Source of the DNA: Patescibacteria group bacterium
Lineage (GTDB): Bacteria > Patescibacteriota > Patescibacteriia > JAHIZJ01
Assembly: GCA_028714495.1 (NCBI GenBank)
Contig: JAQTMH010000001.1
Location: forward strand, 9,721 to 73,720
Length of the DNA stretch: 64,000 nucleotides
Reading direction: 5' to 3'
In this document: positions 1 through 64,000 of the stretch, piece after piece
How positions within the stretch are numbered: the first letter of the stretch is position 1
Layout of the letters: each line of letters starts with the position of its first letter
Notes under the pieces: generated by a model
Told to the model about the DNA's origin: nothing
Seen by the model: only the letters and a program-made list of their open reading frames with translations
Databases searched by the model: none
Translations under genes and position numbers: made by a program

Positions 1-1
1 T

Positions 2-496
2 TCAGTTCTCTGGCGGCTGGAGCTCGATGGTGGCCGTAAAACGCTGCTCCACCCAGGCATCAGAGAGTTTGTCCAGAAAATCCGCTCCCAGTGCTTCAAT
101 CAGCGAGACAACCGTCCCGCCAATCGTCTTGTAGATCACCACCGTGATGTCAAGTTCCTGCCCGTAACGAAACGTGGCTGGCTTGATATCCATTCCCCGG
201 CTGCCCGTATAGCTGTCCGACAAGACGACAATCGATGGTTCTACATGATCCACCACGTACAGCCCGATTGCCCGGTCATTGCCGTTGATGAAAGTGATGG
301 TCTTGCCGGCAATGGTGCCGAAATTGAACTGAAGTTCGACATTGCCGATCTTCTTTACCGTGACATCCGTGTCAGAGCAAGGCCTCAAGACTTCTTTCTC
401 GCCACAGCCCACGGTATTCGATAGCAGGATAACCAGCAACAGCCAGGCCGGCCAGGCCAATATGGCTGCTACCACGGTTCTCAACAGCTTTTTCAT
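2..496 (-). CDS. Hypothetical secreted lipoprotein (164 aa)
   Basis: Hydrophobic signal peptide followed by a Cys (lipobox-like LSNTVGC). Lies in a GC-rich patch. No recognisable catalytic motif. Confidence 0.45.
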   Translation of the reverse strand: MKKLLRTVVAAILAWPAWLLLVILLSNTVGCGEKEVLRPCSDTDVTVKKIGNVELQFNFGTIAGKTITFINGNDRAIGLYVVDHVEPSIVVLSDSYTGSRGMDIKPATFRYGQELDITVVIYKTIGGTVVSLIEALGADFLDKLSDAWVEQRFTATIELQPPEN

Positions 497-677
497 GACC
501 CACCCTCCTTCTATTGAAATGGGCAGAAATACCTAGGATATTACCAGTTTTCCGAGAAAATTACTTTATCGCAAAAATAGGAATATTGTCAACTTACTTT
601 TTGTAGTTTGACCATAAAAAAAGCGGCTCTCGATGTATTGATCAGCCGCTCAGATGTCCTAATAGAACGGGGCCAGG

Positions 678-1037
678 CTATGCCAGCAAAGGTCTAACTC
701 GAAAGAGCACCTGATTCTTGCTGACTGTTTGTCCTTCCTGAACCAACACGGCTGAAATGGTCCCCGCTCTATCGGCGTTGATTGCGTTATGCATCTTCAT
801 CATCTCAACCATACACACTTGTTGCCCGGCCTGAACAGTCTGGCCAACCTCGACAAATGGCTTGCCTCCAGGACTCGGTCCCAAATATGCGGTTCCTTGA
901 AACGGCGACAGAATTAATGTCTCCGTTACTACTTGGCCGCCTTGATCCGGCCCATCCCTCGGGGTTGTGGCCTGTCCCGACTTTACCACATCGATGAAAT
1001 TCACATAGCAGTCTTCTTCATCGTCGCCGCTACCCAT
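678..1037 (-). CDS. Biotin carboxyl carrier protein-like (biotinyl/lipoyl attachment domain)
   Basis: C-terminal ~70 aa align with the AccB biotinyl domain (VEVGQTVQAGQQVCMVEMMKMHNAINADRAGTI; E/A-M-K-M biotinylation motif). The N-terminus is short and atypical. GC-rich. Confidence 0.65.
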   Translation of the reverse strand: MGSGDDEEDCYVNFIDVVKSGQATTPRDGPDQGGQVVTETLILSPFQGTAYLGPSPGGKPFVEVGQTVQAGQQVCMVEMMKMHNAINADRAGTISAVLVQEGQTVSKNQVLFRVRPLLA

Positions 1038-1442
1038 GGCTTCCTCCTAGATTTATTGCTTGCCTGGTGTTAAACCCTTTTCCTTACCAGCTAATTGAAC
1101 AGAAGGAGCTGTCTCGATGTTATCGAATATCCTCAATATTGTAAAGAATCCCACAAAAAACTAGCCTATTTTGGCTAGTTTATGTCTGATCTTCAAATTA
1201 CTACCAACAAGCGCAAGAATCCGCCCGATAAACGAGCTTCACCTTGTCTTGCGGGCTACTCGAGCAGATAGGAGGGGTTCCTGCTGTTTTCGCCGCTTGC
1301 TGGCAGTAATTAAAAGGTCAAAACGCGGGATGTCCTAGCTTAGCAAATAATAAATATTTGTCAAGGGGGTATGTTTTGAAATCTTATTATCCCCTTGTTC
1401 CCTTGTTTCTTTTCAAAATTCATGCTAAACTAAGGGTAGTAC

Positions 1443-4400
1443 ATGAAAAAAACGCATCGCCTAGAGGCAAGCTCTAAAGGTGTTTTTGCTTTTTCAGGAC
1501 TGCCTTCAGAATCTGCCCAAACCCACTTTTTAGCCCATCTTAACGCCCCAAATTTAAAACATGAGGCGGTTTTGTGGTTTGTGCCAGAGCCAAAAGACGC
1601 CAGAAGGCTGGCTTCGCTTTTCCGATTTTGGACCCTTGAAAGCTGGCCCGACCCCCTGCTAATTCCTGGGGAAACCCCGGATTCGCTCATCCTCTGGCAC
1701 TTACTAAACGGCCAACCAGGAATCATCTTCCTGCCAATCAGCCTGCTCGACCAGCCTACTGTCTCGCCTGAGACCTTTTCCAAAGAGGGTCTCTCGCTCC
1801 GACCCGGCGTCAGGTTTTCCCCGGCTGAGATCTGCGCTGAATTAGTCAGGCTGGGTTACGATTTTAACACCAAAGCTGAAGCGCCCGGGTATTTTGCCAG
1901 GCGAGGCAATCTTGTTGACGTTTGGCCAATCCAAAATAACCAGCCGGTCAGAATTGAATTCGGCCAAACGGTTATTGACTCACTGACGGTTTACGACAGA
2001 ATTACCGGTAAAATCGGAGAGTGTTTGGAGATGGCGCAAATTATTCCAGCCCGAGTCGACCAATATGAATCGGCTAGCATTTGGCTGGAATATTTGAAAA
2101 CCGCCAAAGAGAAAAAGCGCCTCTTCATCTACGCTGACCCGGACGAACTCGATCTGAAAACCCCGCATTGGTCAGAGGTCAAATTGCTCATCAAGTCCAA
2201 ACCGCAAATTATTTTTTATCCCCTGCCCGAAACCAATACAAAAGACCTGGAATATTCCCACGCCCCTCTCTACCATGGCAACTATAAATCGCTGCTGGCT
2301 GATTTGAAAAAGTGGCAGCGTGAAAAATATACCATCTATTTCCCTGATTCGCTTCAGGTCGCCTTGGCTGATCTCTGGCGCGAGCATAAGCAGGAAGTGG
2401 AGCTTAAAGCTCAGTTTCTTTCTTCGGCTTACCTCGACGACCAGGCCGAAGGCTTTATCTGGCAAGCTAATAAAACGGTTTTTCTGACTAAACGCGAAAT
2501 TGTCGGTTTGCGCGATCATGAACCAGCAATAAAAAAACATCGGCTCGACCTCCATTTTATCGCTGAATTAAAGCCGAACGATTACGTAGTCCACTTGGAT
2601 CATGGCATCGGGCATTTTCGCGGCTTAGTGAAAAATGTGGTGGATGGAATACCCAAGGAGTATTTCCTCCTTGAATACGCGGCCAAAGACAAGCTTTCGG
2701 TGCCGATTGAACTGGCCTATAAAATAGATAAATATATCGGCTCTGAGGTGCCGAAGATCCATCGCCTCTCGAATACCACCTGGTATCAGATGAAGTGCCG
2801 AATCAGCCAAGAAGCGAAAAAAATCGCTGGCGAGCTTTTACAGCTTTACGCCCAGCGCGCTACTGCCACGGTCGAGCCTTGGCTGCCGCCAACCCCGGCT
2901 GAGATAGAGCTAGAAAAAAGCTTTCCCTTCGATGAAACACCAGACCAGCTTCAAGCCATCCGCGAAGTGAGTCAAAATCTGGAAGGCGACACACCAATGG
3001 ACCGGCTGATTTGCGGGGACGTGGGTTTCGGCAAAACCGAAGTGGCAATCCGGGCTGCTTTTAAGGCCGTGATGAACGGCAAGCAGGTGGCGGTCATGGC
3101 TCCGACCACGATTCTGGCCCAGCAACACTATGATACCTTTGTAAATCGCCTGAAGAAATTTCCCGTAAAAATTGAATCTTTGAGCCGTTTCAAAACAAAA
3201 AGCCAGCAAAAAGAGGTGGTGGCAAAATTAAAAACCGGCGAAGTCGATATCGCCATCGGCACGCATCGCCTGCTGTCATCGGATATTGAATTTAAAAAGC
3301 TGGGTTTAATCATTATTGACGAGGAACAACGCTTCGGCGTCCAGCATAAAGAAAAGTTAAAATCCTTGAGAGTCAACGCCCACATTCTGACCTTAACCGC
3401 CACGCCGATTCCGCGGACCCTGAATCTCGGCCTGTCAACCCTGCGCGACATGAGCGTAATCCGTACTCCGCCAGAGGGGCGCCAGCCGATTGAAACCATT
3501 ATCCAAAAACACAACGAGGAGACAGTTAAAAAAGCCGTCAATTTTGAATTAGCCCGCGGCGGCCAGGTTTATTTCCTGTATAATCGGGTTGAAACTATCA
3601 ACCTAAAGGCCAATCAGCTGAAAGAGCTCGTTCCCAAGGCTAAAATCGGCGTCATTCATGGTCAGTTGCCTGAGTCCCAGCTCGCCCACACCATGTCCGA
3701 ATTCGACAATCGAAAAATCAACGTGCTGGTTTCGACCACCATTATTGAAAACGGTCTCGATCTGCCGAATGTCAATACCCTGATTGTCGAAGACGCGACT
3801 CGCTTCGGCCTGGCCCAGCTTTATCAGCTGCGCGGGCGGATTGGCCGGGGCGACCGGCAAGCCTATGCTTATTTTCTCTACCCCCAGAGAAAGCTTACCG
3901 GCGAGGCTAAAAAAAGGCTTCAAGCTATTCTCGAGGCCAAGGAGCTGGGCTCTGGCTTTCAGCTGGCTCTGCGCGACCTGGAAATCCGCGGCGTCGGCAA
4001 TATCCTCGGCAGCGAACAGCATGGCCGGGTCAATGCCGTAGGTTTGAGCCTATATACCCGCCTCCTCAGCCAGGCCATCGAAGAGATTAGAACCGGACAG
4101 CCGGCAAAAATTCTCCGCGATATCGCGATTGACCTCCCGCTGCCTATCACCATCCCAGCTGACTACATCCCCCTGGAAAACCAGAGGCTGAAAGTTTATC
4201 GCGAGCTTTCCGAAGCCAATGAACTTTCCGAACTTGACGAGCGCCTCCAGGGCGTGGAAAAACAATACGGAAACTTGCCGCCCAATGTTAAAAACCTCCA
4301 TTGGCTGCTTAAGCTCCGGCTGCTGGCCCAAGATACCAACATCGCCTGCCTTGATACCATCCACGTGACCGAGGCTGGCATCGTGAAGCCGCGCCTGGTT

Positions 4401-4568
4401 ATCAAATTCAACGCCCAGTACACCCCGCCGCAAATAAAAGATTTGCTGGATTTGAATTCCAACTGGGTGCTGGGCGAAAACCAGGTAAAAATAGATTTTG
4501 AGCTACTGGATAAAAAATGGGCTCCGGAAATCGAGCAGGTGGTGGAAATATTTAGAATAAAGGAGTAA
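1443..4568 (+). CDS. mfd: Transcription-repair coupling factor
   Basis: 1041 aa. DEAD-like helicase motifs (GDVGFGKTEVA, IIIDEEQRFG, LTLTATPIPRTL, QLRGRIGRG) and a C-terminal TRCF domain. Confidence 0.9.
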   Translation: MKKTHRLEASSKGVFAFSGLPSESAQTHFLAHLNAPNLKHEAVLWFVPEPKDARRLASLFRFWTLESWPDPLLIPGETPDSLILWHLLNGQPGIIFLPISLLDQPTVSPETFSKEGLSLRPGVRFSPAEICAELVRLGYDFNTKAEAPGYFARRGNLVDVWPIQNNQPVRIEFGQTVIDSLTVYDRITGKIGECLEMAQIIPARVDQYESASIWLEYLKTAKEKKRLFIYADPDELDLKTPHWSEVKLLIKSKPQIIFYPLPETNTKDLEYSHAPLYHGNYKSLLADLKKWQREKYTIYFPDSLQVALADLWREHKQEVELKAQFLSSAYLDDQAEGFIWQANKTVFLTKREIVGLRDHEPAIKKHRLDLHFIAELKPNDYVVHLDHGIGHFRGLVKNVVDGIPKEYFLLEYAAKDKLSVPIELAYKIDKYIGSEVPKIHRLSNTTWYQMKCRISQEAKKIAGELLQLYAQRATATVEPWLPPTPAEIELEKSFPFDETPDQLQAIREVSQNLEGDTPMDRLICGDVGFGKTEVAIRAAFKAVMNGKQVAVMAPTTILAQQHYDTFVNRLKKFPVKIESLSRFKTKSQQKEVVAKLKTGEVDIAIGTHRLLSSDIEFKKLGLIIIDEEQRFGVQHKEKLKSLRVNAHILTLTATPIPRTLNLGLSTLRDMSVIRTPPEGRQPIETIIQKHNEETVKKAVNFELARGGQVYFLYNRVETINLKANQLKELVPKAKIGVIHGQLPESQLAHTMSEFDNRKINVLVSTTIIENGLDLPNVNTLIVEDATRFGLAQLYQLRGRIGRGDRQAYAYFLYPQRKLTGEAKKRLQAILEAKELGSGFQLALRDLEIRGVGNILGSEQHGRVNAVGLSLYTRLLSQAIEEIRTGQPAKILRDIAIDLPLPITIPADYIPLENQRLKVYRELSEANELSELDERLQGVEKQYGNLPPNVKNLHWLLKLRLLAQDTNIACLDTIHVTEAGIVKPRLVIKFNAQYTPPQIKDLLDLNSNWVLGENQVKIDFELLDKKWAPEIEQVVEIFRIKE

Positions 4569-4586
4569 GGCTAAAATAGAAGAAGG

Positions 4587-4805
4587 TCAGATAATTTCAA
4601 ATACCTTATTTTTTGATTTTCTCCCGGCAATCAGACTGACTCTGGTCGGCGGCACCTTTAAATAATCAGCCAATGCCTTGATTATCGCCTGATTAGCGTA
4701 ATTTTCAATGGCTCGCTCTTTCACCGCTACGATAAAATTGCCATCGCTTAATTTTTCGATTCTGGGCTTTTTTGAATTCGGTTTTGACAAAACACATACT
4801 TTCAT
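4587..4805 (-). CDS. DUF167/YggU-family small protein
   Basis: 72 aa. The KVCVLSKPNSKK...FIVAVKERAIENYANQAIIKALADYL pattern is typical of UPF0235/YggU. Confidence 0.55.
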   Translation of the reverse strand: MKVCVLSKPNSKKPRIEKLSDGNFIVAVKERAIENYANQAIIKALADYLKVPPTRVSLIAGRKSKNKVFEII

Positions 4806-5173
4806 ATTGATACCTTTCTCTATATAGCCATACTATCAATCTACTTGGCTAGTGTAAATACCAATCTTGAATACTTGGGGGTTTTTTGTTTGTGAATATT
4901 TTTAACAAATGAGTAGATGAAAAAATATAATTTACGTTTATTATAGGGTTATTAAATGGCCTAGCCATTTGTTCTTTTGTCAGCAAAAGAACCAAAACTG
5001 CTGGGGGTAATAATTCACTCTCATTGGCATGGTTTCTCTGTACGGTCTACTCTGACGTTCAGTATTACCCCCAGACCCCCAGTCCGCTTGGCATGGTTTG
5101 CTAAAAATATTTATTATTGCTACTATATAAAAAGAACGCAGGGAGAACCTGGGTTTTTTGTTATTACCCGGAT

Positions 5174-5344
5174 CTACCTGCGCGCTTGCGAGGGCGAAAG
5201 AGCCAGAGAAATTCCCCAGGGAAGGAGAAACGCTAGTCCGCCAGCAACCAGGCCGATGAGTGACAGAAGCGGCGTGATCAAAATGAGGAGAACTGCCAGA
5301 ATTCCGTAACCCCAATACTTCAGGTTCTTTATGACCGAGCTCAT
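5174..5344 (-). CDS. Small hydrophobic membrane protein (56 aa)
   Basis: Not in the ORF track (<60 aa). Hand translation gives MSSVIKNLKYWGYGILAVLLILITPLLSLIGLVAGGLAFLLPWGISLALSPSQARR*. Strong SD AGGAGG 6 nt upstream of the ATG. Two predicted TM helices. Confidence 0.4.
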   Translation of the reverse strand: MSSVIKNLKYWGYGILAVLLILITPLLSLIGLVAGGLAFLLPWGISLALSPSQARR

Positions 5345-5424
5345 CCCAGCCTCCTGCTACTGCTAGCCTTAAACCTCGCTTAATCACCTCAACTCTATCT
5401 AAACCAATATCCCAAGTCAAGCCC

Positions 5425-6300
5425 ATGGAAAAATACCCAATCAAAACAATCACCCTCCAAGACAAAGCTTATCCCAGCCTGCTGAAAGAAATTTACCATC
5501 CGCCAAAAATTTTGTACTACCGAGGGAAGCTGGATGAGCCTGGCCAATACATTCTCTCAGTCGTGGGGACTCGCAAACCCTCTGCCTATGGCCAGCGCGT
5601 AACGCGCGACCTGGTTCAAACCATCGCCTCCAGGAATATTCTGATCGTGTCTGGACTGGCATTCGGCATCGACGCCCTGGCTCATGCCGCGGCCATTGAA
5701 GCCGGGGGTAAAACCTGGGCAATCCTGGGTTCTGGTCTGGATCAAATCTACCCAGCCACCAATCGTTTCCTGGCTGAAAAAATCCTGGAAACCGGTGGCG
5801 CTCTGATTTCAGACTATCCGGCTGGAACGCCTCCTTTGAAACAGCACTTCCCGGCCAGAAACCGCATTATTGCCGGTTTAAGCAAGGGTACCCTAATCGT
5901 TGAGGCGCCAGACAAATCAGGCGCTCTGATTACCGCCAATTTCGCCCTGGAAGATAACCGGGAAGTCCTGTCTGTCCCCGGCGAGATATTTAATCAGAAT
6001 GCGGTCGGTACGAACCGCCTGATTAAACAGGGAGCGAGACCGGTTGTTGACGCCGCTGATATTTTGGAAATATTCGATCTGGAAATTGTCCCGAAAGGCG
6101 GGAGAGAATCAATATTTCAACCCCAAACCCAGGAAGAGAAAATAATAGTCGAAGTCCTGCAGGCTGGACCGCAGACAGTTGACCAAATCCTGGAGAAGTG
6201 TAAACTGGAGATTAGTATTATTAATTCTACGCTCTCGGTTCTGGAAATGTCAGGCAAGATAATCCAGACTGAAATGCAAACTTACGCCTTGAATCTCTAA
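5425..6300 (+). CDS. dprA: DNA processing protein DprA (Smf)
   Basis: Rossmann-like DprA core (VVGTRKPSAYG, SGLAFGIDALAHAAAIEAGGKTWAILGSGLD). Conserved dprA-topA synteny. Confidence 0.85.
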   Translation: MEKYPIKTITLQDKAYPSLLKEIYHPPKILYYRGKLDEPGQYILSVVGTRKPSAYGQRVTRDLVQTIASRNILIVSGLAFGIDALAHAAAIEAGGKTWAILGSGLDQIYPATNRFLAEKILETGGALISDYPAGTPPLKQHFPARNRIIAGLSKGTLIVEAPDKSGALITANFALEDNREVLSVPGEIFNQNAVGTNRLIKQGARPVVDAADILEIFDLEIVPKGGRESIFQPQTQEEKIIVEVLQAGPQTVDQILEKCKLEISIINSTLSVLEMSGKIIQTEMQTYALNL

Positions 6301-6303
6301 AAA

Positions 6304-8541
6304 ATGGCGAAACAGCTTGTCATCGTGGAATCTCCCACCAAAGCTAAAACCATCTCCCGTTTCCTCGGGAAGGCTTTTATTATAAAATCATCAAACGGCC
6401 ATGTGCGCGATTTGCCCAGGAGCAAAATGGGCGTGGATATTGAGCATGATTTCGCACCGCAATACGTGATCCCGACGCGCAGCCGGAAAACCGTCACCGC
6501 CCTGAAAAAGGAGGCCAAAGCGGCCGATTCCATTCTCTTCGCGACAGACGAAGACCGCGAAGGCGAGGCCATATCCTGGCATTTAGCTCAATTGTTGGAA
6601 GTTCCCGATGAAAAAGTTAAGCGGATTACCTTTGAAGAAATTACCGAAGGCGCTATCAAAAAGGCGGTGGTGAATCCGCGCCGAATTGACACAAACTTGG
6701 TTAACGCCCAGCAAGCCCGCCGAATCCTAGACCGGCTTTTGGGCTATGAACTCTCTCCCTTTCTCTGGAAAAAGGTGGCCAAGGGCTTGTCAGCTGGCCG
6801 GGTGCAATCCGTCGCCTTGAGAATCATCGTCGAGCGGGAACAGGCTATCTTGGCTTTCAAACCGGTGGAGTATTGGCTAATCCAGGGAGAATTTGACAAG
6901 TCAGACCATTCAGAACCGCATATCACCGCCCGCCTCTTTCAATACAAAGACAAGCGCTTTGAGAAGCTTTCTCTCACCAGCAAGGACGCGGGAGAAAAGG
7001 TTGTCAAAGATTTGAAAGATGCCACCTTCGCGGTCCACAAGCTTGAGCAGAAAGAAATGAGGCGCTGGCCCTTGCCGCCTTTTACCACCTCGACTCTCCA
7101 GCAGGAAGCTAATCGCCGGTTTGGTTTCTCAACCCGGCAAACCATGTTTTTAGCTCAAACCCTTTACGAAGGTCTTCCTGTGGGCGATGAAGGCCCGGTC
7201 GGTCTGATTACTTACATGCGAACCGACTCGGTCAATCTGTCTGAAGAATTTCTATTAAAAGCCGTGAAATTTGTCAAAGATACCTACGGACCAGACTATA
7301 CCGGCTCCCAGCCTCGGCGCTATACCACTAAGCAGAGACTGGCCCAGGAAGCCCACGAGGCCATCCGGCCAACCGACGTCACCCGCACTCCGGAAAAAGT
7401 CAAACCATATCTTGATTCGGCTTCCTACCGCGTTTATTCCCTGATCTGGTCCCGGGCCGTGGCCTCGCAGATGACCGAGGCGGTTATGGATCAAACGACT
7501 ATCGATATAAAAAGTTCCAGCGATTATATCTTCCGGGCCACGGGCAGCGTCGTGAAATTCGACGGTTATCAAAAAGTTTACGTGACCAACCAAAAAGACG
7601 TGGTCCTGCCAAAAGTCGCGGCCAACGAACCCCTGAACCTCCTGGATTTAAAACACGAGCAGAAATTCACCGAACCGCCCAGCCGCTTTTCCGAGGCTGG
7701 CCTGGTCAAAGCCCTTGAGGAATACGGCATTGGCCGGCCGTCAACCTATTCCCCGACCATCTCAACCCTGGTCGAGAGAAAATACGTGGAAAAAGAGCGC
7801 CGCCGGCTAAAACCCACTGAAATCGGCATCCTCGTCACGGATTTGCTGGTCAAGCATTTTCCCCAGGTGGTTGATTATAAATTCACGGCTCAAATGGAAG
7901 AGGGGCTTGATTTAATCGCCGCCGGGAAAAAAGAATGGGTGCCTCTGCTCAAAGATTTTTATACGCCCTTCAAAGAGCATCTCACGAAAAAAGAGCTTGA
8001 GATTTCAAAGAAAGAACTGACCGAAACCGCCACTGACCAGGTTTGTGAAAAATGCGGCAAGCCCATGGTTATAAAAATGGGGCGCTTCGGCAAATTTATG
8101 GCCTGCTCCGGCTACCCCGAGTGTAAAAATACTAAGCAATTAAACGGCGACGGCACCGGTCCGGAAGCTGTCGAGCTGACCGATGAAAAATGTCCGGAGT
8201 GCGGCAAACCCTTGCAGCGGAAAGTCGGCCGCTTCGGCCCCTTCTTCGGCTGTACCGGCTACCCCGATTGTAAATTCATTAAAAATATCGAAAAGTCCAC
8301 CGGCGTTAAATGTTCCCAGTGCGGCGAGGGCGATTTAATTGAGAAACGAAGCTTCAAAGGCCGAACCTTTTATTCCTGCAACCAATATCCCAAATGCCGT
8401 TTTGCCCTGTGGTCAAAACCCACCGGCGAAAAATGCCCGGACTGCGGCTCACTCCTGGTCTACGCGAAAAAAGGCACTATTGCCTGCTCCAGCAAGGAGT
8501 GCAAATTTACCAAATCAGCCGACGAGATAAAAACGGGATAA
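6304..8541 (+). CDS. topA: DNA topoisomerase I with C-terminal Zn-ribbon repeats
   Basis: N-terminal Toprim (LVIVESPTKAKTI), catalytic region (YMRTDS) and several CxxC...CxxC zinc ribbons at the C-terminus. Confidence 0.9.
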   Translation: MAKQLVIVESPTKAKTISRFLGKAFIIKSSNGHVRDLPRSKMGVDIEHDFAPQYVIPTRSRKTVTALKKEAKAADSILFATDEDREGEAISWHLAQLLEVPDEKVKRITFEEITEGAIKKAVVNPRRIDTNLVNAQQARRILDRLLGYELSPFLWKKVAKGLSAGRVQSVALRIIVEREQAILAFKPVEYWLIQGEFDKSDHSEPHITARLFQYKDKRFEKLSLTSKDAGEKVVKDLKDATFAVHKLEQKEMRRWPLPPFTTSTLQQEANRRFGFSTRQTMFLAQTLYEGLPVGDEGPVGLITYMRTDSVNLSEEFLLKAVKFVKDTYGPDYTGSQPRRYTTKQRLAQEAHEAIRPTDVTRTPEKVKPYLDSASYRVYSLIWSRAVASQMTEAVMDQTTIDIKSSSDYIFRATGSVVKFDGYQKVYVTNQKDVVLPKVAANEPLNLLDLKHEQKFTEPPSRFSEAGLVKALEEYGIGRPSTYSPTISTLVERKYVEKERRRLKPTEIGILVTDLLVKHFPQVVDYKFTAQMEEGLDLIAAGKKEWVPLLKDFYTPFKEHLTKKELEISKKELTETATDQVCEKCGKPMVIKMGRFGKFMACSGYPECKNTKQLNGDGTGPEAVELTDEKCPECGKPLQRKVGRFGPFFGCTGYPDCKFIKNIEKSTGVKCSQCGEGDLIEKRSFKGRTFYSCNQYPKCRFALWSKPTGEKCPDCGSLLVYAKKGTIACSSKECKFTKSADEIKTG

Positions 8542-8786
8542 TTACCAGTATTCGTTTCATTATCGAAAAAATATCACTGTTTGCCAGCCCACCCGGCAGA
8601 CAATTATTCGAATTCAAGAAGATAGATTTCCTGGGGTCCATAAAGAAGCGCTCTTGCCTACAACCAGGGCAATCGCGGAATTGCCTGAGTTTGGGAGTGC
8701 CTCAATTATCTTTATTCCGTCTGGAATAATCAATAGCGCTTGACTCCAATCCATTTCAGTGCTACATTAACAAGCTCATTTGCTGT

Positions 8787-10196
8787 TTGAAATCACGATC
8801 CCTAGACCTCCAATCCCGCGTCGCGGGTGATGAAAGGAGTCTGTCCATGAAAACGGGCCTCATTACCTGCGCCGTCCTCGCCCTCGTACTCGCTGGCTGC
8901 GGCGAGAATGGAACCGAACCGGACGAGCACGGCACCATCATCTGCCAAACGTTGCCGGATAGCGCGGCCATCTGGCTTGACGGTATCGACACCGGCAAGG
9001 TGACGGATGCCGAGCTGACCGACATTGACTTTGGCGAACATGTGGTTACCTTCACGATCCACGGCTACCACGACTATGCTGAAACGGTCACAGTCAATGC
9101 TTCCCCCGTCATGGTGTACCGCAATTTCCCGGAACATAAACCGCCTGCCCTGCGCGTACTGTCAAATCCGCCCGGGGCAATCATCACGCTCAACGACACG
9201 ACACTGTCTGTTGTCACGCCGGCGGTCTTCCCCGACGTTCCGCTTGGCTGCAACGACCAATGCGACGTCTACCTGCGCTTGCCAGGCTATTACCCGCATT
9301 TTGAAACGGTACTGCTAGACAGCGAGAACACAATCACGGTCTCAGCCACGCTCGAGCCCTGCCCGGACATCGACCTTACGTTCGCGCGGAACGATACGCT
9401 CTATGCCATGAAAGCCGACGGCTTGACGCGGCGGGTGCTGGCGACCGGACTGGGCAATGGCGGCCTGTACCAGGTATCGCCCAACGGCCAGTATATCGCC
9501 TACTCGGCTATTACCGGTATCGTCGTCGCGAATCGGGACGGCAGCATCAGGGCTGAGATGCCAAGTCTGTACGGCGGAGATGACTACGCCTGGTCAAACT
9601 CAGGCGACCAGCTCGTCTTCGGCCAGTTCGTCGACGGCATCTATCTTTACGACGCGCCGTCGAACACTACCCGGGAGATTCTTGAGACGCGGGGCTTTCT
9701 CTACGACCACAGCCCGACTTTCTCGCCCGGGGATTCATATGTCGCCTATGTCTATTACGCCGACGGGAACGACGCCGCCATCAAGGTGATGCGAGCCGAC
9801 GGAAGCGAAGCGCGCACGGTCTTCTCGCGGGCCAGAACCAAGTATGACGCGTCGTCGCTGCGACTTTGTTGGGCAGCTTCCAACGCGATCATCTGGACCA
9901 ACACCAGTGGCATCTACCGGGTGGATCCGAATGCCGGAACCAACGAAAAGGTGGTAGACGCCTACCTGACCTCTGTCGCCTATTCACCCGATCGGACGAA
10001 ATACGCGTTTATCGAGAGCGGTGACCAACACGGCCTGTACATCGGAACGGTCGGCCAGTGGGATCGCCGCCGCCTGCTGGACACCCACGCGGACGCGCCG
10101 CGCTGGCTGCCTGGGAATGACTGTCTTCAGTACTGGGGAGACGGCCATCTCAAGTTGATGTCCTCGGACGGCACCACGCACATCATTGCTCCATAG
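8787..10196 (+). CDS. Secreted lipoprotein with PEGA-like domains and a TolB-like beta-propeller region
   Basis: The true start is probably the internal Met near 8847 (MKTGLITCAVLALVLAGCG lipobox). Two PEGA-like segments and repeated YSPD/beta-propeller-like motifs. About 60% GC. Confidence 0.55.
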   Translation: MKSRSLDLQSRVAGDERSLSMKTGLITCAVLALVLAGCGENGTEPDEHGTIICQTLPDSAAIWLDGIDTGKVTDAELTDIDFGEHVVTFTIHGYHDYAETVTVNASPVMVYRNFPEHKPPALRVLSNPPGAIITLNDTTLSVVTPAVFPDVPLGCNDQCDVYLRLPGYYPHFETVLLDSENTITVSATLEPCPDIDLTFARNDTLYAMKADGLTRRVLATGLGNGGLYQVSPNGQYIAYSAITGIVVANRDGSIRAEMPSLYGGDDYAWSNSGDQLVFGQFVDGIYLYDAPSNTTREILETRGFLYDHSPTFSPGDSYVAYVYYADGNDAAIKVMRADGSEARTVFSRARTKYDASSLRLCWAASNAIIWTNTSGIYRVDPNAGTNEKVVDAYLTSVAYSPDRTKYAFIESGDQHGLYIGTVGQWDRRRLLDTHADAPRWLPGNDCLQYWGDGHLKLMSSDGTTHIIAP

Positions 10197-10468
10197 TATA
10201 ACAAACCACCGCCTCGGCTTAACAGCCTGGGCGGATTTTCTTTTTTATAAATTCGGGATAGTATCACTTGCCAGCCCGGTAGATAATCATTCGAATTCGG
10301 GCGGATGGAATAGATGAGGAATCCATGATTATTTTATTTTAGTTTAGGTCTTCTAATAATTACTCTTGACAGAATCATTTTTCTGCGCTATACTTTTTTG
10401 TTCATAATGTTTAGTTGAACCCCCCGTTGCGAGGGCCTCGCGACACAGTTCATTTGGAGGGACAAGTG

Positions 10469-10744
10469 ATGTCAAAGACATACCATGACCTGAGCGATGA
10501 TGAGATCAGGCGGGCCGCAAGGCAAATCGTAAGCGACTCCTCAAGTGACGATGAGATCAGGGCAGGCCTGCGTGACAAGCTGGGTTACCCCTACAGTGCA
10601 GCTATCACCTCGTGTCAGCCTGCTGACCAGGTCGGTCGCGAGGCCCGAGCCATAGCGCAGGGTCTCGGCGGTCTCGTCCGCAAGGACGGTGCCATGGTGA
10701 TGGTGATGATGCACAGCCCGCGGGGTGACACGATCTCGCTCTGA
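10469..10744 (+). CDS. Hypothetical small protein (GC-rich island cargo)
   Basis: The ORF track begins at a TTG (10415). An internal ATG at 10469 has a GGAGGG SD. No recognisable domain. Followed by a rho-independent terminator. Confidence 0.35.
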   Translation: MSKTYHDLSDDEIRRAARQIVSDSSSDDEIRAGLRDKLGYPYSAAITSCQPADQVGREARAIAQGLGGLVRKDGAMVMVMMHSPRGDTISL

Positions 10745-10768
10745 AGTTGCCGCCGCCAGCATCGCAAT

Positions 10769-10808
10769 AGGCTCCTCGTGGCATTCGCCGCTTGGAGCCT
10801 CTTTTTTT
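10769..10808 (+). terminator. Rho-independent terminator
   Basis: AGGCTCC...GGAGCCT stem followed by CTTTTTTT. Confidence 0.55.
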
Positions 10809-10914
10809 AATACAGAAAAATGATGCCCTGCTTCAGACGGAATTTAGAATATCCTAATAAACAAAAAGGATGAAGATATATTGCTCATTGTTCTAGCTTG
10901 TACAAATCTTTTGT

Positions 10915-11035
10915 CAAAACCCACCGGCGAAAAATGCCCGGACTGCGGCTCACTCCTGGTCTACGCGAAAAAAGGCACCATCGCCTGCTCCAGCAAGGAG
11001 TGCAAATTCACCAAATCAGCCGACGAGATAAAATA
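10915..11035 (+). repeat. Duplicate of the topA 3' end (right-hand direct repeat)
   Basis: About 121 nt nearly identical to 8413-8541. Three substitutions, all synonymous in the topA frame, and a different terminal codon context. Confidence 0.85.
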
Positions 11036-11097
11036 ACCAGGATATAAAAAATCGCTTCATTTCTAAAATGAGGTATTTTATTGGTGTATTTGTTTAT

Positions 11098-12168
11098 TTA
11101 TTCTAGAACTGACTTTTCAAATTCGCATATTCCGAATATTTTCTCAAATTCGGTTGTGGTTTTTATCAGCTTTCCATGAGGGAAAATATTTCGCAAGAGC
11201 GGTTTATTTTTAATTCTGGATATCATTTCATCGGTCGGCCGCCAATCAATCCCCGCCTGATCAAATAACATTTTCAGCTGGTAACACTCCTGTTTCATTA
11301 CTAATGATTTCAAATCTTCAAAATCCAGTTGGCGGATCTCTTTATATATTTCAGTGGCTTTGAAGGAAAATTCGTCAATAAGATTATCGATGGTTATCGC
11401 ATCCAAAGGTTTTTTATCCGCAGATACGGCAAATTTTTTCATGCCCTCAACCGGGCTTAGCCCGTGAGAAATCGTATGGCAGCCGACAAAGGATATTTCC
11501 AATTCCACGCCCGAATAAACGGTATAAATGATAATTTCTTTTGCGCTCGCCAAATATCTTTTTGGCCACAACTCTTTTGGTCGGAGATTGGGAAAATGAC
11601 GGATTAAAAATATCTGTTTAGATTCTAAGTGATAAGGTCCATAAGCGTCCCAGCCGAGATCAGTAACCAAATCATTATAGAGACCATGGACAAACGAACC
11701 AACCGCGGTTATTAGTCGTCCAATTTTTCTGGCATATTGAATATCGGCTTTATTCCATTTAATATTCTTTATCAATCCATCAATCTCTGATTTTGTCTGA
11801 AACGGATTTGATTTAAGAGCGAATGGATCGTCCGGGCAGCTCTCCTTGAGCAGACGCGCGAAAAAATTCGCGACTAACTTGTAATCCTTCAGATAATACT
11901 CTTTATTTTCTGCGTGACTGGCATGATAAGAGGATATCAGCTTCATGAGAATCGCGCGCATGTTTGAAGGCGGCGGCAGTATTTCTCTAATCTCATTAAA
12001 ATGTCTTGATTCTAAGTCCAATTTTGTGATCGCCTGCGAGATGCGGGCGATCCACAGGTCATACCAAAGAGGGAAGAAATGATAAAAATCAAGCGGTTGA
12101 AACCCCTCTAATACCTGCCCCTTGAGCAGGTTTGAGGCGGATCTTGAAAATTCTTTAACCCAGGTCAT
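11098..12168 (-). CDS. Hypothetical protein (356 aa), overlapped by the upstream PEP-utilizer domain gene
   Basis: Start overlaps the preceding gene by 14 nt. No recognisable motif. Possibly the C-terminal partner of a split or permuted protein. Confidence 0.5.
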   Translation of the reverse strand: MTWVKEFSRSASNLLKGQVLEGFQPLDFYHFFPLWYDLWIARISQAITKLDLESRHFNEIREILPPPSNMRAILMKLISSYHASHAENKEYYLKDYKLVANFFARLLKESCPDDPFALKSNPFQTKSEIDGLIKNIKWNKADIQYARKIGRLITAVGSFVHGLYNDLVTDLGWDAYGPYHLESKQIFLIRHFPNLRPKELWPKRYLASAKEIIIYTVYSGVELEISFVGCHTISHGLSPVEGMKKFAVSADKKPLDAITIDNLIDEFSFKATEIYKEIRQLDFEDLKSLVMKQECYQLKMLFDQAGIDWRPTDEMISRIKNKPLLRNIFPHGKLIKTTTEFEKIFGICEFEKSVLE

Positions 12169-12484
12169 ATATTTCTCCTTTTTGGCCGTCGACCCGGATG
12201 CGCCTGCCGTTTTTTATTTTTTCGGTTGCCTTTTTCGTATTAACAATACAGGGAATTCCCATTTCGCGACTGAGTATTGCCGGATGCGAAGTAATCCCCC
12301 CGATGTCCGTAATAATTGCCGCGGCTTTTATCATCGCGGTCACCATGGTGGGGTCGGTAATGGCGGCTACCAAAACATCGCCCTCCTTGAATGAAGACGG
12401 GTCGTCCCCGGAATGAAATATCCTGGCTGCGCCCTCGGCTATTCCCGGGCTGGCGCCTATGCCTTTTAGCAATATTTTTTTCAT
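12155..12484 (-). CDS. PEP-utilizing enzyme mobile (phosphohistidine swivel) domain protein
   Basis: GGITSHPAILSREMGIPCIV matches the PEP-utilizers His-domain signature (GG-x-TSHAAI-x-RE-x-G-x-P). Confidence 0.7.
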   Translation of the reverse strand: MKKILLKGIGASPGIAEGAARIFHSGDDPSSFKEGDVLVAAITDPTMVTAMIKAAAIITDIGGITSHPAILSREMGIPCIVNTKKATEKIKNGRRIRVDGQKGEIYDLG

Positions 12485-12557
12485 GTTGTAGAATAATCAG
12501 ATATTTCGTCTAACGTTCGCGTCTCATGCGCTGTCCGCCTCCGTTTGTCAAATACGT

Positions 12558-12962
12558 TTAAATATTGTCCAAATTTCCGTGTAGCACTACCGAATCTACC
12601 GCGATAAGTTCTTCATAGTGCGGATGGTCTTCGTGTATCGGATTAAGTAAAAATATTTTCTTTTGAAGAAAGATGGCAACAGATAGTTCCATTAAAGTAT
12701 TTGACCCAAAGTAACCCTTAATACCCTTCTTCTCGTGGTTTATTATTAATATGGCGTCGGAACTTTCGATCCTTTTGAAATGAAACTTGGTCCAAACAGG
12801 TTTCATTGCTAACAAATTTTCACGGCCATTATTTTTCTGATACCACTCCTCGGTAACTAATGGATCTGGAACATAAATCTCATGGCCTTTTTTCTTTAAA
12901 TGTTCAGCAGCCTTGCCCATTTCTTCCGCAAAGGTGGCACTTCCACATATTGTAATAATCAT
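12558..12962 (-). CDS. Nucleoside 2-deoxyribosyltransferase-like protein
   Basis: Small Rossmann-like protein (MIITICGS...GSNTLMELSVA) with a conserved Glu in a G-T-x-x-E-l context. Family assignment is tentative. Confidence 0.4.
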   Translation of the reverse strand: MIITICGSATFAEEMGKAAEHLKKKGHEIYVPDPLVTEEWYQKNNGRENLLAMKPVWTKFHFKRIESSDAILIINHEKKGIKGYFGSNTLMELSVAIFLQKKIFLLNPIHEDHPHYEELIAVDSVVLHGNLDNI

Positions 12963-12987
12963 AGAATTGAAAATATGTTGTGCGCTG

Positions 12988-13365
12988 TTAGATATATTTT
13001 CTGCAATTTTTGCTGCCGCAATCGCACTTAAAGTGCAGCTGTATATCGGCTACCGAGTAATCTGATGTGATTTCCTCGCCTTTTTTAATATCTTTGATCG
13101 CCACATCGCAGTTATTCCCTACTTTGGTATTTGGATCGCAAGAGTGATTTACAAATCGCTCAGGCTTTTGTTGCAGCAGGAATTCACCAGGCGTGTAGTG
13201 TGAGACATGGTGCCGTTCAGACTCAGGCAGCCTATCCACTTCTTCTTTTGTCAAAACCTTTTTAGATTTCCATTTCAACACTACTTCACCGCGTTTGAAA
13301 TTTCGTATGGCAAAAACCCCCTTCTTATTGAGTTTCGATTTTTTTACAACAATATCTTTTGACAT
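12988..13365 (-). CDS. SET-domain protein-lysine methyltransferase with post-SET Cys cluster
   Basis: GVFAIRNFKRGEVV (GxG region), NHSCDPN (NHSCxPN motif), EEITSDY (ELxxDY) and a C-terminal CDCGSKNC post-SET cluster. Confidence 0.8.
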   Translation of the reverse strand: MSKDIVVKKSKLNKKGVFAIRNFKRGEVVLKWKSKKVLTKEEVDRLPESERHHVSHYTPGEFLLQQKPERFVNHSCDPNTKVGNNCDVAIKDIKKGEEITSDYSVADIQLHFKCDCGSKNCRKYI

Positions 13366-13408
13366 AAGAAATGAGGAATGGTGTATAACATTTGTGTCTC
13401 ATGCGCTG

Positions 13409-13870
13409 TTAAGTTATTCCTAGCTGTTTATCTAATGGGGGATTTGAAAAATATACACGTACCGCAGTACCAGGTTCCATATATTCTATCATCTCAAAGT
13501 TGCCTTTATCGATTAGTGAAAAGCCCTTTTGATTAAGATGTGCCTTTTTGAATTCATCATAGTTAGACAGGGTGAAATCAGCATCACCCCGCTCAGGCCT
13601 GGTGGGATCAGGTTTGCGTATTTTAAGCAACTGTAGGTTCCCGGCCACAGTCGGTAAAGGTGCAATTTGAAAAAGAGGACCGGTTTTTGTTTCTTGGACC
13701 ACCTTTCCTAACTGCCCAGCAAGATTAATAACTGAGGTATATTCCTCATCGTTTTGGCAAAAAATGCAAGCATAATTCACTGGAGCAGGGTCATTGACAA
13801 ACTTCCGTTTCAGTACTTCAGCCTGAGCGATAATATCTTGTATGGTATTCTTCAAATCATCTATGTTCAT
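13409..13870 (-). CDS. Hypothetical protein (153 aa)
   Basis: ORF with a CxxC (CIFCQ) near the N-terminus. No recognisable family. Confidence 0.4.
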   Translation of the reverse strand: MNIDDLKNTIQDIIAQAEVLKRKFVNDPAPVNYACIFCQNDEEYTSVINLAGQLGKVVQETKTGPLFQIAPLPTVAGNLQLLKIRKPDPTRPERGDADFTLSNYDEFKKAHLNQKGFSLIDKGNFEMIEYMEPGTAVRVYFSNPPLDKQLGIT

Positions 13871-14126
13871 ATCTTATGTTTAATAATCCTATGCGCCGAA
13901 GTGTATGGCTGATAACGTTTGCGTATATCTGATGTCGTGCGTAGCGGGATATAGGCGGAGGCTCGCCGGAGGCGAACCGGAGCCAGATATACGCTGTTAG
14001 ATGGTGTATGCTTTTCTTTTCTCGACGATGAGTCGGGCTACTTTTCTGTAATGAACAAATTTTATTTTCGTCTTGGCGAAAGGGCATAGGGGTCGGGGGT
14101 GAATGCCCCGTAGGCAAGACACGTTA

Positions 14127-15512
14127 TCATGGTAATTCTGGAAAAGTAACAATACCGCCTATCCCATTTTTTATTACATCGCGACACCTTTTTGCAAATT
14201 CTTCATTCTTTGTCTCTTTCACATATTTTGCAACACGGAAAAGGTCAGCAGTTCTTACTAAAACACAATTTGATGATTTCGCTGTATTAATACATTTCGT
14301 CGTAAATTGTTCTGCTCGTTCAGATGGTTTCGTGAGTCGAAAACCATTTCCGAATAAAATACCAACCGCGGGGTACTCCACCTCGCCTCTTTGCAGATCC
14401 TCATGAATATTTACAGCAAGTTGCCTAAATTTATCAATGTTTATCGCGGAAGTATCCTTGCCTTCGGCCTCACCAATAAATCGATCTTTTTCCGGCGAAG
14501 TGATAATGTGATCTAATTCAAGATTACCATCATTATAGTTTTCCGAAGAATACCCTAAAATTTCTAGGGCGGTAGTAATTGCATTCTCGAGTATCTTTCC
14601 TTTTTCAAAAAGTAAATCTCTTAATTTAATTTCCTCATCAATTTTTTTCAGCAGTTCGTTCTTTTGTGAGATGAGTTTTTCAATTTCCTTTGCTTTATTT
14701 TCAACACCTTTATGCAAAACCTCCACTTGTGCCAATCGAAAATCTATCTCGTTTGTCCAATCAGGAGGAGGAGTTACATCTCCGCCTTTTCGGAGCGCTT
14801 TATCAATATCAACTAGTGATTTGGCTAAAGATTTACCAAACTGAGTTGCCTTTTTCGTCCAGTATTTATTCCTTCCCTTCCCCTTAGATTCAGTAAATTT
14901 TTTCTCATCGTAACTTATATAAGGCAAAACGATCAGATTGCCACTTTTAACCTTGAAGATTGCTCCTAAAAGCTTTGTCTTATCCTTACCTGTAAAAAGA
15001 ATCTGCGCCTCAGGCGTGTTTTCTATATAGAGCTGATATCCTAAATATTCTTTAAACTTATCGTAAAAATCACTAACTATTGGGTTTCCAGAAAATGTAA
15101 CGTTTTTTCCGGAGGCGGATACTAATGTTCCGATACTGATTGGTAAAAAATCATAGTTAGTTTTCGTATATGTACTGTGTAAATTTTCGCCTTTCCTGGG
15201 GTGTGATACTCCAGATGAAAGCATCTGAGTTTTTTCTTTGGACAGAATGATAAAAACACTTTTTCCAGATTGTAAAAAATCTGCTATTTCTTTTTTGAGA
15301 TGAGAAATTTTTTCCTCATATTCACGTGATGTTGGAGCATTGTAGCAACCTCCTCCTGACGAAAATTCGACCCAACTCCCTCTTGGATATAGTTCTTCTG
15401 GTGAAATCAATAATATATCAGCGTCCATCAGGGACACATCATCATAAAAATCAATATAACTTTCATCCAATGTTGGTATTGTATACCCGATTGTGAAAAT
15501 CAGTTTTTCCAT
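14127..15512 (-). CDS. Hypothetical protein (461 aa) with central coiled coil
   Basis: Long Lys/Glu-rich coiled-coil segment (KEIEKLISQKNELLKKIDEEIKLRDLLFEKGK). The C-terminal region has a D...E-x-K-like arrangement (LELDHII...GEAEGKD) faintly reminiscent of PD-(D/E)xK nucleases. Unverified. Confidence 0.45.
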   Translation of the reverse strand: MEKLIFTIGYTIPTLDESYIDFYDDVSLMDADILLISPEELYPRGSWVEFSSGGGCYNAPTSREYEEKISHLKKEIADFLQSGKSVFIILSKEKTQMLSSGVSHPRKGENLHSTYTKTNYDFLPISIGTLVSASGKNVTFSGNPIVSDFYDKFKEYLGYQLYIENTPEAQILFTGKDKTKLLGAIFKVKSGNLIVLPYISYDEKKFTESKGKGRNKYWTKKATQFGKSLAKSLVDIDKALRKGGDVTPPPDWTNEIDFRLAQVEVLHKGVENKAKEIEKLISQKNELLKKIDEEIKLRDLLFEKGKILENAITTALEILGYSSENYNDGNLELDHIITSPEKDRFIGEAEGKDTSAINIDKFRQLAVNIHEDLQRGEVEYPAVGILFGNGFRLTKPSERAEQFTTKCINTAKSSNCVLVRTADLFRVAKYVKETKNEEFAKRCRDVIKNGIGGIVTFPELP

Positions 15513-15735
15513 AGTTGAAAATAATCCTTTTCGAGGTGTAGCTGGGAAAGCACCATAGCCCCCCCTTTAAAAAATTCGAAAATAAAATTTGTTCATTGCA
15601 GATAAAGTATAGGCGTCAGCCGTGAAAAGAAAAGCATATGCCATATAACTCGTTTTTATGCGAATAAAGTGTGTGATATACCCCAATTATTGCATATTCT
15701 ACGAAATATGGCTAATTATCGCCATAAGTGGATAT

Positions 15736-15766
15736 ATAAAATCACCCCGCTTAGCGAGGTGATTTC
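15736..15766 (-). terminator. Rho-independent terminator of the 776-aa membrane protein gene
   Basis: Minus strand: AAATCACC-loop-GGTGATTT followed by TTTTATATAT. Confidence 0.55.
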
Positions 15767-15790
15767 TTTATCTGCTTGGATTATTTTTAC

Positions 15791-18121
15791 TTATAGCGTT
15801 ACGCCAAGATCCTGGAGCTTTTGCTTGATCGTGGCATTATTCGGGTTATTGTCATATATTCTCTTGAAGAGGGTGATCGCCCCGTCTCTATCTCCCTCGG
15901 CGAGAATGATTTCACCCAGCTGATAAGCCGCGTTAGCGTGGTTGGGCGAGATATTCAGCACGTCGACAAACATCTGCTTAGCCTGGTCCTTTTTATCAGC
16001 CGCGAGATACAGCTGTCCCAATTCATATTTAATATCAACCACGTCGGGGTAGCGGGTGGCCAAGGCTTCCAGTCCGGTCGTCGCCTTGCTTGGATCGCCC
16101 AATAATTCATAAACCACTTCGTGTTTAAATTCCGCGACCGCGTAATCAGTTTTTAGTTCGGCGGCTTTCTGATAATAGGTCTGGGCTTTGGCATAGGCCT
16201 GCTTGGACTGTTCGGTAAGCTCGGCGGCCTGATCCTTATTGTCTTCGGTGATGCTCGCGGCAATGGCTTGGCCCATCAGCACGGAGTTATCCCCGGCTTC
16301 GATATAGGCCAGGGGATTGTTTTTGTCATGCTCAATCCACTGGTCAAAAATACCGGACAAATCAGAATACACGCTCGGCACCAGCTGATCCAGGCCGGAA
16401 TAAATGCTGATAAAGTTCTGGTAGGCCATCGCGTCTGTTTTATCCAGGCTGAGGCCGTCATTTAAAGATATCAAAGCCTGGGTCACGAGCTGATTAAATT
16501 TAGTGGCATCGCTAAAATTCTGATCAGAAGCCAGAATCTGAATTTCCGTTACTAGGCTCTGGGCGAGCGCGAAATGGTAGGCTGATTCACGATCATTGAG
16601 CTCAATTGCCCGGTTGAATTGCTTCTCAGCTGTTTGATAGTCGCTCTGAGCTAAAGCCCGGCTGCCCCTGACGTAGTGATTCTCCGCGAGCCAAACCGTG
16701 CCAGCCACGTAAAGAAACACCAGCCCCAAAACCACCACTAACGAAAATATTATGGAGCTCATAAAGCCGCTCGCGCCGGTTGGCTGGGTTTTGATAGTTT
16801 CCTCTTTATTTTCAGTCACCGTACAGACGCCGAGAGCGATCAGCAGCCAGAGGGTGAAACTCAAGATGAAACAATACGGGTAAAAGAAACCCACGGCGAA
16901 TAGCATTGCCCAAGCCGTGAAAAGGGTGGACCTCAACATCCAGGTAAAAGCCTCGCTCCGATCTTTTATCGCCTGGCGCAGCAACTTAATGCCGAATCTG
17001 ACTAATAGGAAGAGCAGCACAATCGTGGCTAAGGTGCCGGTGGTTATTAAAATCTGCAAGAATTCGCTCGAGCCTTTGATAAAGCTTAGGTTCCACAAGT
17101 CTGTATTATTGAAGGCGATCGGACGGTGAAGCGCCAGGGCCCGGTCAAAAAGCTCAGGACCAATTCCAAAGAGCGGCGAGCTCTTTAGAGTCGAGGTAGC
17201 GACCGACCAAGTGGTTTGCTGGCTTAAGACCACGTCTTCAGACAGACTAATATCGGTCAAACTCGGGACATCGACAAAAATCAAAACCGCTGACAGCACT
17301 AGCAATATGGTCGGCAGGATCACCCAGCGGGATTCCAGCTCCCGCGATTTAAGAGTGAGGAATATCAAGAAAACAAACAGTCCGCCGATGACCGTGTACC
17401 AGACTAAATTCATGTCCAGCAAAAATAATACGGCAAAATCGATCAGACAGCCCAAAGCCAGGAGGAATCGCGGTAGGGGTTTTTTGACAAACATTAAAAA
17501 GCCCAACATCAACGGCAGCACCACGGCCATGAAAATCCCCAATACCAAGGCCGAATTAAAAAGCAAATTAAAGCCCTGCGTTTTGGTCGTGTCCGAAAGG
17601 AAGACATAAACCTTGAACATCTGCAAAAGCGCCACCAACCCCACGAGCGCGCTAGAAACCAGAAACGCCACGACCAGTTTCACGATTTCTTTCAGGGACC
17701 GAAAATTATTCACCACTAAAAAGTAAAACAAGACAAAAAACATTACCAGAATAAAAGTGTGATGATAATAATTTGTCACGCCGGCCAAACTGACATACCA
17801 GTTTTTCGAAAACAACGTAACCACCAGGTAAATCAGGCCGAATACTACCACCGGCACATCCAGGAATGACCGGCGGAAATTAACCTTTTTCTGAAAAACC
17901 ATCTGCCCCAGCCAGGCCATAACGCCGATCAGCGTCAAAATGCAAAAAAGCAGGCTCTTATTAAAATCAAAAACGCCGGGCGTGGCGGTTAAGAAGAAAA
18001 GTGGCGTGAAAATTACGCTGAGATAGACTGACGCCTTAATAATCAGATTAGCCCAGGAAAACGATTCTCGGTGAAAGAGCGAAGAAAAAAATCGCGGTTT
18101 TTGGGTTTGAAAGACTTCCAT
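15791..18121 (-). CDS. Polytopic membrane protein, O-antigen ligase/polymerase-like N-terminal domain fused to C-terminal TPR repeats
   Basis: More than ten predicted TM helices in the first ~430 aa. The C-terminal ~330 aa are degenerate TPR repeats (AYHFALAQS..., YELGQLYLAAD..., AAYQLGEIILAEGD...). Confidence 0.55.
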   Translation of the reverse strand: MEVFQTQKPRFFSSLFHRESFSWANLIIKASVYLSVIFTPLFFLTATPGVFDFNKSLLFCILTLIGVMAWLGQMVFQKKVNFRRSFLDVPVVVFGLIYLVVTLFSKNWYVSLAGVTNYYHHTFILVMFFVLFYFLVVNNFRSLKEIVKLVVAFLVSSALVGLVALLQMFKVYVFLSDTTKTQGFNLLFNSALVLGIFMAVVLPLMLGFLMFVKKPLPRFLLALGCLIDFAVLFLLDMNLVWYTVIGGLFVFLIFLTLKSRELESRWVILPTILLVLSAVLIFVDVPSLTDISLSEDVVLSQQTTWSVATSTLKSSPLFGIGPELFDRALALHRPIAFNNTDLWNLSFIKGSSEFLQILITTGTLATIVLLFLLVRFGIKLLRQAIKDRSEAFTWMLRSTLFTAWAMLFAVGFFYPYCFILSFTLWLLIALGVCTVTENKEETIKTQPTGASGFMSSIIFSLVVVLGLVFLYVAGTVWLAENHYVRGSRALAQSDYQTAEKQFNRAIELNDRESAYHFALAQSLVTEIQILASDQNFSDATKFNQLVTQALISLNDGLSLDKTDAMAYQNFISIYSGLDQLVPSVYSDLSGIFDQWIEHDKNNPLAYIEAGDNSVLMGQAIAASITEDNKDQAAELTEQSKQAYAKAQTYYQKAAELKTDYAVAEFKHEVVYELLGDPSKATTGLEALATRYPDVVDIKYELGQLYLAADKKDQAKQMFVDVLNISPNHANAAYQLGEIILAEGDRDGAITLFKRIYDNNPNNATIKQKLQDLGVTL

Positions 18122-18129
18122 ATAAAGTC

Positions 18130-18996
18130 CTATTCGTTATTAATTAATCTATTAGTTAGCGAGCGAAGTTCCTCCTCCGAGTAGTATTCAATGACGATTT
18201 TGCCCCCGCTCCCCTGCTTGGTAATTTTTACCTTAGTGCCGAGTTTTCCGGCCAGCTTTTCTTCCAGGCTTCGGATTTCCGGTTCCGGACCGATTTTCCG
18301 GCGGTGGGCTTTGACGCTGACTGAGCGAATTTGCCCCTCGGTTTGGCGCACGGTCAGGCCGTGAACGATGATCCTTTTTAAATACTTCAGCTGTTCCTCG
18401 GCGCTGGATAAACTTAAGAGGGCCTTAGCATGCCCCTCCGAAATGGTGTTCCCTATTATAGCCTCTTTCACCTCTTGAGGCAAATTGAGCAGCCGCAGGG
18501 TGTTGGTAATCTGACTGCGGCTCTGGCCGACCTTTCTGGACACCTCTTCCTGGGTTAATCCAAATTCATCGATCAGTTGCTGAAAAGCCCGGGCTCGATC
18601 CAAGGGATTTAAATTCTCGCGCTGGAGATTCTCGATCAAGGCTATTTCCAGCTTTTCATTATCTCTCAGGGTACGAATAAGCGCTGGTATGGTTTTCAGG
18701 CCGAGCATTTTTGACGCCTGATACCGCCGCTCTCCGGCAATCAGTTGATAGCCATTTTTGCTTGGCGAGACCAGGACCGGCTGAATTATGCCGTGCGCCT
18801 TAATCGAATTGACTAAATCTTCCAGGTCGTGGCGATCCATTTTAGAACGCGGCTGTCTGGGATTCGCTGAAATTTCTTCCAGCGGTATATCGACAACTTC
18901 TTTCTTGCCCATAATTGGTCTGGTGCTGACCGCTTTGTCGGCGCGTTCCGGGATGAGGGCGTTTAATCCCCGTCCGAGGCCCTGAAGTTTATTCAT
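18130..18996 (-). CDS. parB: Chromosome partitioning protein ParB/Spo0J
   Basis: ParB-box motifs (GLGRGLNALIP, LIAGERRYQASKMLGL) and an HTH. Confidence 0.85.
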   Translation of the reverse strand: MNKLQGLGRGLNALIPERADKAVSTRPIMGKKEVVDIPLEEISANPRQPRSKMDRHDLEDLVNSIKAHGIIQPVLVSPSKNGYQLIAGERRYQASKMLGLKTIPALIRTLRDNEKLEIALIENLQRENLNPLDRARAFQQLIDEFGLTQEEVSRKVGQSRSQITNTLRLLNLPQEVKEAIIGNTISEGHAKALLSLSSAEEQLKYLKRIIVHGLTVRQTEGQIRSVSVKAHRRKIGPEPEIRSLEEKLAGKLGTKVKITKQGSGGKIVIEYYSEEELRSLTNRLINNE

Positions 18997-19781
18997 GGTT
19001 TAGGTGTATTAATTGGTTTTATTTCAGTATCGATAACTTCTCGGCCCAGCCGCTGATAGGCGTTGGCTGCCCGGGAGCGCAGAGCGTAGTCCCGAATCGG
19101 CAGGCCGTGGCTGGGCGCTTCGGCTAGTTTGATATTTCGGGGAATGACTGAACGGAAAATGCGGTTGGGAAAGTATTTGTAAAGTTCTTCCATTACTTCC
19201 CGGGTCAATTTATATCTCGGATCATACATAGTCATGACCGCGCCCAGAATCTGCAAATCACTGTTTAGATTGTTTCTTACCAAATCAATCGTATTCAGAA
19301 GCTGGCCCAAGCCCTCCAGGGCAAAATATTCGCACTGGACTGGAATCAGCACCTCCCGCGAGGCGACCAGGCCATTGATCGTCAATAAGCCGAGCGAGGG
19401 CGGGCTGTCGATAATAATATAGTCATAGTCTGACAATACTTCACGAAGATTGTCTTGCAAAAGATACTCCCGGCGCGGCAAATTTACCAGTTCGACTGTC
19501 GCCCCGGCCAGAGAAATGGTCGCCGGAGCAATTTTATAGCCGTATAAATGGGTGTCGCGAACAACCTCGCTCAAGGACGTCGGGGTCAAGAGAACCTCGT
19601 AAATGCCCCGGTCTATTTCTCGGTGGTTCAGGCCTAATCCGCTGGTGGCATTGGCCTGCGGATCAATATCAATCAGCAGGACAAATTTGCCCATGGCGGC
19701 TAAAGCCGCGCCAAGGTTTATGGCCGTGGTGGTCTTCCCCACTCCGCCCTTTTGATTGACAACCGAAATTATCCTGGACAT
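18993..19781 (-). CDS. parA: Chromosome partitioning ATPase ParA/Soj
   Basis: Deviant Walker A (KGGVGKTTTAINLGAALA). 4-nt overlap with parB. Confidence 0.9.
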   Translation of the reverse strand: MSRIISVVNQKGGVGKTTTAINLGAALAAMGKFVLLIDIDPQANATSGLGLNHREIDRGIYEVLLTPTSLSEVVRDTHLYGYKIAPATISLAGATVELVNLPRREYLLQDNLREVLSDYDYIIIDSPPSLGLLTINGLVASREVLIPVQCEYFALEGLGQLLNTIDLVRNNLNSDLQILGAVMTMYDPRYKLTREVMEELYKYFPNRIFRSVIPRNIKLAEAPSHGLPIRDYALRSRAANAYQRLGREVIDTEIKPINTPKP

Positions 19782-20001
19782 TATCCCGGGTTACTGCTTA
19801 ACTAATGACCTAAGTATAAAATAAAAATGGTATTATTTCAATAGCGTTAATCAGCAATTTTTTATCAATAATATTCATTGACAAAAAGCTAATTTTTCCT
19901 TACGCTTACTGCTGAAAGCCGGAGTGGCGGAACCCCGCACTACAACTCACTCCGTTCGTCGAGTACGGGGCAGGCTGGCAGACGTATCCCGCATCTGTGG
20001 T

Positions 20002-20088
20002 GGGCGAGTGGCGGAACTGGCAGACGCACAGGACTCAAAATCCTGCGAGCGCAAGCTCATGAGAGTTCGATTCTCTCCTCGCCCACCA
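20002..20088 (+). tRNA. tRNA-Leu (anticodon CAA)
   Basis: Hand-folded cloverleaf: acceptor GGGCGAG/CTCGCCC, anticodon loop CUCAAAA, long variable arm GAGC-GCAA-GCUC, T-loop TTCGATT, 3' ACCA encoded. Flanked by an extended stem of more than 15 bp (ATCCCGCAT...ATGCGGGAT). Confidence 0.8.
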
Positions 20089-20401
20089 CTAGTGCGGGAT
20101 ATGCGGGACTCTAGCCCAGTACCGGAGCAGAGCGACTGGTACTGGGCAAAATCGTGCGGGGATGATCCCATGTCGATTCGACGGAGTTTATCCTGACGAA
20201 TGTCAGGAATCGGCGGCACTAACTACCTGAATTTCTCTAGCGCACGGACACGTCTGATGACTTGAGATAAATTACAATTCACCTTTTAGTTAAAAGGTGA
20301 ATTGAGACCCGTCGACGGCACCAGCTGGTGGTGATTACCGTTCCTTGATAAATATTCCAATATGCGCTATTATATAAACCACGGATAATATCCGTTAACG
20401 T

Positions 20402-20477
20402 CGCGGGGTGGAGCAGTTGGCAGCTCGCAAGGCTCATAACCTTGAGGTCGCCGGTTCGAGTCCGGCCCCCGCAACCA
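20402..20477 (+). tRNA. tRNA-Met, initiator type (anticodon CAU)
   Basis: Acceptor CGCGGGG/CCCCGCA gives a C1xA72 mismatch. U8, A11:U24, anticodon loop CUCAUAA, T-loop TTCGAGT, CCA encoded. Confidence 0.8.
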
Positions 20478-20617
20478 TGAACGACTCGCTGACGCTCGCA
20501 TTCATGGCTTGCGCCAGACATAATCGACACACTGACGCTCGCATTCATGGCTTGCGCCAACAAGATTCGGCGAGTCATTCATGCCTTGAACCAAAATACA
20601 TTATTTGGTTCAGGGCG
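20478..20617 (+). repeat. Structured tRNA-trailer element, copy 1
   Basis: AACGACTCGCTGACGCTCGCATTCATGGC...TTCGGCGAGTCATT forms a long-range inverted repeat. It contains an internal 28-nt direct repeat (20489-20516 and 20532-20559) and ends in hairpin TGAACCAAAAT...ATTTGGTTCA. Homologous to 21060-21180. Confidence 0.6.
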
Positions 20618-20654
20618 ATTAAAGTGATGGCACGGGAGATAAGGAGTATCATAA

Positions 20655-21005
20655 GTGAAAAACTGGTTCTATGTTTATGTCCTTATCAGTCTACTGGATG
20701 GCATGTTCTATCTTGGTTATACGACGAATCTCCGACAGAGAGTTATACAACACAATAACGGACTGAATGTCTCCACCGCTAAACCTCGTCCGCTTCGTCT
20801 CATCTACTATGAAGCTCATCGATCACAAGAAGATGCATTTCGCCGGGAAAGTTATTTCAAAACAGCCAAAGGAAAGATAATGCTTCGCTATATTATCCGT
20901 TCATCTTTAAGAGAGCGACAAACTCAAATCGCAAAGCTGGGTACCGCCGATGGCGTATACCCGAGCGAAGCGAGTGGTATACGCCAGGGTAGCTCAGTTG
21001 GTTAG
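20655..21005 (+). CDS. GIY-YIG nuclease-domain small protein (UPF0213-like)
   Basis: GTG start with an AAGGAG SD. YVYVL...FYLGYTTNLRQRVIQHN matches the GIY-YIG core (GIY...YIG...R...H/N). The ORF as drawn runs 23 nt into the next tRNA, so the true stop or C-terminus is uncertain. Confidence 0.6.
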   Translation: MKNWFYVYVLISLLDGMFYLGYTTNLRQRVIQHNNGLNVSTAKPRPLRLIYYEAHRSQEDAFRRESYFKTAKGKIMLRYIIRSSLRERQTQIAKLGTADGVYPSEASGIRQGSSVG

Positions 21006-21059
21006 AGCGTGGGACTCATAAGCCCAAGGTCGTGGGTTCGATCCCCACCCCTGGTACCA
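20983..21059 (+). tRNA. tRNA with CAU anticodon (elongator Met or Ile2/lysidine type)
   Basis: Acceptor GCCAGGG/CCCTGGT (G1-U72 wobble), D-arm GCTC/GAGC, anticodon loop CUCAUAA (31-39 non-canonical), T-loop TTCGATC, CCA encoded. Confidence 0.7.
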
Positions 21060-21180
21060 TAAACGACTCGCTGATGCTCGCATTTATGGCATAAGCCAGT
21101 AATACTCGACATATTGACATTCAGATTCGGAGCTTGCGCTAGCTAAGGTTCGGCGAGTCGTTTACGCCCTGAACCCGACC
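21060..21180 (+). repeat. Structured tRNA-trailer element, copy 2
   Basis: AAACGACTCGCTGATGCTCGCATTTATGGC...GGTTCGGCGAGTCGTTTACGCCCTGAACC. Same architecture and about 80% local identity to copy 1. Confidence 0.6.
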
Positions 21181-21263
21181 ATGGACCATAGCGGTTCATG
21201 GGATTGGTTTAGAGCGAAAGTGAATGAAGGGCTGAAGTATATTTATACCTGTAAATAGGTAAA

Positions 21264-21797
21264 ATGTTTCTCACCACTCACGCGGCAGCGGGCGTTTTAA
21301 TCAGTCAGAGGTTTGATTCGCCCCTGTTGGTTTTTTTTATTTCGATTTTTGCCCATTTTGTCATGGATTTTATCCCGCACGGCGATGAAAATCTCTATCA
21401 GGAATGGGATCCGAAAAAAAGAATGCGGGCCGCTCGGGTAAGTGTTATTGACTTCCTGATCGTCGTAATTATGATAATGGTTCTCTATCGCACCACCGAC
21501 CTGCCGCGCTTCGGGCTGGTCAGCGCTGGTTTGGCCGGATCGCTTTTACCCGACCTGGCCTCAAATTTTTTTCCCTTGCTGCATAAAAAATTCCGCGAGG
21601 TTTTCATCTTTCGTTCGCTTGGCTTCCTGAGAAAAAAGATTTTTCTGCTTCATCCGATTATGAAAAGACAGGACATTTGGCATCGTTGGTTCCACCGTTT
21701 TTTTGACCACTTTCTGGACTACCGCATTTCTCCAGTGGCGGGCATAGCGATTCAAATTATTATTATCGCGATATTTCTAATCACTGAAATTCGTTGA
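21264..21797 (+). CDS. Small polytopic membrane protein, YdjM/DUF457-like (paralog 1)
   Basis: N-terminal T-H-AAAG and D-F-I-P-H-G-D motifs resemble membrane-bound metal-dependent hydrolase (YdjM) signatures. About 4 TM helices. Confidence 0.45.
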   Translation: MFLTTHAAAGVLISQRFDSPLLVFFISIFAHFVMDFIPHGDENLYQEWDPKKRMRAARVSVIDFLIVVIMIMVLYRTTDLPRFGLVSAGLAGSLLPDLASNFFPLLHKKFREVFIFRSLGFLRKKIFLLHPIMKRQDIWHRWFHRFFDHFLDYRISPVAGIAIQIIIIAIFLITEIR

Positions 21798-21798
21798 T

Positions 21799-22317
21799 AT
21801 GTTTATCACGGTCCACGCCTCCTGCGGTATTTTTATCAGCCAGGCGGTTAAATCGCCTATTTTAGTTTTTTTACTGTCTTTATTTTCACATTACCTTCTG
21901 GACATTATTCCCCACGGTGATCGGGACTTAAGCGAGTGGATCGGGAAAAAGCCGGTTCGACTTTTTAAAATAGAAGCGATCGACCTGACAATACTGGCAG
22001 TCTATTTGGGAATCCTTTTCTGGCAAGGCTCCGAATCCAATATATTATTATTGGTAATTAGCATAATCGGCGCGGCTCTACCCGACATCCTGTCAGAAAT
22101 ACGCCATCAATCAATAAATAGTCTGGCGACTTTTTATCGGCAATTTCGTCTGCTTGATCGCATCAGATTAATAAAAGGATTCCTTAACTGGCAAAACCGC
22201 GTTCATGATAAACTTCATTGGCTGATTAAAACAAACATGGGATGGGTTGGGGGAATTTCGATACAAGTAATACTGGTATTGATGTTTTTCTTTCTTACTG
22301 CCAAATTTTTTAAATAA
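21799..22317 (+). CDS. Small polytopic membrane protein, YdjM/DUF457-like (paralog 2)
   Basis: Tandem paralog of the previous gene (MFITVHASCGIFISQ...LLDIIPHGDRD). Starts 1 nt after the upstream stop. Confidence 0.45.
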   Translation: MFITVHASCGIFISQAVKSPILVFLLSLFSHYLLDIIPHGDRDLSEWIGKKPVRLFKIEAIDLTILAVYLGILFWQGSESNILLLVISIIGAALPDILSEIRHQSINSLATFYRQFRLLDRIRLIKGFLNWQNRVHDKLHWLIKTNMGWVGGISIQVILVLMFFFLTAKFFK

Positions 22318-22318
22318 A

Positions 22319-22350
22319 AAAGGGGCAGTTTCAGATGAAACCGCCCCATT
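22319..22350. terminator. Bidirectional terminator hairpin between convergent genes
   Basis: AAAAAGGGGC-AGTTTCAGATGAAACC-GCCCCATT. A GC stem with A/T runs on both sides. Confidence 0.5.
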
Positions 22351-22373
22351 AAGAATGTGCATTCCGGTGTCAG

Positions 22374-23474
22374 TCATCGGAACAGGGGTCTGCCCGGTGG
22401 CTCAATCACCTTCAACCGTACCACGACCTCACCTTCGCAATTGTTCGGATCATAGTACAGAGTTCCGTCGTCCTGTTCGCGGCACCTTGAGGGGTTGAAG
22501 TCCACCCAGAGAATCCCTCCGGGCAGAGACACCATCCCTTTATAGATGCCGCTCCACGTAAAGGGAGCGCACCATTCCCCATCGCCGATGCGATACATGA
22601 AAGCGCCGCATGGCACATCCCGGTTTTTGAACCAACCGGGATGTTCGTAATCCCTGGGGTATCTCGGCATTCCATTGCCCAAGGTGTCGCCAGACACAGA
22701 AACCCAGCGTTCCTTGTGCTTTTGATTGCCCCAGTATTTGTACACTACTCCGGGGACTTTCTCCCAGACCAATCGCGACCCGGGTCGAAGTTCGAGATTG
22801 CCTTGGCCGATCTGAATAGGATGCGGTCCTTGCGACCGGGTGTCGAAGCGGATCAGGGCGCCGTCAGAACTTCTGGGATCACCTTCGAGTATGGCGTACT
22901 CGACTGACACGCCCTGGGTGTTTCCGGGCACTCCTTTGGCTGAAGGGAAAACGAACCCCTTGGCGTTGACCAACGTAAGCACCAGCAGGATCAGGTAGAG
23001 AATCTTGATGGCCAAGTTCCAGCGCCAGGCAATAACCACCGCCATGAGAGCGATGACGACTGCATAGAACGACCAGACTGGTCCGATTGTACCCAAATGG
23101 CTTAGTGCGCCCTGAACCGCGCCGGGTAAGATATTGGACAAACCCCGAGGAATCAAGAGAAAGAGCACCACAAGGGTCAACGCAACCTGGAGTAACATGA
23201 TGAATCTGCCCCCTATTCGTTTGATGAATAGGGCGTAACCTAAGGTGCCAAGTAACAGAATGCCAACGATGAGTGTGATGACGTTGGAAAACTTGTACCG
23301 TCCGACTAGGATTCCGACAACCACAAACGCGATGAAAAGACCAGAAAGCCACTTGGCATTACCGTCCCATAATAGATAGAGTCCCCAGGGTCTATCTCCG
23401 CGTCTGGGATTTTTCGGGACTATCAACCTAGCGATGAACCAGAGAAAGGCAAGCGCGCCGATCAAATACCACAT
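22374..23474 (-). CDS. Membrane-anchored protein with extracytoplasmic beta-rich C-terminal domain (GC-rich island)
   Basis: Five to six N-terminal TM helices, then a ~190-aa Gly/Trp/Cys-containing soluble domain. No recognised family. About 58% GC. Confidence 0.5.
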   Translation of the reverse strand: MWYLIGALAFLWFIARLIVPKNPRRGDRPWGLYLLWDGNAKWLSGLFIAFVVVGILVGRYKFSNVITLIVGILLLGTLGYALFIKRIGGRFIMLLQVALTLVVLFLLIPRGLSNILPGAVQGALSHLGTIGPVWSFYAVVIALMAVVIAWRWNLAIKILYLILLVLTLVNAKGFVFPSAKGVPGNTQGVSVEYAILEGDPRSSDGALIRFDTRSQGPHPIQIGQGNLELRPGSRLVWEKVPGVVYKYWGNQKHKERWVSVSGDTLGNGMPRYPRDYEHPGWFKNRDVPCGAFMYRIGDGEWCAPFTWSGIYKGMVSLPGGILWVDFNPSRCREQDDGTLYYDPNNCEGEVVVRLKVIEPPGRPLFR

Positions 23475-23556
23475 TGCTAGTCCTCCTCCTTCAAAGCAGC
23501 GGCAGTCGTGGCCTTAGAGTTTACCAGGCCACAGACACAAACGCCCGCCTGGTTGG

Positions 23557-25629
23557 TTAGGGTTTCTTCCCCTTACCCGATTCGGTATCAACCTCTCTTG
23601 TGTCTTCAGGTGCGGCTCTCCCGGCCTTTTTCAGTAGCGTGGCCAGTAAAGCCTCGCTGGTACTACTTTCGCCAATCTGAACAATGGCCCCACCCTTGGC
23701 CGCGGCAACTGTGTCAAGCCGAGCCAGATCCCGACCCAGCTCTGGACCCTTGTCAGCGTAGGCTTGTACCCGCTGTCTGATGAAAGCAGCTTCGCCTCGA
23801 CCTTCAGTTTCCCGGGCGACGGCTTTCCGTTCAGCCACAATCTGCATGGACAATAGATCTTTTCCTTCCTGGTCCACGGGATTGACTTCCTCAATTGCTA
23901 GAGCAGTAATGACCACGCCGCATTGCTGTAAAGCCATGCGCAGGATATCGGCTTTCCGGCTATAGACGATCAATTGACCGTCGGCGCCAACCGTCTGCTG
24001 GGCTGTGTCTTTCGTATCCAACACTTCGATCCGATATCTCGGCTTGCCCGTCTCTTTGTCCTGAGGCATGGGTGTCACGCAGACCACTCGCTTATTGCCC
24101 TTGACCCCCTCAATGATGAACTCAGCCAATGGCCCCCGTGCGTCAAAAACTGCGAAAAATGGTAAGGCCCTGCTCAAATCTCTGGTTACATCCGAGGCAT
24201 TAGTGATGACGACCTTACGCCAGTTGTCGATCTCGAAGTAAGCCTTATATACATTTCTCACATTGACATAGAGAGTCATGAAGAACTCAACGGCCGGACC
24301 ATCGGCTGTTTCAGCCTTTACCACATGAACGCGCAATTGAATCCGGCCGAGGCCGATTTCCTTGAATTGAAGGGTTTCGGATCCTGGTATACGAACTTTC
24401 ACGCCCTTGTCGTCCACTTTATCAGTCCAGGTTTCGATTTGAACGGTGTGTTCCATCACGGTATCCCAGGGCGCCCCGATCACACGCAAACCGCCCAAGA
24501 TCCCGTGGCGCGGACTTTGGACATTGCGGCAGTCAGCAATGCACCAATCAAGCATATCGGGCGGCAGTCCGGGGATTTCATCCACCAGCTCTTGATGCGT
24601 CATGATATCGTATTTCCAGAATCGCTCTTCATACGCTGGTATGTGAGAGATGGCATCGAGGATTCTCTGGGCCTCAGATTCATTAAAGGCGACAATCTGC
24701 CTAGCCAGTTCCAAATCGCTTTGTATGTTGCTGGCTTCGCTCGTGATCCCACGGAAAGGCTCGGCGTCACCCAAAGCTGCCCGCAGAGCATCCAAGACAT
24801 CTTTGACCTGTGCTTTACGCGAACAGATCAGGAAGTACAGACAATTCAGTCTCAAGGCCGCCTGGGTAGTGATCATCCGCCGGTTTCTGAAGGTCCAGCC
24901 GACCCTCAAAAACATTCCTTTTCTGACGAATATCATGGCAGCGGCTTCTCTGATGTAGGCGAAGCAGAGCTCTCGCTTAGCTAAACCATCAACAACATAG
25001 ATGGTGGTAATCAGCCAAGCGATGAAGATGACCAAACCGACCAACCGATCTGGTATCAAGGCGCAAAGAAGAAAAACCACGCAGCTGGTCGCAATGAAGA
25101 TGAGAAAATACCAGATTTTCAGCGTTTGGTCATCAAGGGTGTAAATCCAGCGATCCAGCCAATGGCTGAACCGCTGATGGACTTTCGATTTGGCGACAAG
25201 GTGTAGCGCCAAACCGATCACCAGAAGGGTGCCAGTGGCGCCAAACAACATGCGCACGTTCTTGCTGATCACTGACGTATGCGCCAGCGACAAGGCAATA
25301 CCGACAATTCCGAGCACCGCCCAGACAACAACAATCCAAATCTTGTGCTTAGACGCACTTCTTTCAACTCGCAGGATTGTCTGCCACAAGCCGGTGCCGG
25401 ATTTCTTCCAACCGTCTCCAGGCATCTTGATTGCCTTTCTTTTCCTCCTAGCCACTCGATGGCTCTCAATCAAATCTCTGATCTGCCGTTGCCGAACAGT
25501 TTCTTCGGATCCCGCCACCATCTGTCTCATGCGTCTGGCCGCCACGACTCTACGCCAACAAACCGTGGCTATAAAGCCAATTACGGTGACAGCCAAAACA
25601 ACGATCAGGACCACTAGCGATTTAGGCAT
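23557..25629 (-). CDS. SPFH/band-7 (flotillin/YqiK-like) protein with N-terminal polytopic membrane region
   Basis: C-terminal half has the band-7 signature (YFEIDNWRKVVITNASDVTRDLSRALPFF...IVAERKAVARETEGRGEAAFIRQRVQAYADKGPELGRDLARLDTVAAAKGGAIVQIGE). N-terminal ~250 aa carry several TM helices. Strong AAGGAGG SD. Confidence 0.7.
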   Translation of the reverse strand: MPKSLVVLIVVLAVTVIGFIATVCWRRVVAARRMRQMVAGSEETVRQRQIRDLIESHRVARRKRKAIKMPGDGWKKSGTGLWQTILRVERSASKHKIWIVVVWAVLGIVGIALSLAHTSVISKNVRMLFGATGTLLVIGLALHLVAKSKVHQRFSHWLDRWIYTLDDQTLKIWYFLIFIATSCVVFLLCALIPDRLVGLVIFIAWLITTIYVVDGLAKRELCFAYIREAAAMIFVRKGMFLRVGWTFRNRRMITTQAALRLNCLYFLICSRKAQVKDVLDALRAALGDAEPFRGITSEASNIQSDLELARQIVAFNESEAQRILDAISHIPAYEERFWKYDIMTHQELVDEIPGLPPDMLDWCIADCRNVQSPRHGILGGLRVIGAPWDTVMEHTVQIETWTDKVDDKGVKVRIPGSETLQFKEIGLGRIQLRVHVVKAETADGPAVEFFMTLYVNVRNVYKAYFEIDNWRKVVITNASDVTRDLSRALPFFAVFDARGPLAEFIIEGVKGNKRVVCVTPMPQDKETGKPRYRIEVLDTKDTAQQTVGADGQLIVYSRKADILRMALQQCGVVITALAIEEVNPVDQEGKDLLSMQIVAERKAVARETEGRGEAAFIRQRVQAYADKGPELGRDLARLDTVAAAKGGAIVQIGESSTSEALLATLLKKAGRAAPEDTREVDTESGKGKKP

Positions 25630-25810
25630 AGCGAACCTCCTTCTTTAGCCCAGAGCTGATTAGCTCTTTTCTTGCCTGGTTAGCGAAGTTCCCTTGGTCA
25701 TTAAGACCCGATCTATCTGTGAATTGTCAATGGACAAATCAATCACTTAGATTGACCTTCGATATTTACATATTTATTACTTTTTGTCAAGGTCAGATAC
25801 GCACAATATA

Positions 25811-25831
25811 AAAAACGGGTTTTAGCCCGTC
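25811..25831 (-). terminator. Rho-independent terminator downstream of lgt
   Basis: Minus strand: ACGGG-CTAAAA-CCCGT followed by TTTTTT. Confidence 0.6.
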
Positions 25832-25860
25832 ATTCTAATTTTGCAAGGGAGTTAAATTGT

Positions 25861-26637
25861 CTAGCCCGCTTGTTTTGCCTTCCTTTTTAAAAATAGCGCA
25901 AGCAGTCCAATCGCGATAGCCCCAAGCGAGAAGAATTGGCTTGGATGCAGGCCCAACCAGACAACCGGATCAGAGCCCGGCAAATCAGTGGCCCTTAGCA
26001 TGTCGGAGAAAAACCTAAACAGGCCATAGAGAACAAAAAACACGAGAATTAACCGCCCAGACTGTTTCTGAAACCAGGGCTTATTTCTCAGCCAGACAAA
26101 AAGCCCATACACTACCAAACCGAAAACAATCTCGTAAAGCGCTGTCTCGTGGCGGATAGTGCCGTCAGCGGTTTTTATTCCCCAAGGCAGAGCTGTAATC
26201 CGGCCCAGGTGGTCAAGAAACAGAAAACACCCGATCCGACCGAAAGCCAAGCCCAGCGGCAAAACAAACCCGATCGCGTCAGCGAAAGTCCAGAAAGGGA
26301 GCTTTTTCAGTCTCAAGTATGCCCAACCGGCAAGCACCGCGCCGATGAACCCGCCATAGATTCCCAGCCCGCCTTCCCAAATCTTCAAAGCCTCGATAAG
26401 GTTGTCGTGATAATAACCCCATTCGTTAAAAACATAAAAAATCCGTCCCCCAATCAACGAAGCGATTAATATCACTATGGCCAAATCTAAAACTGATTCG
26501 CCGGCTAAGCCGCGTCTCCTGGCTTCACGATAGCCTAACAGCGTGGCAGCCAGAAACGCCAGGGCGACAGAAAAACCCCAGACATTTATCGTGACAGGTC
26601 CAAGATTAAAACTGTAGATTTCAAAATAGGGTATCAT
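25861..26637 (-). CDS. lgt: Prolipoprotein diacylglyceryl transferase
   Basis: 258-aa polytopic protein with the Lgt signature region (GGRIFYV, LGLHPSQFFSLG). Confidence 0.85.
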   Translation of the reverse strand: MIPYFEIYSFNLGPVTINVWGFSVALAFLAATLLGYREARRRGLAGESVLDLAIVILIASLIGGRIFYVFNEWGYYHDNLIEALKIWEGGLGIYGGFIGAVLAGWAYLRLKKLPFWTFADAIGFVLPLGLAFGRIGCFLFLDHLGRITALPWGIKTADGTIRHETALYEIVFGLVVYGLFVWLRNKPWFQKQSGRLILVFFVLYGLFRFFSDMLRATDLPGSDPVVWLGLHPSQFFSLGAIAIGLLALFLKRKAKQAG

Positions 26638-26733
26638 CTAAATCTAAGTATAATAAAAATATCGATTTCCTACAACAAAAAACCGCCCGAAGGCGTCTAG
26701 AACTTTGCGACTATTAATTATCAGGCCAGAAGT

Positions 26734-26997
26734 TTAGATGTATTTGAATACGATACGCATTTTCTCTTTCTCAAGCATGTCACCGCAACGGCAGGAACCA
26801 GGATTCTTCGCCTCAGTCCAGCACGACGGACAAATATAGCGCGAGCGGTTTAACAGGCGCGCCCTGGCTGCGGTTTTCCGATAATGGACTTTGACTTTCA
26901 TATCAACCTTATCATAGGACAAACGGGTTTTATCTAGAAGTTGACGAGGTGTTGAAAAGCCATCTTTTACGGTGAATAAACCTGTTGAAAAGAACAA
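26734..26997 (-). CDS. Small zinc-ribbon protein (hypothetical)
   Basis: CPSC...CRCG cysteine pairs. The true start may be the internal MKVKVHY. No family assignment. Confidence 0.3.
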   Translation of the reverse strand: MFFSTGLFTVKDGFSTPRQLLDKTRLSYDKVDMKVKVHYRKTAARARLLNRSRYICPSCWTEAKNPGSCRCGDMLEKEKMRIVFKYI

Positions 26998-27017
26998 CGC
27001 CTGGGCTAACCTTGGGA

Positions 27018-27797
27018 TTAATTTATCTCACCGTTTATTTCAGTATTAACCGTGTCTGATTCCAGCTCTTGCCCGGGCAAAAGATAATTAATGATGTCGA
27101 CGAAGTTTTGAGCTGTCAGAGCTCCTTCAGCTTTATAGCCATTGAAGAAAAACGTCGGGACGCCCCTGATGCCGGCAGCCAGACCCGCCTGCGTATCCGC
27201 CTGTACTTCCTTTTGATAACGTCGAGACTCATAGCAACTCTTGAAATTATTTTGATCGAGACCGATATCTCCAGCCAATTTATATATTTGCTCGTCATTT
27301 AATAGCTCGCTCTGCAAAAATAAACGGTCGTGCATTATCCAAAATTTGCCCTGCTCATTAGCGCACTGGGCGGCTTCAGCTAAGCGGCCCGCTCTCTCGT
27401 CAGAATCCGTAACGAAGTCCCGAAAAATCAATTTGACACTTCCGTTGTACACTGACACTATATCCCGAATAGTCTTAGCGGTCTCTTGACAATAGCTTGA
27501 ATGCCAGTCGCAAAATTCAACAATGGTTACCAGAGACGACGTTCCGCCGACAGCCGGATCATCCGCGGTCTCAACCGAATAGGGACTGCCGAGAAATATT
27601 TCTTCTGCCGTTAAGTTGGCTTGAGCTTGATTGGTCAGCTCTGAGACGGACTTCCCGAAAACCAATCCTTGGCAGACGAGATAGACCGCTGACAATATAA
27701 AGATTATGACGAAGGCTATCGCCAAAATCCCCCACCACCGAGCAAACCACGGCAAGGAACGTGATTGATTTTCTGCCGGCCGATCGGACATAAGCAA
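27018..27797 (-). CDS. DsbA-like thioredoxin-fold protein with atypical active site, membrane-anchored
   Basis: N-terminal TM anchor. Thioredoxin-fold hallmarks (VTIVEF-C-DWHSSY-C, cis-Pro motif GVPTFFFNG). The Cys pair is spaced CxxxxxxC rather than CxxC. Confidence 0.5.
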   Translation of the reverse strand: MLMSDRPAENQSRSLPWFARWWGILAIAFVIIFILSAVYLVCQGLVFGKSVSELTNQAQANLTAEEIFLGSPYSVETADDPAVGGTSSLVTIVEFCDWHSSYCQETAKTIRDIVSVYNGSVKLIFRDFVTDSDERAGRLAEAAQCANEQGKFWIMHDRLFLQSELLNDEQIYKLAGDIGLDQNNFKSCYESRRYQKEVQADTQAGLAAGIRGVPTFFFNGYKAEGALTAQNFVDIINYLLPGQELESDTVNTEINGEIN

Positions 27798-27840
27798 TTC
27801 AAAGACGCCCCTCGGTTAGAGGCAGCGTCTTTAGATCAAA

Positions 27841-28638
27841 TTATTTTGAGAGTAGTTGTTTGACTTCGGCTTCAAGCGTGGCATAGGGAACCGCGCCACC
27901 AAGTGATTCATTGTTCAGGAAGTTTCCGGGTGTGCCCTGGACGCCTTTTGAAATTCCCAGCTGGGCGTCAGCGTCAATCTTATCAGCGTATTTATCTGAA
28001 CTGACGCAGTCATTGAATTTATCAATATTCAAGCCAAGTTTGGTGGCAGTTTCTACGTAAAAGTCGGCGCCCAGAGAATCTTGATTCGCGTATAGCTCAT
28101 CAGCAAAGCTCCAAAATCCGTCGTTTCCTTTCTGTTCAGCCGCGCACTCTGCGGCTAAAGCCGCGGGTTGAGCCTCGGCATGGAAATCGAGAGGAAAATG
28201 TTTAAAGACCCACCGGACATCGTTCGGATATTTCTCTAGAAGCTGGTTCATGGTATCGTGGAATTTCGAGCAGTATGGGCATTGAAAATCAGACCACTCC
28301 AGAATAGTCACTTTAGCGTCAGCTTTACCGCGAACATAATCCTGGTCAGTCACCGTGTAATCAATCTTTTCTGGCACAGCCGCGGCTTGATTGGTATTGA
28401 CTTGGGCGTTGGTATTGGCATTGGTATTAACCTTTTCGGTGCCGGCTACGGAACCGTTTGTGTCATTTGAATTATCCATTCCGCCCTGGATGTAAACGGT
28501 CAACAGGACAAAGAAGCCGATTGTGCATAAAAGCATCACTCCACCGACTAAACCGGTTACAAAGCTGGCTCTAGGCGAAAGACTGGCAAAAACGCCTTTT
28601 GGCCCCTGAGATGGGGTTTCGTTGTTGTATTGGGACAT
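27841..28638 (-). CDS. DsbA-family thiol:disulfide oxidoreductase, membrane-anchored
   Basis: TM anchor, then ILEWSDFQCPYCSKFH (CPYC active site) and GVQGTPGNFLNNE cis-Pro loop. Confidence 0.75.
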   Translation of the reverse strand: MSQYNNETPSQGPKGVFASLSPRASFVTGLVGGVMLLCTIGFFVLLTVYIQGGMDNSNDTNGSVAGTEKVNTNANTNAQVNTNQAAAVPEKIDYTVTDQDYVRGKADAKVTILEWSDFQCPYCSKFHDTMNQLLEKYPNDVRWVFKHFPLDFHAEAQPAALAAECAAEQKGNDGFWSFADELYANQDSLGADFYVETATKLGLNIDKFNDCVSSDKYADKIDADAQLGISKGVQGTPGNFLNNESLGGAVPYATLEAEVKQLLSK

Positions 28639-28866
28639 TGATTTTAGTCTCCTCTTTTACATTAATTAAATTGCTCTCTCCTATGGGGTACAGTGTAACA
28701 TAAAATATATTCTTGTCAAATTCACATGAATGCTATTTTCCCCATAACCCTACGTCTAACCCTACATCAGCAAAAAATAGCTCGGGCCGACTACAATATC
28801 AACCTGAATTTATGGTCCTTGAAAACAAAAACGGCCATATCCCGCAGCCAGGAGGTTTTGGCTGAA

Positions 28867-29397
28867 TTATTGTTTTTTGTATTTTTTCAAGACGTAGATA
28901 ATCGCCCCAGCTCCGAGAATCGGCCAGACAATTAAGAATATTGACCAAAAAAGCAGTGAGTTTGTTTGGCTAGTCGCCTGGTCTTCCTGGCCAAGCTGGT
29001 TCAAATAATCGTCGAGCAGCGTTTGCGGAGAAGGGCAAATATTTGACTGGCAATAGAGAATTTCTTCTTCTATCCCGGCCACGACATTCACGTCATAGCC
29101 GGTAAATACCTTCGAGCCGATAATTACGGTCGGTACTGACAAACTAGTCTGTCGGTAAATCGCCATAAAATCCTGAAATACCGCCTGCTTATGTTCATCG
29201 GAACTGACGTCAACTTTGGCTATGGTCAATTCGGGATATTTGGCGTCCAGCACATTAAGCGCGTCAGTCATTCCCTGGCAGGGTTGGCAATCGGTATTTA
29301 AAAAATAAAAAATCTCGATCGCCTCTTTAGCCTGAGCCGCCCTGGGCAAAATAAAAAACGCGGCGAAAATAATAATCAAAAACAGCTTTTTTGGCAT
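28867..29397 (-). CDS. Secreted thioredoxin/glutaredoxin-like protein (CQPC) with C-terminal TM anchor
   Basis: Signal peptide, FYFLNTDCQPCQ active-site-like motif, C-terminal hydrophobic helix. Confidence 0.5.
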   Translation of the reverse strand: MPKKLFLIIIFAAFFILPRAAQAKEAIEIFYFLNTDCQPCQGMTDALNVLDAKYPELTIAKVDVSSDEHKQAVFQDFMAIYRQTSLSVPTVIIGSKVFTGYDVNVVAGIEEEILYCQSNICPSPQTLLDDYLNQLGQEDQATSQTNSLLFWSIFLIVWPILGAGAIIYVLKKYKKQ

Positions 29398-29400
29398 ATC

Positions 29401-31176
29401 TTAAAAGTGTATTACCTGCCCAGGTCTAAGATGCCGGTCGCCCCTTGATTGGGTTTGACCCCCGGGCCTTCTCGGAAATCGGGGTTGCTGATTTTGGGGC
29501 TTCCGGAAGTTTTTAAAAGACATCGGCTCCCGAGTTAAAGCCTCTTTGAGGCTGATCGGCGTCGGGATTGATGATGCTTCTTCGACAATCTTCAAATCCT
29601 TTTCTACCGGCGCTGCTTTGGCTTCCTTTTTTCTTTCGGCTGGCGCGTTTTGATCACCGGCCATAGCCTGCAGAAAATTAATTCCTTCTCTATTCTTGTC
29701 TGGCGCTGTCTCGCGCGGCTTGACCTGCCGTGTTTCAGGCCTCGGACTAACTTTCCCTCGACCCTGCTCGGGATAAGCAGTCGGGGCATTTCTCTCAACC
29801 TTGCCCTGAAATACCATTTTCTCGATTTTTTCTTTTTCTTCGCGCCGCTGTCCATTTTCACCATTTTCCCCTTCCTCCATCTCAGCCATGCCGCTCCAGC
29901 GCATTATTTTATCCTCAACTACCGCCCGAGGCGTGGCATAACGCTCTCGCGAAACCCGGATGATCTTCTCGAGATTTCCCTCCTTAGCTCGGCTGTGAAG
30001 CGGGGGCAGGCCATGAGCTGAGAATGGCTCTGAAGCCACTCCGTCAATCATCAGCTTGAGATACATCTCAAATTTGGTCAGGTTTACCAGATCATTCTGC
30101 ATGAAAACGGGTTCAAATTCTTTTTCGAGATATTCCGCGTCAGTCGCGCCAACCCGGAAAGCCACAATTGTGCCGACATTGCCAAAAACCGCCGCCTGGA
30201 CTTCCTCGTCAAGCTGTTCAATGTACTGGTGGGCGATAATCAGGTCAAGGCGGTATTTCCGGGCTTCAGACAAGATATTGGCAAAACTCTCAGTGGCAAA
30301 ATTCTGAAACTCATCAACGTAAAGAAAGAAGTCGCGCCGTTCCTCCTCCGGAATGTCAACCCGGCTCATGGCCGCCAGCTGTAATTTCGTGATCATCATA
30401 GCGCCAAGTAAAGCCGCGTTATCCTCACCGATCCGGCCTTTAGATAGATTCATAATCAATATTTTCCCGGTATCCATGATTTCCCGCATATCGACTGAAC
30501 TCTTGGTTTGACCCACGATGTTGCGAATCACCGAACTGGATAAAAACTGGCCGACTTTGTTTTGGATTGGCGAAATCGCCTCGGTTCGGAATTGATTGCC
30601 ATAAGCCGCGTACTCCTCAAGCCAAAAGGTTCTCAAAATCGGGTCGTTAATTTTTGACACGACTTTTTTTCGATATTTGTTATCAACCAGTAGCCGGGTA
30701 ATGCCCAAGAGAGTTGAGCCCGGGTATTCCAAAAGGGATAGAACGGTATTGCGGAGTACGTATTCGAGACGCGGGCCCCAGGAATCAGCCCAAATTTTCT
30801 TGAAAACTCCCACTAGACCGGAGGCCACCAGGTGACGGTGGACTGGATTGACTGATTCGAGAACATTGAAGGCAATCGGGTAGTCAATATCGGCCGGATT
30901 GAAATATATCACGTCGTTGATCCGATCGGCTGGAATGTAATCCAATATTTCCTCGGCCAAATCACCGTGAGGATCAACCAGCGCCACGCCCCGGCCAGCC
31001 GTGATATCAGCCACGATCATCTGTTGCAATAGCGTGGTCTTGCCCATGCCGGTTTTACCGATGACATACATATGCCGGCGCCGGTCATCTAATTTAATGC
31101 CAAAACTCCTCCGCTGATTACGGAAATTTGTCTGGGCAAATAGAGCAATGTCTTTGTTGTCGGTGTCGTCGGGCAT
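29401..31176 (-). CDS. VirD4/TraG/FtsK-superfamily P-loop ATPase (T4SS coupling-protein-like) with charged low-complexity C-terminal tail
   Basis: Walker A YVIGKTGMGKTTLL, Walker B FLYVDEFQNF, IIAHQYIEQL. No N-terminal TM segments. The last ~190 aa are E/K/R/P-rich. Confidence 0.6.
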   Translation of the reverse strand: MPDDTDNKDIALFAQTNFRNQRRSFGIKLDDRRRHMYVIGKTGMGKTTLLQQMIVADITAGRGVALVDPHGDLAEEILDYIPADRINDVIYFNPADIDYPIAFNVLESVNPVHRHLVASGLVGVFKKIWADSWGPRLEYVLRNTVLSLLEYPGSTLLGITRLLVDNKYRKKVVSKINDPILRTFWLEEYAAYGNQFRTEAISPIQNKVGQFLSSSVIRNIVGQTKSSVDMREIMDTGKILIMNLSKGRIGEDNAALLGAMMITKLQLAAMSRVDIPEEERRDFFLYVDEFQNFATESFANILSEARKYRLDLIIAHQYIEQLDEEVQAAVFGNVGTIVAFRVGATDAEYLEKEFEPVFMQNDLVNLTKFEMYLKLMIDGVASEPFSAHGLPPLHSRAKEGNLEKIIRVSRERYATPRAVVEDKIMRWSGMAEMEEGENGENGQRREEKEKIEKMVFQGKVERNAPTAYPEQGRGKVSPRPETRQVKPRETAPDKNREGINFLQAMAGDQNAPAERKKEAKAAPVEKDLKIVEEASSIPTPISLKEALTREPMSFKNFRKPQNQQPRFPRRPGGQTQSRGDRHLRPGQVIHF

Positions 31177-31179
31177 ATT

Positions 31180-32613
31180 TTATTCAAACGGTAAATTTGA
31201 TGGCGGCTTACTTTTGAATGACGGCGGCGGTGTCTGGGTTTGGGGAACCGACGGCGTTGGCGCTGGCGCCGCTTGAGGGGCTTGGGCCGGAACGCTGGTC
31301 ACCGGTTTAAGCGGCGATCCAACTGATTCTATCGGCAAACCAACTGGCGGCTCACCGCGCTTGCTTTCGATCCTCTTCACCAGCGGCGCCTTCACGGTCA
31401 GGGTCGGGAAATGGAAAATGCTGGCTAATTCTTCCGTATTCAAGATAATGCCCGTACCGGCTAGTCGTTTCTTGTAGTTCTTGACTAGTTTGCGCTGAAG
31501 TGAGTGTAATCTAAGTTTTTTGAAAAAGATAAAGTTGGTCTTAGTAAAGGTTCGCTTATCAGGCCTAAAGCTATTCATGTCCATGGCCGCGAATTGATTG
31601 AGAGAACCGAATATCGCGTTGATTCCGATGCCTTTATTGACTAGCTCTTTTTCAGCCACATAAACGTAGCGGAACTTGGTTTCGAAGGATTTCTTTGAAG
31701 TTTTTATTTGAATGGCTTCAACGACAGATTTTTCTCTCGGGGTGAGCTGCATCATCCAGTTCTTCGGCTGATTTTGTGGCTTTTGTACTTGTTCTGACGG
31801 CGATATCAGAGATGCCGTAATTGTTTCATAGGTGCCATGAGTCACTCCGCCAACTGAACCCAATAGCCCCTTGCTTACGACTTTTTTCTCGCCAATAATT
31901 TTATTAATAATTGATTGGGCTTGGCTGAGGTATTTCTTACCCTCGGTCGGCCGGAGCACCATCTGGATCCAAATTTGCTCACCCTGCTTGATCTTGCTTA
32001 ATATTTCCAGGAGCGAGGCCATCGGATCGGCAAACTGCTGCGACAGACTGTGCTCAAACTCAATATAGGTTTTTATCGGGTAGGGATTCGGCCGATTAAA
32101 GCTAATCACCGAGCCAAACGCTTCATATTTATCATTAGGATATTTTACCGGAATATCAGCCGTGTAATCCTCCACTTCGGTTATCACGGTCTCGGGATAC
32201 TGAGCGTAAATGGCTGATTCAACTAAATCACGATATTTTTCCGGTGTCCGAATTATAAACTGGATATACCCGCCGATACTCACCAGCTCGACGCTAATCG
32301 TCAGCTGGACCTTACCCTTGATATATTTTTCGACGATATTCGGCACGGAAAATACTCCGAAAAAATGGGAATATATGTGTTCGATCGCCTTTAAGTTCGG
32401 CTCAATCTCCCGCGGCACGTCTATCGCCAGCAAGACAAATTTTGTCGAGGCAATAAATTTATTCCGGATGGTTAAAAGCCAGTAATCCCAAAGGATTAAA
32501 ACCATGCCAAACACGAAAAAAATCCAGCCGCCATCAATAAAAAACTGCCAAAGAAAAGAAAACGGTAGGATGTCAGAGACGGAAAAAGCCGTTGAATCAA
32601 TGGCTGTTGGCAT
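31180..32613 (-). CDS. Membrane protein (2 N-terminal TM helices) with Pro-rich C-terminus; putative partner of the ATPase
   Basis: 4-nt spacing to the ATPase gene. C-terminal PAPTPSVPQTQTPPPSFKSKPPS. Confidence 0.45.
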   Translation of the reverse strand: MPTAIDSTAFSVSDILPFSFLWQFFIDGGWIFFVFGMVLILWDYWLLTIRNKFIASTKFVLLAIDVPREIEPNLKAIEHIYSHFFGVFSVPNIVEKYIKGKVQLTISVELVSIGGYIQFIIRTPEKYRDLVESAIYAQYPETVITEVEDYTADIPVKYPNDKYEAFGSVISFNRPNPYPIKTYIEFEHSLSQQFADPMASLLEILSKIKQGEQIWIQMVLRPTEGKKYLSQAQSIINKIIGEKKVVSKGLLGSVGGVTHGTYETITASLISPSEQVQKPQNQPKNWMMQLTPREKSVVEAIQIKTSKKSFETKFRYVYVAEKELVNKGIGINAIFGSLNQFAAMDMNSFRPDKRTFTKTNFIFFKKLRLHSLQRKLVKNYKKRLAGTGIILNTEELASIFHFPTLTVKAPLVKRIESKRGEPPVGLPIESVGSPLKPVTSVPAQAPQAAPAPTPSVPQTQTPPPSFKSKPPSNLPFE

Positions 32614-32636
32614 ATGATTTTTAGATTTATTTTTCT

Positions 32637-33797
32637 TTAGCTGTTTGTTTTTTGAGTATCGGCCTCTTTCGACGATCCTGGCGTCTGTGCAATAGTATAA
32701 CGACCGTCAGATTGTTTGGTAAATCTCTTTTGATCAGTCAGGGCGAGATGAATGGTATTTCGTTTTACCATCCGCTGGGCTAGAACACCTTTGACAATCT
32801 CATCGCGAGTCAGCGACTGATTGGCTCGCTTCAGAACCTCAACGATAACATCGGCCACGACGCCCGGTTTATAGCCCCACTCTTTCAAAGCATAGATGCC
32901 CCGACCGACTAAGACATATCGGTCGTTAAGAATTAATTCGTTGTGAACCGTCGGCGGGTAGGCTTGACGATTATCAAAATGAATTTTGTTTATTCTTTCG
33001 GCAATCTGAGTGAAATGCATCGGTTTGCCTTCTTTCTTGAGCACCAGGTAAATTTTGTCATTCATGCGGCGCGGCACTATCGTCCCCCATTCGGTCAAAC
33101 CGTATTCGCCGAAAGGATTCCGACTGACTTTTTGGCTCATGGTCAGATAACCGACAATTGTCTGATCGCTTATGTCCGAATCCGTGTTTGGATCTTTAAC
33201 CGAATGGGCCGTCTGAAAAGCCTGGATGAAATCAGATTCGGAGAGGGGCTGGTTCTTGCTTTTGATCAGATTGATTAATTTATCAATGACCCTTTTTACC
33301 TTCTCCAGCGATACTGTCGGTAAATACCACGAAGAACGGAAATAGTCGTTAGCTGGCTGGCTTACGAAACGATCGCTTAAAAGCTGCGAAATGATGAATG
33401 ACACTGATTGCCGGCTGATCGGTGTATCAGTGGAGAATTCAAAAAGCTCTTCCATTAGCCTCTCTTTTGACATAGCTCCGCCGTTTTGTTCGAGGACGGA
33501 TTGAATCGCGTGTTCAATCGGTTCAATCAAATTGGTAAAGTTTTTTAAACCCTTTGTTTTTTTAATGGCCGTGCTCTCGATTTGACGGATCCGTTCTCTG
33601 GTTAGATTATAAAACTTCCCGATTTCCTCAAGGGTTTGCTTGGATTTACCATTTAAACCATAGCGGCGGCGCAGGATATCCTCCTCTTTATTGCTCAGCT
33701 GTTTAAGCAAAGAGGCGGCCACTTCGGGTGGGTTGAATTCCCTCAATTCCTGGCTCTGTTTGCTGGAAATTACTTTGTCGAGAATAGACTCTTCCAT
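32637..33797 (-). CDS. Sigma-70 region-4-like HTH domain protein (386 aa)
   Basis: ILRRRYGLNGKSKQTLEEIGKFYNLTRERIRQIESTAIKK is a near-textbook sigma-70 region 4 HTH. The rest of the protein is unassigned. Confidence 0.65.
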   Translation of the reverse strand: MEESILDKVISSKQSQELREFNPPEVAASLLKQLSNKEEDILRRRYGLNGKSKQTLEEIGKFYNLTRERIRQIESTAIKKTKGLKNFTNLIEPIEHAIQSVLEQNGGAMSKERLMEELFEFSTDTPISRQSVSFIISQLLSDRFVSQPANDYFRSSWYLPTVSLEKVKRVIDKLINLIKSKNQPLSESDFIQAFQTAHSVKDPNTDSDISDQTIVGYLTMSQKVSRNPFGEYGLTEWGTIVPRRMNDKIYLVLKKEGKPMHFTQIAERINKIHFDNRQAYPPTVHNELILNDRYVLVGRGIYALKEWGYKPGVVADVIVEVLKRANQSLTRDEIVKGVLAQRMVKRNTIHLALTDQKRFTKQSDGRYTIAQTPGSSKEADTQKTNS

Positions 33798-33815
33798 GAA
33801 TATTTTACCTTATAA

Positions 33816-33835
33816 TTAGGCCAAATTCGGCCTAA
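33816..33835. promoter_or_regulatory. Perfect 20-bp palindrome (operator-like) upstream of the sigma-r4 gene
   Basis: TTAGGCC-AAATTC-GGCCTAA lies 19-38 nt upstream of the start codon at 33797. Confidence 0.35.
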
Positions 33836-34108
33836 TCGCATATCTTAATACAATTTGCCTGCCAAGTCAATCCTTTACCTTTCTCCTATTAGTATAGCAT
33901 AACTAAGAATTTGTGTCAAGCGCGAAATGGCACGCCCTGATAACCATGCATATAGAATATTACTGCGGAATACTTAGAATTTTCGCATTACTGCTCTTAT
34001 GGGTATAGAAAACATTGGAGTGGATATAAATAATGTTGAGACAGGATTTTATTATCCAAATTAAAAAATGCCCCCGAGGCAGATGTTATCTTGGCAGTTT
34101 ATCCTATA

Positions 34109-35014
34109 TTATGAACGCTTTCTGGATTTGATTTTTTGCCAAATAACCAGGAGCGGGCTGGCAATAAATATTGACGAATAGGTACCGGCGATAATGCCGA
34201 CAATCATGGCAAAAACAAACCACCGGATTGACTCGCCGCCAAACAAATACAGGGCCACCAGTACAAAAATTGTGGTGAGCGAGGTGTTTAATGACCGGGC
34301 TATAGTCTGATTGACGCTGTCGTTAATGATTGTCTCAAAGTCCTGGCCAGAACCGTGAAGCATGTGTTCGCGGATTCGATCAAAAACTACGATCGTATCA
34401 TGGACCGAGAAACCCAGAATAGTCAGCAGGGCGGTAATAAAGAGCGCCCCGACCTCAACCTGATAAAAATATCCGAGAAAAGCGTATAGACCGAGCATAA
34501 AGAGCATGTCATGGGCCAGGGCGATAATCGCGGCTAAGCCCATAACCCAGCTCGGAATGATTGTCGCCTTTGATATTTTTCGAAAAGCAAAGGTGATATA
34601 AAAAATAATTCCCAGCATAACAAGGATAACAGCCGTCACTGCCCGCTGTTTTAATTCTTTGCCGATTGTTGGACCGACTGTTTCATAGGCTTCTTCAGCC
34701 AATCCTGGATAGGTTTCTTGAATGCTTTGCAGGAGCTGGACTCGCTTTTCATTGTCAATCGCCTGCGATCTTATTGTCACACCCTGGTCACCGACTGGCT
34801 GGACCGTCAAATTGTTCAAACCCAATTCCTTCAGCTTTGTCTCCAGCTCTTGGACGGTTGGACGATTCGCGGCAAATTTAAGTTGCCACATCGTACCGCC
34901 AGTGAAGTCGATATTTGGTTTCAATCCGCCCAGTACTAAAAAGATGGCCCCGGGAATGAGCAACAGGCCGGAAAGAGTGAACCAAAGATATTTTTTTTGT
35001 ACTATTCGGTACAT
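34109..35014 (-). CDS. secF: Protein translocase subunit SecF
   Basis: 301 aa with SecD/SecF transmembrane architecture (IDFTGGT..., C-terminal six-TM bundle). Confidence 0.85.
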   Translation of the reverse strand: MYRIVQKKYLWFTLSGLLLIPGAIFLVLGGLKPNIDFTGGTMWQLKFAANRPTVQELETKLKELGLNNLTVQPVGDQGVTIRSQAIDNEKRVQLLQSIQETYPGLAEEAYETVGPTIGKELKQRAVTAVILVMLGIIFYITFAFRKISKATIIPSWVMGLAAIIALAHDMLFMLGLYAFLGYFYQVEVGALFITALLTILGFSVHDTIVVFDRIREHMLHGSGQDFETIINDSVNQTIARSLNTSLTTIFVLVALYLFGGESIRWFVFAMIVGIIAGTYSSIFIASPLLVIWQKIKSRKRS

Positions 35015-35015
35015 A

Positions 35016-36689
35016 CTAGAGATTAGCTCCTATTAATTTCTTATGCTTAAGCATCCATTCTCCGACAATGAGGCGCAAAAAAGTCCGGGTGATGGTAATT
35101 GCCGAAAACATACTCACGAGAATACCAATAGCCAGGGTCAGGGCGAAGCCTTTAATCAAGCTGCTGCCAAACCAGGTTAGAATCAGGCAGGTAATTAAAC
35201 TTGAAACGTTGGAATCGCGAATCGAAAGCCAGGCCCGCCGGAATCCCTCATCAATAGCGCTGGCTATCGGTTTACCCAAACGTATCTCTTCTTTCAATCT
35301 TTCGAAAATCAGAACATTGGCGTCAACGGCCATGCCGATTGACAGGATAAAGCCAGCCACGCCCGCCAATGTCAGAGTCACCGGCCAAAGCTTGAAAATC
35401 GCCAAAACAATCAGGGAATAAATCAGAAGCGCGATCACGGCCAATGCTCCGGGCAGACGGTAATAAGAAATCATGAAGATCGCGACAATCAATATCCCAA
35501 TCAAGCCGGCTAAAAGACTTTTTTCTACCGAACTTTTTCCTAAAGACGCGCCAATATTCTGTTGATTCACCAATTTAATCGGAACCGGAAGCGCGCCTGA
35601 ATTCAATCGCTGGGCCAGAGTCTTGGCTTCTGGCAGAGTGAATGAGCCCGTAATCACCGCCTCGCCTGAATCGATTTCCTGCTGGACCACAGGCTGACTG
35701 ATAGGCGAACCATCCAGGTATATTCCAACGATCTTGCTGACATTCCGTTTGGTAATGGCGGCAAAAAGTTCTTTGCCTTCGTCATTAAACTTCAGGGACA
35801 CCTGCGGCGCGCCGCTATTCGGATCGAATTGAACGTCAGCGCGCTTCAATTGCTTGCCTGACAATCCGGTATTAACAAATTCCGCAGTGGCCGCAGGCTC
35901 TTCTGACTGTTTCAGTAATAAAATATGGCTGGCGCGCGCCTCGACCGTTGCTTGATCGCCTTCGCCGGTTGTCCGCTCGTCTGTTTTCTTGATAATGTGA
36001 TATCCATACTGAGTTTCCACCAGTTCGGGATAAACTTCTCCAACCTTCATTTTATCAAAGACCACCGTTTCGAATTCCGTCACCATTGTCCCGCGCGCGA
36101 AAAAATCTAAATCCCCGCCGTTCTGGCTCTGGACATTCGACTGATCCTCGGAATACTGATTGGCTAGCGCCGCGAAATCGGCTCCTGGCTGCAAGGCTTG
36201 TTTTAATATGTCTTCGGCCTTTTTCTTCTGCTCGGCGTTCAAAGCCTGGATCGCTTTCTTCTGCTCATCAGTCAAAGGCTCGGGTGTTTTTTGCTCCCGG
36301 AATTCCAAGAGCGGAGTTTCGCCGATCTGCTTAATCGCCTCATTCACGTCAAATACTCCGGCTAATTCAACGATTACCCGCCATTTATCCCCGACCTTGC
36401 TGGTCTGAATCACCGGCTCGGATACGCCAAAAGCGTTGACCCGGCGCTCAATCACGTCCCTGACGCCATCCAAAGCTGAAGAGCGGTCAGCCTCCGCGAT
36501 ATTCGCCACGTCAGCTTCATAAACCAAATGCGACCCGCCCTGTAAATCAAGACCGAGCCTGACGTTAAGTTCTCGAGTTTTACTGCCAATTTTAAGATCC
36601 GGACCCTTCGGATAATCCACCACTCCGGCTAATCCAGCCAAAATGAGGATAAAAAGAAACATTATCCAGACCTTTTTTCGCGTGGTCAT
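35016..36689 (-). CDS. secD: Protein translocase subunit SecD
   Basis: 557 aa (LGLDLQGGSHLVYEAD, C-terminal TM bundle homologous to SecF). Adjacent to secF. Confidence 0.85.
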   Translation of the reverse strand: MTTRKKVWIMFLFILILAGLAGVVDYPKGPDLKIGSKTRELNVRLGLDLQGGSHLVYEADVANIAEADRSSALDGVRDVIERRVNAFGVSEPVIQTSKVGDKWRVIVELAGVFDVNEAIKQIGETPLLEFREQKTPEPLTDEQKKAIQALNAEQKKKAEDILKQALQPGADFAALANQYSEDQSNVQSQNGGDLDFFARGTMVTEFETVVFDKMKVGEVYPELVETQYGYHIIKKTDERTTGEGDQATVEARASHILLLKQSEEPAATAEFVNTGLSGKQLKRADVQFDPNSGAPQVSLKFNDEGKELFAAITKRNVSKIVGIYLDGSPISQPVVQQEIDSGEAVITGSFTLPEAKTLAQRLNSGALPVPIKLVNQQNIGASLGKSSVEKSLLAGLIGILIVAIFMISYYRLPGALAVIALLIYSLIVLAIFKLWPVTLTLAGVAGFILSIGMAVDANVLIFERLKEEIRLGKPIASAIDEGFRRAWLSIRDSNVSSLITCLILTWFGSSLIKGFALTLAIGILVSMFSAITITRTFLRLIVGEWMLKHKKLIGANL

Positions 36690-36734
36690 AACTTATTTAG
36701 TATATCAAATAGTTCAAATTTTTACAAAAACCCG

Positions 36735-36763
36735 TTGACAAGTTTGCCCGGGTATGTTAATGT
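36735..36763 (+). promoter_or_regulatory. Sigma-70-like promoter for the phosphatase gene
   Basis: TTGACA-17 nt-TAATGT. An AAGGAGGGG SD precedes the ATG at 36854. Confidence 0.4.
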
Positions 36764-36853
36764 TTCCAGTTCGTTCAGTACTTGCTCTTTTTTGGCAATT
36801 AAACCGGAGGTTTCGGCTTCCTGTATACTTCAACTCCAACAAGGAGGGGTCGG

Positions 36854-37471
36854 ATGTCTACGAGACTGGTTGAGTTCTATGTCATGCGGCACGGTGAGAA
36901 GGACGGTGACGCTCTGACTGAAACAGGAAGGGAACAGGTCAGGCAGGCGACTCGCGAATATCTCGCAGATGCCGGGTTCTTCGCAGCTCTGTCTTCGGAG
37001 ATGGCCCGGGCTCATGAGACCACTCGGGTAGCACTCAAAGAACTGGATCAGGCTATGCTGACCACCCGCCAAGATCCGGGCTTCGGCTACGAGCATGCCA
37101 CCCGGGACTATCCCGAGGACACCATCCAAGCAGCCATGCTGAATGTTCAGTCTGCAGTAAAGGCAGGCGCAAAGGAAACAGTCAGGCTCTGGCTCCGACT
37201 CCGACCTGCTTCATGCCAGATCCGCGGCCGGTTCACCGAGTGCCTGTTCAAGTGGGCAGCTCGGTATGCAGACCGCATGGAGGGTGAACCCCTCATGTTC
37301 CTGGTCGGCAGCCACTCGCCTTGCAGCGAGTTGGCTGTCCTGGATCCTGACAACACCCCGCGTCTCGACTTGGCTGGGATCGTGAAGTATGTGGTCCGGG
37401 TCGATACCGAGACCCTGGAAGCCCAACTGGTCGGCTCCGAGGTGATCTTCCAAGGCTTCCCCGAGGTGTAA
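36854..37471 (+). CDS. Histidine phosphatase (phosphoglycerate-mutase superfamily)
   Basis: N-terminal RHGE catalytic motif (FYVMRHGEKDGD). About 58% GC. Own promoter and terminator. Confidence 0.6.
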   Translation: MSTRLVEFYVMRHGEKDGDALTETGREQVRQATREYLADAGFFAALSSEMARAHETTRVALKELDQAMLTTRQDPGFGYEHATRDYPEDTIQAAMLNVQSAVKAGAKETVRLWLRLRPASCQIRGRFTECLFKWAARYADRMEGEPLMFLVGSHSPCSELAVLDPDNTPRLDLAGIVKYVVRVDTETLEAQLVGSEVIFQGFPEV

Positions 37472-37494
37472 CCAACCTCATCATCATCGCTCAT

Positions 37495-37548
37495 TGCGCC
37501 CCCCCCATCTATCGTTCAATCCGATAGTGTGGGGGCTTTTTCTTTTTA
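37495..37548 (+). terminator. Rho-independent terminator after the phosphatase gene
   Basis: GC-rich imperfect hairpin (CCCCCATCTATCG...CGATAGTGTGGGGG) followed by CTTTTTCTTTTT. Confidence 0.5.
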
Positions 37549-37566
37549 AACTATTTTATTTCTTTG

Positions 37567-37590
37567 CTCCCATGCTATGTAGCATGGGAG
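37567..37590. repeat. REP-like perfect palindrome
   Basis: CTCCCATGCTA-TG-TAGCATGGGAG (11-bp arms). Related to the palindrome at 39828-39851. Confidence 0.6.
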
Positions 37591-37634
37591 CGCTGTTTAT
37601 ATCTCTATGACGGCTATATCAAGACTAACAATGG

Positions 37635-38111
37635 TCAGTTTATATCTGTAAAATCAATCACCGGATAGCTCATTTCTAAATCATTTATATATTCAACGCC
37701 GAATTTCTCCCTATACCAGTTATAACTTGAATATGGATACTCTCGATTCGCCTTTGCATAACCATGCTTAACCGGATTATGATGTATATAATTCAGCCTA
37801 GTAAAAAAATCTTTTTCCCCACGAATACAATTGTCCCAATAATTCCACCAGACTTTAGGGCCAGCTAGATTATCTAATCTGTTCAATTCATGCGCGCTTC
37901 CGCCATTAATAAATCTCGTCAAAGAACTTAACAATTTACCTCTTGGGAGGCTGAAAAGGATGTGGTAGTGATTCATCAATACTACCCATCCGTATAGATT
38001 AATCCCATATTTAATAATCGATTTTCGTAAACGATCTATTACAATTTCCATCTTCTGATTTGTGTTAAACAACCTTTTGCCATCAATTGTTCTTGAGGTA
38101 ACAAAATACAC
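37635..38111 (-). CDS. IS200-like HUH/Y1 transposase (TnpA), candidate REP-associated tyrosine transposase (RAYT)
   Basis: HUH motif (VVLMNHYHILF) and C-terminal catalytic Tyr region (RLNYIHHNPVKHGY). Single ORF without an IS605-type tnpB. Surrounded by hairpin repeats. Confidence 0.7.
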   Translation of the reverse strand: MYFVTSRTIDGKRLFNTNQKMEIVIDRLRKSIIKYGINLYGWVVLMNHYHILFSLPRGKLLSSLTRFINGGSAHELNRLDNLAGPKVWWNYWDNCIRGEKDFFTRLNYIHHNPVKHGYAKANREYPYSSYNWYREKFGVEYINDLEMSYPVIDFTDIN

Positions 38112-38213
38112 CCCGTCGTCAATATAGAGGTGTAATGGTATGTGGCGCTTAAATCTAGATATAAATTACTCCTTTATCTCCCCACTGTTTTAAGATACCA
38201 CACGCCACTGCGG

Positions 38214-38350
38214 CTTGTAAAGCTTTAGCTTTACCAAAACGCCACCACACATCGCTCCGGCCTGTAAAGCTTTAGCTTTACCAAAACACCACCACGGGCT
38301 CGGGGCCATTTAATCCAGAGTGGATTGTTTTGTAAATCTAAAGATTTACA
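38214..38350. repeat. Cluster of REP-like hairpins upstream of the RAYT-like gene
   Basis: Two direct copies of TGTAAAGCTTTAGCTTTACCAAAAC(G/A)CCACCAC, each with an 8-bp perfect hairpin GTAAAGCT-TT-AGCTTTAC. A third related hairpin TGTAAATCT-AA-AGATTTACA lies at 38329-38350. Confidence 0.65.
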
Positions 38351-38362
38351 AGCCTGGAACGG

Positions 38363-39805
38363 TCAGAGCTTTCTAATTACGCCCTCGCTTGCATCCACCT
38401 CCACCTTATCCCCATCCTTAAATACTTTAGTCGCGATTTTTGTGCCGACGATGCATGGTTTATGCAATTCCCGCGCCACAATGGCCGCGTGACAAGTAAT
38501 ACCGCCTTCGTCCGTGACAATCGCCGCGGCTCTCTTCATCACCGGAACGTATTCCGGCAGGGTCATGCCACAGATTAAAACATCCCCACCTTTTACTTTC
38601 CGGCTCGCCTCAGCCACGCCATTGCACACGCGCGCCCGCGCCCGAACAATGCCACTTGTCACACCCAAGCCCTTCAGCTCAGCTACCGCCCGCACAAATG
38701 AGCCAAGCGTCTGCTGCCGTTTTGTCAGAGCGCGACGGCCGCTTAAAATAGTTAAACGGGATTTATTGGCCAGGACAAACATTGTTTTCTTCCTCGTGAC
38801 TAATTCGCGCCGATTAAACTTCTGGCCGCGGAGAAATCGAAATATCTCATGGGAATAAAACCATTCGAGATCCTTGGCTGAAATGCCCAACTGACGCCCC
38901 GCCGCCCGCAGCCAGAGATGAAAGGCGTAGATGCTTCGGCATTGCATTTCTTTACGCCGATCGTGGTAATAGGCGTAACGGTCGAGAACCGCGAGCCAGT
39001 GCCTGATAGCGGATGAAAGTCTATATTTTTTAAGAAGCTTCTTGCGATTCTCGGCCGCGCGCTGAACCAGAGAAGCCATTTTGTTCAATTGCGTCTGACT
39101 GGGACGGTTTTTCCGGAAATGAACAGTCTTCTTAAGATAATCGTCTTCGCGGATAATCCTGGCCTCCTCCCAACCCAAAGGTGTCCACCAATAGCGCTCA
39201 TACAACCTATGAACATCAGCTGTTCTCAATCCCCGCCGAATCGCCTGATCCATGGCTAATTCTTCCTCGGCTACGTAAGTCTGATGAATTGGTGTGGCTA
39301 GTTGCTTGTAAATTTCGGCAAATTTTGCCTCTGACAAACCTTGGGGAAGCTCCTGACGCAGCCTGTCAATCAAGAATGTCTCAAAGACCGCATCCACCGC
39401 GTCAATGTCAAAATCAAGCCAGCCGTGCGCTGGTCCGGTTTCTTGAAAAAGCCACAGATTGAGCTTGATCAACTCGTCGTTGCTCAATCGGCGCAAATCC
39501 ATTTGTCGGACTTTCTCCGAGGCTTGATTCGCGTGCTCAATCAACTTTTGAATATCGCGAAAATGCCTGGCCTGACCGGATTTGGTTGAGCATTTATTTA
39601 TTATTTTTCTCCCCACGGTAAAAAGCTGCCGTTCATCCCAGCCCCAGGTCAAGTTTTGGCCATGCACGGTATAAAGCGCTCGGTCGGCGCGTGACCCGTT
39701 GTACCTAGTGCCGAACACCTGTACCCCCCGTAAGGCGATTTCAAGCCGATAAGCGGGGATGGTGCCGCGGGTGTAGGTAAACCATTTTTGTTTGATAGAA
39801 TTCAT
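38363..39805 (-). CDS. Protein with C-terminal PEP-utilizer phosphohistidine swivel domain (paralog A, 480 aa)
   Basis: C-terminal GGITCHAAIVARELHKPCIVGTKIATKVFKDGDKVEVDASEGVIRK. The N-terminal ~380 aa are helical and R/K-rich with no recognised motif. Confidence 0.7.
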   Translation of the reverse strand: MNSIKQKWFTYTRGTIPAYRLEIALRGVQVFGTRYNGSRADRALYTVHGQNLTWGWDERQLFTVGRKIINKCSTKSGQARHFRDIQKLIEHANQASEKVRQMDLRRLSNDELIKLNLWLFQETGPAHGWLDFDIDAVDAVFETFLIDRLRQELPQGLSEAKFAEIYKQLATPIHQTYVAEEELAMDQAIRRGLRTADVHRLYERYWWTPLGWEEARIIREDDYLKKTVHFRKNRPSQTQLNKMASLVQRAAENRKKLLKKYRLSSAIRHWLAVLDRYAYYHDRRKEMQCRSIYAFHLWLRAAGRQLGISAKDLEWFYSHEIFRFLRGQKFNRRELVTRKKTMFVLANKSRLTILSGRRALTKRQQTLGSFVRAVAELKGLGVTSGIVRARARVCNGVAEASRKVKGGDVLICGMTLPEYVPVMKRAAAIVTDEGGITCHAAIVARELHKPCIVGTKIATKVFKDGDKVEVDASEGVIRKL

Positions 39806-39827
39806 GATTGTAATAGTTAATCAGGCG

Positions 39828-39851
39828 CTATCATGCTATATAGCATGATAG
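39828..39851. repeat. REP-like perfect palindrome between paralogs A and B
   Basis: CTATCATGCTA-TA-TAGCATGATAG. Same CATGCTA-NN-TAGCATG core as 37567-37590. Confidence 0.6.
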
Positions 39852-39860
39852 CATTCACCA

Positions 39861-41309
39861 TTACCTTATCTTTTTTACTATTCCTTTTGTGGCATCAACC
39901 TCAACCCTATCTCCATCCTTCAAAACTTGAGTGGCGATCTTAGTGCCGATGATGCAGGGCTTGCCCATTTCGCGTGAGACAATTGACGCATGGCAGAGAA
40001 TCCCGCCTTCATCAGTGACAAAGGCGGCCGCTTTTTCCATGGCCGATATGAAATTCGGAAAAGTCATGACCGCCACCATGACATCGCCGCGTTTTACTCG
40101 CGATAAATCGCGCGTCGATCGCACGATTCGGACCGTGCCTTTCATCTTTCCTTTATAGGCAACCGTGCCGAAAAACTGTTTATTATCCGGGTGTGTAGAA
40201 AATATCATTCTAAGTCTTTTTTTCCATGTCCGGCCAGAAAAAACGTAATATTTTCCCTCGTGATACCATTCTCCATAAAACTGTTTCCGACGCCGTATTT
40301 CCTCCTTGGAAACAGGCGCCCGACCGGTTTTGGCCATGCGCATCAGTTCAATAAAAGTCAGATAGACAACATCATCTTCAGGAAAGCGCGCGCGTCGGGC
40401 AATTTCATAAAAAAGATTTCGGGCAAAATACCCGGCCGAATATATCGTATCAGAACGCCACGTCCGCAAATAGGCAAATTCTTTCGCTAGTGAAATACAT
40501 GTTTTGAGTATGCGCTGGCGAGTTATTTTTAATTGACGATTTAATGCCTGAGCTCTTTGAAATATCACCCGGCGCTGCGTCTCAATCCTTCGCAACTCAC
40601 GAGCGGGATTTTTCTTTTGCGCTCTAAGCTCTTTTAGACGTATCTCAATGTCTTTTTCGGTCCAGGCGTCATCCCACCAATATCCGCGGGCGCCGATCCA
40701 AGCGAATTTTTCCACATGTTTGGCAAGCCGCAGACGATATGCGGCACGATTCTTCCGAAACAGTTGGAGAAGTTTATACAATGAACGTTCCTCTGTCATA
40801 TGGCTGTTTTCCCTATCTGGAAAAGTTAGCGTGCGTAACCACTCTCTCTTTTTCTCTTCCGGCGCAGGCGGTAATTCATCTAAAATTACCTGGCTAAGGT
40901 ATGAATCTACCACCGCGAGCGGAGTCAGAAAATTATGAGCACATGAAGCGTAACGATGGTATTTCTTTGCATAATATACTAATCGTCTTCGCGGCCAACT
41001 CGAGCATTCCTGCTTTTCCAAGAAATGGGCTAAGCGATCAAGACGCGTAACATGACAGACAAGACGTTGCCTAAATCGACTCAAGAGCTTAACCCCGCCT
41101 CGCTGATATATTTCAGAGAGATTTGCCAGGCAGTGATCGCCGTAGATAAGCGGTCCCTCTGATAACCGAAAAACGTTTTTGACCGGCCAGTGGAATCCGG
41201 CGGCTCGGTAAAAATATTCCCCCGCGTTGTCCGTTATTGAGCGCATAAGCAGGGCTTCACGCCGCGAAACCAGTTGCTGCCACTCGATTTTTTTGATTTT
41301 GTCCAGCAT
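39861..41309 (-). CDS. Protein with C-terminal PEP-utilizer phosphohistidine swivel domain (paralog B, 482 aa)
   Basis: C-terminal GGILCHASIVSREMGKPCIIGTKIATQVLKDGDRVEVDATKGIVKK. Confidence 0.7.
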   Translation of the reverse strand: MLDKIKKIEWQQLVSRREALLMRSITDNAGEYFYRAAGFHWPVKNVFRLSEGPLIYGDHCLANLSEIYQRGGVKLLSRFRQRLVCHVTRLDRLAHFLEKQECSSWPRRRLVYYAKKYHRYASCAHNFLTPLAVVDSYLSQVILDELPPAPEEKKREWLRTLTFPDRENSHMTEERSLYKLLQLFRKNRAAYRLRLAKHVEKFAWIGARGYWWDDAWTEKDIEIRLKELRAQKKNPARELRRIETQRRVIFQRAQALNRQLKITRQRILKTCISLAKEFAYLRTWRSDTIYSAGYFARNLFYEIARRARFPEDDVVYLTFIELMRMAKTGRAPVSKEEIRRRKQFYGEWYHEGKYYVFSGRTWKKRLRMIFSTHPDNKQFFGTVAYKGKMKGTVRIVRSTRDLSRVKRGDVMVAVMTFPNFISAMEKAAAFVTDEGGILCHASIVSREMGKPCIIGTKIATQVLKDGDRVEVDATKGIVKKIR

Positions 41310-41310
41310 A

Positions 41311-42825
41311 TTATATTCGTTTTACTATCCCCTTAGTCGCATCAACCTCCACACGATCTCCATCTTTAAATACCTTGGTCGCGATTTTTGTGCCAATCAC
41401 ACAGGGCACGCCGAGCTCGCGCGAGATAATGGCGGCATGCGAAGTTATTCCGCCAGCATCTGTTACGATAGCTGATGCTCTTCGCATGGCTGGAACTAAT
41501 TCTGGAGAAGTTGCCGGTGATATAATAATGTCTCCAGCATCGAATTTCGCCAGATCAGAAGCACTGCGCAGAATAACCGCGTGGCCTTGCGCCCGGCCCG
41601 TACAAGCGCACATGCCCGTCAACTCCCGATAAGTCCCTCTAACTTTTAACGAGTTATTAATCTCATTTATCACCCGTTTGGCCTGATTGGCTGGTAAAAC
41701 ACTCCACTTTAAGCCATCAAGCCAAACCACGGTTTCCTTGGCTCGTTTGAGTAATTCCTTCCGGGTGTAATGTTTTTGAATCAAGACTCGACGCATTTCC
41801 CAAGGAGCCAGCGATTGAATGGCAATCAAAGGGACATTAATTCGTCTGGCTATTTCAACCAGCAGCTCATGAATTAAATATTGGCCTTGAACCGTCAACT
41901 TCTTACGCCAACGTTTCAAGCCGCCAATGTCCCGCAAGGTGATAAATTTACGGCGCTGGCTTGAATCCATTTTTAATCGCTTAAACCAGACGGCCTGCTT
42001 CTGCCTAACCGTTTTATCCGCATGTTTCAGGGCACTCAATTGTTTCTGAAGCTGTCGGCGTGGCTGGCTGGCGTGGCGGAGAATATCATCAAGCGTTTCT
42101 AGAAGTCTTTTTTTGGGGCCGCTGTAACCATACGACAAATAAGCAAACCGCTCATGGTAGGCGGAAATTCGCTTCAGGGTTTTTGAATCATTTTTCTGCA
42201 AGTAGGATAATAAAGCTTCTGGAGATTTGGATTTATTAATATCTGACCGTAAGACTATTTTTATTAGCTCAATTTCAGCCAGCCGGTTTTCATTTTCACC
42301 AACCGGCGTGGTCAGGACCGTAAAGATAGTCCCAGCATCTGATCGTAATCTTTTCGGCGCGGCTGTTTGAAGATATTCATATAGCGGACCGGACAAAACC
42401 GGCTCCTCAAACTCCATCACTGTTCCATAGGTACTGGCGGCCAAAATCCCCTGGGCTAATTTTGACCATTGCTCGTATAATTTTAATAGTTCAATATTGG
42501 CCAGGCTTCGCAAATCTGTCTGGTAAATCTTCTGTGATAGCTTTAAAAACGGTTTAATCAATCGGCGAGTTGTCTGCCACATCCAGGGTAAAAATTTTCG
42601 ATCGGTTTCCAGGCGCTCGAGGATTTTTCGGCCAGGTTCAGCTAAGCCGTTTTTTACCACGCATTCGCGAACCGAACGGCCATGGTAAATTAAAGCGATC
42701 GGTCCGGATCGGGCGCCGACCTTGTGTGAGGCGATTGACGCGCCCATGTAATAAAGCGTCATGGGAAAATTTGCCGCCGGCTCTTCATCAAGCTGTACCC
42801 ATTGACGCGAAATGACCTTGCTCAT
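41311..42825 (-). CDS. Protein with C-terminal PEP-utilizer phosphohistidine swivel domain (paralog C, 504 aa)
   Basis: C-terminal GGITSHAAIISRELGVPCVIGTKIATKVFKDGDRVEVDATKGIVKRI. 1-nt spacing to paralog B. Confidence 0.7.
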   Translation of the reverse strand: MSKVISRQWVQLDEEPAANFPMTLYYMGASIASHKVGARSGPIALIYHGRSVRECVVKNGLAEPGRKILERLETDRKFLPWMWQTTRRLIKPFLKLSQKIYQTDLRSLANIELLKLYEQWSKLAQGILAASTYGTVMEFEEPVLSGPLYEYLQTAAPKRLRSDAGTIFTVLTTPVGENENRLAEIELIKIVLRSDINKSKSPEALLSYLQKNDSKTLKRISAYHERFAYLSYGYSGPKKRLLETLDDILRHASQPRRQLQKQLSALKHADKTVRQKQAVWFKRLKMDSSQRRKFITLRDIGGLKRWRKKLTVQGQYLIHELLVEIARRINVPLIAIQSLAPWEMRRVLIQKHYTRKELLKRAKETVVWLDGLKWSVLPANQAKRVINEINNSLKVRGTYRELTGMCACTGRAQGHAVILRSASDLAKFDAGDIIISPATSPELVPAMRRASAIVTDAGGITSHAAIISRELGVPCVIGTKIATKVFKDGDRVEVDATKGIVKRI

Positions 42826-42827
42826 AC

Positions 42828-43754
42828 TTATATTACCTTTTTAATCTGTAATTCCCGGCGCGAGAGGAAAAAGAAAAACCCCACCACGATAAATGTTATG
42901 ACCGGCGATACCCAGGAAGAAACGTGAATCTCAAAGCTTTCCAAAATCATAATCAAACCTAAGAGGCCAATCGAGTACATTGCGCCGTTTTTCAAATAGG
43001 CGTATTTCTTTACTGTGTTAATTCCATGCACGGTTAAATATCGGACAATAAACGCACCGATGCCATTGCCCACAATGATCAGCGGAACGGAGATCGTGAA
43101 TGCGAACGCGCCCAGCACGCCATCAATTGAAAAAGAGGCATCAATCAATTCTAGGTACAAAACCTTGCTGATATCACTTAAATGGCCGTGCATTAGCTGT
43201 TTTTCCTTTTCTTCCGCGTTCCTCTTGAAACCGCTGACGATAAAAAAGGCCGTTGATCCAACCACGGCGCCAAGTGAAATAAGAGGATTAAGCCTGATGG
43301 TCGACCAGACGATTACCAGCAGAATAACCGAAGCGATGGCGTAAAACCAAAAACCAAGCTTGTGGTGAATATGCCGCTCGATGAAAAAGGCGTATTTCTT
43401 TTCTTCGAGAAAAAGCCAATGCAAAAAGAGGAAAATGAGAAAAATGCCGCCACCAGCCAAAAGCACCGGCGCCTGTTTCTCAATCGCTTCTTTGGCGCCG
43501 CCGCCTTGGGAAAACGTCGCGATGAAAGCCTCCCCGATGCTCAAGCCCGGCGTGGAAAGATAGACGATCAAGAGCGGCAGAAGTCCGCGGATGACAAATA
43601 CGGCGAAAAATATACCGTAAATCAAAAACCATCGCCGCCAGCGCGCCGACATAGTACCGAGGATGTCTGCGTTCACAACCGCGTTATCAACACTGGTGAT
43701 TGTTTCAAACAAAACTAGTCCTACAACAACGACGATGATACTTTCTAGGCCCAT
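42828..43754 (-). CDS. Integral membrane protein, DUF475/TerC-like
   Basis: About 8 TM helices. LYLELIDASFSIDGVLGAFAFT matches the DUF475 conserved segment. Confidence 0.5.
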   Translation of the reverse strand: MGLESIIVVVVGLVLFETITSVDNAVVNADILGTMSARWRRWFLIYGIFFAVFVIRGLLPLLIVYLSTPGLSIGEAFIATFSQGGGAKEAIEKQAPVLLAGGGIFLIFLFLHWLFLEEKKYAFFIERHIHHKLGFWFYAIASVILLVIVWSTIRLNPLISLGAVVGSTAFFIVSGFKRNAEEKEKQLMHGHLSDISKVLYLELIDASFSIDGVLGAFAFTISVPLIIVGNGIGAFIVRYLTVHGINTVKKYAYLKNGAMYSIGLLGLIMILESFEIHVSSWVSPVITFIVVGFFFFLSRRELQIKKVI

Positions 43755-43890
43755 TTATTAAAAAGTTTGCGTTATTTATGCTTAAATAATAAGCTATTAT
43801 TGGTCATTTGTCCATCGGTAATCGGTATTGATACAAACGTAGGCGAGGATGATCATCCTCGCCTACTGCGAAACTATTATCCAAAATTAT

Positions 43891-45306
43891 TTATGTCACC
43901 AGCGTCAGCCGGTCCTTTTCTTTCCTTATCGTTGCCCACTTAAAAGTGCCGGTGACTGTATCGATAAAAGACGCCTTCAGGTATTTTCGGCCGAGAAGAT
44001 TGGCCAGTTTGGTGGCAATTCTGGCTGAATCAGACTCCAGCATCCCGATTTTGTTTCTTAGAATATACTGCAACCACAGGCTGTAAAAAATCGGGTCAGC
44101 CGGCATCTTGCTAAATTGATCCTCTGCCTCGACGCCGTATTTATCCTTGAGCGACTGGCGAAAACCCGCGTCAGCGGCCATGACCGTGAAGAAGTCCTGG
44201 GTTTTAGCCAAAACAATCAAAAAGGCCACCAGTTTAATCCGATCGCGCTTCTGAATCACCTCATCCAATTCTTGCCTAACATTAAGCGTGCCCTGGCCGA
44301 CTTGAGCTAGAATTGCCCTTTCTTCCTCGGCAATCGCTCTCTGCTCTTCGGGATTCTGGGTGTAGGCCTTGATTATATCTCTTGTCTGCAAATGTCTAGC
44401 TGTCTCTGGCTTAGTAATTTGTTTTTCCTCAATCTCTGGCTTTAACCGGTTAGTTGTTATCCTGTCAGTATCAATATTGTCTGGCGCGTTTCCTGTCTTA
44501 GTCTTTACTGGCGACATTGCGAGATATTTTGCCACCTCGGTTATATTCATCTTTTCTTTTTTATATTCCTCATATTTGTCTAAAACACCTCCGCGAATCG
44601 CCCCAATTGCATCTTCTTCATCGATGTCAGCCACCGACTCAAAACCGGCAGGATCATCAGATGGTGTCTTCAGCTTTTCAACCAAAATTAAAAGCGAACG
44701 CAATTTTTCTCGAGAGTCGGCAGAAATATTTTTCGTGTTAGGACTATTAACTAAGTAATCGGCAAGTTGTACTATCGGGATGCTCTTAGTGCCTAGATTG
44801 ATTACCGAATCTATAAGCCAGCTTTTGATCGTGCCCTTTTGTTCCACCCCGTCCTTAGTCACGGTCTCGGGAGTAAAAATCTCATTATTCTCCCTCAAGG
44901 CTTCAATAATTTTCCTTTTGTACAGGTTGCGGCTTTCCAGCGTCACCATGCTCACGAGAAGGCTTTTTATTTTTTGCCAGGGATCGTAATCAGGTATTTC
45001 ATAAACTAGCGAAAAATGGTTTTTAAAAAATTCTAAAGCCTTGTCTTCGGGATATTGCGTCAATGCGATAAAATTGAGTTTCCACTGCAGTCTGTCGTAT
45101 CCGCGATAAAGCTCGGGCGAGCTTGTCTCCAAGTCGCTCTGGAGTTCCAGCAATCGTTTGATGTTATCTGCCAACATAAAAGCCCCCTCGCTATTGTCAA
45201 ACTTAGCGAATTTTTCATAATACGACTGAAATTCTCTCAGGGTTTCCGGTTTTCGCAAATCCGGCAATTCAACTGGCGGTTTTTTAGTTGCGGAATTGAT
45301 AGCCAT
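43891..45306 (-). CDS. Hypothetical protein (471 aa)
   Basis: Soluble, charged, helical. No recognised motif. Last gene of the giant-protein operon direction. Confidence 0.45.
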   Translation of the reverse strand: MAINSATKKPPVELPDLRKPETLREFQSYYEKFAKFDNSEGAFMLADNIKRLLELQSDLETSSPELYRGYDRLQWKLNFIALTQYPEDKALEFFKNHFSLVYEIPDYDPWQKIKSLLVSMVTLESRNLYKRKIIEALRENNEIFTPETVTKDGVEQKGTIKSWLIDSVINLGTKSIPIVQLADYLVNSPNTKNISADSREKLRSLLILVEKLKTPSDDPAGFESVADIDEEDAIGAIRGGVLDKYEEYKKEKMNITEVAKYLAMSPVKTKTGNAPDNIDTDRITTNRLKPEIEEKQITKPETARHLQTRDIIKAYTQNPEEQRAIAEEERAILAQVGQGTLNVRQELDEVIQKRDRIKLVAFLIVLAKTQDFFTVMAADAGFRQSLKDKYGVEAEDQFSKMPADPIFYSLWLQYILRNKIGMLESDSARIATKLANLLGRKYLKASFIDTVTGTFKWATIRKEKDRLTLVT

Positions 45307-45329
45307 ACTATTAATATATACCTCAATCT

Positions 45330-48212
45330 TTAAGTAACAGACCTTTTAACATCATGAGCGCGCAGGGTTTCACCAACCTGTCTGATCTTTTCCATTTCGT
45401 CCGTAGACACGCCTCCTTCTTCCGGCTGGGTAGCGGCAAAGTGTTGCAACTGGATTAAAGCATTATCATATTCCTCTAACTTAACATCGACATATTTCTT
45501 CTGAAATACCGGGACCTTAGCATCAATAATCTTGCCATCGCTTCCCAGATACTCTTTCTTCAATTCGGGTGATGCTTCTTTGCTTCTAAGATAACGCTCG
45601 AGCGTACTCCTAGTTTCTGCTTCGGATTTCAGGGTTCTCTCGGTCATTTCGCGCAATGGCCCGGTCAATAAATCCATATTGTATCTGACCAGGTGTGCCG
45701 CGGCATTGGCGTTATATCGCTCTTTTCCAATCAGACTGCTGATAGCTGGAAATTTCTCCACGAACATCGAAGCCCCAGCCTGATTAAACCGTGAATATCG
45801 ACCCTTTGAGGGATCTTTCGGATCATACAGAAATTCATCGCAGGGTGATAATCGACTCGACCTACGCATATGATTTTCGAAATCCATTTTCGACTGCTCA
45901 ATTTTTGACCGCGTCTGCTGGTCATCTGTCGCCCGCTGAAAGAATTTGCCTCGCCTCGAACCAACTCCCTCGATAATTCCGTCATGTCCAGTCTCATAGG
46001 CGATTTTGCTGACGTCACTCTGGAGTCCAAAAGCGGTTTGCTTGTCCTGCCCTAGCTGCCTGACGAACGCTTCCTGGACAAAGGCGCTTAAGCCTCTCTG
46101 GCTATATTCAAAGTGGTCGCCAACCTCGGCAAATGGATTACCTTTATTGTCAAACTGTTTTTCTATCTGTTCTTTGGTCAATTCATGTTTTTTGATATAA
46201 GCCCTCATGTCATTCTCATTCATTACGCCTTCTCCGGCAATTCCTCTAGCCGCATCGCCCCGATGGTGATAATAGTTTGTCGTCGCCGCCGGTCCATAAT
46301 TACATAATTCATTTTCATGCCCGACTTTTGCCGCTTGGAGAAAAATTCCTCTAGCCGCATCAGCATCTCCGCGCGCCATAGCGCCATTGAACGAATCTAT
46401 CAATTCATCGGCAACGTTTGTCGGATATTTCTTTCTTTCCTCCTCGTCCTTAATCCGCCTCATTTGTTGATACAGAGTATCCCGAGGCGCATACCCCTCC
46501 CAGTGCGCTATATCTTTTTTTAAACGATTCACTTGCGAACTCGCGCTGTCCCTTCTCCTGACTGCCGCTATATATTCATCTCCGCCATGTTTCTCAGCTA
46601 ATTCCTTCTGGACCTGGGCAACTATTCTCGGATCATTGATATCTTTTATTCCTGTCTTATCGGCAATTTCACGCTGTCTATTTAAGTATTCAAATGCCAG
46701 CGCGGGGTTTTTTGCCACTGCTTCTTCTATATCTTTTGTCGCTTTATCAGCGCTGCTTAGACCTTTTTCCTTTTCTCGAAGATCTTCGTCTTTTTTCTTT
46801 AACATACCCTTATGGACCAGGGTCTTTAAACCATGAGAATAAGCAAAACCTCGAAAATATGTCGTAACCAGAGAAGGCGCAGCCGCCCCTAATAACGGAG
46901 CTGTGAGGCCGCCTTTCATTAGTCTTTCCTCGGCATACATCTGTTTGAGAAAATCCTCCTCGCCGCGCTTACCAGCCATTCCCCGTTTGATGTTCTGATA
47001 CACATCCACGGGATTGAGCGGCAGACCTTTTAATCTTTCTCCGCCCAGCCATTTTGGCAAACGGCCGGCTGAAGCCTTTCTTGAAAGCCAGTTATAACCT
47101 TGAAACGGCGCCTTGGCGATCCTCGAAGAAACCCCCTGCCTGACTGACTGGGCGAGATTACCACCCAGAGTTTTTAATTCGTTCGCCGCCATGCTCGCCG
47201 CGAAGAGCAAAGCCACGGCCACGATATAATTCATCAAATTTTTCGAACTGGAAATGTCTGAAATCGCCGCGGAGATGCCTAACGGGTTCACTGAATCCTC
47301 GGTGGTTGTAAGACTGTTATTCGCGCCAGCGCTTGCCAATTCTTCACCCGCCTGCCCGGGATGAGCCGGATTAGATAATACGGTCATGGCCAACCACAGG
47401 AAAAAAGCCAAAACAGGCCCCACTACCAAATATTGTCCGAACATCTTCCACCACTTCGAAGCCAGGGACTTCATCTTGTCCATGGCCTCGCCCAGATAAG
47501 CCAACGGCGACAATACCACTAAAATCCATAACATTAGAATCCGCCCCAGCAGAATAATCGTTACCATCAGCACCGCCCCGATCATAATGGCCAGCAAAAT
47601 AATGCCTAAGATGATGGCGCCGATCACCTCGCCCACCTCGACCTTCTGGTCGCCGATCTGCTCGGAAAACATCAAAATTTTCTGCAGGCCCGCCCCGCTG
47701 GTCAGATTACCCGCCGCCGCGTCCTTAAAGGCGTTGACAAAAGTCATCATGATGACTTGCGACAAGTCAATGAAAAATCCGGCAATCGACTTCGAGAAAT
47801 TTATCAGGAAAGCCATGAGGATAAATTTCGGCAAGGAGCGTTTGTAATGATACGATTCGATCCTCATGACCGTGCCCCAGGCGATGATCAGCAGGACTAT
47901 TATTAGCAGCATGTTGCAAAGATCGCGCACCGCTACCCAGCCCTTTTCAACCGCGTATGACCTGACGAAATTATTAAACTTGGCGACTGTCAACATTATG
48001 TCGATCAGCACCAGCAATAATTTACCAAGCAAGGAGAGTATGGTAAATAGGACTTTTGCCAAAAAATTAGCCAACGTTTCATCCAATGGACCAAACAGGC
48101 CTGCCCGCGCCGGGGACCAGGCAACCAAAACTCCTATCAATATAAAAACTACCGAGCCGATAATCAGCCAGCGCCGCGTCTTTTGACTGGGATGGAAATC
48201 TAATCTAAGCAT
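45330..48212 (-). CDS. Polytopic membrane protein (960 aa) with large hydrophilic C-terminal domain; possibly VirB6/TrbL-like
   Basis: Seven to eight TM helices in the first ~330 aa, then ~600 aa charged/helical. 10-nt gap to the giant gene. The VirB6 analogy rests on topology only. Confidence 0.5.
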   Translation of the reverse strand: MLRLDFHPSQKTRRWLIIGSVVFILIGVLVAWSPARAGLFGPLDETLANFLAKVLFTILSLLGKLLLVLIDIMLTVAKFNNFVRSYAVEKGWVAVRDLCNMLLIIVLLIIAWGTVMRIESYHYKRSLPKFILMAFLINFSKSIAGFFIDLSQVIMMTFVNAFKDAAAGNLTSGAGLQKILMFSEQIGDQKVEVGEVIGAIILGIILLAIMIGAVLMVTIILLGRILMLWILVVLSPLAYLGEAMDKMKSLASKWWKMFGQYLVVGPVLAFFLWLAMTVLSNPAHPGQAGEELASAGANNSLTTTEDSVNPLGISAAISDISSSKNLMNYIVAVALLFAASMAANELKTLGGNLAQSVRQGVSSRIAKAPFQGYNWLSRKASAGRLPKWLGGERLKGLPLNPVDVYQNIKRGMAGKRGEEDFLKQMYAEERLMKGGLTAPLLGAAAPSLVTTYFRGFAYSHGLKTLVHKGMLKKKDEDLREKEKGLSSADKATKDIEEAVAKNPALAFEYLNRQREIADKTGIKDINDPRIVAQVQKELAEKHGGDEYIAAVRRRDSASSQVNRLKKDIAHWEGYAPRDTLYQQMRRIKDEEERKKYPTNVADELIDSFNGAMARGDADAARGIFLQAAKVGHENELCNYGPAATTNYYHHRGDAARGIAGEGVMNENDMRAYIKKHELTKEQIEKQFDNKGNPFAEVGDHFEYSQRGLSAFVQEAFVRQLGQDKQTAFGLQSDVSKIAYETGHDGIIEGVGSRRGKFFQRATDDQQTRSKIEQSKMDFENHMRRSSRLSPCDEFLYDPKDPSKGRYSRFNQAGASMFVEKFPAISSLIGKERYNANAAAHLVRYNMDLLTGPLREMTERTLKSEAETRSTLERYLRSKEASPELKKEYLGSDGKIIDAKVPVFQKKYVDVKLEEYDNALIQLQHFAATQPEEGGVSTDEMEKIRQVGETLRAHDVKRSVT

Positions 48213-48221
48213 TATGAAAAT

Positions 48222-51200
48222 TTATGAGGTAACTTTTACAATTCCTGAGAAATAGCTCGAACAATAGGCGGGTGAACTGCCGCAAGGGAACGGCTCCGCT
48301 TCAGACCATCGACAAGTCGCGAACGGCGTATCACCGCCCCGGCACGCTCCTTGGCAGCTACCACCAAAACACTCAGCATTATTAGCGCATTGCTGGCCGT
48401 CACGATCACCACCAGAACAATTTCCGCTGCCCTTTTCCCAATTGTCCTGAACCCACACTCTCACGTAGCAGCCATCTGCACAGCTTGGATATACATACTC
48501 ATGGTGGGCATAGTGATAGGGACCATCGGGATTTGAGAGCGGTCCGATTGCTACGTTTATTGTCTGGAGGGGTGTGCCGTCGCCCCAGTCAATAAATATA
48601 TTCTTTATTGGTATCTGTTCAGAATCGACCGTCGAATTAAAGCTCAATATGGCCGTGCCGCCGCCGTTTGGAATTTGTATTGCCCCGGTCCGGTTGTTAA
48701 TCTTGATATTAAATACCGACGGCTGGATCCAACAATAATCATAGGGAAAGCCGCTGGTTTGATCGGGCCGCGTATCAGAACTTTCGCCGGTATTATTTAC
48801 TAAGCGGCATTGAGGCATGCTAGCGAAATCATTGTTATAGGCTGTCCTAAAGAGCGTGGTGTCTTCGAAATATTTAGTGTCGCCCGGATTATAAGTCAGG
48901 CCGTCATCAATCTGATTGCAATAATTATCAGGATTTGTGTAGCCGCCCTGTAACTCATCGCATTGCTGTCCAGACAGTAGGCCGCCAACACAGACCTTAT
49001 CACCGCATTTATCCGGCGCACTAGGGCATTCTTCAATGACGCAGGGACAATCATCCTCGACATTACATCCTTCGCCAATATTATCGCCGACCGTGCAGAC
49101 ACCAATATATTCCTCACAGACGCCGCCGCTCACTCCGAAACAAGCCGCGTCAGAACCGCAGGCCTGGCCGCAGTAATATCCGCAACCTCCGGTTTGCTCA
49201 TCACCTTGCCAGGCGCAAACTGCTTCAGCGCAAAAACCATCCGGCACCTGATTGCCGTGTTCGTCAATGCCCCCCTCGCAATCATTGTCGTCTTCACAAG
49301 CCAGCTTGTCGTTTAAGCCTCCGACGCAGACTGCGTCAGCGCATACCCCCCCGGCTCCGCAAACGCCGGTTTCTTCGCAAAGCTCAAGCGACGTACTGCA
49401 CCTTTCTCTTTCACTGCAGGCCACTCCAGGTTCACAATTGCACCTATTAGCGCTCTTACGGCAGATATCCGCGTCGCTAAGGCAGGTGCCTAAACCCTGA
49501 CAATAATTCTGAGGCGTACCATTTGAAGCGCAAAGCTGGCTCGGCCGGCCGCTGCATACTCCATTAGCGCAGAAGCCGCCTGTGCCCTCGCAGTCGCATT
49601 CAAAAGTTCCGTAGGTACATTTGGAATTTGTATTGCAGGTATAAGTAGTCGGGCAATTGTTTTCAATGCTGCACGACACTGTTGTGTCTCCGTCACAACG
49701 CTGTCTCACCGCGCCGCACATATTGTCTACGGGCAGACACACATCCTTTGGCGGTGGCAGGCCTATGCAATCATCATTAGTCACACAAGGCCTGGAGCCT
49801 AAGGTTCTGCCTCCGCACCACCAACCGCATTCCTCATCTTCCGTGCAAGCGGGACCAGTAAGGTCATCCTGACAAACCGTGACCGTGGTGCAAGTGCCAA
49901 TACCCGGACAGTCGCAGTCTGGATTTGTGTTGGAAACGCACTTTTTATCTCCGCCGACCGAGGAACAGGTCGCGCCGAGCGGACAATTATTTGATATCGA
50001 GCAGGCTGCTCCTGGTTCATCTCCGCCTTCGCAGCGCTCGGATACACAGGCATCGTCTCCTCCGCCAGTACAAATAGAAAGGCCACAGGTTGTGGTCGTT
50101 CCCTCACAGACCCATTTGGGTTCACACACTTCTCCTGCCGGACAGCCGCAAGGCTCACCTTCTTTTTCACCGCCGACGCAGATTTTACCAGCGCAAACGC
50201 CGGCCGCGATATTACAATTCGAATTATCACCTTCGCTGCAGTTTTCTCCGGCCAGCAGGTAGTCCGGGTTACTCGAGGTGCAGGAATATTCATTCACGTC
50301 CGTACACCGTCCATCACCCCAGACCCAGACGCCTAGCACGTCGGCAAAAAGCCTCTCAACCCTCTTCAAACCTAAGCCACCGCCTTCAGCTTCATAACCT
50401 GTCGGCGGCTGTCCGGGCAAGGGCGGATACCCGGGCATGGCCGGATCCAAGCTCCCACTGAACTGCTCAATCGGCTTAAAAGTACTCGGAAATACGTCAT
50501 CGCAGGCTGTTACCCCGCTAGTATTGTGCTTGCACGAATATGGCGCTCCAGCCCGGGCAAGCTCTAAATAACTTGAATCCCAGAAACTCGCGTATGGATT
50601 TAGATCACCGCTTAGATAATAAATCGGCTGCATTTTTGATTTCAAATCATAGGCCTCGGTAAAAGGATCTCCCCAGGCCGAGTTGAAGTCCGAATCCCAG
50701 GTTCCCGGGTCATTAATGTCATTCGTTCCTTCAGCAGTCAGGCTCTGTTCGCCGGGTGGCACTAGGCTGCCGTAGTTATCTAGGTCCGAAGTGGGTTTTT
50801 CCGTATAGCCGATATCCCAAACCGCCGAGAGACCTCCATTTATCCTCTGCGCCCAAGCCGTGTTCTCGCCGTTTGAATCAACCGCCCGGCCGACCACATC
50901 ACAGCGCAGCGCCAATACTTCGGTCTTCAAATATGGGTAATCCCAGGGGCTGTTTCTTCCGCCGACAAGATTTCCATCAAAAGGCGCCCAGAAGCCAGCC
51001 AGGGGTTCTTTTTTACTCGTATATTCTAACGGCTCATCATGATCATCCCCATGTTCATAGTAATCGCAAACATCGCTCGACGGTATCCCATCTGGAATGC
51101 AAACATGCCAGCATTGATCCTGGTGACCGCCACCCCTGACAGCCTTTTCGCAGAGGAATTTATAATAACCATCAGCGCATTTATGGTTATGCGCGTAATT

Positions 51201-54200
51201 GCAGTTATGAAATGCTACGGTGTAGGGTCTCCGATATTCATAGAAGCTCGACTGAAGACAATAATAGAGCGGGGCATCGCCATAATATCCGACGACTTCG
51301 CCACCGCCGAAAATATTCGATTCGCCTTCAATAATATCAACCGGCCACCACTGCAGGCAAATATTAGAGTTCTGCGGATCACGCTCAAGGCAATAGCCCT
51401 TCCAACCCTTGTAAATACGGCTTTGTTCATCGACATAATCACAGGAGAGGGAATTGGCCGCGGGATAGAGCCGGCAAGACCGCTGAACCATGCGCTCGTC
51501 ATCGGGAAGTTCCGGCGGCTGGTCAGTCGCCTTCTTTTCCAGGACGGCTTGAAGCAATATGTCGTCTAAATAGAATTTTATCGGCGGCTCAAGCCCTCCG
51601 CCCTCGCCGTTGGGCAGAGCTTTCACAAAACTCAAATACGTCTGGCTGACAACATTGTCTGTTTTCAAGCTAAGAGTATAGTACTGCCAAAAATCAGTAG
51701 CGATCACCCGGCCGAATTCCTGGCAATTGTCGTTGTCATCGTTGTTATAGCAGTATTGAACCTTAATTGTCTCTCGCGAATCACTTAAAATTCTAAAGCT
51801 GATAATATAATTGCTGTCATTTTGCACCAGCGAACTCATCGAGGTTTTGGCCCCAGCATCCCGATCGGATGGATTAACCATCAATACTTTATTGTCCCCC
51901 GGATTTTTGGGATCATCAATCACGCTGATGTTGCTGGGAATCTGTTCCATGTTTCTGGCTTGCCAGGGACTGATACTGCCATTTTCGAAATCATGGTTCG
52001 GTAGATCCAATCCGCCGCCGATTTGCCTCATCGCGGCTGTCGGATAATAGCCGTGAACTACCCGGCAAATATTGCCGTCATTGGGTGTGCCACATTGATC
52101 ATCCTGGCAGCCGTTGGCTACGCCCGGACAATCATCTTGATCCCGGCATAATCCGCCGTCATTTTCACCGCCTTCGCATATTCCATCGCGCCAACACGAG
52201 GCACCATCTGCGGAACAGCCCCAGGTTAGTCCCACTCTCGAATAGCCGGAGAGATACCTGACCGCGTCTACCGTGGCCGGAGTATAAGTCAAATCAGTCG
52301 GGTGCGATGGAGCGGTGACCAAACGTTCAAGATATTCAGCCGGGGCCGGGGTGTCCGGATGCTCATATTGCGGAGGACGGACGCACTTGCCATTATTTTC
52401 GCAATCAGCGTCCAAACGGCAGGCTCTTTTCGGATCATTGTCGCACTGTCCTTCGCCCACCGGCTTGGTGCATTCGCCGTTCGAACCCATCTCCTGGCAA
52501 TTGCCGATGTCGTAACAAAGTCTCTCGTCTTGCCCATCCTGATTCGTGGAAGTGAAGCTGGTCTTGCAGTAAAGCCATTGATTGCAGACGCGGTCCCGAT
52601 CAACCTTGATAATGGTATTTGAATCGGCTTTACAATTGTCCACGCCTGGGCATTGGACCGGGCTGCCCTTATTTTCATCAATATCGCCGTAGGTCAGATC
52701 GCTATCATAGGTTAACTGGCCGCCGCTGGTATTATTAAAGAGGATGCACCCTTCGTCGGAATTAACCACGCCATAGCATGACGCCGTATCCGTCGAACCC
52801 TTTATGTAATAGTAAGGTTGACAGCCCGGCAAATAGTCTCCTGGCTCGCTGTAAGCGAAAGGATCGCAGTCTCCGTCTAGTTTATAGAAATTGCCCTGGG
52901 CGTCATACTCCACCCGGCAAGAAGCGCGGCAACCCTGATAAACGCACTCGCCGCCATCGCCGCAAGCAGAGTCAGAATCACAGTAGGCCCCAGGGGTCGG
53001 ACCGCCGGCGCAGATTCTATTGTTAGTGCTGGACACCAAAGATGGCTGCGGGTCTTGCGGATCACGGTACTCGTTGCAGCCGCTGGCCTTGTCTTTACAT
53101 TCACCGACCCAATACTCCGAGCAGGAAAGGCCAGCAACACCAGTTATGGACTCGCTGCAATCATCATCGGTCTGGCAGGCTCTTTCGGCGCAATAGCCGT
53201 CATTATCGCCATCTGAATCAGCGCATCCGAAATCCGGATCGTTCGGGTCAGCGTCAGAATCGCATGATTGACCAGCCCGATTACCGCCGTAGCATACTTC
53301 CGCGTGATCAGTGCAGAATCCGTCATTATCGCTGTTTGGATCATCACAGCCCAGGACCGGATCCTGACCGTCTGCCTGAGAGCTGCATTTCTGGTCATTA
53401 CGGTATCCGCCGTGGCAATATTCCTGCTGCTGCGGACCGCATACTTTGGTCGGCTGGGGATTTCCCAGATACTGTTCGCAACTGCCGTCAGGGCACTCGC
53501 CGCCTCCGCCAAAACAGGCCTTGCCTGCATTAGCCCCACCCACACAGGTATATTTCTCGACCGGACAAAGTTTATCGCTTCCCGCCTTAAACCAAGTATC
53601 ATAAAGCTTGCCCAGGATATTTACGCCGGTCCGATATTCGCAGGTCTGCTCGTTCGGGTCTTTGAAATTCGCATAGCTTCCGCCCTCACCGCCGATCGCG
53701 TATGCCTCGCAGGCCTGCTGCGACGCTTCGCAAAGACTGGTGGCATAGTTGTCAGGAACATTCCTAAGGTAAACGGTGTCATATTTATTGACCCGACCGT
53801 CCTGATCGAAGCTTGGTCGGCCGAGAGCCTGGCAGCCTTTTGCCTCGGCCTGGCAATAGCGCTTAGAGTCATTGACCAATGGATGCACGCTGTCAGCCAC
53901 CGTGACCTGGCCTAGGGTATCGGTCTCAAAAGGTGAAACAGAATTCTGGGTATCAATCACGCTTTCACAGCCAACTTTTTCCGGCCGGCACAGGCTGGTG
54001 AAACTCTTTAAGTAATAATCATTCTTTTTACTGTCTCGATAAAGAGAGCAGCCCACCCATTCATCCGGACACTCATTAAAGCTGTTGTATTTAAGATAAA
54101 CATTGCCCTTAGTTTCCCAGAGGATGATATTGTCAATGAAAAACGCGCTGGTGCCGGAAATCTTGAATACCTCATTAGGATCGACATTGGCCAAAAACTG

Positions 54201-57200
54201 GGCTGGACCGAGCACGTAACGATTCCAGCCTTGCTTGGTAGCAACCGCCTCGCCGGCAAAACTAGTGCCACTGGGATCAAAAGAAGCGGTCAGAGTCGAG
54301 TCCGCGTCCACGGCCTTGGCCCAAAACTCCACCAGATAGGTCCGGCCAGTTTCTATCAATGAGGAAACTGAATATCGCATTTCAGAGGGCACTCTGACTG
54401 AAAGGCCGCCGGCCTTGAGCGACTCTGAGCTGATTGCGACTTCAGCCGGCTCCCAACCGTTGGCATCGCCATCTTCAAAATCATCCTGGATAACCCGGCG
54501 GATATTGTAGCCGGTGCTGCCTCGATATTCACGGCAGCCAGCCTGATTACTCGGGCATCTGATACTCTGGGCCGGGATGGCGTTATAGACTGTGCCGTCC
54601 AGAGTATTTCTCAAAGGATGGCAATCGTCAGAACAAGTTATTGTTTTCGTATTCAAACACAAGTAGCTGTTACCGTTCTGGGCATAGTATGGAGTGCAGC
54701 CAGCTTCAGTCGCGGGATCGCAATCACATGTCCCATCAGTTAATTCAGGCGGTCCGCTCGCCGAGCCTTTCAATGATTCGGCCACCAGCTGATAACCTCG
54801 AACATCATCACCTTCCCAGCGGTAATAGGTCGCGCACTCTGGTCCGGGCTTTAAGCACTGACGGATATAAGTATAGTATTCCAGGCCTTCGCCGCCCGCC
54901 GCCACTTCGTCAAGATTAGTGTATTCCTCGCAACCGACGTAGGCGGCTTCGCAGGTTTGGCCGCTCTTGGCGATTAAATTGAAATTAGGCAGACCGGTTT
55001 CCTGATTAATGCCGTTTCTCTCAACCAGGCTTAAATCAGTACCATTGGCTAACGACATCTGCATATACGATTTGCATCCTTCAAATTCAGCCGGGCAATA
55101 ATCAGCCGGAGTGACTACGCCGGGCACCTTGTCGCCTGCTTCAGCCGGGTCATAAAGTTCACAGCCGACCTCATCCATCCGACAAACCAAGGACTCTGAT
55201 GATAAAGACATGCCAATATTATCAACTACTCCGCCACTAAGATTAATTCGAACAAAGGCCGCGCCGCTATTATCAGCCTCTATGCCAAAATCAACCCAGG
55301 TCCATGAGCCATTATCAGCTATGACCTGAGTCCTGGCGTCACTGGCATTGGCAGTCAGATTACAGTCAGCCAAGACGGCGTGGCTTTGGTCCAGACATTC
55401 AGTTGTAATCGGGGCGGCGGCTCCGCCAGTCTTGACCCAGGCATAAACATCATAACGGGAACCTGGGCTTACCGAGACGTCTTGGAAACCGCCCGAACCA
55501 GCGTATTTGTCTCCATAGCCCGCGTCAATGTTTATGGTTGTACCGATCCAGCCGTCAGCCGAACTGTTGCCTGGCTCTCGCGAACTACGATAACCCGCGC
55601 CAATGCCCGGATCATTATTGTACGCCGGATAAAAATCAGTGCCGTTATCAATACTGAAACTGCCATTAGCCACTAGATTCTCACTCTGGTCTTTGACATA
55701 AATTTGATTGGAGCCGGCGTAGTTGACATAAGAGGTAACATCACCCAGTTCAAGCTGAACCGCATCAAGATAGAGTTGGCAAGCCGGCTTGATAATTTTG
55801 AGACCGATCTTGGTGTCATTATCAAAAGGCGTTTCCGGCCGATCTGGAATCGTTGCCGAAACCACCAGTCTCTTCCACTCTCCGGCCGCTATATCAAACG
55901 ACGGATATTGAACTGGATCAACATAGTTTTCCATGATATCATCGCCGTTATGATCAGCGCCTATCTGCATTTCTAGTCCGTTGCAGCCATCGCTCGAGCG
56001 GCCGAAAAACGAGAGGGTAAAAGATTTTCCGTAAGTTTGGGCTGCCGTATCAATCGTATATTCTAGCGCGCCGGACCCGGTAGTCAGCATTGAGTAGCTT
56101 CCCTCATACATCTGGCTAGTGGCATAGGTTGTAATTGTACCGTCTTTCTTCCACTCCCAGTGCGGGTAGCTCGCCATGAAATTATCGGCAAAATTTGAAT
56201 CTGGCGGATCACCCTGGTCATCGGCTTTGCCTGAATCAGGCAGACCTTCGATCTGGCCAAACGACTCAAAGCCCGAATTAGCCACTAAGTTGGTTCCGGG
56301 CACGAGCCTGATGTATTCATGGCAGCCCTGATCTTTCTTTTCACATCCTTCGACGCTGCCGTCAAAGCGTATTTTATCGCCGGAGGCGAGATAGTCTTCC
56401 GAACTGCAGACAAACGAATCCAGGCCAGTCGAATAATCCTGGCAATACCACTGGCAACCGGCGTTATCGCCTGAACAAGAATCGTAATTTACCGTATTTT
56501 GAATATAGGAAACGGTTTTATTATCCGAGTCGGTGAACGTCTGGCAACTGTTTTCGTAGGCCTCGCACTCTGTGCCCTGGAATTTCCAGATCGGCTTTTC
56601 TTCGGTACAGTAGCCGTAAAATTTACAGCTGCCGTCCTCCGCTTCGGCGATACAGGTCCTTTCGTCAGCGCAATAGTTGTTTCGGCTCACAATCCGCTGG
56701 GGCTCATCGGCTTCGTTAATGACATCATCACCATTAGTATCTTTGGTTCTTTCATACTGGTCCGTGACCAGTTGCTCGCCCGGTCCCTCGCGCTTGCAGA
56801 AAGTGTCGGATACCTTCAAAACCCAGTTGGGGTCAATAAGATGATAGAAAGGATTATTTCCGTTTTCCGGTGTCGGCTCAACGTCATACAGATCAACCAG
56901 CTCTTGCAGGCCGAAATTCTTTGCCGGCGAAACGTAATTTTTTATGTAAAGCGCGGCCGCTTCCCAGGTCGATGGGATTATTCGGTATTTTCTTAATATC
57001 ACAAGGCTGCGGTAGGGATAGCCATTGAAATATTCTGGCTCCTGGCCAGTGGCGTCATAGCCAAACGTCCGATCGCCTTTGAGGAGTCCGGCTTCAAGCG
57101 CTTCCTTCACCGTCATCTTCTGATCAAGCGCCGCCCGAAAATCATCGTCTATTACGCAATTATTCGTTTCCTTGAACTCAGCTGGACAGCTTACTAAAGT

Positions 57201-58217
57201 ATTTAATATATCGATTGGTCCGCGCACCCGGAAACTCGGCTTGGTTAATTCCAAATTATAACTCTTGGCCGCCGCGATGCCCGGCCGGCCCATCCCGCCG
57301 GGCGTCAGCGAACCATAATCGGATGGAGCAACGCCCTTTTCAAATATGGTTTTATATAACCGGCTGATCAAGGTATTGGAAAATATATCGATAGCATCGG
57401 CAATAATGCTGCCCGTCGTTGTCGTTTCAGCCTTAGTCGCCATCTCAAGAGTCTTATTAATCACCGCCTCATCCCATTCTCTTGAGGTTTTTATATCCCC
57501 GGTAACAGTATCTTTTGTACCCTCGAAGCTGCTGGCAGTCCGTTCTAGCTCGGCCGTAGCCTTAGCTTCGTACTTGGTATCCGAAACTGTGGACAGGATT
57601 GACATAAAAGCGCCGATCTCGCTCGAGGTGTAATCAAAGCTTTTCTGAAAATCAATCATATCGCTGGTGGTCATCTTACTGATCCGGTCGATATTCCTCT
57701 CTATCTGATGGAGCGGGCATTTAAAAGTCTTATCAATGTCTGGTTCCAGAGTACGCCTGGCCATGATAGTTAGTTTGATCTGCACTTGCGGAGTAAAGGT
57801 GCAAAGGCTCTTGCCAAAATAGGCGGTAGTAATATTATCCAAAAATTCTCCAGCCGCTCCGTCACCAATTTGCTGCATGAATTTACCCGGATTAGTCCAG
57901 AAAAGTGGTTTTTGCCCCTTGCCGCCAGAGCCCAAATAGACTGCCGCGTCATAGGCGACTTTATTGGCAAAATAAGAAAGCGCTTTTTTGTAAGCCACCA
58001 TTCCCGCGTTCTGGGCTACGAACTTCGTCAAAGTCCAGATATAGCTAATCGTATCAGGTATACTGGCCAGAACGCTCACCGGAAAGCCTGCCTGGGTCTT
58101 TGGCACGGTAAATAAAAAGACTCCCACTAAGGAAGAGAAGACAACCGAGAAAAGCATTCCGACAATAAACAATCTAGCGCTTTTTCTTCTGGGAGATTTT
58201 GATTTAGAAGCTTCCAT
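48222..58217 (-). CDS. Giant (3331 aa) Cys-rich cell-surface protein with N-terminal signal anchor
   Basis: Uninterrupted 10-kb ORF. N-terminal MEASKSKSPRRKSARLFIVGMLFSVVFSSLVGVFLF anchor. The C-terminal ~1500 aa are extremely Cys/Gly/Asp-rich with recurring C-x-x-G-x-C, CVGG and D-x-D-x-D-G-x-C (thrombospondin-type-3-like) repeats. Confidence 0.8.
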   Translation of the reverse strand: MEASKSKSPRRKSARLFIVGMLFSVVFSSLVGVFLFTVPKTQAGFPVSVLASIPDTISYIWTLTKFVAQNAGMVAYKKALSYFANKVAYDAAVYLGSGGKGQKPLFWTNPGKFMQQIGDGAAGEFLDNITTAYFGKSLCTFTPQVQIKLTIMARRTLEPDIDKTFKCPLHQIERNIDRISKMTTSDMIDFQKSFDYTSSEIGAFMSILSTVSDTKYEAKATAELERTASSFEGTKDTVTGDIKTSREWDEAVINKTLEMATKAETTTTGSIIADAIDIFSNTLISRLYKTIFEKGVAPSDYGSLTPGGMGRPGIAAAKSYNLELTKPSFRVRGPIDILNTLVSCPAEFKETNNCVIDDDFRAALDQKMTVKEALEAGLLKGDRTFGYDATGQEPEYFNGYPYRSLVILRKYRIIPSTWEAAALYIKNYVSPAKNFGLQELVDLYDVEPTPENGNNPFYHLIDPNWVLKVSDTFCKREGPGEQLVTDQYERTKDTNGDDVINEADEPQRIVSRNNYCADERTCIAEAEDGSCKFYGYCTEEKPIWKFQGTECEAYENSCQTFTDSDNKTVSYIQNTVNYDSCSGDNAGCQWYCQDYSTGLDSFVCSSEDYLASGDKIRFDGSVEGCEKKDQGCHEYIRLVPGTNLVANSGFESFGQIEGLPDSGKADDQGDPPDSNFADNFMASYPHWEWKKDGTITTYATSQMYEGSYSMLTTGSGALEYTIDTAAQTYGKSFTLSFFGRSSDGCNGLEMQIGADHNGDDIMENYVDPVQYPSFDIAAGEWKRLVVSATIPDRPETPFDNDTKIGLKIIKPACQLYLDAVQLELGDVTSYVNYAGSNQIYVKDQSENLVANGSFSIDNGTDFYPAYNNDPGIGAGYRSSREPGNSSADGWIGTTINIDAGYGDKYAGSGGFQDVSVSPGSRYDVYAWVKTGGAAAPITTECLDQSHAVLADCNLTANASDARTQVIADNGSWTWVDFGIEADNSGAAFVRINLSGGVVDNIGMSLSSESLVCRMDEVGCELYDPAEAGDKVPGVVTPADYCPAEFEGCKSYMQMSLANGTDLSLVERNGINQETGLPNFNLIAKSGQTCEAAYVGCEEYTNLDEVAAGGEGLEYYTYIRQCLKPGPECATYYRWEGDDVRGYQLVAESLKGSASGPPELTDGTCDCDPATEAGCTPYYAQNGNSYLCLNTKTITCSDDCHPLRNTLDGTVYNAIPAQSIRCPSNQAGCREYRGSTGYNIRRVIQDDFEDGDANGWEPAEVAISSESLKAGGLSVRVPSEMRYSVSSLIETGRTYLVEFWAKAVDADSTLTASFDPSGTSFAGEAVATKQGWNRYVLGPAQFLANVDPNEVFKISGTSAFFIDNIILWETKGNVYLKYNSFNECPDEWVGCSLYRDSKKNDYYLKSFTSLCRPEKVGCESVIDTQNSVSPFETDTLGQVTVADSVHPLVNDSKRYCQAEAKGCQALGRPSFDQDGRVNKYDTVYLRNVPDNYATSLCEASQQACEAYAIGGEGGSYANFKDPNEQTCEYRTGVNILGKLYDTWFKAGSDKLCPVEKYTCVGGANAGKACFGGGGECPDGSCEQYLGNPQPTKVCGPQQQEYCHGGYRNDQKCSSQADGQDPVLGCDDPNSDNDGFCTDHAEVCYGGNRAGQSCDSDADPNDPDFGCADSDGDNDGYCAERACQTDDDCSESITGVAGLSCSEYWVGECKDKASGCNEYRDPQDPQPSLVSSTNNRICAGGPTPGAYCDSDSACGDGGECVYQGCRASCRVEYDAQGNFYKLDGDCDPFAYSEPGDYLPGCQPYYYIKGSTDTASCYGVVNSDEGCILFNNTSGGQLTYDSDLTYGDIDENKGSPVQCPGVDNCKADSNTIIKVDRDRVCNQWLYCKTSFTSTNQDGQDERLCYDIGNCQEMGSNGECTKPVGEGQCDNDPKRACRLDADCENNGKCVRPPQYEHPDTPAPAEYLERLVTAPSHPTDLTYTPATVDAVRYLSGYSRVGLTWGCSADGASCWRDGICEGGENDGGLCRDQDDCPGVANGCQDDQCGTPNDGNICRVVHGYYPTAAMRQIGGGLDLPNHDFENGSISPWQARNMEQIPSNISVIDDPKNPGDNKVLMVNPSDRDAGAKTSMSSLVQNDSNYIISFRILSDSRETIKVQYCYNNDDNDNCQEFGRVIATDFWQYYTLSLKTDNVVSQTYLSFVKALPNGEGGGLEPPIKFYLDDILLQAVLEKKATDQPPELPDDERMVQRSCRLYPAANSLSCDYVDEQSRIYKGWKGYCLERDPQNSNICLQWWPVDIIEGESNIFGGGEVVGYYGDAPLYYCLQSSFYEYRRPYTVAFHNCNYAHNHKCADGYYKFLCEKAVRGGGHQDQCWHVCIPDGIPSSDVCDYYEHGDDHDEPLEYTSKKEPLAGFWAPFDGNLVGGRNSPWDYPYLKTEVLALRCDVVGRAVDSNGENTAWAQRINGGLSAVWDIGYTEKPTSDLDNYGSLVPPGEQSLTAEGTNDINDPGTWDSDFNSAWGDPFTEAYDLKSKMQPIYYLSGDLNPYASFWDSSYLELARAGAPYSCKHNTSGVTACDDVFPSTFKPIEQFSGSLDPAMPGYPPLPGQPPTGYEAEGGGLGLKRVERLFADVLGVWVWGDGRCTDVNEYSCTSSNPDYLLAGENCSEGDNSNCNIAAGVCAGKICVGGEKEGEPCGCPAGEVCEPKWVCEGTTTTCGLSICTGGGDDACVSERCEGGDEPGAACSISNNCPLGATCSSVGGDKKCVSNTNPDCDCPGIGTCTTVTVCQDDLTGPACTEDEECGWWCGGRTLGSRPCVTNDDCIGLPPPKDVCLPVDNMCGAVRQRCDGDTTVSCSIENNCPTTYTCNTNSKCTYGTFECDCEGTGGFCANGVCSGRPSQLCASNGTPQNYCQGLGTCLSDADICRKSANRCNCEPGVACSERERCSTSLELCEETGVCGAGGVCADAVCVGGLNDKLACEDDNDCEGGIDEHGNQVPDGFCAEAVCAWQGDEQTGGCGYYCGQACGSDAACFGVSGGVCEEYIGVCTVGDNIGEGCNVEDDCPCVIEECPSAPDKCGDKVCVGGLLSGQQCDELQGGYTNPDNYCNQIDDGLTYNPGDTKYFEDTTLFRTAYNNDFASMPQCRLVNNTGESSDTRPDQTSGFPYDYCWIQPSVFNIKINNRTGAIQIPNGGGTAILSFNSTVDSEQIPIKNIFIDWGDGTPLQTINVAIGPLSNPDGPYHYAHHEYVYPSCADGCYVRVWVQDNWEKGSGNCSGGDRDGQQCANNAECFGGSCQGACRGGDTPFATCRWSEAEPFPCGSSPAYCSSYFSGIVKVTS

Positions 58218-58222
58218 ATTTA

Positions 58223-59050
58223 TTATTCTTGGGGGGTCTCATCAATCGCCTGGTTGAAAATCGATTTCAGTGTTTCGTCATCTACTCCGCTCAGGGTGTC
58301 TGCCGGAATGCCGGACAGCTCCATCAGTGTTCTGATTTCAGCGGCGCTAAGCTGTCGGAGTTTATCAATCGACAAGTCGCTGGTCAGGTCTGTCTGATTT
58401 TGATTATTAACGCTGGTATTTGAATTGGCCGGCGCCTGATTGACGTTCGCGTTTACCGTTTCCTCCTTGAGAGCGTCCGCGTACATCTCCCTCAAATCGG
58501 CATCGCTGATTTGATTCAGCTTTTCCTCTGGCACGCCGGAACTTAAGAGCACTTCCCGAAGCTGTTCAATCGGCAATTCATCGGGAGAAGGATTTACATT
58601 CGCGTTTGACGAATTGCTATTGGAGTTGGCATTAGTCGGGAGATTGGCATTCGTCGAGGTATTGGTATTTTCATTGAGCAGATCGTAAAGATTCGTCTGA
58701 GTGTTTGTATTAGCCGTCGGTGTGCGGCAGGTTTTTCCTTCGGGACAATTCGGGTCCGTTCCCATCTGCAGCTCCTGTTTATCAGAAACACTATCGCTAT
58801 CAGAATCTGCCAGGTAGGGCGAGGTGTCATAGATATAAAGTTCGTCAAAATCCGACAACCCGTCATTGTCCGTATCTTTTTGCCGAAGAGCTTGAATTTC
58901 AGCTGTGGCAACTTTTTCGTTGGACGTCTCTGCCAAATCACTAAATGGTCCTTTGATCGACTTGGCCACCTGAAAAAAACCCAAGACTACGCCAGACAGA
59001 CCGACTGCCAGAATAATCCCCGCTATGGTTTTATCTTTTATTTTCATCAA
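58223..59050 (-). CDS. Membrane-anchored protein with thrombospondin-type-3-like Ca-binding repeat and Asn-rich low complexity
   Basis: TM anchor, DTDNDGLSDFDELYIYDTSPYLADSDSDSVSD (DxDxDGxxDxxE repeat) and an N/T/S-rich middle. Its stop lies 6 nt before the giant-gene start. Confidence 0.55.
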   Translation of the reverse strand: MMKIKDKTIAGIILAVGLSGVVLGFFQVAKSIKGPFSDLAETSNEKVATAEIQALRQKDTDNDGLSDFDELYIYDTSPYLADSDSDSVSDKQELQMGTDPNCPEGKTCRTPTANTNTQTNLYDLLNENTNTSTNANLPTNANSNSNSSNANVNPSPDELPIEQLREVLLSSGVPEEKLNQISDADLREMYADALKEETVNANVNQAPANSNTSVNNQNQTDLTSDLSIDKLRQLSAAEIRTLMELSGIPADTLSGVDDETLKSIFNQAIDETPQE

Positions 59051-59133
59051 ATAATTTTGTTTTCTAACCGTTCAATATATGGGAATATTGCTCAAATTTT
59101 ACTACCCCATTATATCACATTAGATGGTATGTG

Positions 59134-59982
59134 TCAAATCGAGGTTTTTGCCTGATTTGTAGCCTTTTCTTGGGTATTTATAGATGTTACCAACATATTC
59201 CAGTCGTCTAGTGACAGCTCCTGGGCTCTGGCTTTTAGGCTAATGCCGCACTTATCAAAAATCTGGTTTATCTCCGAGACATCCAGATGTAATCCGGCGC
59301 GTAAATTATTCTGAAGCTGTTTTCGCCGGGAGGAAAAGCCGATACGGACCAAGCGGAAAAAATCCTTATCCGACTCTTTGGTTTCTCTCAAATGATTGAT
59401 CTGAACCACCGCCGAATCAACTTCCGGCTCAGGCCAAAATAATTCTCGCGGCACTAAAAACATTTTTTTAACGTCGGCGTAATATTGAACTGATACGGCC
59501 AATAAACTTAATTCTCCGGGCTGGGCAGTCAGCCGATCAGCCACCTCATTCTGAATAAGCAAGGTCAGGCTTTTGGGCTTAGGCGGCTGGGAAATAAATT
59601 CCTTGAGCAGATGCGCTGTCAAATAATAGGGCAGGTTAGCTACTATCTTATAATTAAACTCTGGCAAGCTTGAGCCGGCTTTTGCCCGCCAATAAAAAAT
59701 ATCATCACAGATTATTTCGACATTGGAATATGTTTTTAAATTCTTTTTTAAAATTGGCAAAAGCCGGCGATCGCGTTCAACGGCAATAACCTTTTTGCAG
59801 GCTTGGGCTAATAGTTCAGTCAGATTGCCCGGGCCAGCCCCGATTTCAAGCACTAGGTCTTCTTGTGTCAGGTTCGCGGCGCCAACAATTTTTTTAAGAG
59901 TCGCCTGGTCAATTAAAAAATTTTGACCAGTGTCTTTATCCGGCTTATGGCCAAAATCTCTAAGCTGTTTTTTTAGATCCAT
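59134..59982 (-). CDS. rsmA: 16S rRNA (adenine1518/1519-N6)-dimethyltransferase
   Basis: GQNFLIDQATLKKIV, LEIGAGPGNLTELL SAM-binding motif. 282 aa. Confidence 0.85.
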   Translation of the reverse strand: MDLKKQLRDFGHKPDKDTGQNFLIDQATLKKIVGAANLTQEDLVLEIGAGPGNLTELLAQACKKVIAVERDRRLLPILKKNLKTYSNVEIICDDIFYWRAKAGSSLPEFNYKIVANLPYYLTAHLLKEFISQPPKPKSLTLLIQNEVADRLTAQPGELSLLAVSVQYYADVKKMFLVPRELFWPEPEVDSAVVQINHLRETKESDKDFFRLVRIGFSSRRKQLQNNLRAGLHLDVSEINQIFDKCGISLKARAQELSLDDWNMLVTSINTQEKATNQAKTSI

Positions 59983-60001
59983 TTAAACCACGTGATACTA
60001 A

Positions 60002-61168
60002 TTATAAAAAATTATACAGAAGTGACATAGCCCCGGCCAGAAGAAAGGCAAAGACAAATCCGGCTGATAGCCCAAAAAACTGAATCACCAAAATAATACT
60101 GATCAGGGCAAGTACCTTCCCGACTACTAGGGCCATCTCCAGGAAAAGAACCCGGTTCATAATATCGTGACGCCGCGCCTTCAGATAAGTAATGGCTATC
60201 ACCGGCACATAAATCATGTTTTTTGAAATGCGCGAAAGAGTGTCGGCCAAAAAAATCAAGCCGGTCGAGCTAGCCAGATACCGCAGCCACCAGGAAATCA
60301 GATATAAAATACTGCCCAGCTTTATGACCGGGTGTTTATGGTGCTTATCGCAAATCCGGCCGACAAAGAGCGTAACCAGAGCTGTAACCAGGGTGGCCAA
60401 TGCGATAACTGATCCTATTTTCCAATAGCTTTTTATTATCAAATAGATGAAAATCGGCCAGATTACCATGACAACCAGCTCCTCGCCAAAACCCATATAG
60501 GCAAAAAGCCGGCGCCGGCGCTTCGGATGAATCAACTTCTTGTAGGCGTCGCCGTAGGAAAAAGGCTTGGGTGTGACCCGCTCTTCGGTCAGGAGAAACG
60601 GCAGGTTTGAAACCATAATCAGAACGATTACCACGATAAACAGCGTATTGAAACTGGCTAGGGTGATAATTAAACCGCCGATGAGCGGCCCCAGGACATA
60701 AACCAGGTCGTTTATAACTTTCAGAGTGCTTATTTCTCTGGCTTGCTCGCTCTCATCGGAAAAACTGGCAAAGTTCGCGTGATAGCCAGGCCAGTAAAAC
60801 ATTTTTTGCAGGGCTATGGCCGCGGCCGCGAAATAGATGAGCCAGGGCACCAAGGGCAGGGCGTAGAGACAGAGGTAGAAGGCAATCAAGAAAAATGTAC
60901 TGATTAAAATACTTTTTTCATAGCCTCGGGCGTTGGCGTACTTCGCGCCCAGCGGCATAATGGCAAAATACAGGGCGTACATGCCAAGGTAAAAAAGTAA
61001 TATTTTTGCCACCGAATAACCGATGGTGTAGAAATAAATCGGCTCGAAGATTGTCACCGCGGCCGTAGCGAAATCCATTATGGCTACGGAAAGATAAAGC
61101 TCACGCATGGGCCGTTTGAGGCGGCGGGCGAAGAAATGAGACGGATTGTAATTAAAAATTTTAAACAT
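60002..61168 (-). CDS. MFS-type transporter (paralog 1)
   Basis: 388 aa, about 12 predicted TM helices. Paralogous to 61789-62955. Confidence 0.5.
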   Translation of the reverse strand: MFKIFNYNPSHFFARRLKRPMRELYLSVAIMDFATAAVTIFEPIYFYTIGYSVAKILLFYLGMYALYFAIMPLGAKYANARGYEKSILISTFFLIAFYLCLYALPLVPWLIYFAAAAIALQKMFYWPGYHANFASFSDESEQAREISTLKVINDLVYVLGPLIGGLIITLASFNTLFIVVIVLIMVSNLPFLLTEERVTPKPFSYGDAYKKLIHPKRRRRLFAYMGFGEELVVMVIWPIFIYLIIKSYWKIGSVIALATLVTALVTLFVGRICDKHHKHPVIKLGSILYLISWWLRYLASSTGLIFLADTLSRISKNMIYVPVIAITYLKARRHDIMNRVLFLEMALVVGKVLALISIILVIQFFGLSAGFVFAFLLAGAMSLLYNFL

Positions 61169-61784
61169 TCTGGGCGGGAATCTTAATTGCTCCGGCGCGT
61201 AAAACTACCAGCCGGCCCTTGACCACCTGGATAATAGTGGAAGGCGGGCTTGGTTTCAATTTCCCTCCGTCGATAATTAAATCCGGCTGATCGTGCGCCT
61301 TCTCAAATTGAGCAAAAATTTCCTTGACCGAAAAACAGGGCGGTCGGCCGGACAAATTGGCGCTGGTTGAGGTGATCGGCCGGCCGTATTTTTTCAGCAG
61401 GGCCAGGACAAAGGCGTGCTTAGGCTTTCTGGCGGCAATGGTGTCACGACCACCCGTCAGAAGCTTCGGCACCAGATCAGTTTTCGGAAAAACCAGGGCG
61501 AGCGGTCCCGGCCAATATTTCTTCATCACTTCCTCATCCTCCGACGACACCCGGGCCACCGTGTCGAGCTGGGCCCGATTATAAACTACAACCTGAATCC
61601 CTTTGGTGGCTAACCGGCCTTTTATCTGAATCACCCGTTCGATCGCCCGCTGGTCAAAAGGATCAGCACCTAGGCCGTACATGGTTTCGGTCGGGTAGAC
61701 GATAACGCCGCGGGATTTCAAGACTCGGCCAGCCAGGTCAATCACCTGTTTTTGATTAGTTCGCGTCAGCTTGATTATTTTCAT
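61161..61784 (-). CDS. tsaC: L-threonylcarbamoyladenylate synthase (YrdC/Sua5 family)
   Basis: VIVYPTETMYGLGADPFDQRAIERVIQIKGR and the YrdC fold signature. 207 aa. Confidence 0.8.
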   Translation of the reverse strand: MKIIKLTRTNQKQVIDLAGRVLKSRGVIVYPTETMYGLGADPFDQRAIERVIQIKGRLATKGIQVVVYNRAQLDTVARVSSEDEEVMKKYWPGPLALVFPKTDLVPKLLTGGRDTIAARKPKHAFVLALLKKYGRPITSTSANLSGRPPCFSVKEIFAQFEKAHDQPDLIIDGGKLKPSPPSTIIQVVKGRLVVLRAGAIKIPAQNV

Positions 61785-61788
61785 CTGG

Positions 61789-62955
61789 CTAAATTAAATT
61801 CATAAAAAGCGAAAAAATAGCCGCGAACCAGAAAATGCTTTTCAAGCTTACGATTCCGACCAGAATCAAAAGGACTAAATACATTAAAGCCTTGCCGAGA
61901 TTCAACGACATTTCGCGAAAAACCGTCATTTCATCAACGTAATGTCCGGCATCGGCCATCCGTTCATACGTCATGGCGTCAAAGGGCGTGCGCATTACCG
62001 ATTGAGCCAGATTGTGGTAGGTGGAAACCAAAAAAATTTGATAGCCGGTCTCGACGAATACTTTCAATATCCAGCCGACCGAGTAAATCAAGGTGCCCAG
62101 GTTGAGCAGGCGGCGTTTCGGCATTTGATCGGTGTATTTGCCGGTCAGTAAGCGCAAAACTATCGTGGCGAAAATTATCAAAGCGGAGATCGCGCCGATG
62201 TCAAGGTAATTGCCCTTTAATACCTCGTAAATAAACAGCGGCCAAATCACCAAACCGATCGCATTTTCAGCGCCTTCAGCGCCGTAGGCATAGAGCAGAC
62301 GCCGGTGTTTCGTGAAAAGCCGGCGGAAGGTTTCGAAATAGCCATAGGAATAATTTTCCTTGACCGTTCGGGTAAAAATCAAAGGAAACATCGAAACAAC
62401 CACCAAAATAATCACCATCACGATCAGACTCTGATAACCAAATTTCGCGATAATGAAGCCCGATAGAACCGGCGCCAATACCCCGATCAAAGCCGTGATG
62501 GATTCGAGAAAGCCGATTTGCTTGCCCCGATTCGCCCGGTCCGTGAATTCCGCGAACTCCGTGTGATAGGGCACCCAATATAGCATCCGCCAGACGGTGG
62601 CCGCGATAATCGACATGATTAAAAAGCTCCAGGCATTGCCGACATCGACAAAATACAGGGCGAGGTAGAAAAGAGCCAGGAACGGCACGCTCAACATCAT
62701 CGAGAGCTTCAGGCCGAATTTGCTCATCAGCCTGGCGCCGGGTTGAACCAGAAATAAATACATCAGCCACGTTAAAAAATAATACAGCATCACCGCCGAC
62801 AGGGAGAAATTCAGCTTCTCATACAAAAAAATCGGCAGAAAAAGACCGAGCAAGCCGATCGCCAGTCCCTGAATCAACCGTTGGGAATAGAGCGCGATAA
62901 TGTCAGATGAAAAATGTGTTTTCGGAAAGATGAGGCTCAGCCAGGATTTTTTCAT
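61789..62955 (-). CDS. MFS-type transporter (paralog 2)
   Basis: 388 aa with the same architecture as 60002-61168. 4-nt overlap with leuS. Confidence 0.5.
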   Translation of the reverse strand: MKKSWLSLIFPKTHFSSDIIALYSQRLIQGLAIGLLGLFLPIFLYEKLNFSLSAVMLYYFLTWLMYLFLVQPGARLMSKFGLKLSMMLSVPFLALFYLALYFVDVGNAWSFLIMSIIAATVWRMLYWVPYHTEFAEFTDRANRGKQIGFLESITALIGVLAPVLSGFIIAKFGYQSLIVMVIILVVVSMFPLIFTRTVKENYSYGYFETFRRLFTKHRRLLYAYGAEGAENAIGLVIWPLFIYEVLKGNYLDIGAISALIIFATIVLRLLTGKYTDQMPKRRLLNLGTLIYSVGWILKVFVETGYQIFLVSTYHNLAQSVMRTPFDAMTYERMADAGHYVDEMTVFREMSLNLGKALMYLVLLILVGIVSLKSIFWFAAIFSLFMNLI

Positions 62956-64000
62956 TTTTTGACCACGAGATTAATCAATCGGCCTGGTACGTAAATTACT
63001 TTTTTAGGCTCCTGGCCGTTGAGAAATGTATTTATTTTTTCGCTGGTCATGGCTTTGGTCTTTGCTTGTTCCTCAGAAATGCCGGCTGGGACCGTGATTC
63101 GATCGCGCACCTTGCTATTGACCTGCACCACCAGGTCAAACGTTTCCTCTTTTATCAGTTCGGGGTCAAATTTCGGCCAGCTGGAATTAAATACTGAATT
63201 TTTCTCACCTAGTCTCCCCCAGAGCTCCTCAGCCAGGTGCGGGGCAAAAGGCGATAGTAATTTAACAAAGCTGCCAAAATCTTTCTTGGAAATTGAAGAT
63301 TCGGCCATCAACCGGTTCGTGAAAATCATCAGGCTGCTTACGCCGGTATTAAAATTGAACGTCTCGATATCGCTCCCTACTTTTCTAATCGTCTGGTGGA
63401 GCAGGCGAAGTGTTTCGCTGTCAGTCGAAGCGCCGACCTTTTCCTGGACAGACCAAACCTTATCAAGGAATCTTTTCACGCCGATCAGGCCATTCGTCTT
63501 CCAGGGCTTGACCGCTTCAAACGGCCCCATGAACATCTCATAAATCCGAACCGTGTCAGCTCCGAATTTCTTGATCATTTCGTCTGGATTGACGACATTG
63601 CCGCGCGATTTGGACATTTTCTGGTTGTCCTCGCCCAGAATTAAACCTTGATTTTTCAACTTTTGGAACGGCTCGGGCGTCGGTATCAATCCCGCGTCGA
63701 ATAAAACCATGTGCCAGAACCGCGCATACATCAAATGAAGCACCGCGTGTTCAGCTCCGCCCACGTACAGATCAACCGGCTGCCAATATAACATTTTCTT
63801 ATTTTGTCTACGCAGCCACTTTTCTAAAAACCTGATCTTCGCGTCATCGCCTAAATTCTTTCGCGTGTCTGATTCGCGTTTATTAATGTAATTGTAGTGG
63901 CTGAGATTGTATTTTGGTGAAACCACCCGGTAGCTGAAATCGAACAGCCTTCCGAGTTCAGCGCTGGGCAAATCAGCCGGTTTCATTTTCTGTGCGGCGT
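62952..64000 (-). CDS. leuS: Leucine--tRNA ligase, C-terminal part (gene continues beyond window end)
   Basis: Class I KMSKS motif (KMSKSRGNVVNP), anticodon-binding and C-terminal LeuRS region. The N-terminus lies past position 64000. Confidence 0.8.
   Translation of the reverse strand, partial: AAQKMKPADLPSAELGRLFDFSYRVVSPKYNLSHYNYINKRESDTRKNLGDDAKIRFLEKWLRRQNKKMLYWQPVDLYVGGAEHAVLHLMYARFWHMVLFDAGLIPTPEPFQKLKNQGLILGEDNQKMSKSRGNVVNPDEMIKKFGADTVRIYEMFMGPFEAVKPWKTNGLIGVKRFLDKVWSVQEKVGASTDSETLRLLHQTIRKVGSDIETFNFNTGVSSLMIFTNRLMAESSISKKDFGSFVKLLSPFAPHLAEELWGRLGEKNSVFNSSWPKFDPELIKEETFDLVVQVNSKVRDRITVPAGISEEQAKTKAMTSEKINTFLNGQEPKKVIYVPGRLINLVVKK

Follow-up and report, generated by a model that had tools for sequence, protein, structure and literature searches.

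Layout of the array and its genes

The window, the whole 64-kb stretch of DNA analysed here, carries an integron-like cassette array at 11098-15720 on its minus strand, adjoined by parAB. Six genes, all on the minus strand (11098-12168, 12155-12484, 12558-12962, 12988-13365, 13409-13870 and 14127-15512), are joined by junctions of -14, 73, 25, 43 and 256 nt, matching the tight same-strand pack of small genes described when the locus was first read from its sequence alone (the sequence-only reading). GC content is 35-44% in the array and 48-53% in the flanks. From head to tail, the features are:

15686..15714, minus strand: promoter-like sequence directed into the array (TAGCCA, 17 nt, TG-c-AATAAT; from a consensus scan), possibly the equivalent of Pc
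15646..15664, minus strand: attI-type site, TTCGCATAAAAACGA|GTTA, with 0 mismatches to the consensus TTCGYATAWAAACGAGTTA
15513..15649, minus strand: X', the leader of cassette 1, an inverted copy of X that forms an inverted repeat with 13996-14130
14127..15512, minus strand: cassette 1 cargo, a 461-aa protein combining a GATase1-like N-domain with a coiled coil and, C-terminally, a PD-(D/E)xK-like domain
13996..14130, minus strand: X, a 135-nt block abutting R'' of J4
13910..14002, minus strand: J4, an intact attC-type site of 93 nt, ATCTAAC-A-GCGTATATCTG...CAGATATACGC-AAAC-GTTATCA
13409..13870, minus strand: cassette 2 cargo, a 153-aa protein with 1327 homologues
13383..13414, minus strand: J3, putative eroded attC, ACTTAAC-A-GCG-CATGAGA-CAC-AAAT-GTTATAC
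12988..13365, minus strand: cassette 3 cargo, a 125-aa SET-domain protein (PF00856, E=2.8e-15)
12977..12993, minus strand: J2, putative eroded attC, left half only, ATCTAAC-A-GCGCACAAC, with R' gone
12558..12962, minus strand: cassette 4 cargo, a 134-aa nucleoside 2-deoxyribosyltransferase-like protein, so named from PF05014 in 26 of 41 homologues
12508..12538, minus strand: J1, putative eroded attC, GGCGGAC-A-GCG-CATGAGA-CGC-GAAC-GTTAGAC
11098..12484, minus strand: cassette 5 cargo, two overlapping genes encoding a 109-aa PEP-utilizers mobile domain and a 356-aa protein

Pfam confirmed two functions that had been proposed without database searches, the SET domain and the PEP-utilizers mobile domain (PF00391, E=1.2e-26). 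The deoxyribosyltransferase-like call holds through the homologues, among which the Nuc_deoxyrib_tr family (PF05014) was found, but not through the 134-aa protein itself, which has no Pfam match; a homologue with 35% identity sits between attC sites in a complete array, L208. The 109-aa protein shares 46% identity with the C-terminal domain of a paralogue encoded at 38363-39805, and similarity to the PEP-domain paralogues is absent from the 356-aa protein. For the 461-aa protein, no match was found in Pfam, PADLOC or NCBIfam; its AF2 model has a pLDDT of 88, and Foldseek matched it weakly to FokI, NucS and HindIII. Its homologues (52-84% identity) come from diverse CPR lineages and lie in varied contexts, with D333, E347 and E349 invariant and K351 nearly so.

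A recurring junction motif and one intact site

Copies of a motif had been noted at the junctions, and their positions proved right. GTCTCATGCGCTGT is exact at 12521-12534 and 13396-13409, with 0.36 matches expected even when 2 mismatches are allowed, and GCGCTGTTAGAT occurs at 12982-12993 (0 mismatches), 13991-14002 (1) and 13403-13414 (2). Some details needed correction: the copy at 12521-12536 is present but lacks the TTAGAT end, the GTCTAAC placed at 12507 lies at 12508-12514, and the second motif, TAACGTTYGCGT, is exact at 12511 and 13913 but has 3 mismatches in its third copy (13386, TAACATTTGTGT). Taken alone across the window, the loose 12-mer is not significant (8 matches vs. 4.5 expected, with 8 of 100 shuffles reaching 8). 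The signal is the clustering at four consecutive junctions and the fixed register. As had been observed, the upstream TAA stop is embedded in the motif in two cases, the SET gene (12988-12990) and the 153-aa gene (13409-13411), and it occupies the identical position in both. Stop codons inside R'' are common among integron cassettes.

J4, which lies in the longest junction, is the sole intact site of the window. It scored 71.7 bits with site model R1 and 66.6 bits (E=1.1e-11) with the independent model R2, built without J4, and it folds as single-stranded DNA with a z of -2.5. The 11 perfect pairs of its L stem are the 11-bp perfect inverted repeat, GCGTATATCTG/CAGATATACGC, that had been seen flanking a GC-rich hairpin. 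Across the 64-kb window, R1 and R2 found no further copy beyond the junction sites. Because only J4 passes the family models, the window by itself falls short of a CALIN, a cluster of attC sites lacking an integrase (IntegronFinder, PMC9024848), for which at least two attC sites without an integrase nearby are needed.

The recurring motif appears to be the residue of three attC sites of the form R''(YTAAC)-A-GCG...CGC-RAAC-R'(GTTA), with the hairpin interior lost. In the alignments of both models, J3 is an attC that lacks its interior (10.9 bits at E 4.3, 13.8 bits at E 1.7). J1 shares 75% identity with J3 over 40 nt and gave no match to either model at E<=10. J2 gave no match to the family models and has ACAGCGCACAAC in common with a truncated site behind a 153-aa homologue in locus L092. 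At 17-32 nt, J1-J3 are below the attC length range of about 57-141 nt, and J1 and J3 have no stable fold, in keeping with the earlier suspicion that the 25- and 43-nt junctions might be too short for an attC. A GCACAAC-type R'', like that in L092, can be fitted to J1-J3 as well, which makes it ambiguous exactly what they derive from.

A family of attC-like sites beside short recombinases

A scan of 120 metagenome loci returned at least 208 sites of the J4 family in at least 101 loci, and the family is abundant in groundwater-type metagenomes. No R1 match was found at E<=1 in about 85 ParB-anchored loci, mostly non-CPR, outside four array-bearing CPR contigs. All 54 multi-site loci carry every site on one strand. 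Sites are a median of 809 nt apart and 101 nt long (range 38-199 nt), and the longest ORF is co-oriented with the attC in 75 of 82 cassettes, giving arrays of co-oriented, mostly single-gene cassettes as in integrons. The sites are imperfect palindromes bounded by R'' and R' in which structure is conserved over sequence, with lengths that, J1-J3 apart, fit those of attC sites. Stem cells are paired in 94.5% of cases, compared with 22-38% in slid controls, and compensatory changes are seen at 10 of the 11 L-stem pairs. The ends read xxxTAAC in 153 and GTT in 199 of the 208 sites; among 152 sites, 117 have terminal 7-mers that complement each other at 5-7 positions, while the strict RYYYAAC/GTTRRRY consensus is found in 36-37 of 152 (about 24%). 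Model R1 found no match on the attC of aadA1 in R100. The L stem is continuous, with no extrahelical bases in the L box, and the sole conserved asymmetry is in the spacer, A on one side and AWAC on the other (1 vs. 4 nt). We infer that this spacer replaces extrahelical bases in strand choice.

In sixteen related loci, an IntI1 query that had been checked against R100 found a tyrosine recombinase resembling IntI1 (E 1e-19 to 1e-51), and in 15 of them the gene is adjacent and divergent, the canonical integron layout. The sequence-only reading had suggested looking for such an enzyme near the array, IntI-like and with the extra domain. None is encoded in the 64-kb window, and the recombinases of the related loci lack the IntI-specific domain: they are unusually short (~270 aa), missing what corresponds to IntI1 residues about 201-231 and 241-251. 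With TIGR02249 they scored 200-237 bits, below the cutoff of 265, the match being split into two stretches. With NF040815 (recomb_XerA_Arch) they scored 215-243 bits against a cutoff of 220, placing 6 of 8 tested recombinases above it. IntegronFinder requires the IntI C-terminal signature and thus would not call recombinases like these.

In nine related loci, the recombinase ORF has its 5' end 29-90 nt away from the attI consensus TTCGYATAWAAACGAGTTA. At up to 4 mismatches, 15646-15664 is the sole match to that consensus within the 64-kb window, and the crossover would fall at G|TT (15649|15648), as expected of an attI at an array head. This site also occurs without an adjacent recombinase in two other arrays, L090 and L092. 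In recombinase-bearing loci, a -10-like TAT(T/A)AT, often after TG, was seen by eye 25-35 nt upstream of the attI GTT. Leaders homologous to X' come after attI, or after an attC's R' end, in seven other loci (L195, L167, L213, L184, L144, L118 and L090), and an X block directly abuts an attC in 18. A Logan assembly graph has a branch inside X'.

The 153-aa cassette is present in three arrays, that of the window and those of two other genomes (L092 and L096), with different neighbours. Its homology starts near R' and stops at the stop codon, with the 5'UTR ATACACTTCGGCGC conserved. One homologue of its protein is labelled Aenigmatarchaeota. Cassette order is the same in two Logan assemblies.

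A probable decayed integron-like array

The region is very probably an integron-like cassette array, now decayed, in the chromosome of a Patescibacteria bacterium. The earlier proposal of a cassette array built by site-specific recombination, or what is left of one, with attC-like core sites gains support, because J4 belongs to an attC-like family found in same-strand arrays beside IntI-like recombinases, the attI consensus stands at the array head, and the 153-aa cassette is shared. It would be an integron-like variant, not a canonical integron, since the recombinases lack the IntI-specific domain and the L stem lacks extrahelical bases.

On the minus strand, the array head would comprise a Pc-like promoter followed by the attI-type site. 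Cassette 1, a nuclease-like 461-aa gene between the 135-nt inverted X' and X blocks, would be closed by the 93-nt attC-type hairpin. The four cassettes behind it (2-5) would have lost their attC hairpin interiors. What survives of each site would be its base: R'' (YTAAC) with a single A, 3 nt from either end of the L stem, the RAAC spacer, and R' (GTTA). By analogy with integrons, the recombinase encoded divergently beside attI in intact relatives would insert a cassette by recombining attI with an attC hairpin folded from a single strand, attC x attC recombination would excise one, and cassettes would be expressed from the promoter at attI; the strand-exchange chemistry is presumed on the same analogy. 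Because the window has no recombinase and their attC sites are eroded, cassettes 2-5 are effectively fixed. Only cassette 1, with attI and an intact attC, could still move, with the enzyme supplied in trans.

Of the alternatives, a Xer/dif-type system fares best, although we consider it improbable. The recombinase would then be the housekeeping Xer of the phylum, the "attI" a dif-like site by xer, and modules would accumulate there, as in IMEX or pdif modules. The XerA-type scores point this way, as do the missing IntI domain in all eight tested recombinases, the abundance of the recombinase family (>8000 homologues among the matches listed) and the attI-bearing arrays that lack an adjacent recombinase. 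There are also precedents: xerS adjoins difSL in streptococci, and Xer mediates integration of the folded CTX-phage hairpin. The sites themselves argue otherwise, being hairpins of 70-130 nt with conserved structure and not 28-bp duplex sites (two 11-bp arms and a 6-bp centre), and each array has one site orientation where pdif modules alternate. Single-gene-sized spacing and co-oriented ORFs are integron-like, and a position beside parAB would be unusual for a terminus neighbourhood.

It is very unlikely that the motif is a shared expression signal of a small-gene operon (a promoter, terminator, RNA-processing site or translational coupling) and no recombination scar at all. Its copies do lie 20-40 nt upstream of start codons, the short ones are unable to fold as attC, and cassette order is unchanged across the two samples. 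However, the motif occurs nowhere else in the window, whether in other intergenic regions or not, a consensus scan found neither sigma-70-like nor terminator features in it, stop codons fall within it in a fixed register, and its ends align to R''/R' in a family of structured sites, which mark mobile cassettes next to recombinases. Selfish palindromic repeats (REP- or MITE-like) piling up between genes without cassette movement deserve hardly any credence: the sites are palindromic, the X blocks are long inverted repeats and the assembly graph branches inside X', but the 64-kb window has no dispersed copies outside the array, none of the 54 multi-site arrays departs from a single orientation, a gene moves between arrays together with its 5'UTR (homology running from R' onward), and array heads carry a recombinase and attI.

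Comparison with known systems

The integron-like reading invites comparison with sedentary chromosomal integrons and CALINs (in the IntegronFinder sense, PMC9024848). Both have single-gene cassettes arrayed on one strand, sites that are imperfect palindromes with ...AAC/GTT... invariant at the ends and structure conserved over sequence, stop codons in R'', an attI with G|TT beside a divergent tyrosine recombinase, cargo that is defence-like or has no assigned role, and many arrays without a recombinase. The family differs in its ~270-aa recombinase without the IntI-specific domain, in a fully paired L stem with the 1-vs-4-nt spacer in place of extrahelical bases, in R-L spacers shorter than those of the aadA1 attC, in a site model that misses a class 1 attC, and in the 135-nt terminal inverted blocks of some cassettes. 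Archaeal integrons (Ghaly et al., 2022, PMC9668308) likewise come from MAGs of uncultured lineages and are mostly CALINs. That study, in which detection was with IntegronFinder, proposed cross-domain cassette flow and does not mention Patescibacteria.

With the single-recombinase Xer systems (XerA, XerS, XerH) and IMEX, the family shares a short Xer-like enzyme encoded beside its own site and, as with the CTX-phage hairpin, a folded single-stranded substrate. Unlike them, it has long, uniformly oriented arrays of gene-sized cassettes, each with a hairpin, and a promoter at the head. The pdif modules of Acinetobacter plasmids are also small gene modules bounded by Xer-type recombinase sites. 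Those sites are 28-bp duplexes in alternating orientation, in contrast to the 93-101-nt hairpins in a single orientation seen here.

Implications

Integrons are a classic bacterial gene-capture device, and we found no paper that describes them in Patescibacteria. We see an even chance that the family represents a large Patescibacteria lineage of integron-like platforms, of which we found no description, with a short XerA/IntI-like recombinase and asymmetric-spacer hairpins, that is either an intermediate between Xer/dif and integrons or a housekeeping Xer doubling as cassette integrase. If so, tools requiring the IntI signature would score such platforms as integrase-less clusters only. The family bears on the origin of integrons from Xer-type recombinases and on their spread outside Proteobacteria, and the window is an entry point to it, with a defined attI, an attC model and a recombinase. 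Should the short recombinase, which has no IntI domain, indeed act on folded attC hairpins, the accepted need for that domain in reading hairpins would have to be revised. The lesson of the window itself is more modest: arrays may decay by hairpin deletion, leaving 20-30-nt scars and cassettes locked in place. If the short recombinase does act on such hairpins, it would also supply a concrete mechanism of gene flow for ultrasmall symbiotic bacteria with 1-Mb genomes, possibly one common to DPANN archaea.

The array and its surroundings

Six minus-strand genes make up the array, with successive gaps of -14, 73, 25, 43 and 256 nt:

11098-12168, minus, 356-aa gene, no direct match in Pfam, NCBIfam or PADLOC
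12155-12484, minus, 109-aa gene, PEP-utilizers domain (Pfam)
12558-12962, minus, 134-aa gene, no direct match in Pfam, NCBIfam or PADLOC
12988-13365, minus, 125-aa gene, SET domain (Pfam)
13409-13870, minus, 153-aa gene, no direct match in Pfam, NCBIfam or PADLOC
14127-15512, minus, 461-aa gene, no direct match in Pfam, NCBIfam or PADLOC

Pfam thus agrees with the PEP and SET identities assigned earlier by inspection. ParA, ParB and a TPR protein are the upstream neighbours of the array, and its opposite flank holds Mfd, DprA, TopA and a PEGA-domain protein. GC content is 35–44% in the array vs. 48–53% in the flanks. Synteny anchored on ParB yielded no close relative: the best ParB match among 185,579 species genomes, from a Candidatus Moraniibacteriota MAG, is 51% identical, and the other top matches are mostly from Patescibacteria. 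In NCBI, the 461-aa and 153-aa proteins are assigned to a MAG labelled 'Patescibacteria group bacterium'.

A second copy of the 3' end of topA (6304-8541) lies 2.4 kb downstream, next to the array, in the form of a 51-aa Zn-ribbon ORF (10881-11036). The direct repeat measures 121 bp (8412-8532 and 10913-11033, 97.5% identical), and a PEGA-domain gene of 60% GC (8787-10196) and an ORF of 109 aa are enclosed by the two copies. The arrangement resembles an insertion at the topA end that brought with it a replacement 3' end, and no integrase was seen at it. Farther along the window are a TrwB/TraG-like coupling-protein ATPase (29401-31176), a protein combining sigma-70 region 4 with a HARE-HTH domain (32637-33797), and a 3331-aa ORF (48222-58217) followed by a 960-aa ORF without a Pfam match.

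An intact attC-type site and its family

Homologues of the 153-aa protein occur in other Patescibacteria contigs, L092 (Falkowbacteria) and L096, within same-strand runs of small unrelated genes (NUDIX, HNH, Fic, HicA). Among the three loci, homology sets in near R', an outer end of the junction site, includes a conserved 5'UTR (ATACACTTCGGCGC) and reaches as far as the stop codon; the neighbours are not shared. Such a pattern would be expected of a mobile cassette. The junctions in L092 and L096 are well-formed 70–130-nt palindromes, xxxTAAC-AC-G(C/G)GATATCCG ... CGGATATC(G/C)C-GATAC-GTTAxxx. The long junction of the window, J4 (13910-14002), has the same architecture, ATCTAAC-A-GCGTATATCTG ... 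CAGATATACGC-AAAC-GTTATCA, and shares with them an asymmetric spacer of one versus four nucleotides.

A covariance model seeded with ten attC-type sites, R1, matched the window only at 13910-14002 (71.7 bits), with the 43-nt junction registering, at 10.9 bits (E=4.3), just as a copy stripped of its interior; over 93 loci its matches were confined to four array-bearing CPR contigs. Scanning metagenomes with the conserved L'-R' end (stem arm and outer site end), TCRGATATNNCGAWACGTTA, gave at least 120 loci, in 101 of which R1 found 208 sites. Sites in the metagenomic loci have a median length of 101 nt and a median spacing of 809 nt, their strand is uniform in all multi-site loci (54/54), and the longest ORF is co-oriented in 75 of 82 single-gene-size cassettes. 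In an alignment that was fitted to the model, 94.5% of stem cells are paired vs. 22–38% with the partner slid, and 10 of the 11 L-stem pairs show compensatory changes; when the seed sites were run freely through MAFFT and RNAalifold, 7/11 pairs covaried. A second model, R2, built from metagenomic sites alone with the window site left out, recovered J4 at 66.6 bits (E=1.1e-11) and gave the 43-nt junction a score of 13.8 bits (E=1.7). A tRNA-like origin of the J4 hairpin was rejected, ARAGORN and Rfam having returned nothing at J4.

The variable part of 59 of the 208 sites holds a small hairpin, always in cassette sense (L167:648-749, L173:6937-7037, L119:787-885, L120:11976-12062 and 55 other sites). 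Its loop, T(C/T)CGCT(A/T)(C/T)GCT(A/C)C, is conserved and its 5–7-bp stem covaries (tttgcc/ggcaaa, ttctgc/gcagaa, ttttac/gtaaaa). The loop motif also appears in the leader alignment of X', an inverted block described below. An accessory protein may bind the hairpin.

Probable scars at the short junctions

The recurring junction motif lies where the sequence-only reading had placed it: GTCTCATGCGCTGT has exact copies at 12521 and 13396, and GCGCTGTTAGAT occurs at 12982, 13991 and 13403 with 0, 1 and 2 mismatches, respectively. An accompanying motif, TAACGTTYGCGT, had been claimed in three copies, of which two are exact (12511 and 13913) but the third is degenerate. No convincing copies of these three sequences were found elsewhere in the 64-kb window. 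The embedding of stop codons in the motif also stands, with the TAA of the SET and 153-aa genes at the identical motif position. Three short elements are found:

12508-12538 (J1), gene sense, GGAC-A-GCG-CATGAGA-CGC-GAAC-GTTAGAC
12977-12993 (J2), gene sense, TAAC-A-GCG-CACAAC..., right half absent
13383-13414 (J3), gene sense, TAAC-A-GCG-CATGAGA-CAC-AAAT-GTTATAC

What survives in them is R'' (the other outer site end), the A spacer, three bases from each end of the L stem, the RAAC spacer and R', apart from the right half in J2; 7 nt stand in place of the remaining L stem and the variable loop. No fold was found for J1–J3. Short 32-nt forms were not found in other loci, and the short motif is therefore specific to the window array; it gave 0 matches in a sequence scan of viral contigs. 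We read J1–J3 as the scars that deletions left of attC sites, all of a single type. Another register is possible, in which ACAGCGCA(C/T)(A/G)A(C/G) is aligned with the GCACAAC-type R'' after the 153-aa homologue in L092. Under either register J1–J3 are non-functional remnants.

An attI-type site and short recombinases

A phmmer search with IntI1 (query 100% identical to intI1 of R100) returned no recombinase in the window and strong matches in 16 metagenomic loci (E 1e-19 to 1e-51). In 15 of these 16 the recombinase gene lies upstream of all attC-type sites and is oriented divergently to them, which is the layout of an integron. The stretch that separates it from the first cassette contains a conserved sequence, TTCGYATAWAAACGA|GTTA, present with at most 4 mismatches in nine loci, 29–90 nt from the 5' end of the recombinase ORF. 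The window has a perfect match to this attI-type sequence at 15646-15664, immediately ahead of the 461-aa cassette, and a promoter-like site with an extended -10 just upstream of the match. Given this match and promoter-like site, the window array keeps its head; the recombinase gene is missing, and the TPR gene ends ~130 nt from the head. Cassette arrays headed by an attI-type site without an adjoining recombinase were also seen at L090:5847, L092:4351 (placed after the ATP synthase operon) and L017:123, so it may be common for arrays in these genomes to be served in trans.

The array-associated recombinases are ~270 aa long and 31–41% identical to IntI1, with the catalytic residues kept. They score 215–243 bits with NF040815 ('site-specific tyrosine recombinase/integron integrase', XerA type), six of eight lying above the NCBIfam cutoff of 220, and 200–237 bits, below the cutoff of 265, with the integron integrase model TIGR02249, to which the match breaks into two parts. 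Missing from them is the IntI-specific domain, the segment aligned with IntI1 residues ~201–231 and 241–251. An IntI-like recombinase with the extra domain, which the sequence-only reading had proposed to look for near the array, is thus found neither in the window nor among the recombinases of the related loci. Homologues number at least 8000, the close ones labelled Patescibacteria, Kuenenbacteria or Parcubacteria.

Inverted blocks around the 461-aa gene

The 461-aa gene is framed by a 135-nt block, X (13996-14130), which abuts R'' of J4, and its inverted copy, X' (15513-15649), which begins at the GTTA of attI. X adjoins attC in 18 loci, with X' placed 1.6–3.8 kb upstream, next after attI or after R' of the preceding attC; loci with X/X' include the window, L090, L092, L106, L116, L144, L167, L184, L195, L213 and others. 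The unit is therefore one of a class of cassettes that end in long inverted blocks, rather than a transposon. An IS or TIR transposon around the gene was rejected on the homologues in L084 and L087, which have neither flanking inverted repeats nor the motif, and on the repeats themselves, which are the cassette leader/trailer family X; 461-aa homologues outside arrays lack the X/X' blocks. In a circular X/X' cassette, the inverted blocks would extend the attC hairpin by >100 bp. RNAalifold gave no covariation in the X' leader, and we therefore claim no RNA structure for it. A sequence scan of viral contigs for the X core gave 0 matches. Repeated X copies could account for a branch inside X' in the Logan assembly graph. 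The X-bearing subset of cassettes carries methyltransferase- or nuclease-type cargo.

Cargo proteins

Searches of the cargo proteins by sequence in PADLOC, NCBIfam and PDB returned nothing informative. The 461-aa protein gives a confident model (pLDDT 88) with a weak resemblance to a GATase1-like domain and, after it, to a PD-(D/E)xK nuclease of the type of FokI, NucS or HindIII. In its family D333, E347 and E349 do not vary, and K351 hardly does. An 83%-identical homologue (L084:2007-7404) stands 3 nt after an N6_N4 methyltransferase and ResIII helicase, beside AbiEi/AbiEii. Its position after these genes suggests a defence role: the family would provide the nuclease of a restriction- or defence-type module, and would also move on its own. 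In the 134-aa family, 26 of 41 members match nucleoside 2-deoxyribosyltransferase; the single-sequence AlphaFold model of the protein has a pLDDT of 39, too low for use. A 58%-identical homologue of the 153-aa protein (P0218) is labelled Candidatus Aenigmatarchaeota, a possible sign of cassettes shared by Patescibacteria and DPANN archaea, or else of misbinning.

Three tandem paralogues on the minus strand (38363-42825; 480, 482 and 504 aa), uncharacterised in their N-terminal parts, each carry a terminal PEP-utilizers mobile domain, and the stand-alone 109-aa domain of the array is 46% identical to one of them. That the PEP-domain and 356-aa genes are a broken copy of these paralogues was rejected, as the similarity is in the PEP domain only.

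Relation to canonical integrons

The original observation is confirmed, and its interpretation as a recombination cassette array or remnant is supported. The window holds an eroded integron-like array, with an attI-type site, one intact attC-type site that is predicted from its sequence to be live, and three scars. Two defining features of canonical integrons are absent, the IntI domain and the extrahelical bases, which the L stem of the family sites lacks in contrast to canonical attC. R1 gives no match on the class 1 attC of aadA1. The integron core consensus in its strict form, RYYYAAC/GTTRRRY, occurs in only ~24% of family sites, although TAAC/GTTA is nearly invariant. In the literature we found no paper treating integrons in Patescibacteria or CPR as its subject, and no description of this site family with the short recombinase. 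As far as can be inferred, the system works like an integron. The site family and its short recombinase are common in Patescibacteria-type metagenomes.

Follow-up and report, generated by a model that had tools for sequence, protein, structure and literature searches.

A compact KMT2-like SET and post-SET protein encoded in a low-GC island of a Patescibacteria genome

Introduction

The SET and post-SET domains of the KMT2/Trithorax enzymes sit in a multidomain protein that works together with WDR5, RbBP5 and ASH2L. A much smaller SET protein, the viral vSET (A612L of PBCV-1), consists of 119 residues. Among bacteria, SET-domain lysine methyltransferases include NUE (cpnSET), RomA/LegAS4 of Legionella, BtSET of Burkholderia and BaSET of Bacillus, and these proteins are mostly larger, with secretion signals or extra domains. 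A review (PMC3980110) describes most of the bacterial SET proteins characterised so far as effectors directed at the host, and it puts the bacterial genomes with SET genes at 83 of 390 in 2007 and at more than 500 by 2014. The same review describes two prokaryotic enzymes with endogenous targets: Go1-SET of Methanosarcina mazei, which methylates the DNA-binding protein MC1-alpha, probably at Lys37, and cpnSET of Chlamydia, which methylates the bacterium's own histone-like protein Hc1 (PMC3980110). BurB of Burkholderia thailandensis is a SET-fold methionine S-methyltransferase and acts on a free amino acid (PMC12542666). The literature that we searched contained no paper linking SET domains to Patescibacteria or DPANN.

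In this study we analyzed a small SET gene in a 64-kb window (the whole stretch of DNA examined, 64,000 nucleotides) from a member of the Patescibacteria. The gene had been singled out by a sequence-only reading of the window. We compared the predicted protein with known SET enzymes, characterized its genomic surroundings and determined the distribution of its relatives, and we weighed what these results suggest about its function.

Results

Sequence and predicted fold of the SET protein

The ORF begins with ATG, ends with TAA and is translated into 125 residues, and its start Met is the same Met as in the family homologues in the alignment. The gene and the features of its product are as follows.

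12988..13365, minus strand: SET and post-SET methyltransferase gene (ORF of 125 aa, stop codon included; Pfam and homologues)
13057..13323, minus strand: SET core domain, residues 15-103 (PF00856 envelope; Foldseek matches to MLL1 and ASH1L)
13318..13326, minus strand: K14-K15-G16, degenerate counterpart of the SAM-binding GxG (alignment and translation)
13207..13209, minus strand: His53, putative lysine-channel position (alignment to MLL1 and to the family)
13129..13149, minus strand: NHSCDPN, residues 73-79 (translation)
13057..13077, minus strand: EEITSDY, residues 97-103 (translation)
13003..13026, minus strand: post-SET cluster CDCGSKNC with C114, C116 and C121 (translation and alignment)

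This interval encodes a real, complete SET and post-SET protein, as the sequence-only reading had claimed. The Pfam SET profile (PF00856) matched it with 57.1 bits (E 2.8e-15; profile positions 2-104 of 105), above the gathering cut-off of 22.4 bits, and phmmer against the PDB returned the SET domain of MLL1 (KMT2A) first (E 2e-10), with a match over residues 5-125 that includes the post-SET region; the signal exceeds chance by a wide margin. An identical protein is already deposited in NCBI, on a 343,867-bp contig, and its public automatic annotation as a SET-domain protein is correct. The protein is basic (pI 9.4) and is catalytic domain throughout; no signal peptide, secretion signal, targeting domain or additional domain was found in its 125 residues.

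Searching the PDB with a profile of the family again placed the SET and post-SET domains of KMT2A first (E 3e-17, residues 5-125); behind KMT2A, the PDB searches returned KMT2B-D, SET2/ASH1L/NSD, DIM-5, BurB and vSET. An AlphaFold2 model built from the family alignment (pLDDT 84.2, pTM 0.77) adopts a predicted SET fold, and Foldseek matched it to the SET domains of MLL1, MLL4 and ASH1L with query-normalised TM-scores of 0.79-0.85 at a probability of 1.00.

The closest counterpart of the catalytic core is the KMT2 (MLL/SET1) type, which gave the best match in both sequence and structure, collinear over residues 5-125 and with TM-scores of 0.72-0.82 across the MLL family. Both share NHSCxPN, E-E-[LI]-T-x-D-Y and a CxCx4C post-SET cluster with a C-terminal 'CRK[FY][LI]'. 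The query nevertheless differs from KMT2 in its SET-I insert, which is much shorter, and in the beta-hairpin that follows NHSCDPN, which is shortened (HMMER alignment), in carrying a Ser at the Tyr position of the Phe/Tyr switch and His53 in place of the channel Tyr, and in standing alone, without flanking domains or WRAD-complex partners. Membership in the eukaryotic KMT2/Trithorax family was rejected: the protein is a single domain of 125 aa, is about 25% identical to KMT2, and belongs to a family that forms CPR- and archaea-dominated clades in a tree of prokaryotic sequences only.

vSET is comparable in size and has a common core fold (TM 0.68 query-normalised and 0.80 target-normalised, rmsd 2.5 Å; profile E 1.3e-6), but it lacks the post-SET zinc cluster, the match stops at about residue 106, and it is more distant from the query than the cellular KMT2 and ASH1L domains. 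Viral SET models in BFVD reached query-normalised TM-scores of 0.51-0.72 among matches with E <= 0.001. BurB (PDB 9l4t/9l4v) is likewise a small bacterial SET-fold, SAM-dependent enzyme, and superimposes with a TM-score of 0.81 and an rmsd of 2.1 Å, whereas its sequence similarity is limited to query residues 71-125; BurB belongs to a DMSP/malleicyprol gene cluster, and nothing comparable lies near the SET gene. Neither the sequence nor the structure searches of the PDB returned NUE, RomA/LegAS4, BtSET or BaSET.

When 32 family members are aligned, 21 columns show no variation; the query keeps all of them, and G16, N73, H74, C76, Y103, C114, C116 and C121 are among these residues (32/32 each). 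In the HMMER alignments, N73-H74-S75-C76 pair with the NHSC of MLL1, E97 to Y103 pair with EELTYDY such that Y103 is the final Tyr, and C114, C116 and C121 are collinear with the CxCx4C of the MLL1 post-SET domain. Judging from these correspondences, the NHSCDPN motif is predicted to supply SAM contacts and, through C76, the fourth zinc ligand; Y103 is the predicted catalytic-site Tyr; and the four invariant Cys residues (C76, C114, C116 and C121) match a predicted post-SET zinc site.

The sequence-only reading had listed three SET signatures and a post-SET cysteine cluster. The cluster is borne out (CDCGSKNC is CxCx4C, residues 114-121), as are NHSCDPN and EEITSDY; the GxG signature is not, its place being taken by K14-K15-G16. 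Lys is the commonest state at position 14 (15/32, against 9/32 for Gly), and G16 alone of the motif is invariant. The same reading had named two ways in which its assignment could fail, namely a Pfam score below threshold and conserved Asn, His and Tyr residues that do not map to the SAM pocket of a structural model. The Pfam score is above the cut-off, Asn73, His74 and Tyr103 align to the NHSC and ELxYDY of MLL1, and the model has a SET fold; therefore, neither test speaks against the assignment, in which the placing of the SAM pocket rests on the HMMER alignment and the global superposition of the predicted model.

Two positions set the query or its family apart from KMT2. Position 101, which corresponds to the Phe/Tyr switch of KMT2, is Ser or Thr in 31 of the 32 members, Ser101 being the query's residue. 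At position 53, the family has Tyr in 25, Phe in five and His in two members; the query has His. In one HMMER alignment, of modest confidence in this region, His53 pairs with a Tyr that lines the lysine channel of MLL1 in the strand 'CYMFRI'; the conserved lysine-channel Tyr of the SET superfamily is thus replaced by His in the query, and this replacement could alter or weaken the predicted activity.

Genomic context

Six genes, all on the minus strand, make up a 4.7-kb island, with SET in fourth place; an independent Logan contig is identical to positions 10949 to 15641. The island, the GC content at third codon positions (GC3) of its genes and its repeated junction sequences are as follows.

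11037..15790, genes all on the minus strand: low-GC accessory island of six genes (GC 0.394, against 0.483 in the rest of the window)
p356: GC3 0.43
PEP-utilizers mobile-domain gene (product of 109 aa): GC3 0.545
p134: GC3 0.38
SET: GC3 0.43
p153: GC3 0.35
p461: GC3 0.29
17 core genes: GC3 0.47-0.64
13386..13409, minus strand: junction motif ACAGCGCATGAGACACAAATGTTA, immediately following the p153 stop codon and 20 nt upstream of the SET ATG
12511-12534: second copy of the junction motif ACAGCGCATGAGACACAAATGTTA
12981-12988: truncated junction motif ACAGCGCA, directly after the SET stop codon

Five of the six island genes have GC3 values below the core range (0.29-0.43 against 0.47-0.64). Because of its low GC and GC3 relative to the core genes, the data support the view that the island is an accessory, relatively recently acquired region. 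It is flanked by the original end of topA on one side and by a gene for a TPR membrane protein, followed by parB and parA, on the other. Mfd, DprA and TopA are encoded on one side of the island, and the TPR membrane protein, ParB, ParA and three tRNAs on the other; SecDF, Lgt and DsbA-like proteins follow further along, and the window also has genes for a VirD4/TrwB-like coupling ATPase (29401-31176) and for a protein of 3331 aa that contains a carbohydrate-binding domain. This gene content is typical of a CPR genome. The 3' end of topA is duplicated (126 nt, 96%), and the repeat brackets an adjacent high-GC unit rather than the SET island.

The island had been described as a cassette-like array. 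An accessory location of atypical GC agrees with our results, but a cassette mechanism does not: there is neither an integrase nor a conserved neighbourhood. A tblastn search of the whole 64-kb window with four tyrosine recombinases (E<=1) detected no integrase, and none of the six island proteins or the products of the flanking genes matched one. An attC site is an imperfect palindrome with RYYYAAC...GTTRRRY after each cassette ORF; no attC-like palindromic site was noticed on inspection. We therefore rejected an integron or mobile-cassette reading. The sole repeated junction sequence in the island is the 24-nt motif ACAGCGCATGAGACRCRAAYGTTA after the p153 and p134 stop codons, a direct repeat in two copies plus a truncated one that is not palindromic and is absent from 90 other SET loci. 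Separately, the two arms of an imperfect inverted repeat, about 85 nt long, stand on either side of p461. The ACAGCGCATGAGACRCRAAYGTTA copies and this inverted repeat fit a modular assembly of the island. In PADLOC, PHROGs and NCBIfam, the PEP-utilizers mobile domain was the sole match among the island proteins, and a defence-island reading, which none of these databases supported, was dropped.

We analyzed the neighbourhood of the family by clustering ORFs over 80 genome loci and by searching for the window neighbours with tblastn in 160 loci from genomes and metagenomes. No conserved neighbour of the SET gene was found across the 160 loci; the best co-occurring family, NUDIX, was near SET in 10 of the 80. 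Since the neighbourhood is not conserved, the context gives no pointer to the substrate. SET behaves as a stand-alone gene, often among variable genes. The pair of genes for the PEP-utilizers mobile-domain protein and p356 recurs beside a NUDIX-SET arrangement in another Patescibacteria genome (L012), within a 2.46-kb segment that is an indel between L012 and its close relative L013.

The p153 gene lies 43 nt upstream of SET. The two genes occur close together in about four lineages, near the number expected by chance for so common a family; p153 has at least 1,327 homologues, and this very large CPR and DPANN family has no Pfam domain. An AlphaFold2 model of p153 (pLDDT 96) had one strong PDB match, E. 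coli EC4020 (1k4n), and weaker matches to glyoxalase/dioxygenase (VOC) proteins. As p153 thus looks enzyme-like in its predicted fold, and not like a plausible nucleoid protein, we dropped it as a candidate substrate of the SET protein.

Family size, distribution and origin

The query belongs to a large, tight family of stand-alone SET proteins of about 125 aa, found mostly in CPR bacteria and DPANN archaea. In a metagenome protein collection, at least 700 clusters at 90% identity matched the query with E<=1e-3, and the 119 non-identical clusters listed are 51-84% identical to it and mostly 120-135 aa long. A scan of one genome per GTDB species identified a relative in 352 species genomes. The best 80 of these 352 comprise about 28 CPR/Patescibacteria, about 44 archaea and 8 other bacteria; the archaea among them are mostly DPANN (Woese-, Nano-, Pace-, Micr-, Aenigmat- and Iainarchaeota) and Methanosarcinales-labelled MAGs. 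When the profile was searched against 1.84 billion cluster representatives (50% identity), 58 clusters matched with E<=1e-30, 2,177 with E<=1e-10 and 13,325 with E<=1e-3, the last number covering the whole SET superfamily and not the family of about 125 aa alone. Distant relatives, about 30% identical to the query and including proteobacterial and actinobacterial proteins, were also present in 62 plasmid records; most of those listed are annotated as SET-domain or "SET domain-containing protein-lysine N-methyltransferase". Given the 352 genomes, the plasmid records and the counts in the review cited above (PMC3980110), the statement of the sequence-only reading that bacterial SET proteins are rare is untenable.

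A rough neighbour-joining tree, restricted to prokaryotic sequences, puts the query inside a clade made up mainly of CPR proteins; its sister there is a Patescibacteria protein 74% identical to it. Clades of archaeal sequences lie largely apart, with several intermixings of CPR and archaeal sequences, which suggest repeated cross-domain transfer, binning errors being a possible contribution. The phylogenetic affinity of the query is with other CPR proteins first and then with DPANN archaea, and not with eukaryotes or phages. No close relatives were found on phage genomes or IMG/VR contigs; a phage origin was rejected after one weak phage match and six distant IMG/VR matches of 30-50% identity, the higher of these values being over short segments. 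The SET gene has probably moved between CPR lineages; capture from a eukaryote or a phage is the less likely origin.

The Methanosarcinales-labelled MAGs encode family members that are 46-57% identical to the query. The 120 best matches of a search seeded with one such member included no Methanosarcina-named protein, and a link between Go1-SET and the family of about 125 aa was not demonstrable from these matches.

Discussion

We consider it moderately probable that the SET protein is a stand-alone, minimal, SAM-dependent protein-lysine N-methyltransferase with an endogenous basic protein as its target, encoded by an island gene that is exchanged among CPR bacteria. By analogy with the enzymology of other SET proteins, SAM would bind at G16 and N73-H74, the substrate lysine would enter a narrow channel that the post-SET loop, with its zinc bound, closes off, and the lysine would be methylated next to Y103. 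Go1-SET, also a small stand-alone prokaryotic SET protein, serves here as the model for the class of endogenous target. If the pairs Go1-SET/MC1-alpha and cpnSET/Hc1 are a guide, the enzyme may act on a single abundant basic protein of its own cell or on a few of them, either nucleoid-associated or ribosomal. To our knowledge, MC1 is not known in CPR bacteria. Since the SET fold of BurB methylates a free amino acid, a protein lysine as the substrate is a default assumption, drawn from related enzymes, and not a certainty.

These considerations bear on other functions that the protein might have. That BurB is a structural match (9l4v) and is matched in sequence as well (E 9e-6, or 5e-7 with the profile), and that it proves a SET fold able to act on a free amino acid (PMC12542666), would make a small-molecule methyltransferase conceivable, one that resembles BurB in its S-methylation of free methionine. 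BurB binds Met through main-chain atoms, and therefore there are no diagnostic side chains to compare. The KMT2 match, however, runs over the full length with E 3e-17, while that of BurB covers the C-terminal residues from 71 onward, and no BurI/D/E-like or other biosynthetic genes are near the gene in the window or in the SET loci, so we regard a small-molecule substrate as very unlikely. The query might instead have lost some activity or shifted in specificity, or its gene might be a passenger decaying in the island, given the change from Tyr53 to His and the K-K-G sequence. Position 53, which aligns with the lysine-channel Tyr of MLL1, is Tyr or Phe in 30 of the 32 members, and the gene lies amid otherwise unrelated ORFs of a low-GC island. 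Yet the ORF is intact and of full length, every one of the family-invariant residues is kept, Lys14 is the state most often seen in the family, and a His would still be able to hydrogen-bond the lysine amine; decay or a shift of this kind is decidedly unlikely.

A further question is whether the enzyme acts outside its own cell, being delivered to a host cell or released onto it and methylating host proteins as NUE, RomA/LegAS4 and BaSET do in eukaryotes. The source belongs to the Patescibacteria, a group generally regarded as episymbionts, the SET family is concentrated in CPR and DPANN, two episymbiont radiations, the gene is located in an accessory island, and most characterised bacterial SET proteins are host-directed according to PMC3980110; the window also holds the coupling ATPase of TrwB/VirD4 type and the 3331-aa carbohydrate-binding-domain protein. 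Such an effector role is nonetheless unlikely: all 125 residues are catalytic domain, with no signal for secretion or targeting, SET is unlinked to secretion genes in the 160 loci, the known hosts of CPR are bacteria without histones, and the coupling-protein gene, at a distance of 16 kb, has no relation to the island. Another candidate target is the Form III-type RuBisCO of CPR and DPANN, which the SET enzyme might methylate as plant LSMT does the RuBisCO large subunit. In one CPR clade (L012, L014, L100 and L101; in L013, of the same clade, only the adjacent AMP phosphorylase gene is inside the locus) and in two archaeal loci (L042 and L067), SET has a gene for this subunit no more than 6 kb away, both families are common to CPR and DPANN, and RuBisCO is known to move laterally between these groups (PMC6389311). 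But these amount to about three independent co-occurrences in 160 loci, a second, independent sample from metagenomes added none beyond the same CPR clade, the genes are on opposite strands with unrelated genes between them, and the 64-kb window contains no RuBisCO gene; we give this target hardly any weight. At the level of the family, the enrichment in CPR and DPANN, the cross-domain intermixing in the tree and the accessory location would also be consistent with an episymbiont gene that is swapped between the two groups and acts on host proteins or on a co-travelling Form III RuBisCO, a combination that we judge quite improbable.

For the SET gene alone, little changes: it encodes a prokaryotic stand-alone SET methyltransferase that was already correctly annotated by automatic means. 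What is modestly new lies at the level of the family: KMT2-like SET and post-SET proteins of compact size that are concentrated in CPR and DPANN and show evidence of exchange across domains. If its members were a gene shared between these episymbionts and directed at host proteins, they would be the first prokaryote-on-prokaryote family of protein-methylating effectors. At 125 aa, the protein also offers an appealing minimal model for a catalytic core of KMT2 type. A very compact and highly conserved SET and post-SET enzyme is common in two ultra-small, host-dependent radiations of prokaryotes, and the identity of its substrate would show what role lysine methylation plays in cells with minimal genomes.

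Gene neighbors of the SET gene and their junctions

Two genes of the low-GC island adjoin the SET gene directly, one on each side.

12558-12962, minus strand: p134 (134 aa), directly downstream of the SET gene with a 25-nt gap
13409-13870, minus strand: p153, a member of a family of approximately 153-aa proteins

The p153 family is very large, with at least 1,327 homologs in CPR and DPANN, and highly conserved (58-77% identity); it has neither a Pfam domain nor a name. An AF2 model of p153 (pLDDT 96) was closest to E. coli EC4020 (1k4n; TM 0.70) and, more weakly, also resembled glyoxalase/dioxygenase (VOC) proteins. p134 had no match in Pfam, NCBIfam, PADLOC, PHROGs, or PDB sequences, and no homolog of it was found in 160 SET loci except L001, which is the Logan copy of the same island.

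The junctions of these genes share a sequence motif.

12511-12534 and 13386-13409, minus strand: 24-nt motif ACAGCGCATGAGACRCRAAYGTTA, in the intergenic gaps past the p134 and p153 stops
12981-12988, minus strand: shortened form ACAGCGCA, overlapping the SET stop (TAACAGCGCA)

The window contains five occurrences of the shortened form (1.7 expected); three of them lie at the consecutive gene junctions of p134, SET, and p153. The motif and its shortened form could represent a promoter/operator or a recombination scar; the 24-nt motif was not found in the 90 other loci searched.

The p461 unit and the edges of the island

The gene p461 is flanked on both sides by an imperfect inverted repeat (approximately 85 nt, approximately 80% identity), with which it forms a 1.65-kb TIR-gene-TIR unit.

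13996-14084: left arm of the inverted repeat
14127-15512: p461 (461 aa)
15563-15649: right arm of the inverted repeat

Neither the window nor 177 loci contained a further copy of the repeat. p461 had no matches in Pfam, PDB, PADLOC, or PHROG, and its C-terminus, judged by eye, is possibly PD-(D/E)xK-like. In Logan, an independent assembly of the same run (SRR22315509), contigs overlap by exactly 30 nt at 15612-15641, within the right arm, and therefore the assembly graph has a branch point at the island's right edge. The branching could reflect strain heterogeneity; however, it may be meaningless, because the Logan contigs also end within parA (19751).

At the other edge, the final 126 nt of topA are present twice, with 96% identity between the copies, the second of which forms an orphan Zn-ribbon fragment (ORF 10881-11036).

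8407-8532: topA 3'-end repeat
8533-10907: stretch between the two copies
10908-11033: topA 3'-end repeat, second copy

The intervening 2.4 kb contains a PEGA/PD40 lipoprotein gene and a 109-aa ORF; its GC content is 0.55 overall and approximately 0.60 within genes, which have a GC3 of 0.68-0.75. This stretch looks like an att-like insertion into the topA 3' end that regenerated the gene end, but no integrase is present. Alternatively, strain variants may have been concatenated by the assembler. The Logan unitigs 8448-10942 and 10949-15641 break exactly k-1 = 30 nt around a 66-nt core common to the two copies.

Comparison with other SET loci

In one CPR clade (L012, L014, L100, and L101) and in two archaeal loci (L042 and L067), the SET gene has a RuBisCO large-subunit gene 2-6 kb away; the window contains none. 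AMP phosphorylase genes accompany RuBisCO in that clade, as does R15P isomerase in L014 and L100; in L013, from the same clade, the AMP phosphorylase gene alone falls inside the locus. The proximity is curious because RuBisCO in plants is methylated by a SET enzyme. The independent co-occurrences number only approximately three.

A gene pair of the island has a counterpart in one of these loci.

11098-12484, minus strand: PEP-utilizers domain gene and p356 (counterpart within 3087-5547 of L012)

The former encodes a 109-aa stand-alone PEP-utilizers "swivelling" phosphohistidine domain and overlaps p356 by 14 nt; no homology of p356 (356 aa) to known families was detected. Counterparts of both genes (77% and 65% identical, respectively) lie beside NUDIX-SET in L012, from another Patescibacteria genome, where they sit within a 2.46-kb low-GC indel relative to the close relative L013. 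One possibility is that the pair constitutes an uncharacterised phosphotransfer module of two genes that moves among CPR genomes.

Elsewhere in the window, two further minus-strand genes were observed.

29401-31176, minus strand: 591-aa TrwB/VirD4-like coupling ATPase
48222-58217, minus strand: 3331-aa ORF, whose sole Pfam match is the CBM_4_9 carbohydrate-binding domain

These are the sort of surface/transfer proteins that an episymbiont would be expected to carry.

Follow-up and report, generated by a model that had tools for sequence, protein, structure and literature searches.

Three adjacent genes in a Patescibacteria genome each encode a protein that ends in a swivel phosphohistidine domain, raising the question of where such proteins obtain a phosphate and to what they pass it. 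Patescibacteria have tiny genomes with few spare genes, and their metabolism is largely uncharacterised. The locus lies in a 64-kb stretch of DNA (the window), to which all coordinates below refer. A sequence-only reading had compared the three proteins to a rifampin phosphotransferase (RPH) stripped of its nucleotide-binding domain, and had proposed either a trans-acting kinase partner or a non-canonical phospho-relay. In what follows, A, R and S denote the ATP-grasp (PPDK_N), RIF-binding-like substrate and swivel phosphohistidine domains, respectively.

Three tandem RS genes retain the catalytic histidine

The tandem arrangement proved to be real, as the genes are three co-directional ORFs on the minus strand, each with a PF00391 domain at its C-terminus. 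Paralog 1 (41311..42825; 504 aa; PF00391 E 5.1e-25), paralog 2 (39861..41309; 482 aa; E 8.6e-23) and paralog 3 (38363..39805; 480 aa; E 1e-24) are separated, in that order, by intergenic gaps of 1 nt and 55 nt, and the PF00391 scores of the three proteins and of a stand-alone 109-aa swivel protein described below reach 80-92 bits, compared with a gathering score of 23.1 bits. In paralog 1, the substrate domain spans residues 1-399 (nt 41629-42825, minus strand) and the swivel residues 400-504 (nt 41314-41628, minus strand), with the catalytic His463 (codon 41437-41439) in a GGITSH motif and the family-invariant Arg307 encoded at 41905-41907. In paralog 2, nt 40179-41309 encode the substrate domain and nt 39864-40178 the swivel, with His440 (codon 39990-39992) in GGILCH and the conserved Arg285 encoded at 40455-40457; in paralog 3, nt 38681-39805 encode the substrate domain and nt 38366-38680 the swivel, with His439 (codon 38489-38491) in GGITCH and the conserved Arg284 encoded at 38954-38956. 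The catalytic histidine is thus intact in all three paralogs, none of which has a PF01326 (PPDK_N) or a PF02896 (PEP-utilizers_C) domain; Pfam assigns their N-terminal ~380 residues to no family. Neither of the two findings that the sequence-only reading had named as refuting it, PPDK_N-like N-domains or a replaced catalytic histidine, was made.

Overall identity among the three proteins is 24-27%, with nearly all invariant columns located inside the swivel, while the R domains are ~20-25% identical to each other. The N-terminal regions, described earlier as divergent, helical and rich in arginine and lysine, are indeed divergent, mostly helical in the AF2 model and basic (pI 10.2, 18-20% K+R), but the basicity is not diagnostic because the median pI of the other proteins in the window is 8.5; with a proteome that is basic overall, we set aside R/K-richness as a clue to function, such as an anionic substrate. 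Paralog 1 exactly matches an NCBI protein of a Patescibacteria MAG annotated as 'PEP-utilizing enzyme' and has orthologs with 51-59% identity across the N-domain. Paralog 2 has a 49% identical ortholog in a syntenic locus (L010), and paralog 3 is recognized by the N-domain profile with an E value of 1.4e-135, the profile having been built partly from its own sequence. Neither the three RS paralogs nor the stand-alone swivel protein has any match in PADLOC-DB 2.0, and an anti-phage defence role of the paralogs was rejected on this ground.

Neighborhood of the array

A gene encoding a 308-aa DUF475/TerC-family membrane protein (42828..43754, minus strand; PF04332 E 2.4e-47; NF010612 405 bits vs a cutoff of 386) lies 2 nt upstream of paralog 1 and is probably the first gene of a transcription unit shared with the RS genes. 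Related loci do not keep this linkage, and L010 lacks the DUF475 gene. Upstream of the DUF475 gene on the minus strand, a consensus scan picks out a 12-bp hairpin resembling a terminator (43866-43839) and, after it, a promoter-like site (43814-43786). The segment 43786..43866 is a possible start of a DUF475-RS-RS-RS operon, although such sites are not clearly more numerous than in shuffled sequence. Convergent with the array, a gene on the plus strand (36854..37471) encodes a 205-aa histidine-phosphatase-superfamily protein with an RHG motif (PF00300 E 1.2e-6), and a 51% identical ortholog occupies the same position in L010. An IS200-like transposase gene also adjoins the array. Plus-strand ORFs opposite the swivel regions (e.g. 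41375-41632) are not genes; their matches to antisense ORFs in another Patescibacteria MAG (L001) simply reflect the conserved domain on the other strand.

The substrate domain resembles that of RPH

The AF2 model of paralog 1 is compact and confident (pLDDT 86.3, pTM 0.80). A Foldseek search of this model against the PDB returned RPH-Lm (5fbu, 5fbt and 5hv1) with E values of 8e-13 to 4e-12 and TMq of 0.55-0.58, over an alignment of ~570 columns that covers both the R and S domains at ~14-15% identity, and RPH-Lm was the only strong structural match. Sequence comparison points in the same direction: RPH (residues 614-733) is the sole top match of an R-only profile against the PDB (E 0.025), residues 311-479 of paralog 2 align with RPH residues 700-864, and the alignments of paralog 2 with the NCBIfam models of RPH, PigC and RedH extend from the swivel back to residue 224-250, well into the substrate region. 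The proposed RPH-like architecture minus the nucleotide-binding domain is therefore borne out, and because RPH-Lm is matched across its rifampin-binding and swivel domains, the RS proteins have the architecture of the 'H/A' subunits of two-component RPH-family dikinases.

Across 111 sequences, the most conserved positions of the R domain are R307 (98%), K308 (87%), E324, R328, E343 and R361 (paralog 1 numbering). The near-invariant R307/K308 motif lies in the helix that aligns with the RPH segment containing Arg666-Glu667 and Lys670, with a register uncertain by ~3 residues between hmmalign and by-eye matching. In RPH, Arg666-Glu667 and Lys670 are essential for the second phosphotransfer (PMC4844700).

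RS proteins form a large family arranged in paralog arrays

An exhaustive profile search with the N-domain retrieved a family of 4083 representatives, mostly ~500 aa in length and without an ATP-grasp domain. The exhaustive search was needed, as word-index searches with the N-domain, whether a single sequence or a profile of 12, recovered no more than 6-8 proteins, and a closer N-domain alignment against GTDB genomes found only 2 related loci. Among the best 150 representatives, 119 are plain RS proteins, so that the form without ATP-grasp is the norm rather than a product of decay. Arrays of 3-9 RS paralogs occur in Patescibacteria and archaea, with five to nine genes in L001, L010, L015 and L009 and three in the window, and they often adjoin genes for His_Phos_1 or HAD phosphatases. 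Of 5 bacterial loci, 4 have a His_Phos_1 gene linked to the RS array; in L001 and L015 such genes sit beside the arrays or break them up. HAD genes are interleaved with RS genes or fused to them (P0233).

ATP-grasp modules accompany RS proteins in relatives

No ATP-grasp protein was found in the window by BLASTP, by phmmer with the stand-alone PPDK_N of L001 (best E 1.2) or with a two-sequence HMM, and Pfam scans of most window ORFs of at least 150 aa likewise detected none. Nor does any PPDK_N gene lie within 10 kb of the RS arrays in L010, L015 and L009. In L001, by contrast, a stand-alone 319-aa PPDK_N protein, which matches the N-termini of RPH and PEP synthase in NCBIfam (E 1e-100), is encoded 4 kb from a six-RS array. 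Fused forms also exist, including a 1521-aa A-RS-RS protein in a complete Moraniibacteriota genome (L006) and an A-R-S protein (P0161; PF01326 E 1.4e-99), and each of the fusions A-RS-RS, ARSSRS and RSRSRSARS combines one A domain with several RS units. Altogether, PPDK_N is near or fused to RS family members in L001/L008, L006, P0161, P0211, P0222 and P0103. The suggestion of a trans-acting kinase partner thus gains support from free and fused PPDK_N modules in relatives and from a precedent among characterised enzymes (PMC12167813), but no such partner was found in the 64-kb window, and in this genome it is a predicted protein only. The idea that basic RS proteins pair by charge with an acidic ATP-grasp was dropped, since the pattern is inconsistent between genomes (pI 9.0 for the L001 A protein, 4.8 for the L006 A domain) and the proteome is basic.

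The stand-alone swivel protein and X356 form a separate module

At the other swivel locus of the window, 26 kb from the RS array, the 109-aa stand-alone swivel protein S (12155..12484, minus strand; PF00391 E 1.2e-26) carries His67 (codon 12284-12286) in a GGITSH motif and aligns with positions 354-462 of the NCBIfam PEP synthase model (E 5e-37). Its gene overlaps by 14 nt, and is translationally coupled to, that of X356 (11098..12168, minus strand), a conserved Patescibacteria protein of 356 aa. The sequence-only reading had taken the pair for a split RS copy with permuted domains. The overlap of the swivel gene with a 356-aa ORF stands, but X356 is not homologous to the RS N-domains (BLASTP best E 4; hhalign profile-profile probability 0.1%). 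The AF2 model of X356 (pLDDT 94.4, pTM 0.92) shows a mixed alpha/beta protein with a central beta-sheet, a secondary-structure class unlike that of the RS N-domain. Foldseek searches of this model against the PDB and BFVD gave no fold match, with RPH absent from the results, the X356 profile matched no PDB sequence, and X356 itself has no Pfam or NCBIfam hit. We therefore rejected X356 as an RS N-domain, an ATP-grasp, a PEP-utilizers_C TIM barrel or a DhaK. In PADLOC-DB 2.0, X356 has only a 14-bit match to CARF (E 0.006).

Homologs of X356 fall into 93 clusters at 38-77% identity, all of them lacking a Pfam domain, and 18 residues are invariant, which include the HGLYND..D and VGCHT motifs and the polar residues H231, D166 and K287. 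S lies directly upstream of X356 in 35 of 36 loci, and the two genes are an obligate, separately conserved module that is distinct from the RS proteins. In 34 of the 36 loci, the S-X pair sits among housekeeping genes without a nearby RS gene; it adjoins an RS unit in L039, and the complete Moraniibacteriota genome has S, X, A-RS-RS and S-RS-RS in one uninterrupted, translationally coupled row.

A proposed dikinase half and its alternatives

We consider it probable, at roughly 60%, that the RS proteins supply the substrate-binding and phosphate-carrying half of a small-molecule dikinase of the RPH family, the ATP-grasp half of which is predicted to be encoded elsewhere in the genome. In such a scheme, a separate PPDK_N protein would bind ATP and move its beta-phosphate to the swivel histidine, releasing AMP and Pi; the charged swivel would then swing back to its own R domain and deliver the phosphate to a hydroxyl of the bound small molecule, a transfer that the family-invariant Arg/Lys motif may assist. 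As the R domains are only ~20-25% identical while the catalytic residues are kept and two of the proteins have orthologs, the three proteins most likely serve three different substrates and share a single ATP-grasp, in other words one kinase head with many substrate modules. Phosphate would presumably be taken off again by the His_Phos_1 and HAD phosphatases linked to the arrays, acting either on the carrier histidine or on the products once these had undergone another step. To our knowledge, no described system shares one ATP-grasp among several RS proteins. More tentatively, a wider modular scheme is possible, wherein one free ATP-grasp charges many swivels, in RS arrays and fusions as well as in S-X356, in Patescibacteria and some archaea, and X356 may represent a third kind of domain, substrate-binding or catalytic and of novel fold, that works with such phosphohistidine carriers.

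The dominance of plain RS proteins (119 of 150 representatives), together with the lack of an ATP-grasp in the window and within 10 kb of the L010, L015 and L009 arrays, could also mean that RS proteins work independently of ATP-grasp, transferring phosphate from a donor X-P through the histidine to an acceptor Y, with the neighboring phosphatases supplying or draining the phospho-pool. HpeH alone does transfer phosphate from 4-phosphoacetophenone to acetovanillone (PMC12167813). We nevertheless judge such independence unlikely, because one PPDK_N is recurrently fused or adjacent to RS units within the family and the characterised relatives all require an ATP-grasp for net phosphorylation (PMC12167813). 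Lower still is the likelihood of the phospho-relay suggested by the sequence-only reading, here taken as S and X356, a new His-phosphorylating domain, feeding the RS proteins by His-to-His transfer in the manner of a PTS cascade. The near-invariable S-X pairing, the confident yet unmatched X356 fold with its invariant residues the contiguous gene order in Moraniibacteriota and the adjoining RS unit in L039 accord with a relay, whereas the predominance of S-X loci without nearby RS genes, the 26-kb separation in the window and the lack of a recognisable nucleotide- or PEP-binding motif in X356 argue against it. Also against it, we know of no description of swivel-to-swivel phosphate transfer for PF00391 domains.

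That RPH is the best structural match, and that rph-like genes have been counted among the resistance-like genes of CPR genomes (PMC8651080), might suggest that the RS genes are true RPH orthologs that inactivate rifamycin-type antibiotics or toxins. We regard this as very improbable: the NF041857 and NF000283 cutoffs are far missed, no ATP-grasp is present, identity to RPH is only ~14-15%, and most RPH-family members are not rifampin enzymes according to the RPH authors (PMC4844700). As half of a dikinase, the RS proteins could still inactivate a toxic small molecule of another type. The absence of an ATP-grasp and the IS200-like transposase gene beside the array could, in turn, be taken to mark the RS genes as decayed fragments of PEP synthase or RPH that have lost their N-termini, yet the conservation data effectively refute decay: the three ORFs are intact and keep both the invariant residues of the R domain and the catalytic histidine, other genomes have orthologs of equal length, the 4083 representatives are mostly ~500 aa and AF2 predicts a compact structure with confidence.

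The RS proteins constitute a large, unannotated sister family of the two-component dikinases, with 4083 cluster representatives and a substrate domain for which Pfam has no model. The retention of 3-9 divergent paralogs in tiny genomes, the phosphatase links and the occasional ATP-grasp fusion suggest an important, substrate-diverse phosphorylation function, and the RS proteins may offer a handle on what these symbionts take from their hosts or defend against in them. If the modular scheme is true, it would, together with the linked His_Phos_1 and HAD phosphatases, give genome-reduced symbionts a major route to activate, trap or detoxify diverse host-derived small molecules. The S-X356 pair, for its part, stands out as a clean candidate for an enzyme of new fold working with a phosphohistidine carrier.

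Comparison with known systems

PTS Enzyme I (its N-terminal domain) and DhaM resemble S in having a PF00391-type phosphohistidine domain that shuttles between two catalytic sites, but neither a PEP-binding domain nor HPr, DhaK or DhaL could be detected with S, and the fold of its partner X356 is unmatched. PEP synthase swivels are the closest in sequence to those of the RS proteins (NF005057 E 1e-31 to 1e-35; PDB 8a8e E 1.4e-22), and the PEP synthase GGxT[SC]HAAI motif with its regulatory-Thr position is kept in two of the three RS paralogs. In contrast to PEP synthase and PPDK, the RS proteins lack PPDK_N and the PEP-utilizers_C TIM barrel, their second substrate domain folds differently, and they score only 93-112 bits against TIGR01418 (cutoff 740).

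The prodiginine ligases PigC, RedH and HapC belong to the same superfamily, and paralog 2 aligns with them over ~240 residues, into their substrate domains; the RS scores of 56-72 bits fall far below the cutoffs of 1300-1350, however, the ligases are full-length three-domain proteins, and no prodiginine pathway context exists in the window. With PRK08296-type NCBIfam models, which describe ~570-630-aa 'hypothetical proteins' with a C-terminal swivel, only the swivel (the last ~105 residues) aligns, at 62-101 bits vs cutoffs of 578-730; by this measure, as by the ~14-15% identity to RPH, the R domain is very distant from that of the characterised H/A subunits. RPH-Lm (5FBS, 5FBT, 5FBU and 5HV1) is matched in both its R and S domains, and its C-terminal ~170 residues align in sequence. 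RPH-Lm carries its ATP-grasp at the N-terminus of one 867-aa chain, whereas the RS proteins start directly at the R domain, and they reach only 65-74 bits against NF041857 RIF_Ptrans_rph (cutoff 999) and 44-61 bits against NF000283 (cutoff 1700).

The nearest counterparts are HpeHI, CreHI and PpsAB, two-component RPH homologs wherein the H/A subunit combines a RIF-binding-like domain with a swivel and the I/B subunit is the ATP-grasp (PMC12167813). It was only recently (JBC 2025) that these two-component dikinases were set apart as a subfamily, and solely in the aromatic-compound catabolism of free-living bacteria, a role to which nothing ties the RS genes of the window. HpeH alone carries out phospho-exchange, from 4-phosphoacetophenone to acetovanillone, the catalytic histidine is essential, and net phosphorylation by all characterised relatives needs the ATP-grasp (PMC12167813); in the Hpe cluster, the dikinase is moreover paired with a phosphatase, the NagD homolog HpeD. 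HpeH, CreH and PpsA share with the RS proteins the domain order, a RIF-binding-like domain followed by a C-terminal swivel in a polypeptide without ATP-grasp, although HpeH (71 kDa) differs in size from the window RS proteins of ~480-504 aa. Whereas HpeHI-type systems place one H gene beside one I gene, RS genes form arrays of 3-9 divergent paralogs, those of the window without an adjacent partner. The ATP-grasp of HpeHI, CreHI and PpsAB is a separate protein of ~320-340 aa, just as it stands alone in the L001 relative.

RS proteins combine a RIF-binding-like domain with a C-terminal swivel domain

Three co-directional minus-strand genes, separated by gaps of 1 and 55 nt, encode paralogs of 504 aa (paralog 1, 41311-42825), 482 aa (paralog 2, 39861-41309) and 480 aa (paralog 3, 38363-39805). 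Each protein ends in a swivel phosphohistidine domain (PF00391; E 5.1e-25, 8.6e-23 and 1e-24, respectively) that keeps the catalytic His (GGITSH, GGILCH and GGITCH, in the same order), and Pfam returns neither PF01326 nor PF02896 in any of the three, in agreement with the sequence-only reading, which had described three tandem genes with a C-terminal swivel and without ATP-grasp or TIM-barrel motifs. The same reading had called the N-terminal regions divergent, and the paralogs are indeed 24-27% identical overall, with nearly all invariant columns lying within the last ~100 residues. The N-terminal domains match no Pfam family, and paralog 1 is identical to an NCBI entry from a Patescibacteria-group MAG that bears the name 'PEP-utilizing enzyme'.

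The AlphaFold2 model of paralog 1, built from 10 sequences (pLDDT 86.3, pTM 0.80), is mainly helical ahead of the swivel. In a Foldseek search of the PDB with this model, six entries of Listeria rifampin phosphotransferase (RPH) rank top: four align with E values of 8e-13 to 7e-12 and a query-normalised TM of 0.53-0.58 over ~570 alignment columns, and two G527Y-mutant entries with E values of 2e-12 and 2e-11 and a TMq of 0.32-0.40. The ~570-column alignment indicates that the match spans both the RIF-binding and swivel domains of RPH; all remaining matches are confined to the swivel. Sequence alignments to NCBIfam models and PDB entries also extend beyond the swivel into the N-terminal domain, as those of paralog 2 to RPH-like, PigC and RedH models reach back to residue ~224-250 and residues 700-864 of Listeria RPH align with its residues 311-479. 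With a profile of the N-terminal domain only, RPH is the only top PDB match (E 0.025, RPH residues 614-733). Based on these fold and profile matches, we term the three proteins RS, for a RIF-binding-like substrate domain (R) followed by a swivel domain (S).

When 111 members of the family are aligned to the profile of the N-domain, six residues prove near-invariant (paralog 1 numbering): R307 (98%), K308 (87%), E324 (95%), R328 (94%), E343 (99%) and R361 (100%). The R307/K308 motif '[YFW]RK' maps to the RPH helix 'GYREYPKY', which holds Arg666, Glu667 and Lys670 and in which alanine substitution of Arg666 or Glu667 abolishes the second phosphotransfer (PMC4844700). The register relative to RPH is uncertain by three residues, with K308 equated to Lys670 by hmmalign and R307 to Arg666 by the by-eye motif. 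The conserved Arg is present in all three window paralogs.

Genomic context of the RS array

The window encodes Mfd, DprA, TopA, ParAB, SecDF, Lgt, DsbA-like proteins, a VirD4-like ATPase and a giant CBM-containing protein of 3331 aa, a gene content that fits a CPR bacterium. The VirD4/TrwB-like coupling ATPase (29401-31176, minus strand) and a membrane protein weakly resembling TrbL/VirB6 (45330-48212, minus strand) are possible pieces of a Patescibacteria type IV secretion-like machinery. Starting at a TTG codon, a lipoprotein-like gene of the PEGA-domain/PD40-repeat type (469 aa; 8787-10196, plus strand) lies in a local GC peak (0.55 vs 0.42-0.45 over the next 4 kb) and may be a foreign acquisition.

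A gene for a DUF475/TerC-family membrane protein ends 2 nt before the paralog 1 gene and is itself preceded by a 12-bp terminator-like hairpin and a promoter-like site, both consensus matches only; DUF475-RS-RS-RS may thus form one transcription unit. DUF475 is absent from the syntenic locus L010, and we therefore assign it no role. On the other side, a 158-aa IS200-like Y1 transposase-family protein (37635-38111, minus strand; PF01797 E 1.5e-4, just under the gathering score) is encoded between the RS array and a His_Phos_1 phosphatase gene. Plus-strand ORFs at 41375-41632 and 38514-38858 were rejected as genes, because they match antisense ORFs of a related locus (L001) merely through facing the conserved swivel-coding regions.

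A large RS family occurs in arrays and beside phosphatases

Exhaustive search with the N-domain profile, counted as representatives of 50%-identity clusters, yielded 4083 proteins at E <= 1e-3, mostly 470-520 aa in length; stricter cutoffs of E <= 1e-10 and E <= 1e-30 retain 2392 and 359, respectively. An ortholog of paralog 1 (58% identical over the full length) belongs to a six-RS array in a Patescibacteria MAG (GCA_028711455.1 and the 651-kb contig JAQULM010000001; L001, L002 and L008), where two HAD hydrolase genes are interleaved and a His_Phos_1 gene follows, whose product in L001 weakly resembles SixA at its N-terminus (E 9e-5, below cutoff). Six RS genes are also found at L015, with His_Phos_1 within the array, and at L010, with His_Phos_1 (51% identical) at the far end and upstream synteny as in the window, comprising 3346-, 934- and 463-aa proteins 41-49% identical to their window counterparts. 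This trio, located directly upstream of the RS array in both places (window 43891-58217, minus strand; L010 1-9913), consists of a ~3330-aa giant with one CBM_4_9, a ~950-aa weakly TrbL/VirB6-like protein and a ~470-aa protein with no Pfam match.

The longest array, nine tandem swivel-ending paralogs of 354-501 aa on one strand, is carried by a Methanosarcinales MAG (CAZYIM010000003; L009, 8484-20508) and adjoins genes for enolase and a split transketolase; PPDK_N is absent from this 21-kb locus. In a 721-aa fusion protein (P0233/P0257; L014 1387-3552), RS is followed by a C-terminal HAD phosphatase, so that a single polypeptide holds both a kinase-type module and a phosphatase; its contig carries archaeal markers, among them genes for histone-fold and IF5A-like proteins. 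The phosphatases linked to RS genes may act on the products or on the phospho-His.

Orthologs of paralog 1 and of paralog 2 are found in different genomes, where the remaining array members differ; the paralogs are therefore old and the repertoire dynamic, a pattern that would fit different substrate specificities.

A single ATP-grasp may serve several RS modules

A two-component subfamily of RPH-type dikinases, including HpeHI, CreHI and phenylphosphate synthase PpsAB, divides its catalytic parts between an H/A subunit (RIF-binding-like domain plus swivel) and an I/B subunit (ATP-grasp); ATP-dependent phosphorylation requires both subunits and the swivel His is essential, while HpeH alone catalyses phospho-exchange (JBC 2025, PMC12167813). 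The window RS proteins match the H/A architecture exactly, so that the trans-acting kinase partner proposed by the sequence-only reading corresponds to a mechanism already established in relatives. That proposal gains further from ATP-grasp genes linked to RS in related genomes, and is left without a local candidate: BLASTP and phmmer with a related stand-alone PPDK_N (best E 1.2) found no partner in the 64-kb window, nor did a small HMM or Pfam scans covering most of the ORFs of >=150 aa detect an ATP-grasp there.

In the six-RS locus of GCA_028711455.1, a stand-alone 319-aa PPDK_N lies ~4 kb beyond the His_Phos_1 gene and matches the N-terminal ~315 residues of PEP-synthase and RPH models (E 1e-100 to 4e-89). 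The complete genome of a Moraniibacteriota member, CP064975.1 (L006), has a 1521-aa ORF for PPDK_N (PF01326, E 2e-102) followed by R-S-R-S, and the next ORF, of 1128 aa, reads S-R-S-R-S; deposited gene calls cover these two ORFs (L006 9077-16872) only in part. Among the best 150 of the 4083 representatives, RS accounts for 119, RSRS for 10 and RSRSRS for 2, and four carry one ATP-grasp (A) each, as ARS (P0161, PF01326 E 1.4e-99), ASRS, ARSSRS and RSRSRSARS. As one ATP-grasp is fused to or placed beside several RS units, we infer that a single ATP-grasp head could be common to several substrate modules.

S and X356 form a separate conserved gene pair

A stand-alone swivel protein S (109 aa, 12155-12484, minus strand; PF00391 E 1.2e-26) is overlapped by 14 nt by the 356-aa ORF X356 (11098-12168, minus strand; locus tag PHI73_00095, which puts the window close to its contig's start), as had been read from the sequence for a fourth His-domain gene. 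The accompanying suggestion of a permuted split copy does not hold, since BLASTP detects no resemblance between X356 and the RS N-domains and hhalign gives a probability of 0.1%. The X356 model (pLDDT 94.4, pTM 0.92) is helical towards both termini, with a central beta-sheet in between. Nothing in the PDB matches it significantly (best E 0.17, TM 0.13), nor does anything in BFVD, and the X356 profile has no significant match among PDB sequences. Homologs fall into 93 clusters (38-77% identity), every named one from Patescibacteria, and share 18 invariant residues with motifs including HGLYNDxVTDxGWDxYGPY and VGCHT. The confident but unmatched model, together with the invariant residues, makes X a candidate new enzyme fold, predicted to act with a phosphohistidine carrier.

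The swivel gene lies directly upstream of the X gene in 35 of the 36 loci examined (in the 36th, the contig ends there), with tandem duplicates in some. Across Patescibacteria, the S and X genes (11098-12484, minus strand, in the window; L006 7676-9077, L007 7688-9080, L011-L013 and L016-L046) thus form an obligate pair and are translationally coupled. In CP064975.1, the X and A-RS-RS genes share bases at TAATG, where the stop codon of the first runs into the ATG of the second, joining S, X, A and RS units into one translationally coupled string; outside this genome, S-X stands alone amid housekeeping genes, and an RS unit adjoins only in L039. We read S-X as another type of swivel-dependent module, one whose partner domain has a novel fold; X is a candidate either for a substrate domain that the same ATP-grasp would serve or for a new phospho-donor domain.

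Of the three genes directly upstream of the window pair (12558-13870, minus strand), one encodes a 125-aa SET-domain protein (PF00856, E 2.8e-15) and the others small proteins with no Pfam match; this SET-domain neighbourhood is not kept in other S-X loci. PADLOC gave no match for the three RS paralogs or S, and its weak matches for X356 (14-bit CARF) and the His_Phos_1 gene (16-21-bit Cas5e) fall below the E 0.01 threshold.

Relation to known two-component dikinases

Taken as a whole, the observations of the sequence-only reading hold except for the 'split copy' homology, and its interpretation is largely borne out, corresponding to a mechanism already known for HpeHI, CreHI and PpsAB. New here are the very large sister family without annotation, the arrays and RS-RS fusions into which it has expanded among Patescibacteria and archaea, the putative sharing of one ATP-grasp, the separate S-X356 pair and the recurrent phosphatase linkage. 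The last of these parallels the Hpe cluster, where HpeD, a phosphatase homologous to NagD, accompanies the dikinase (PMC9618137).
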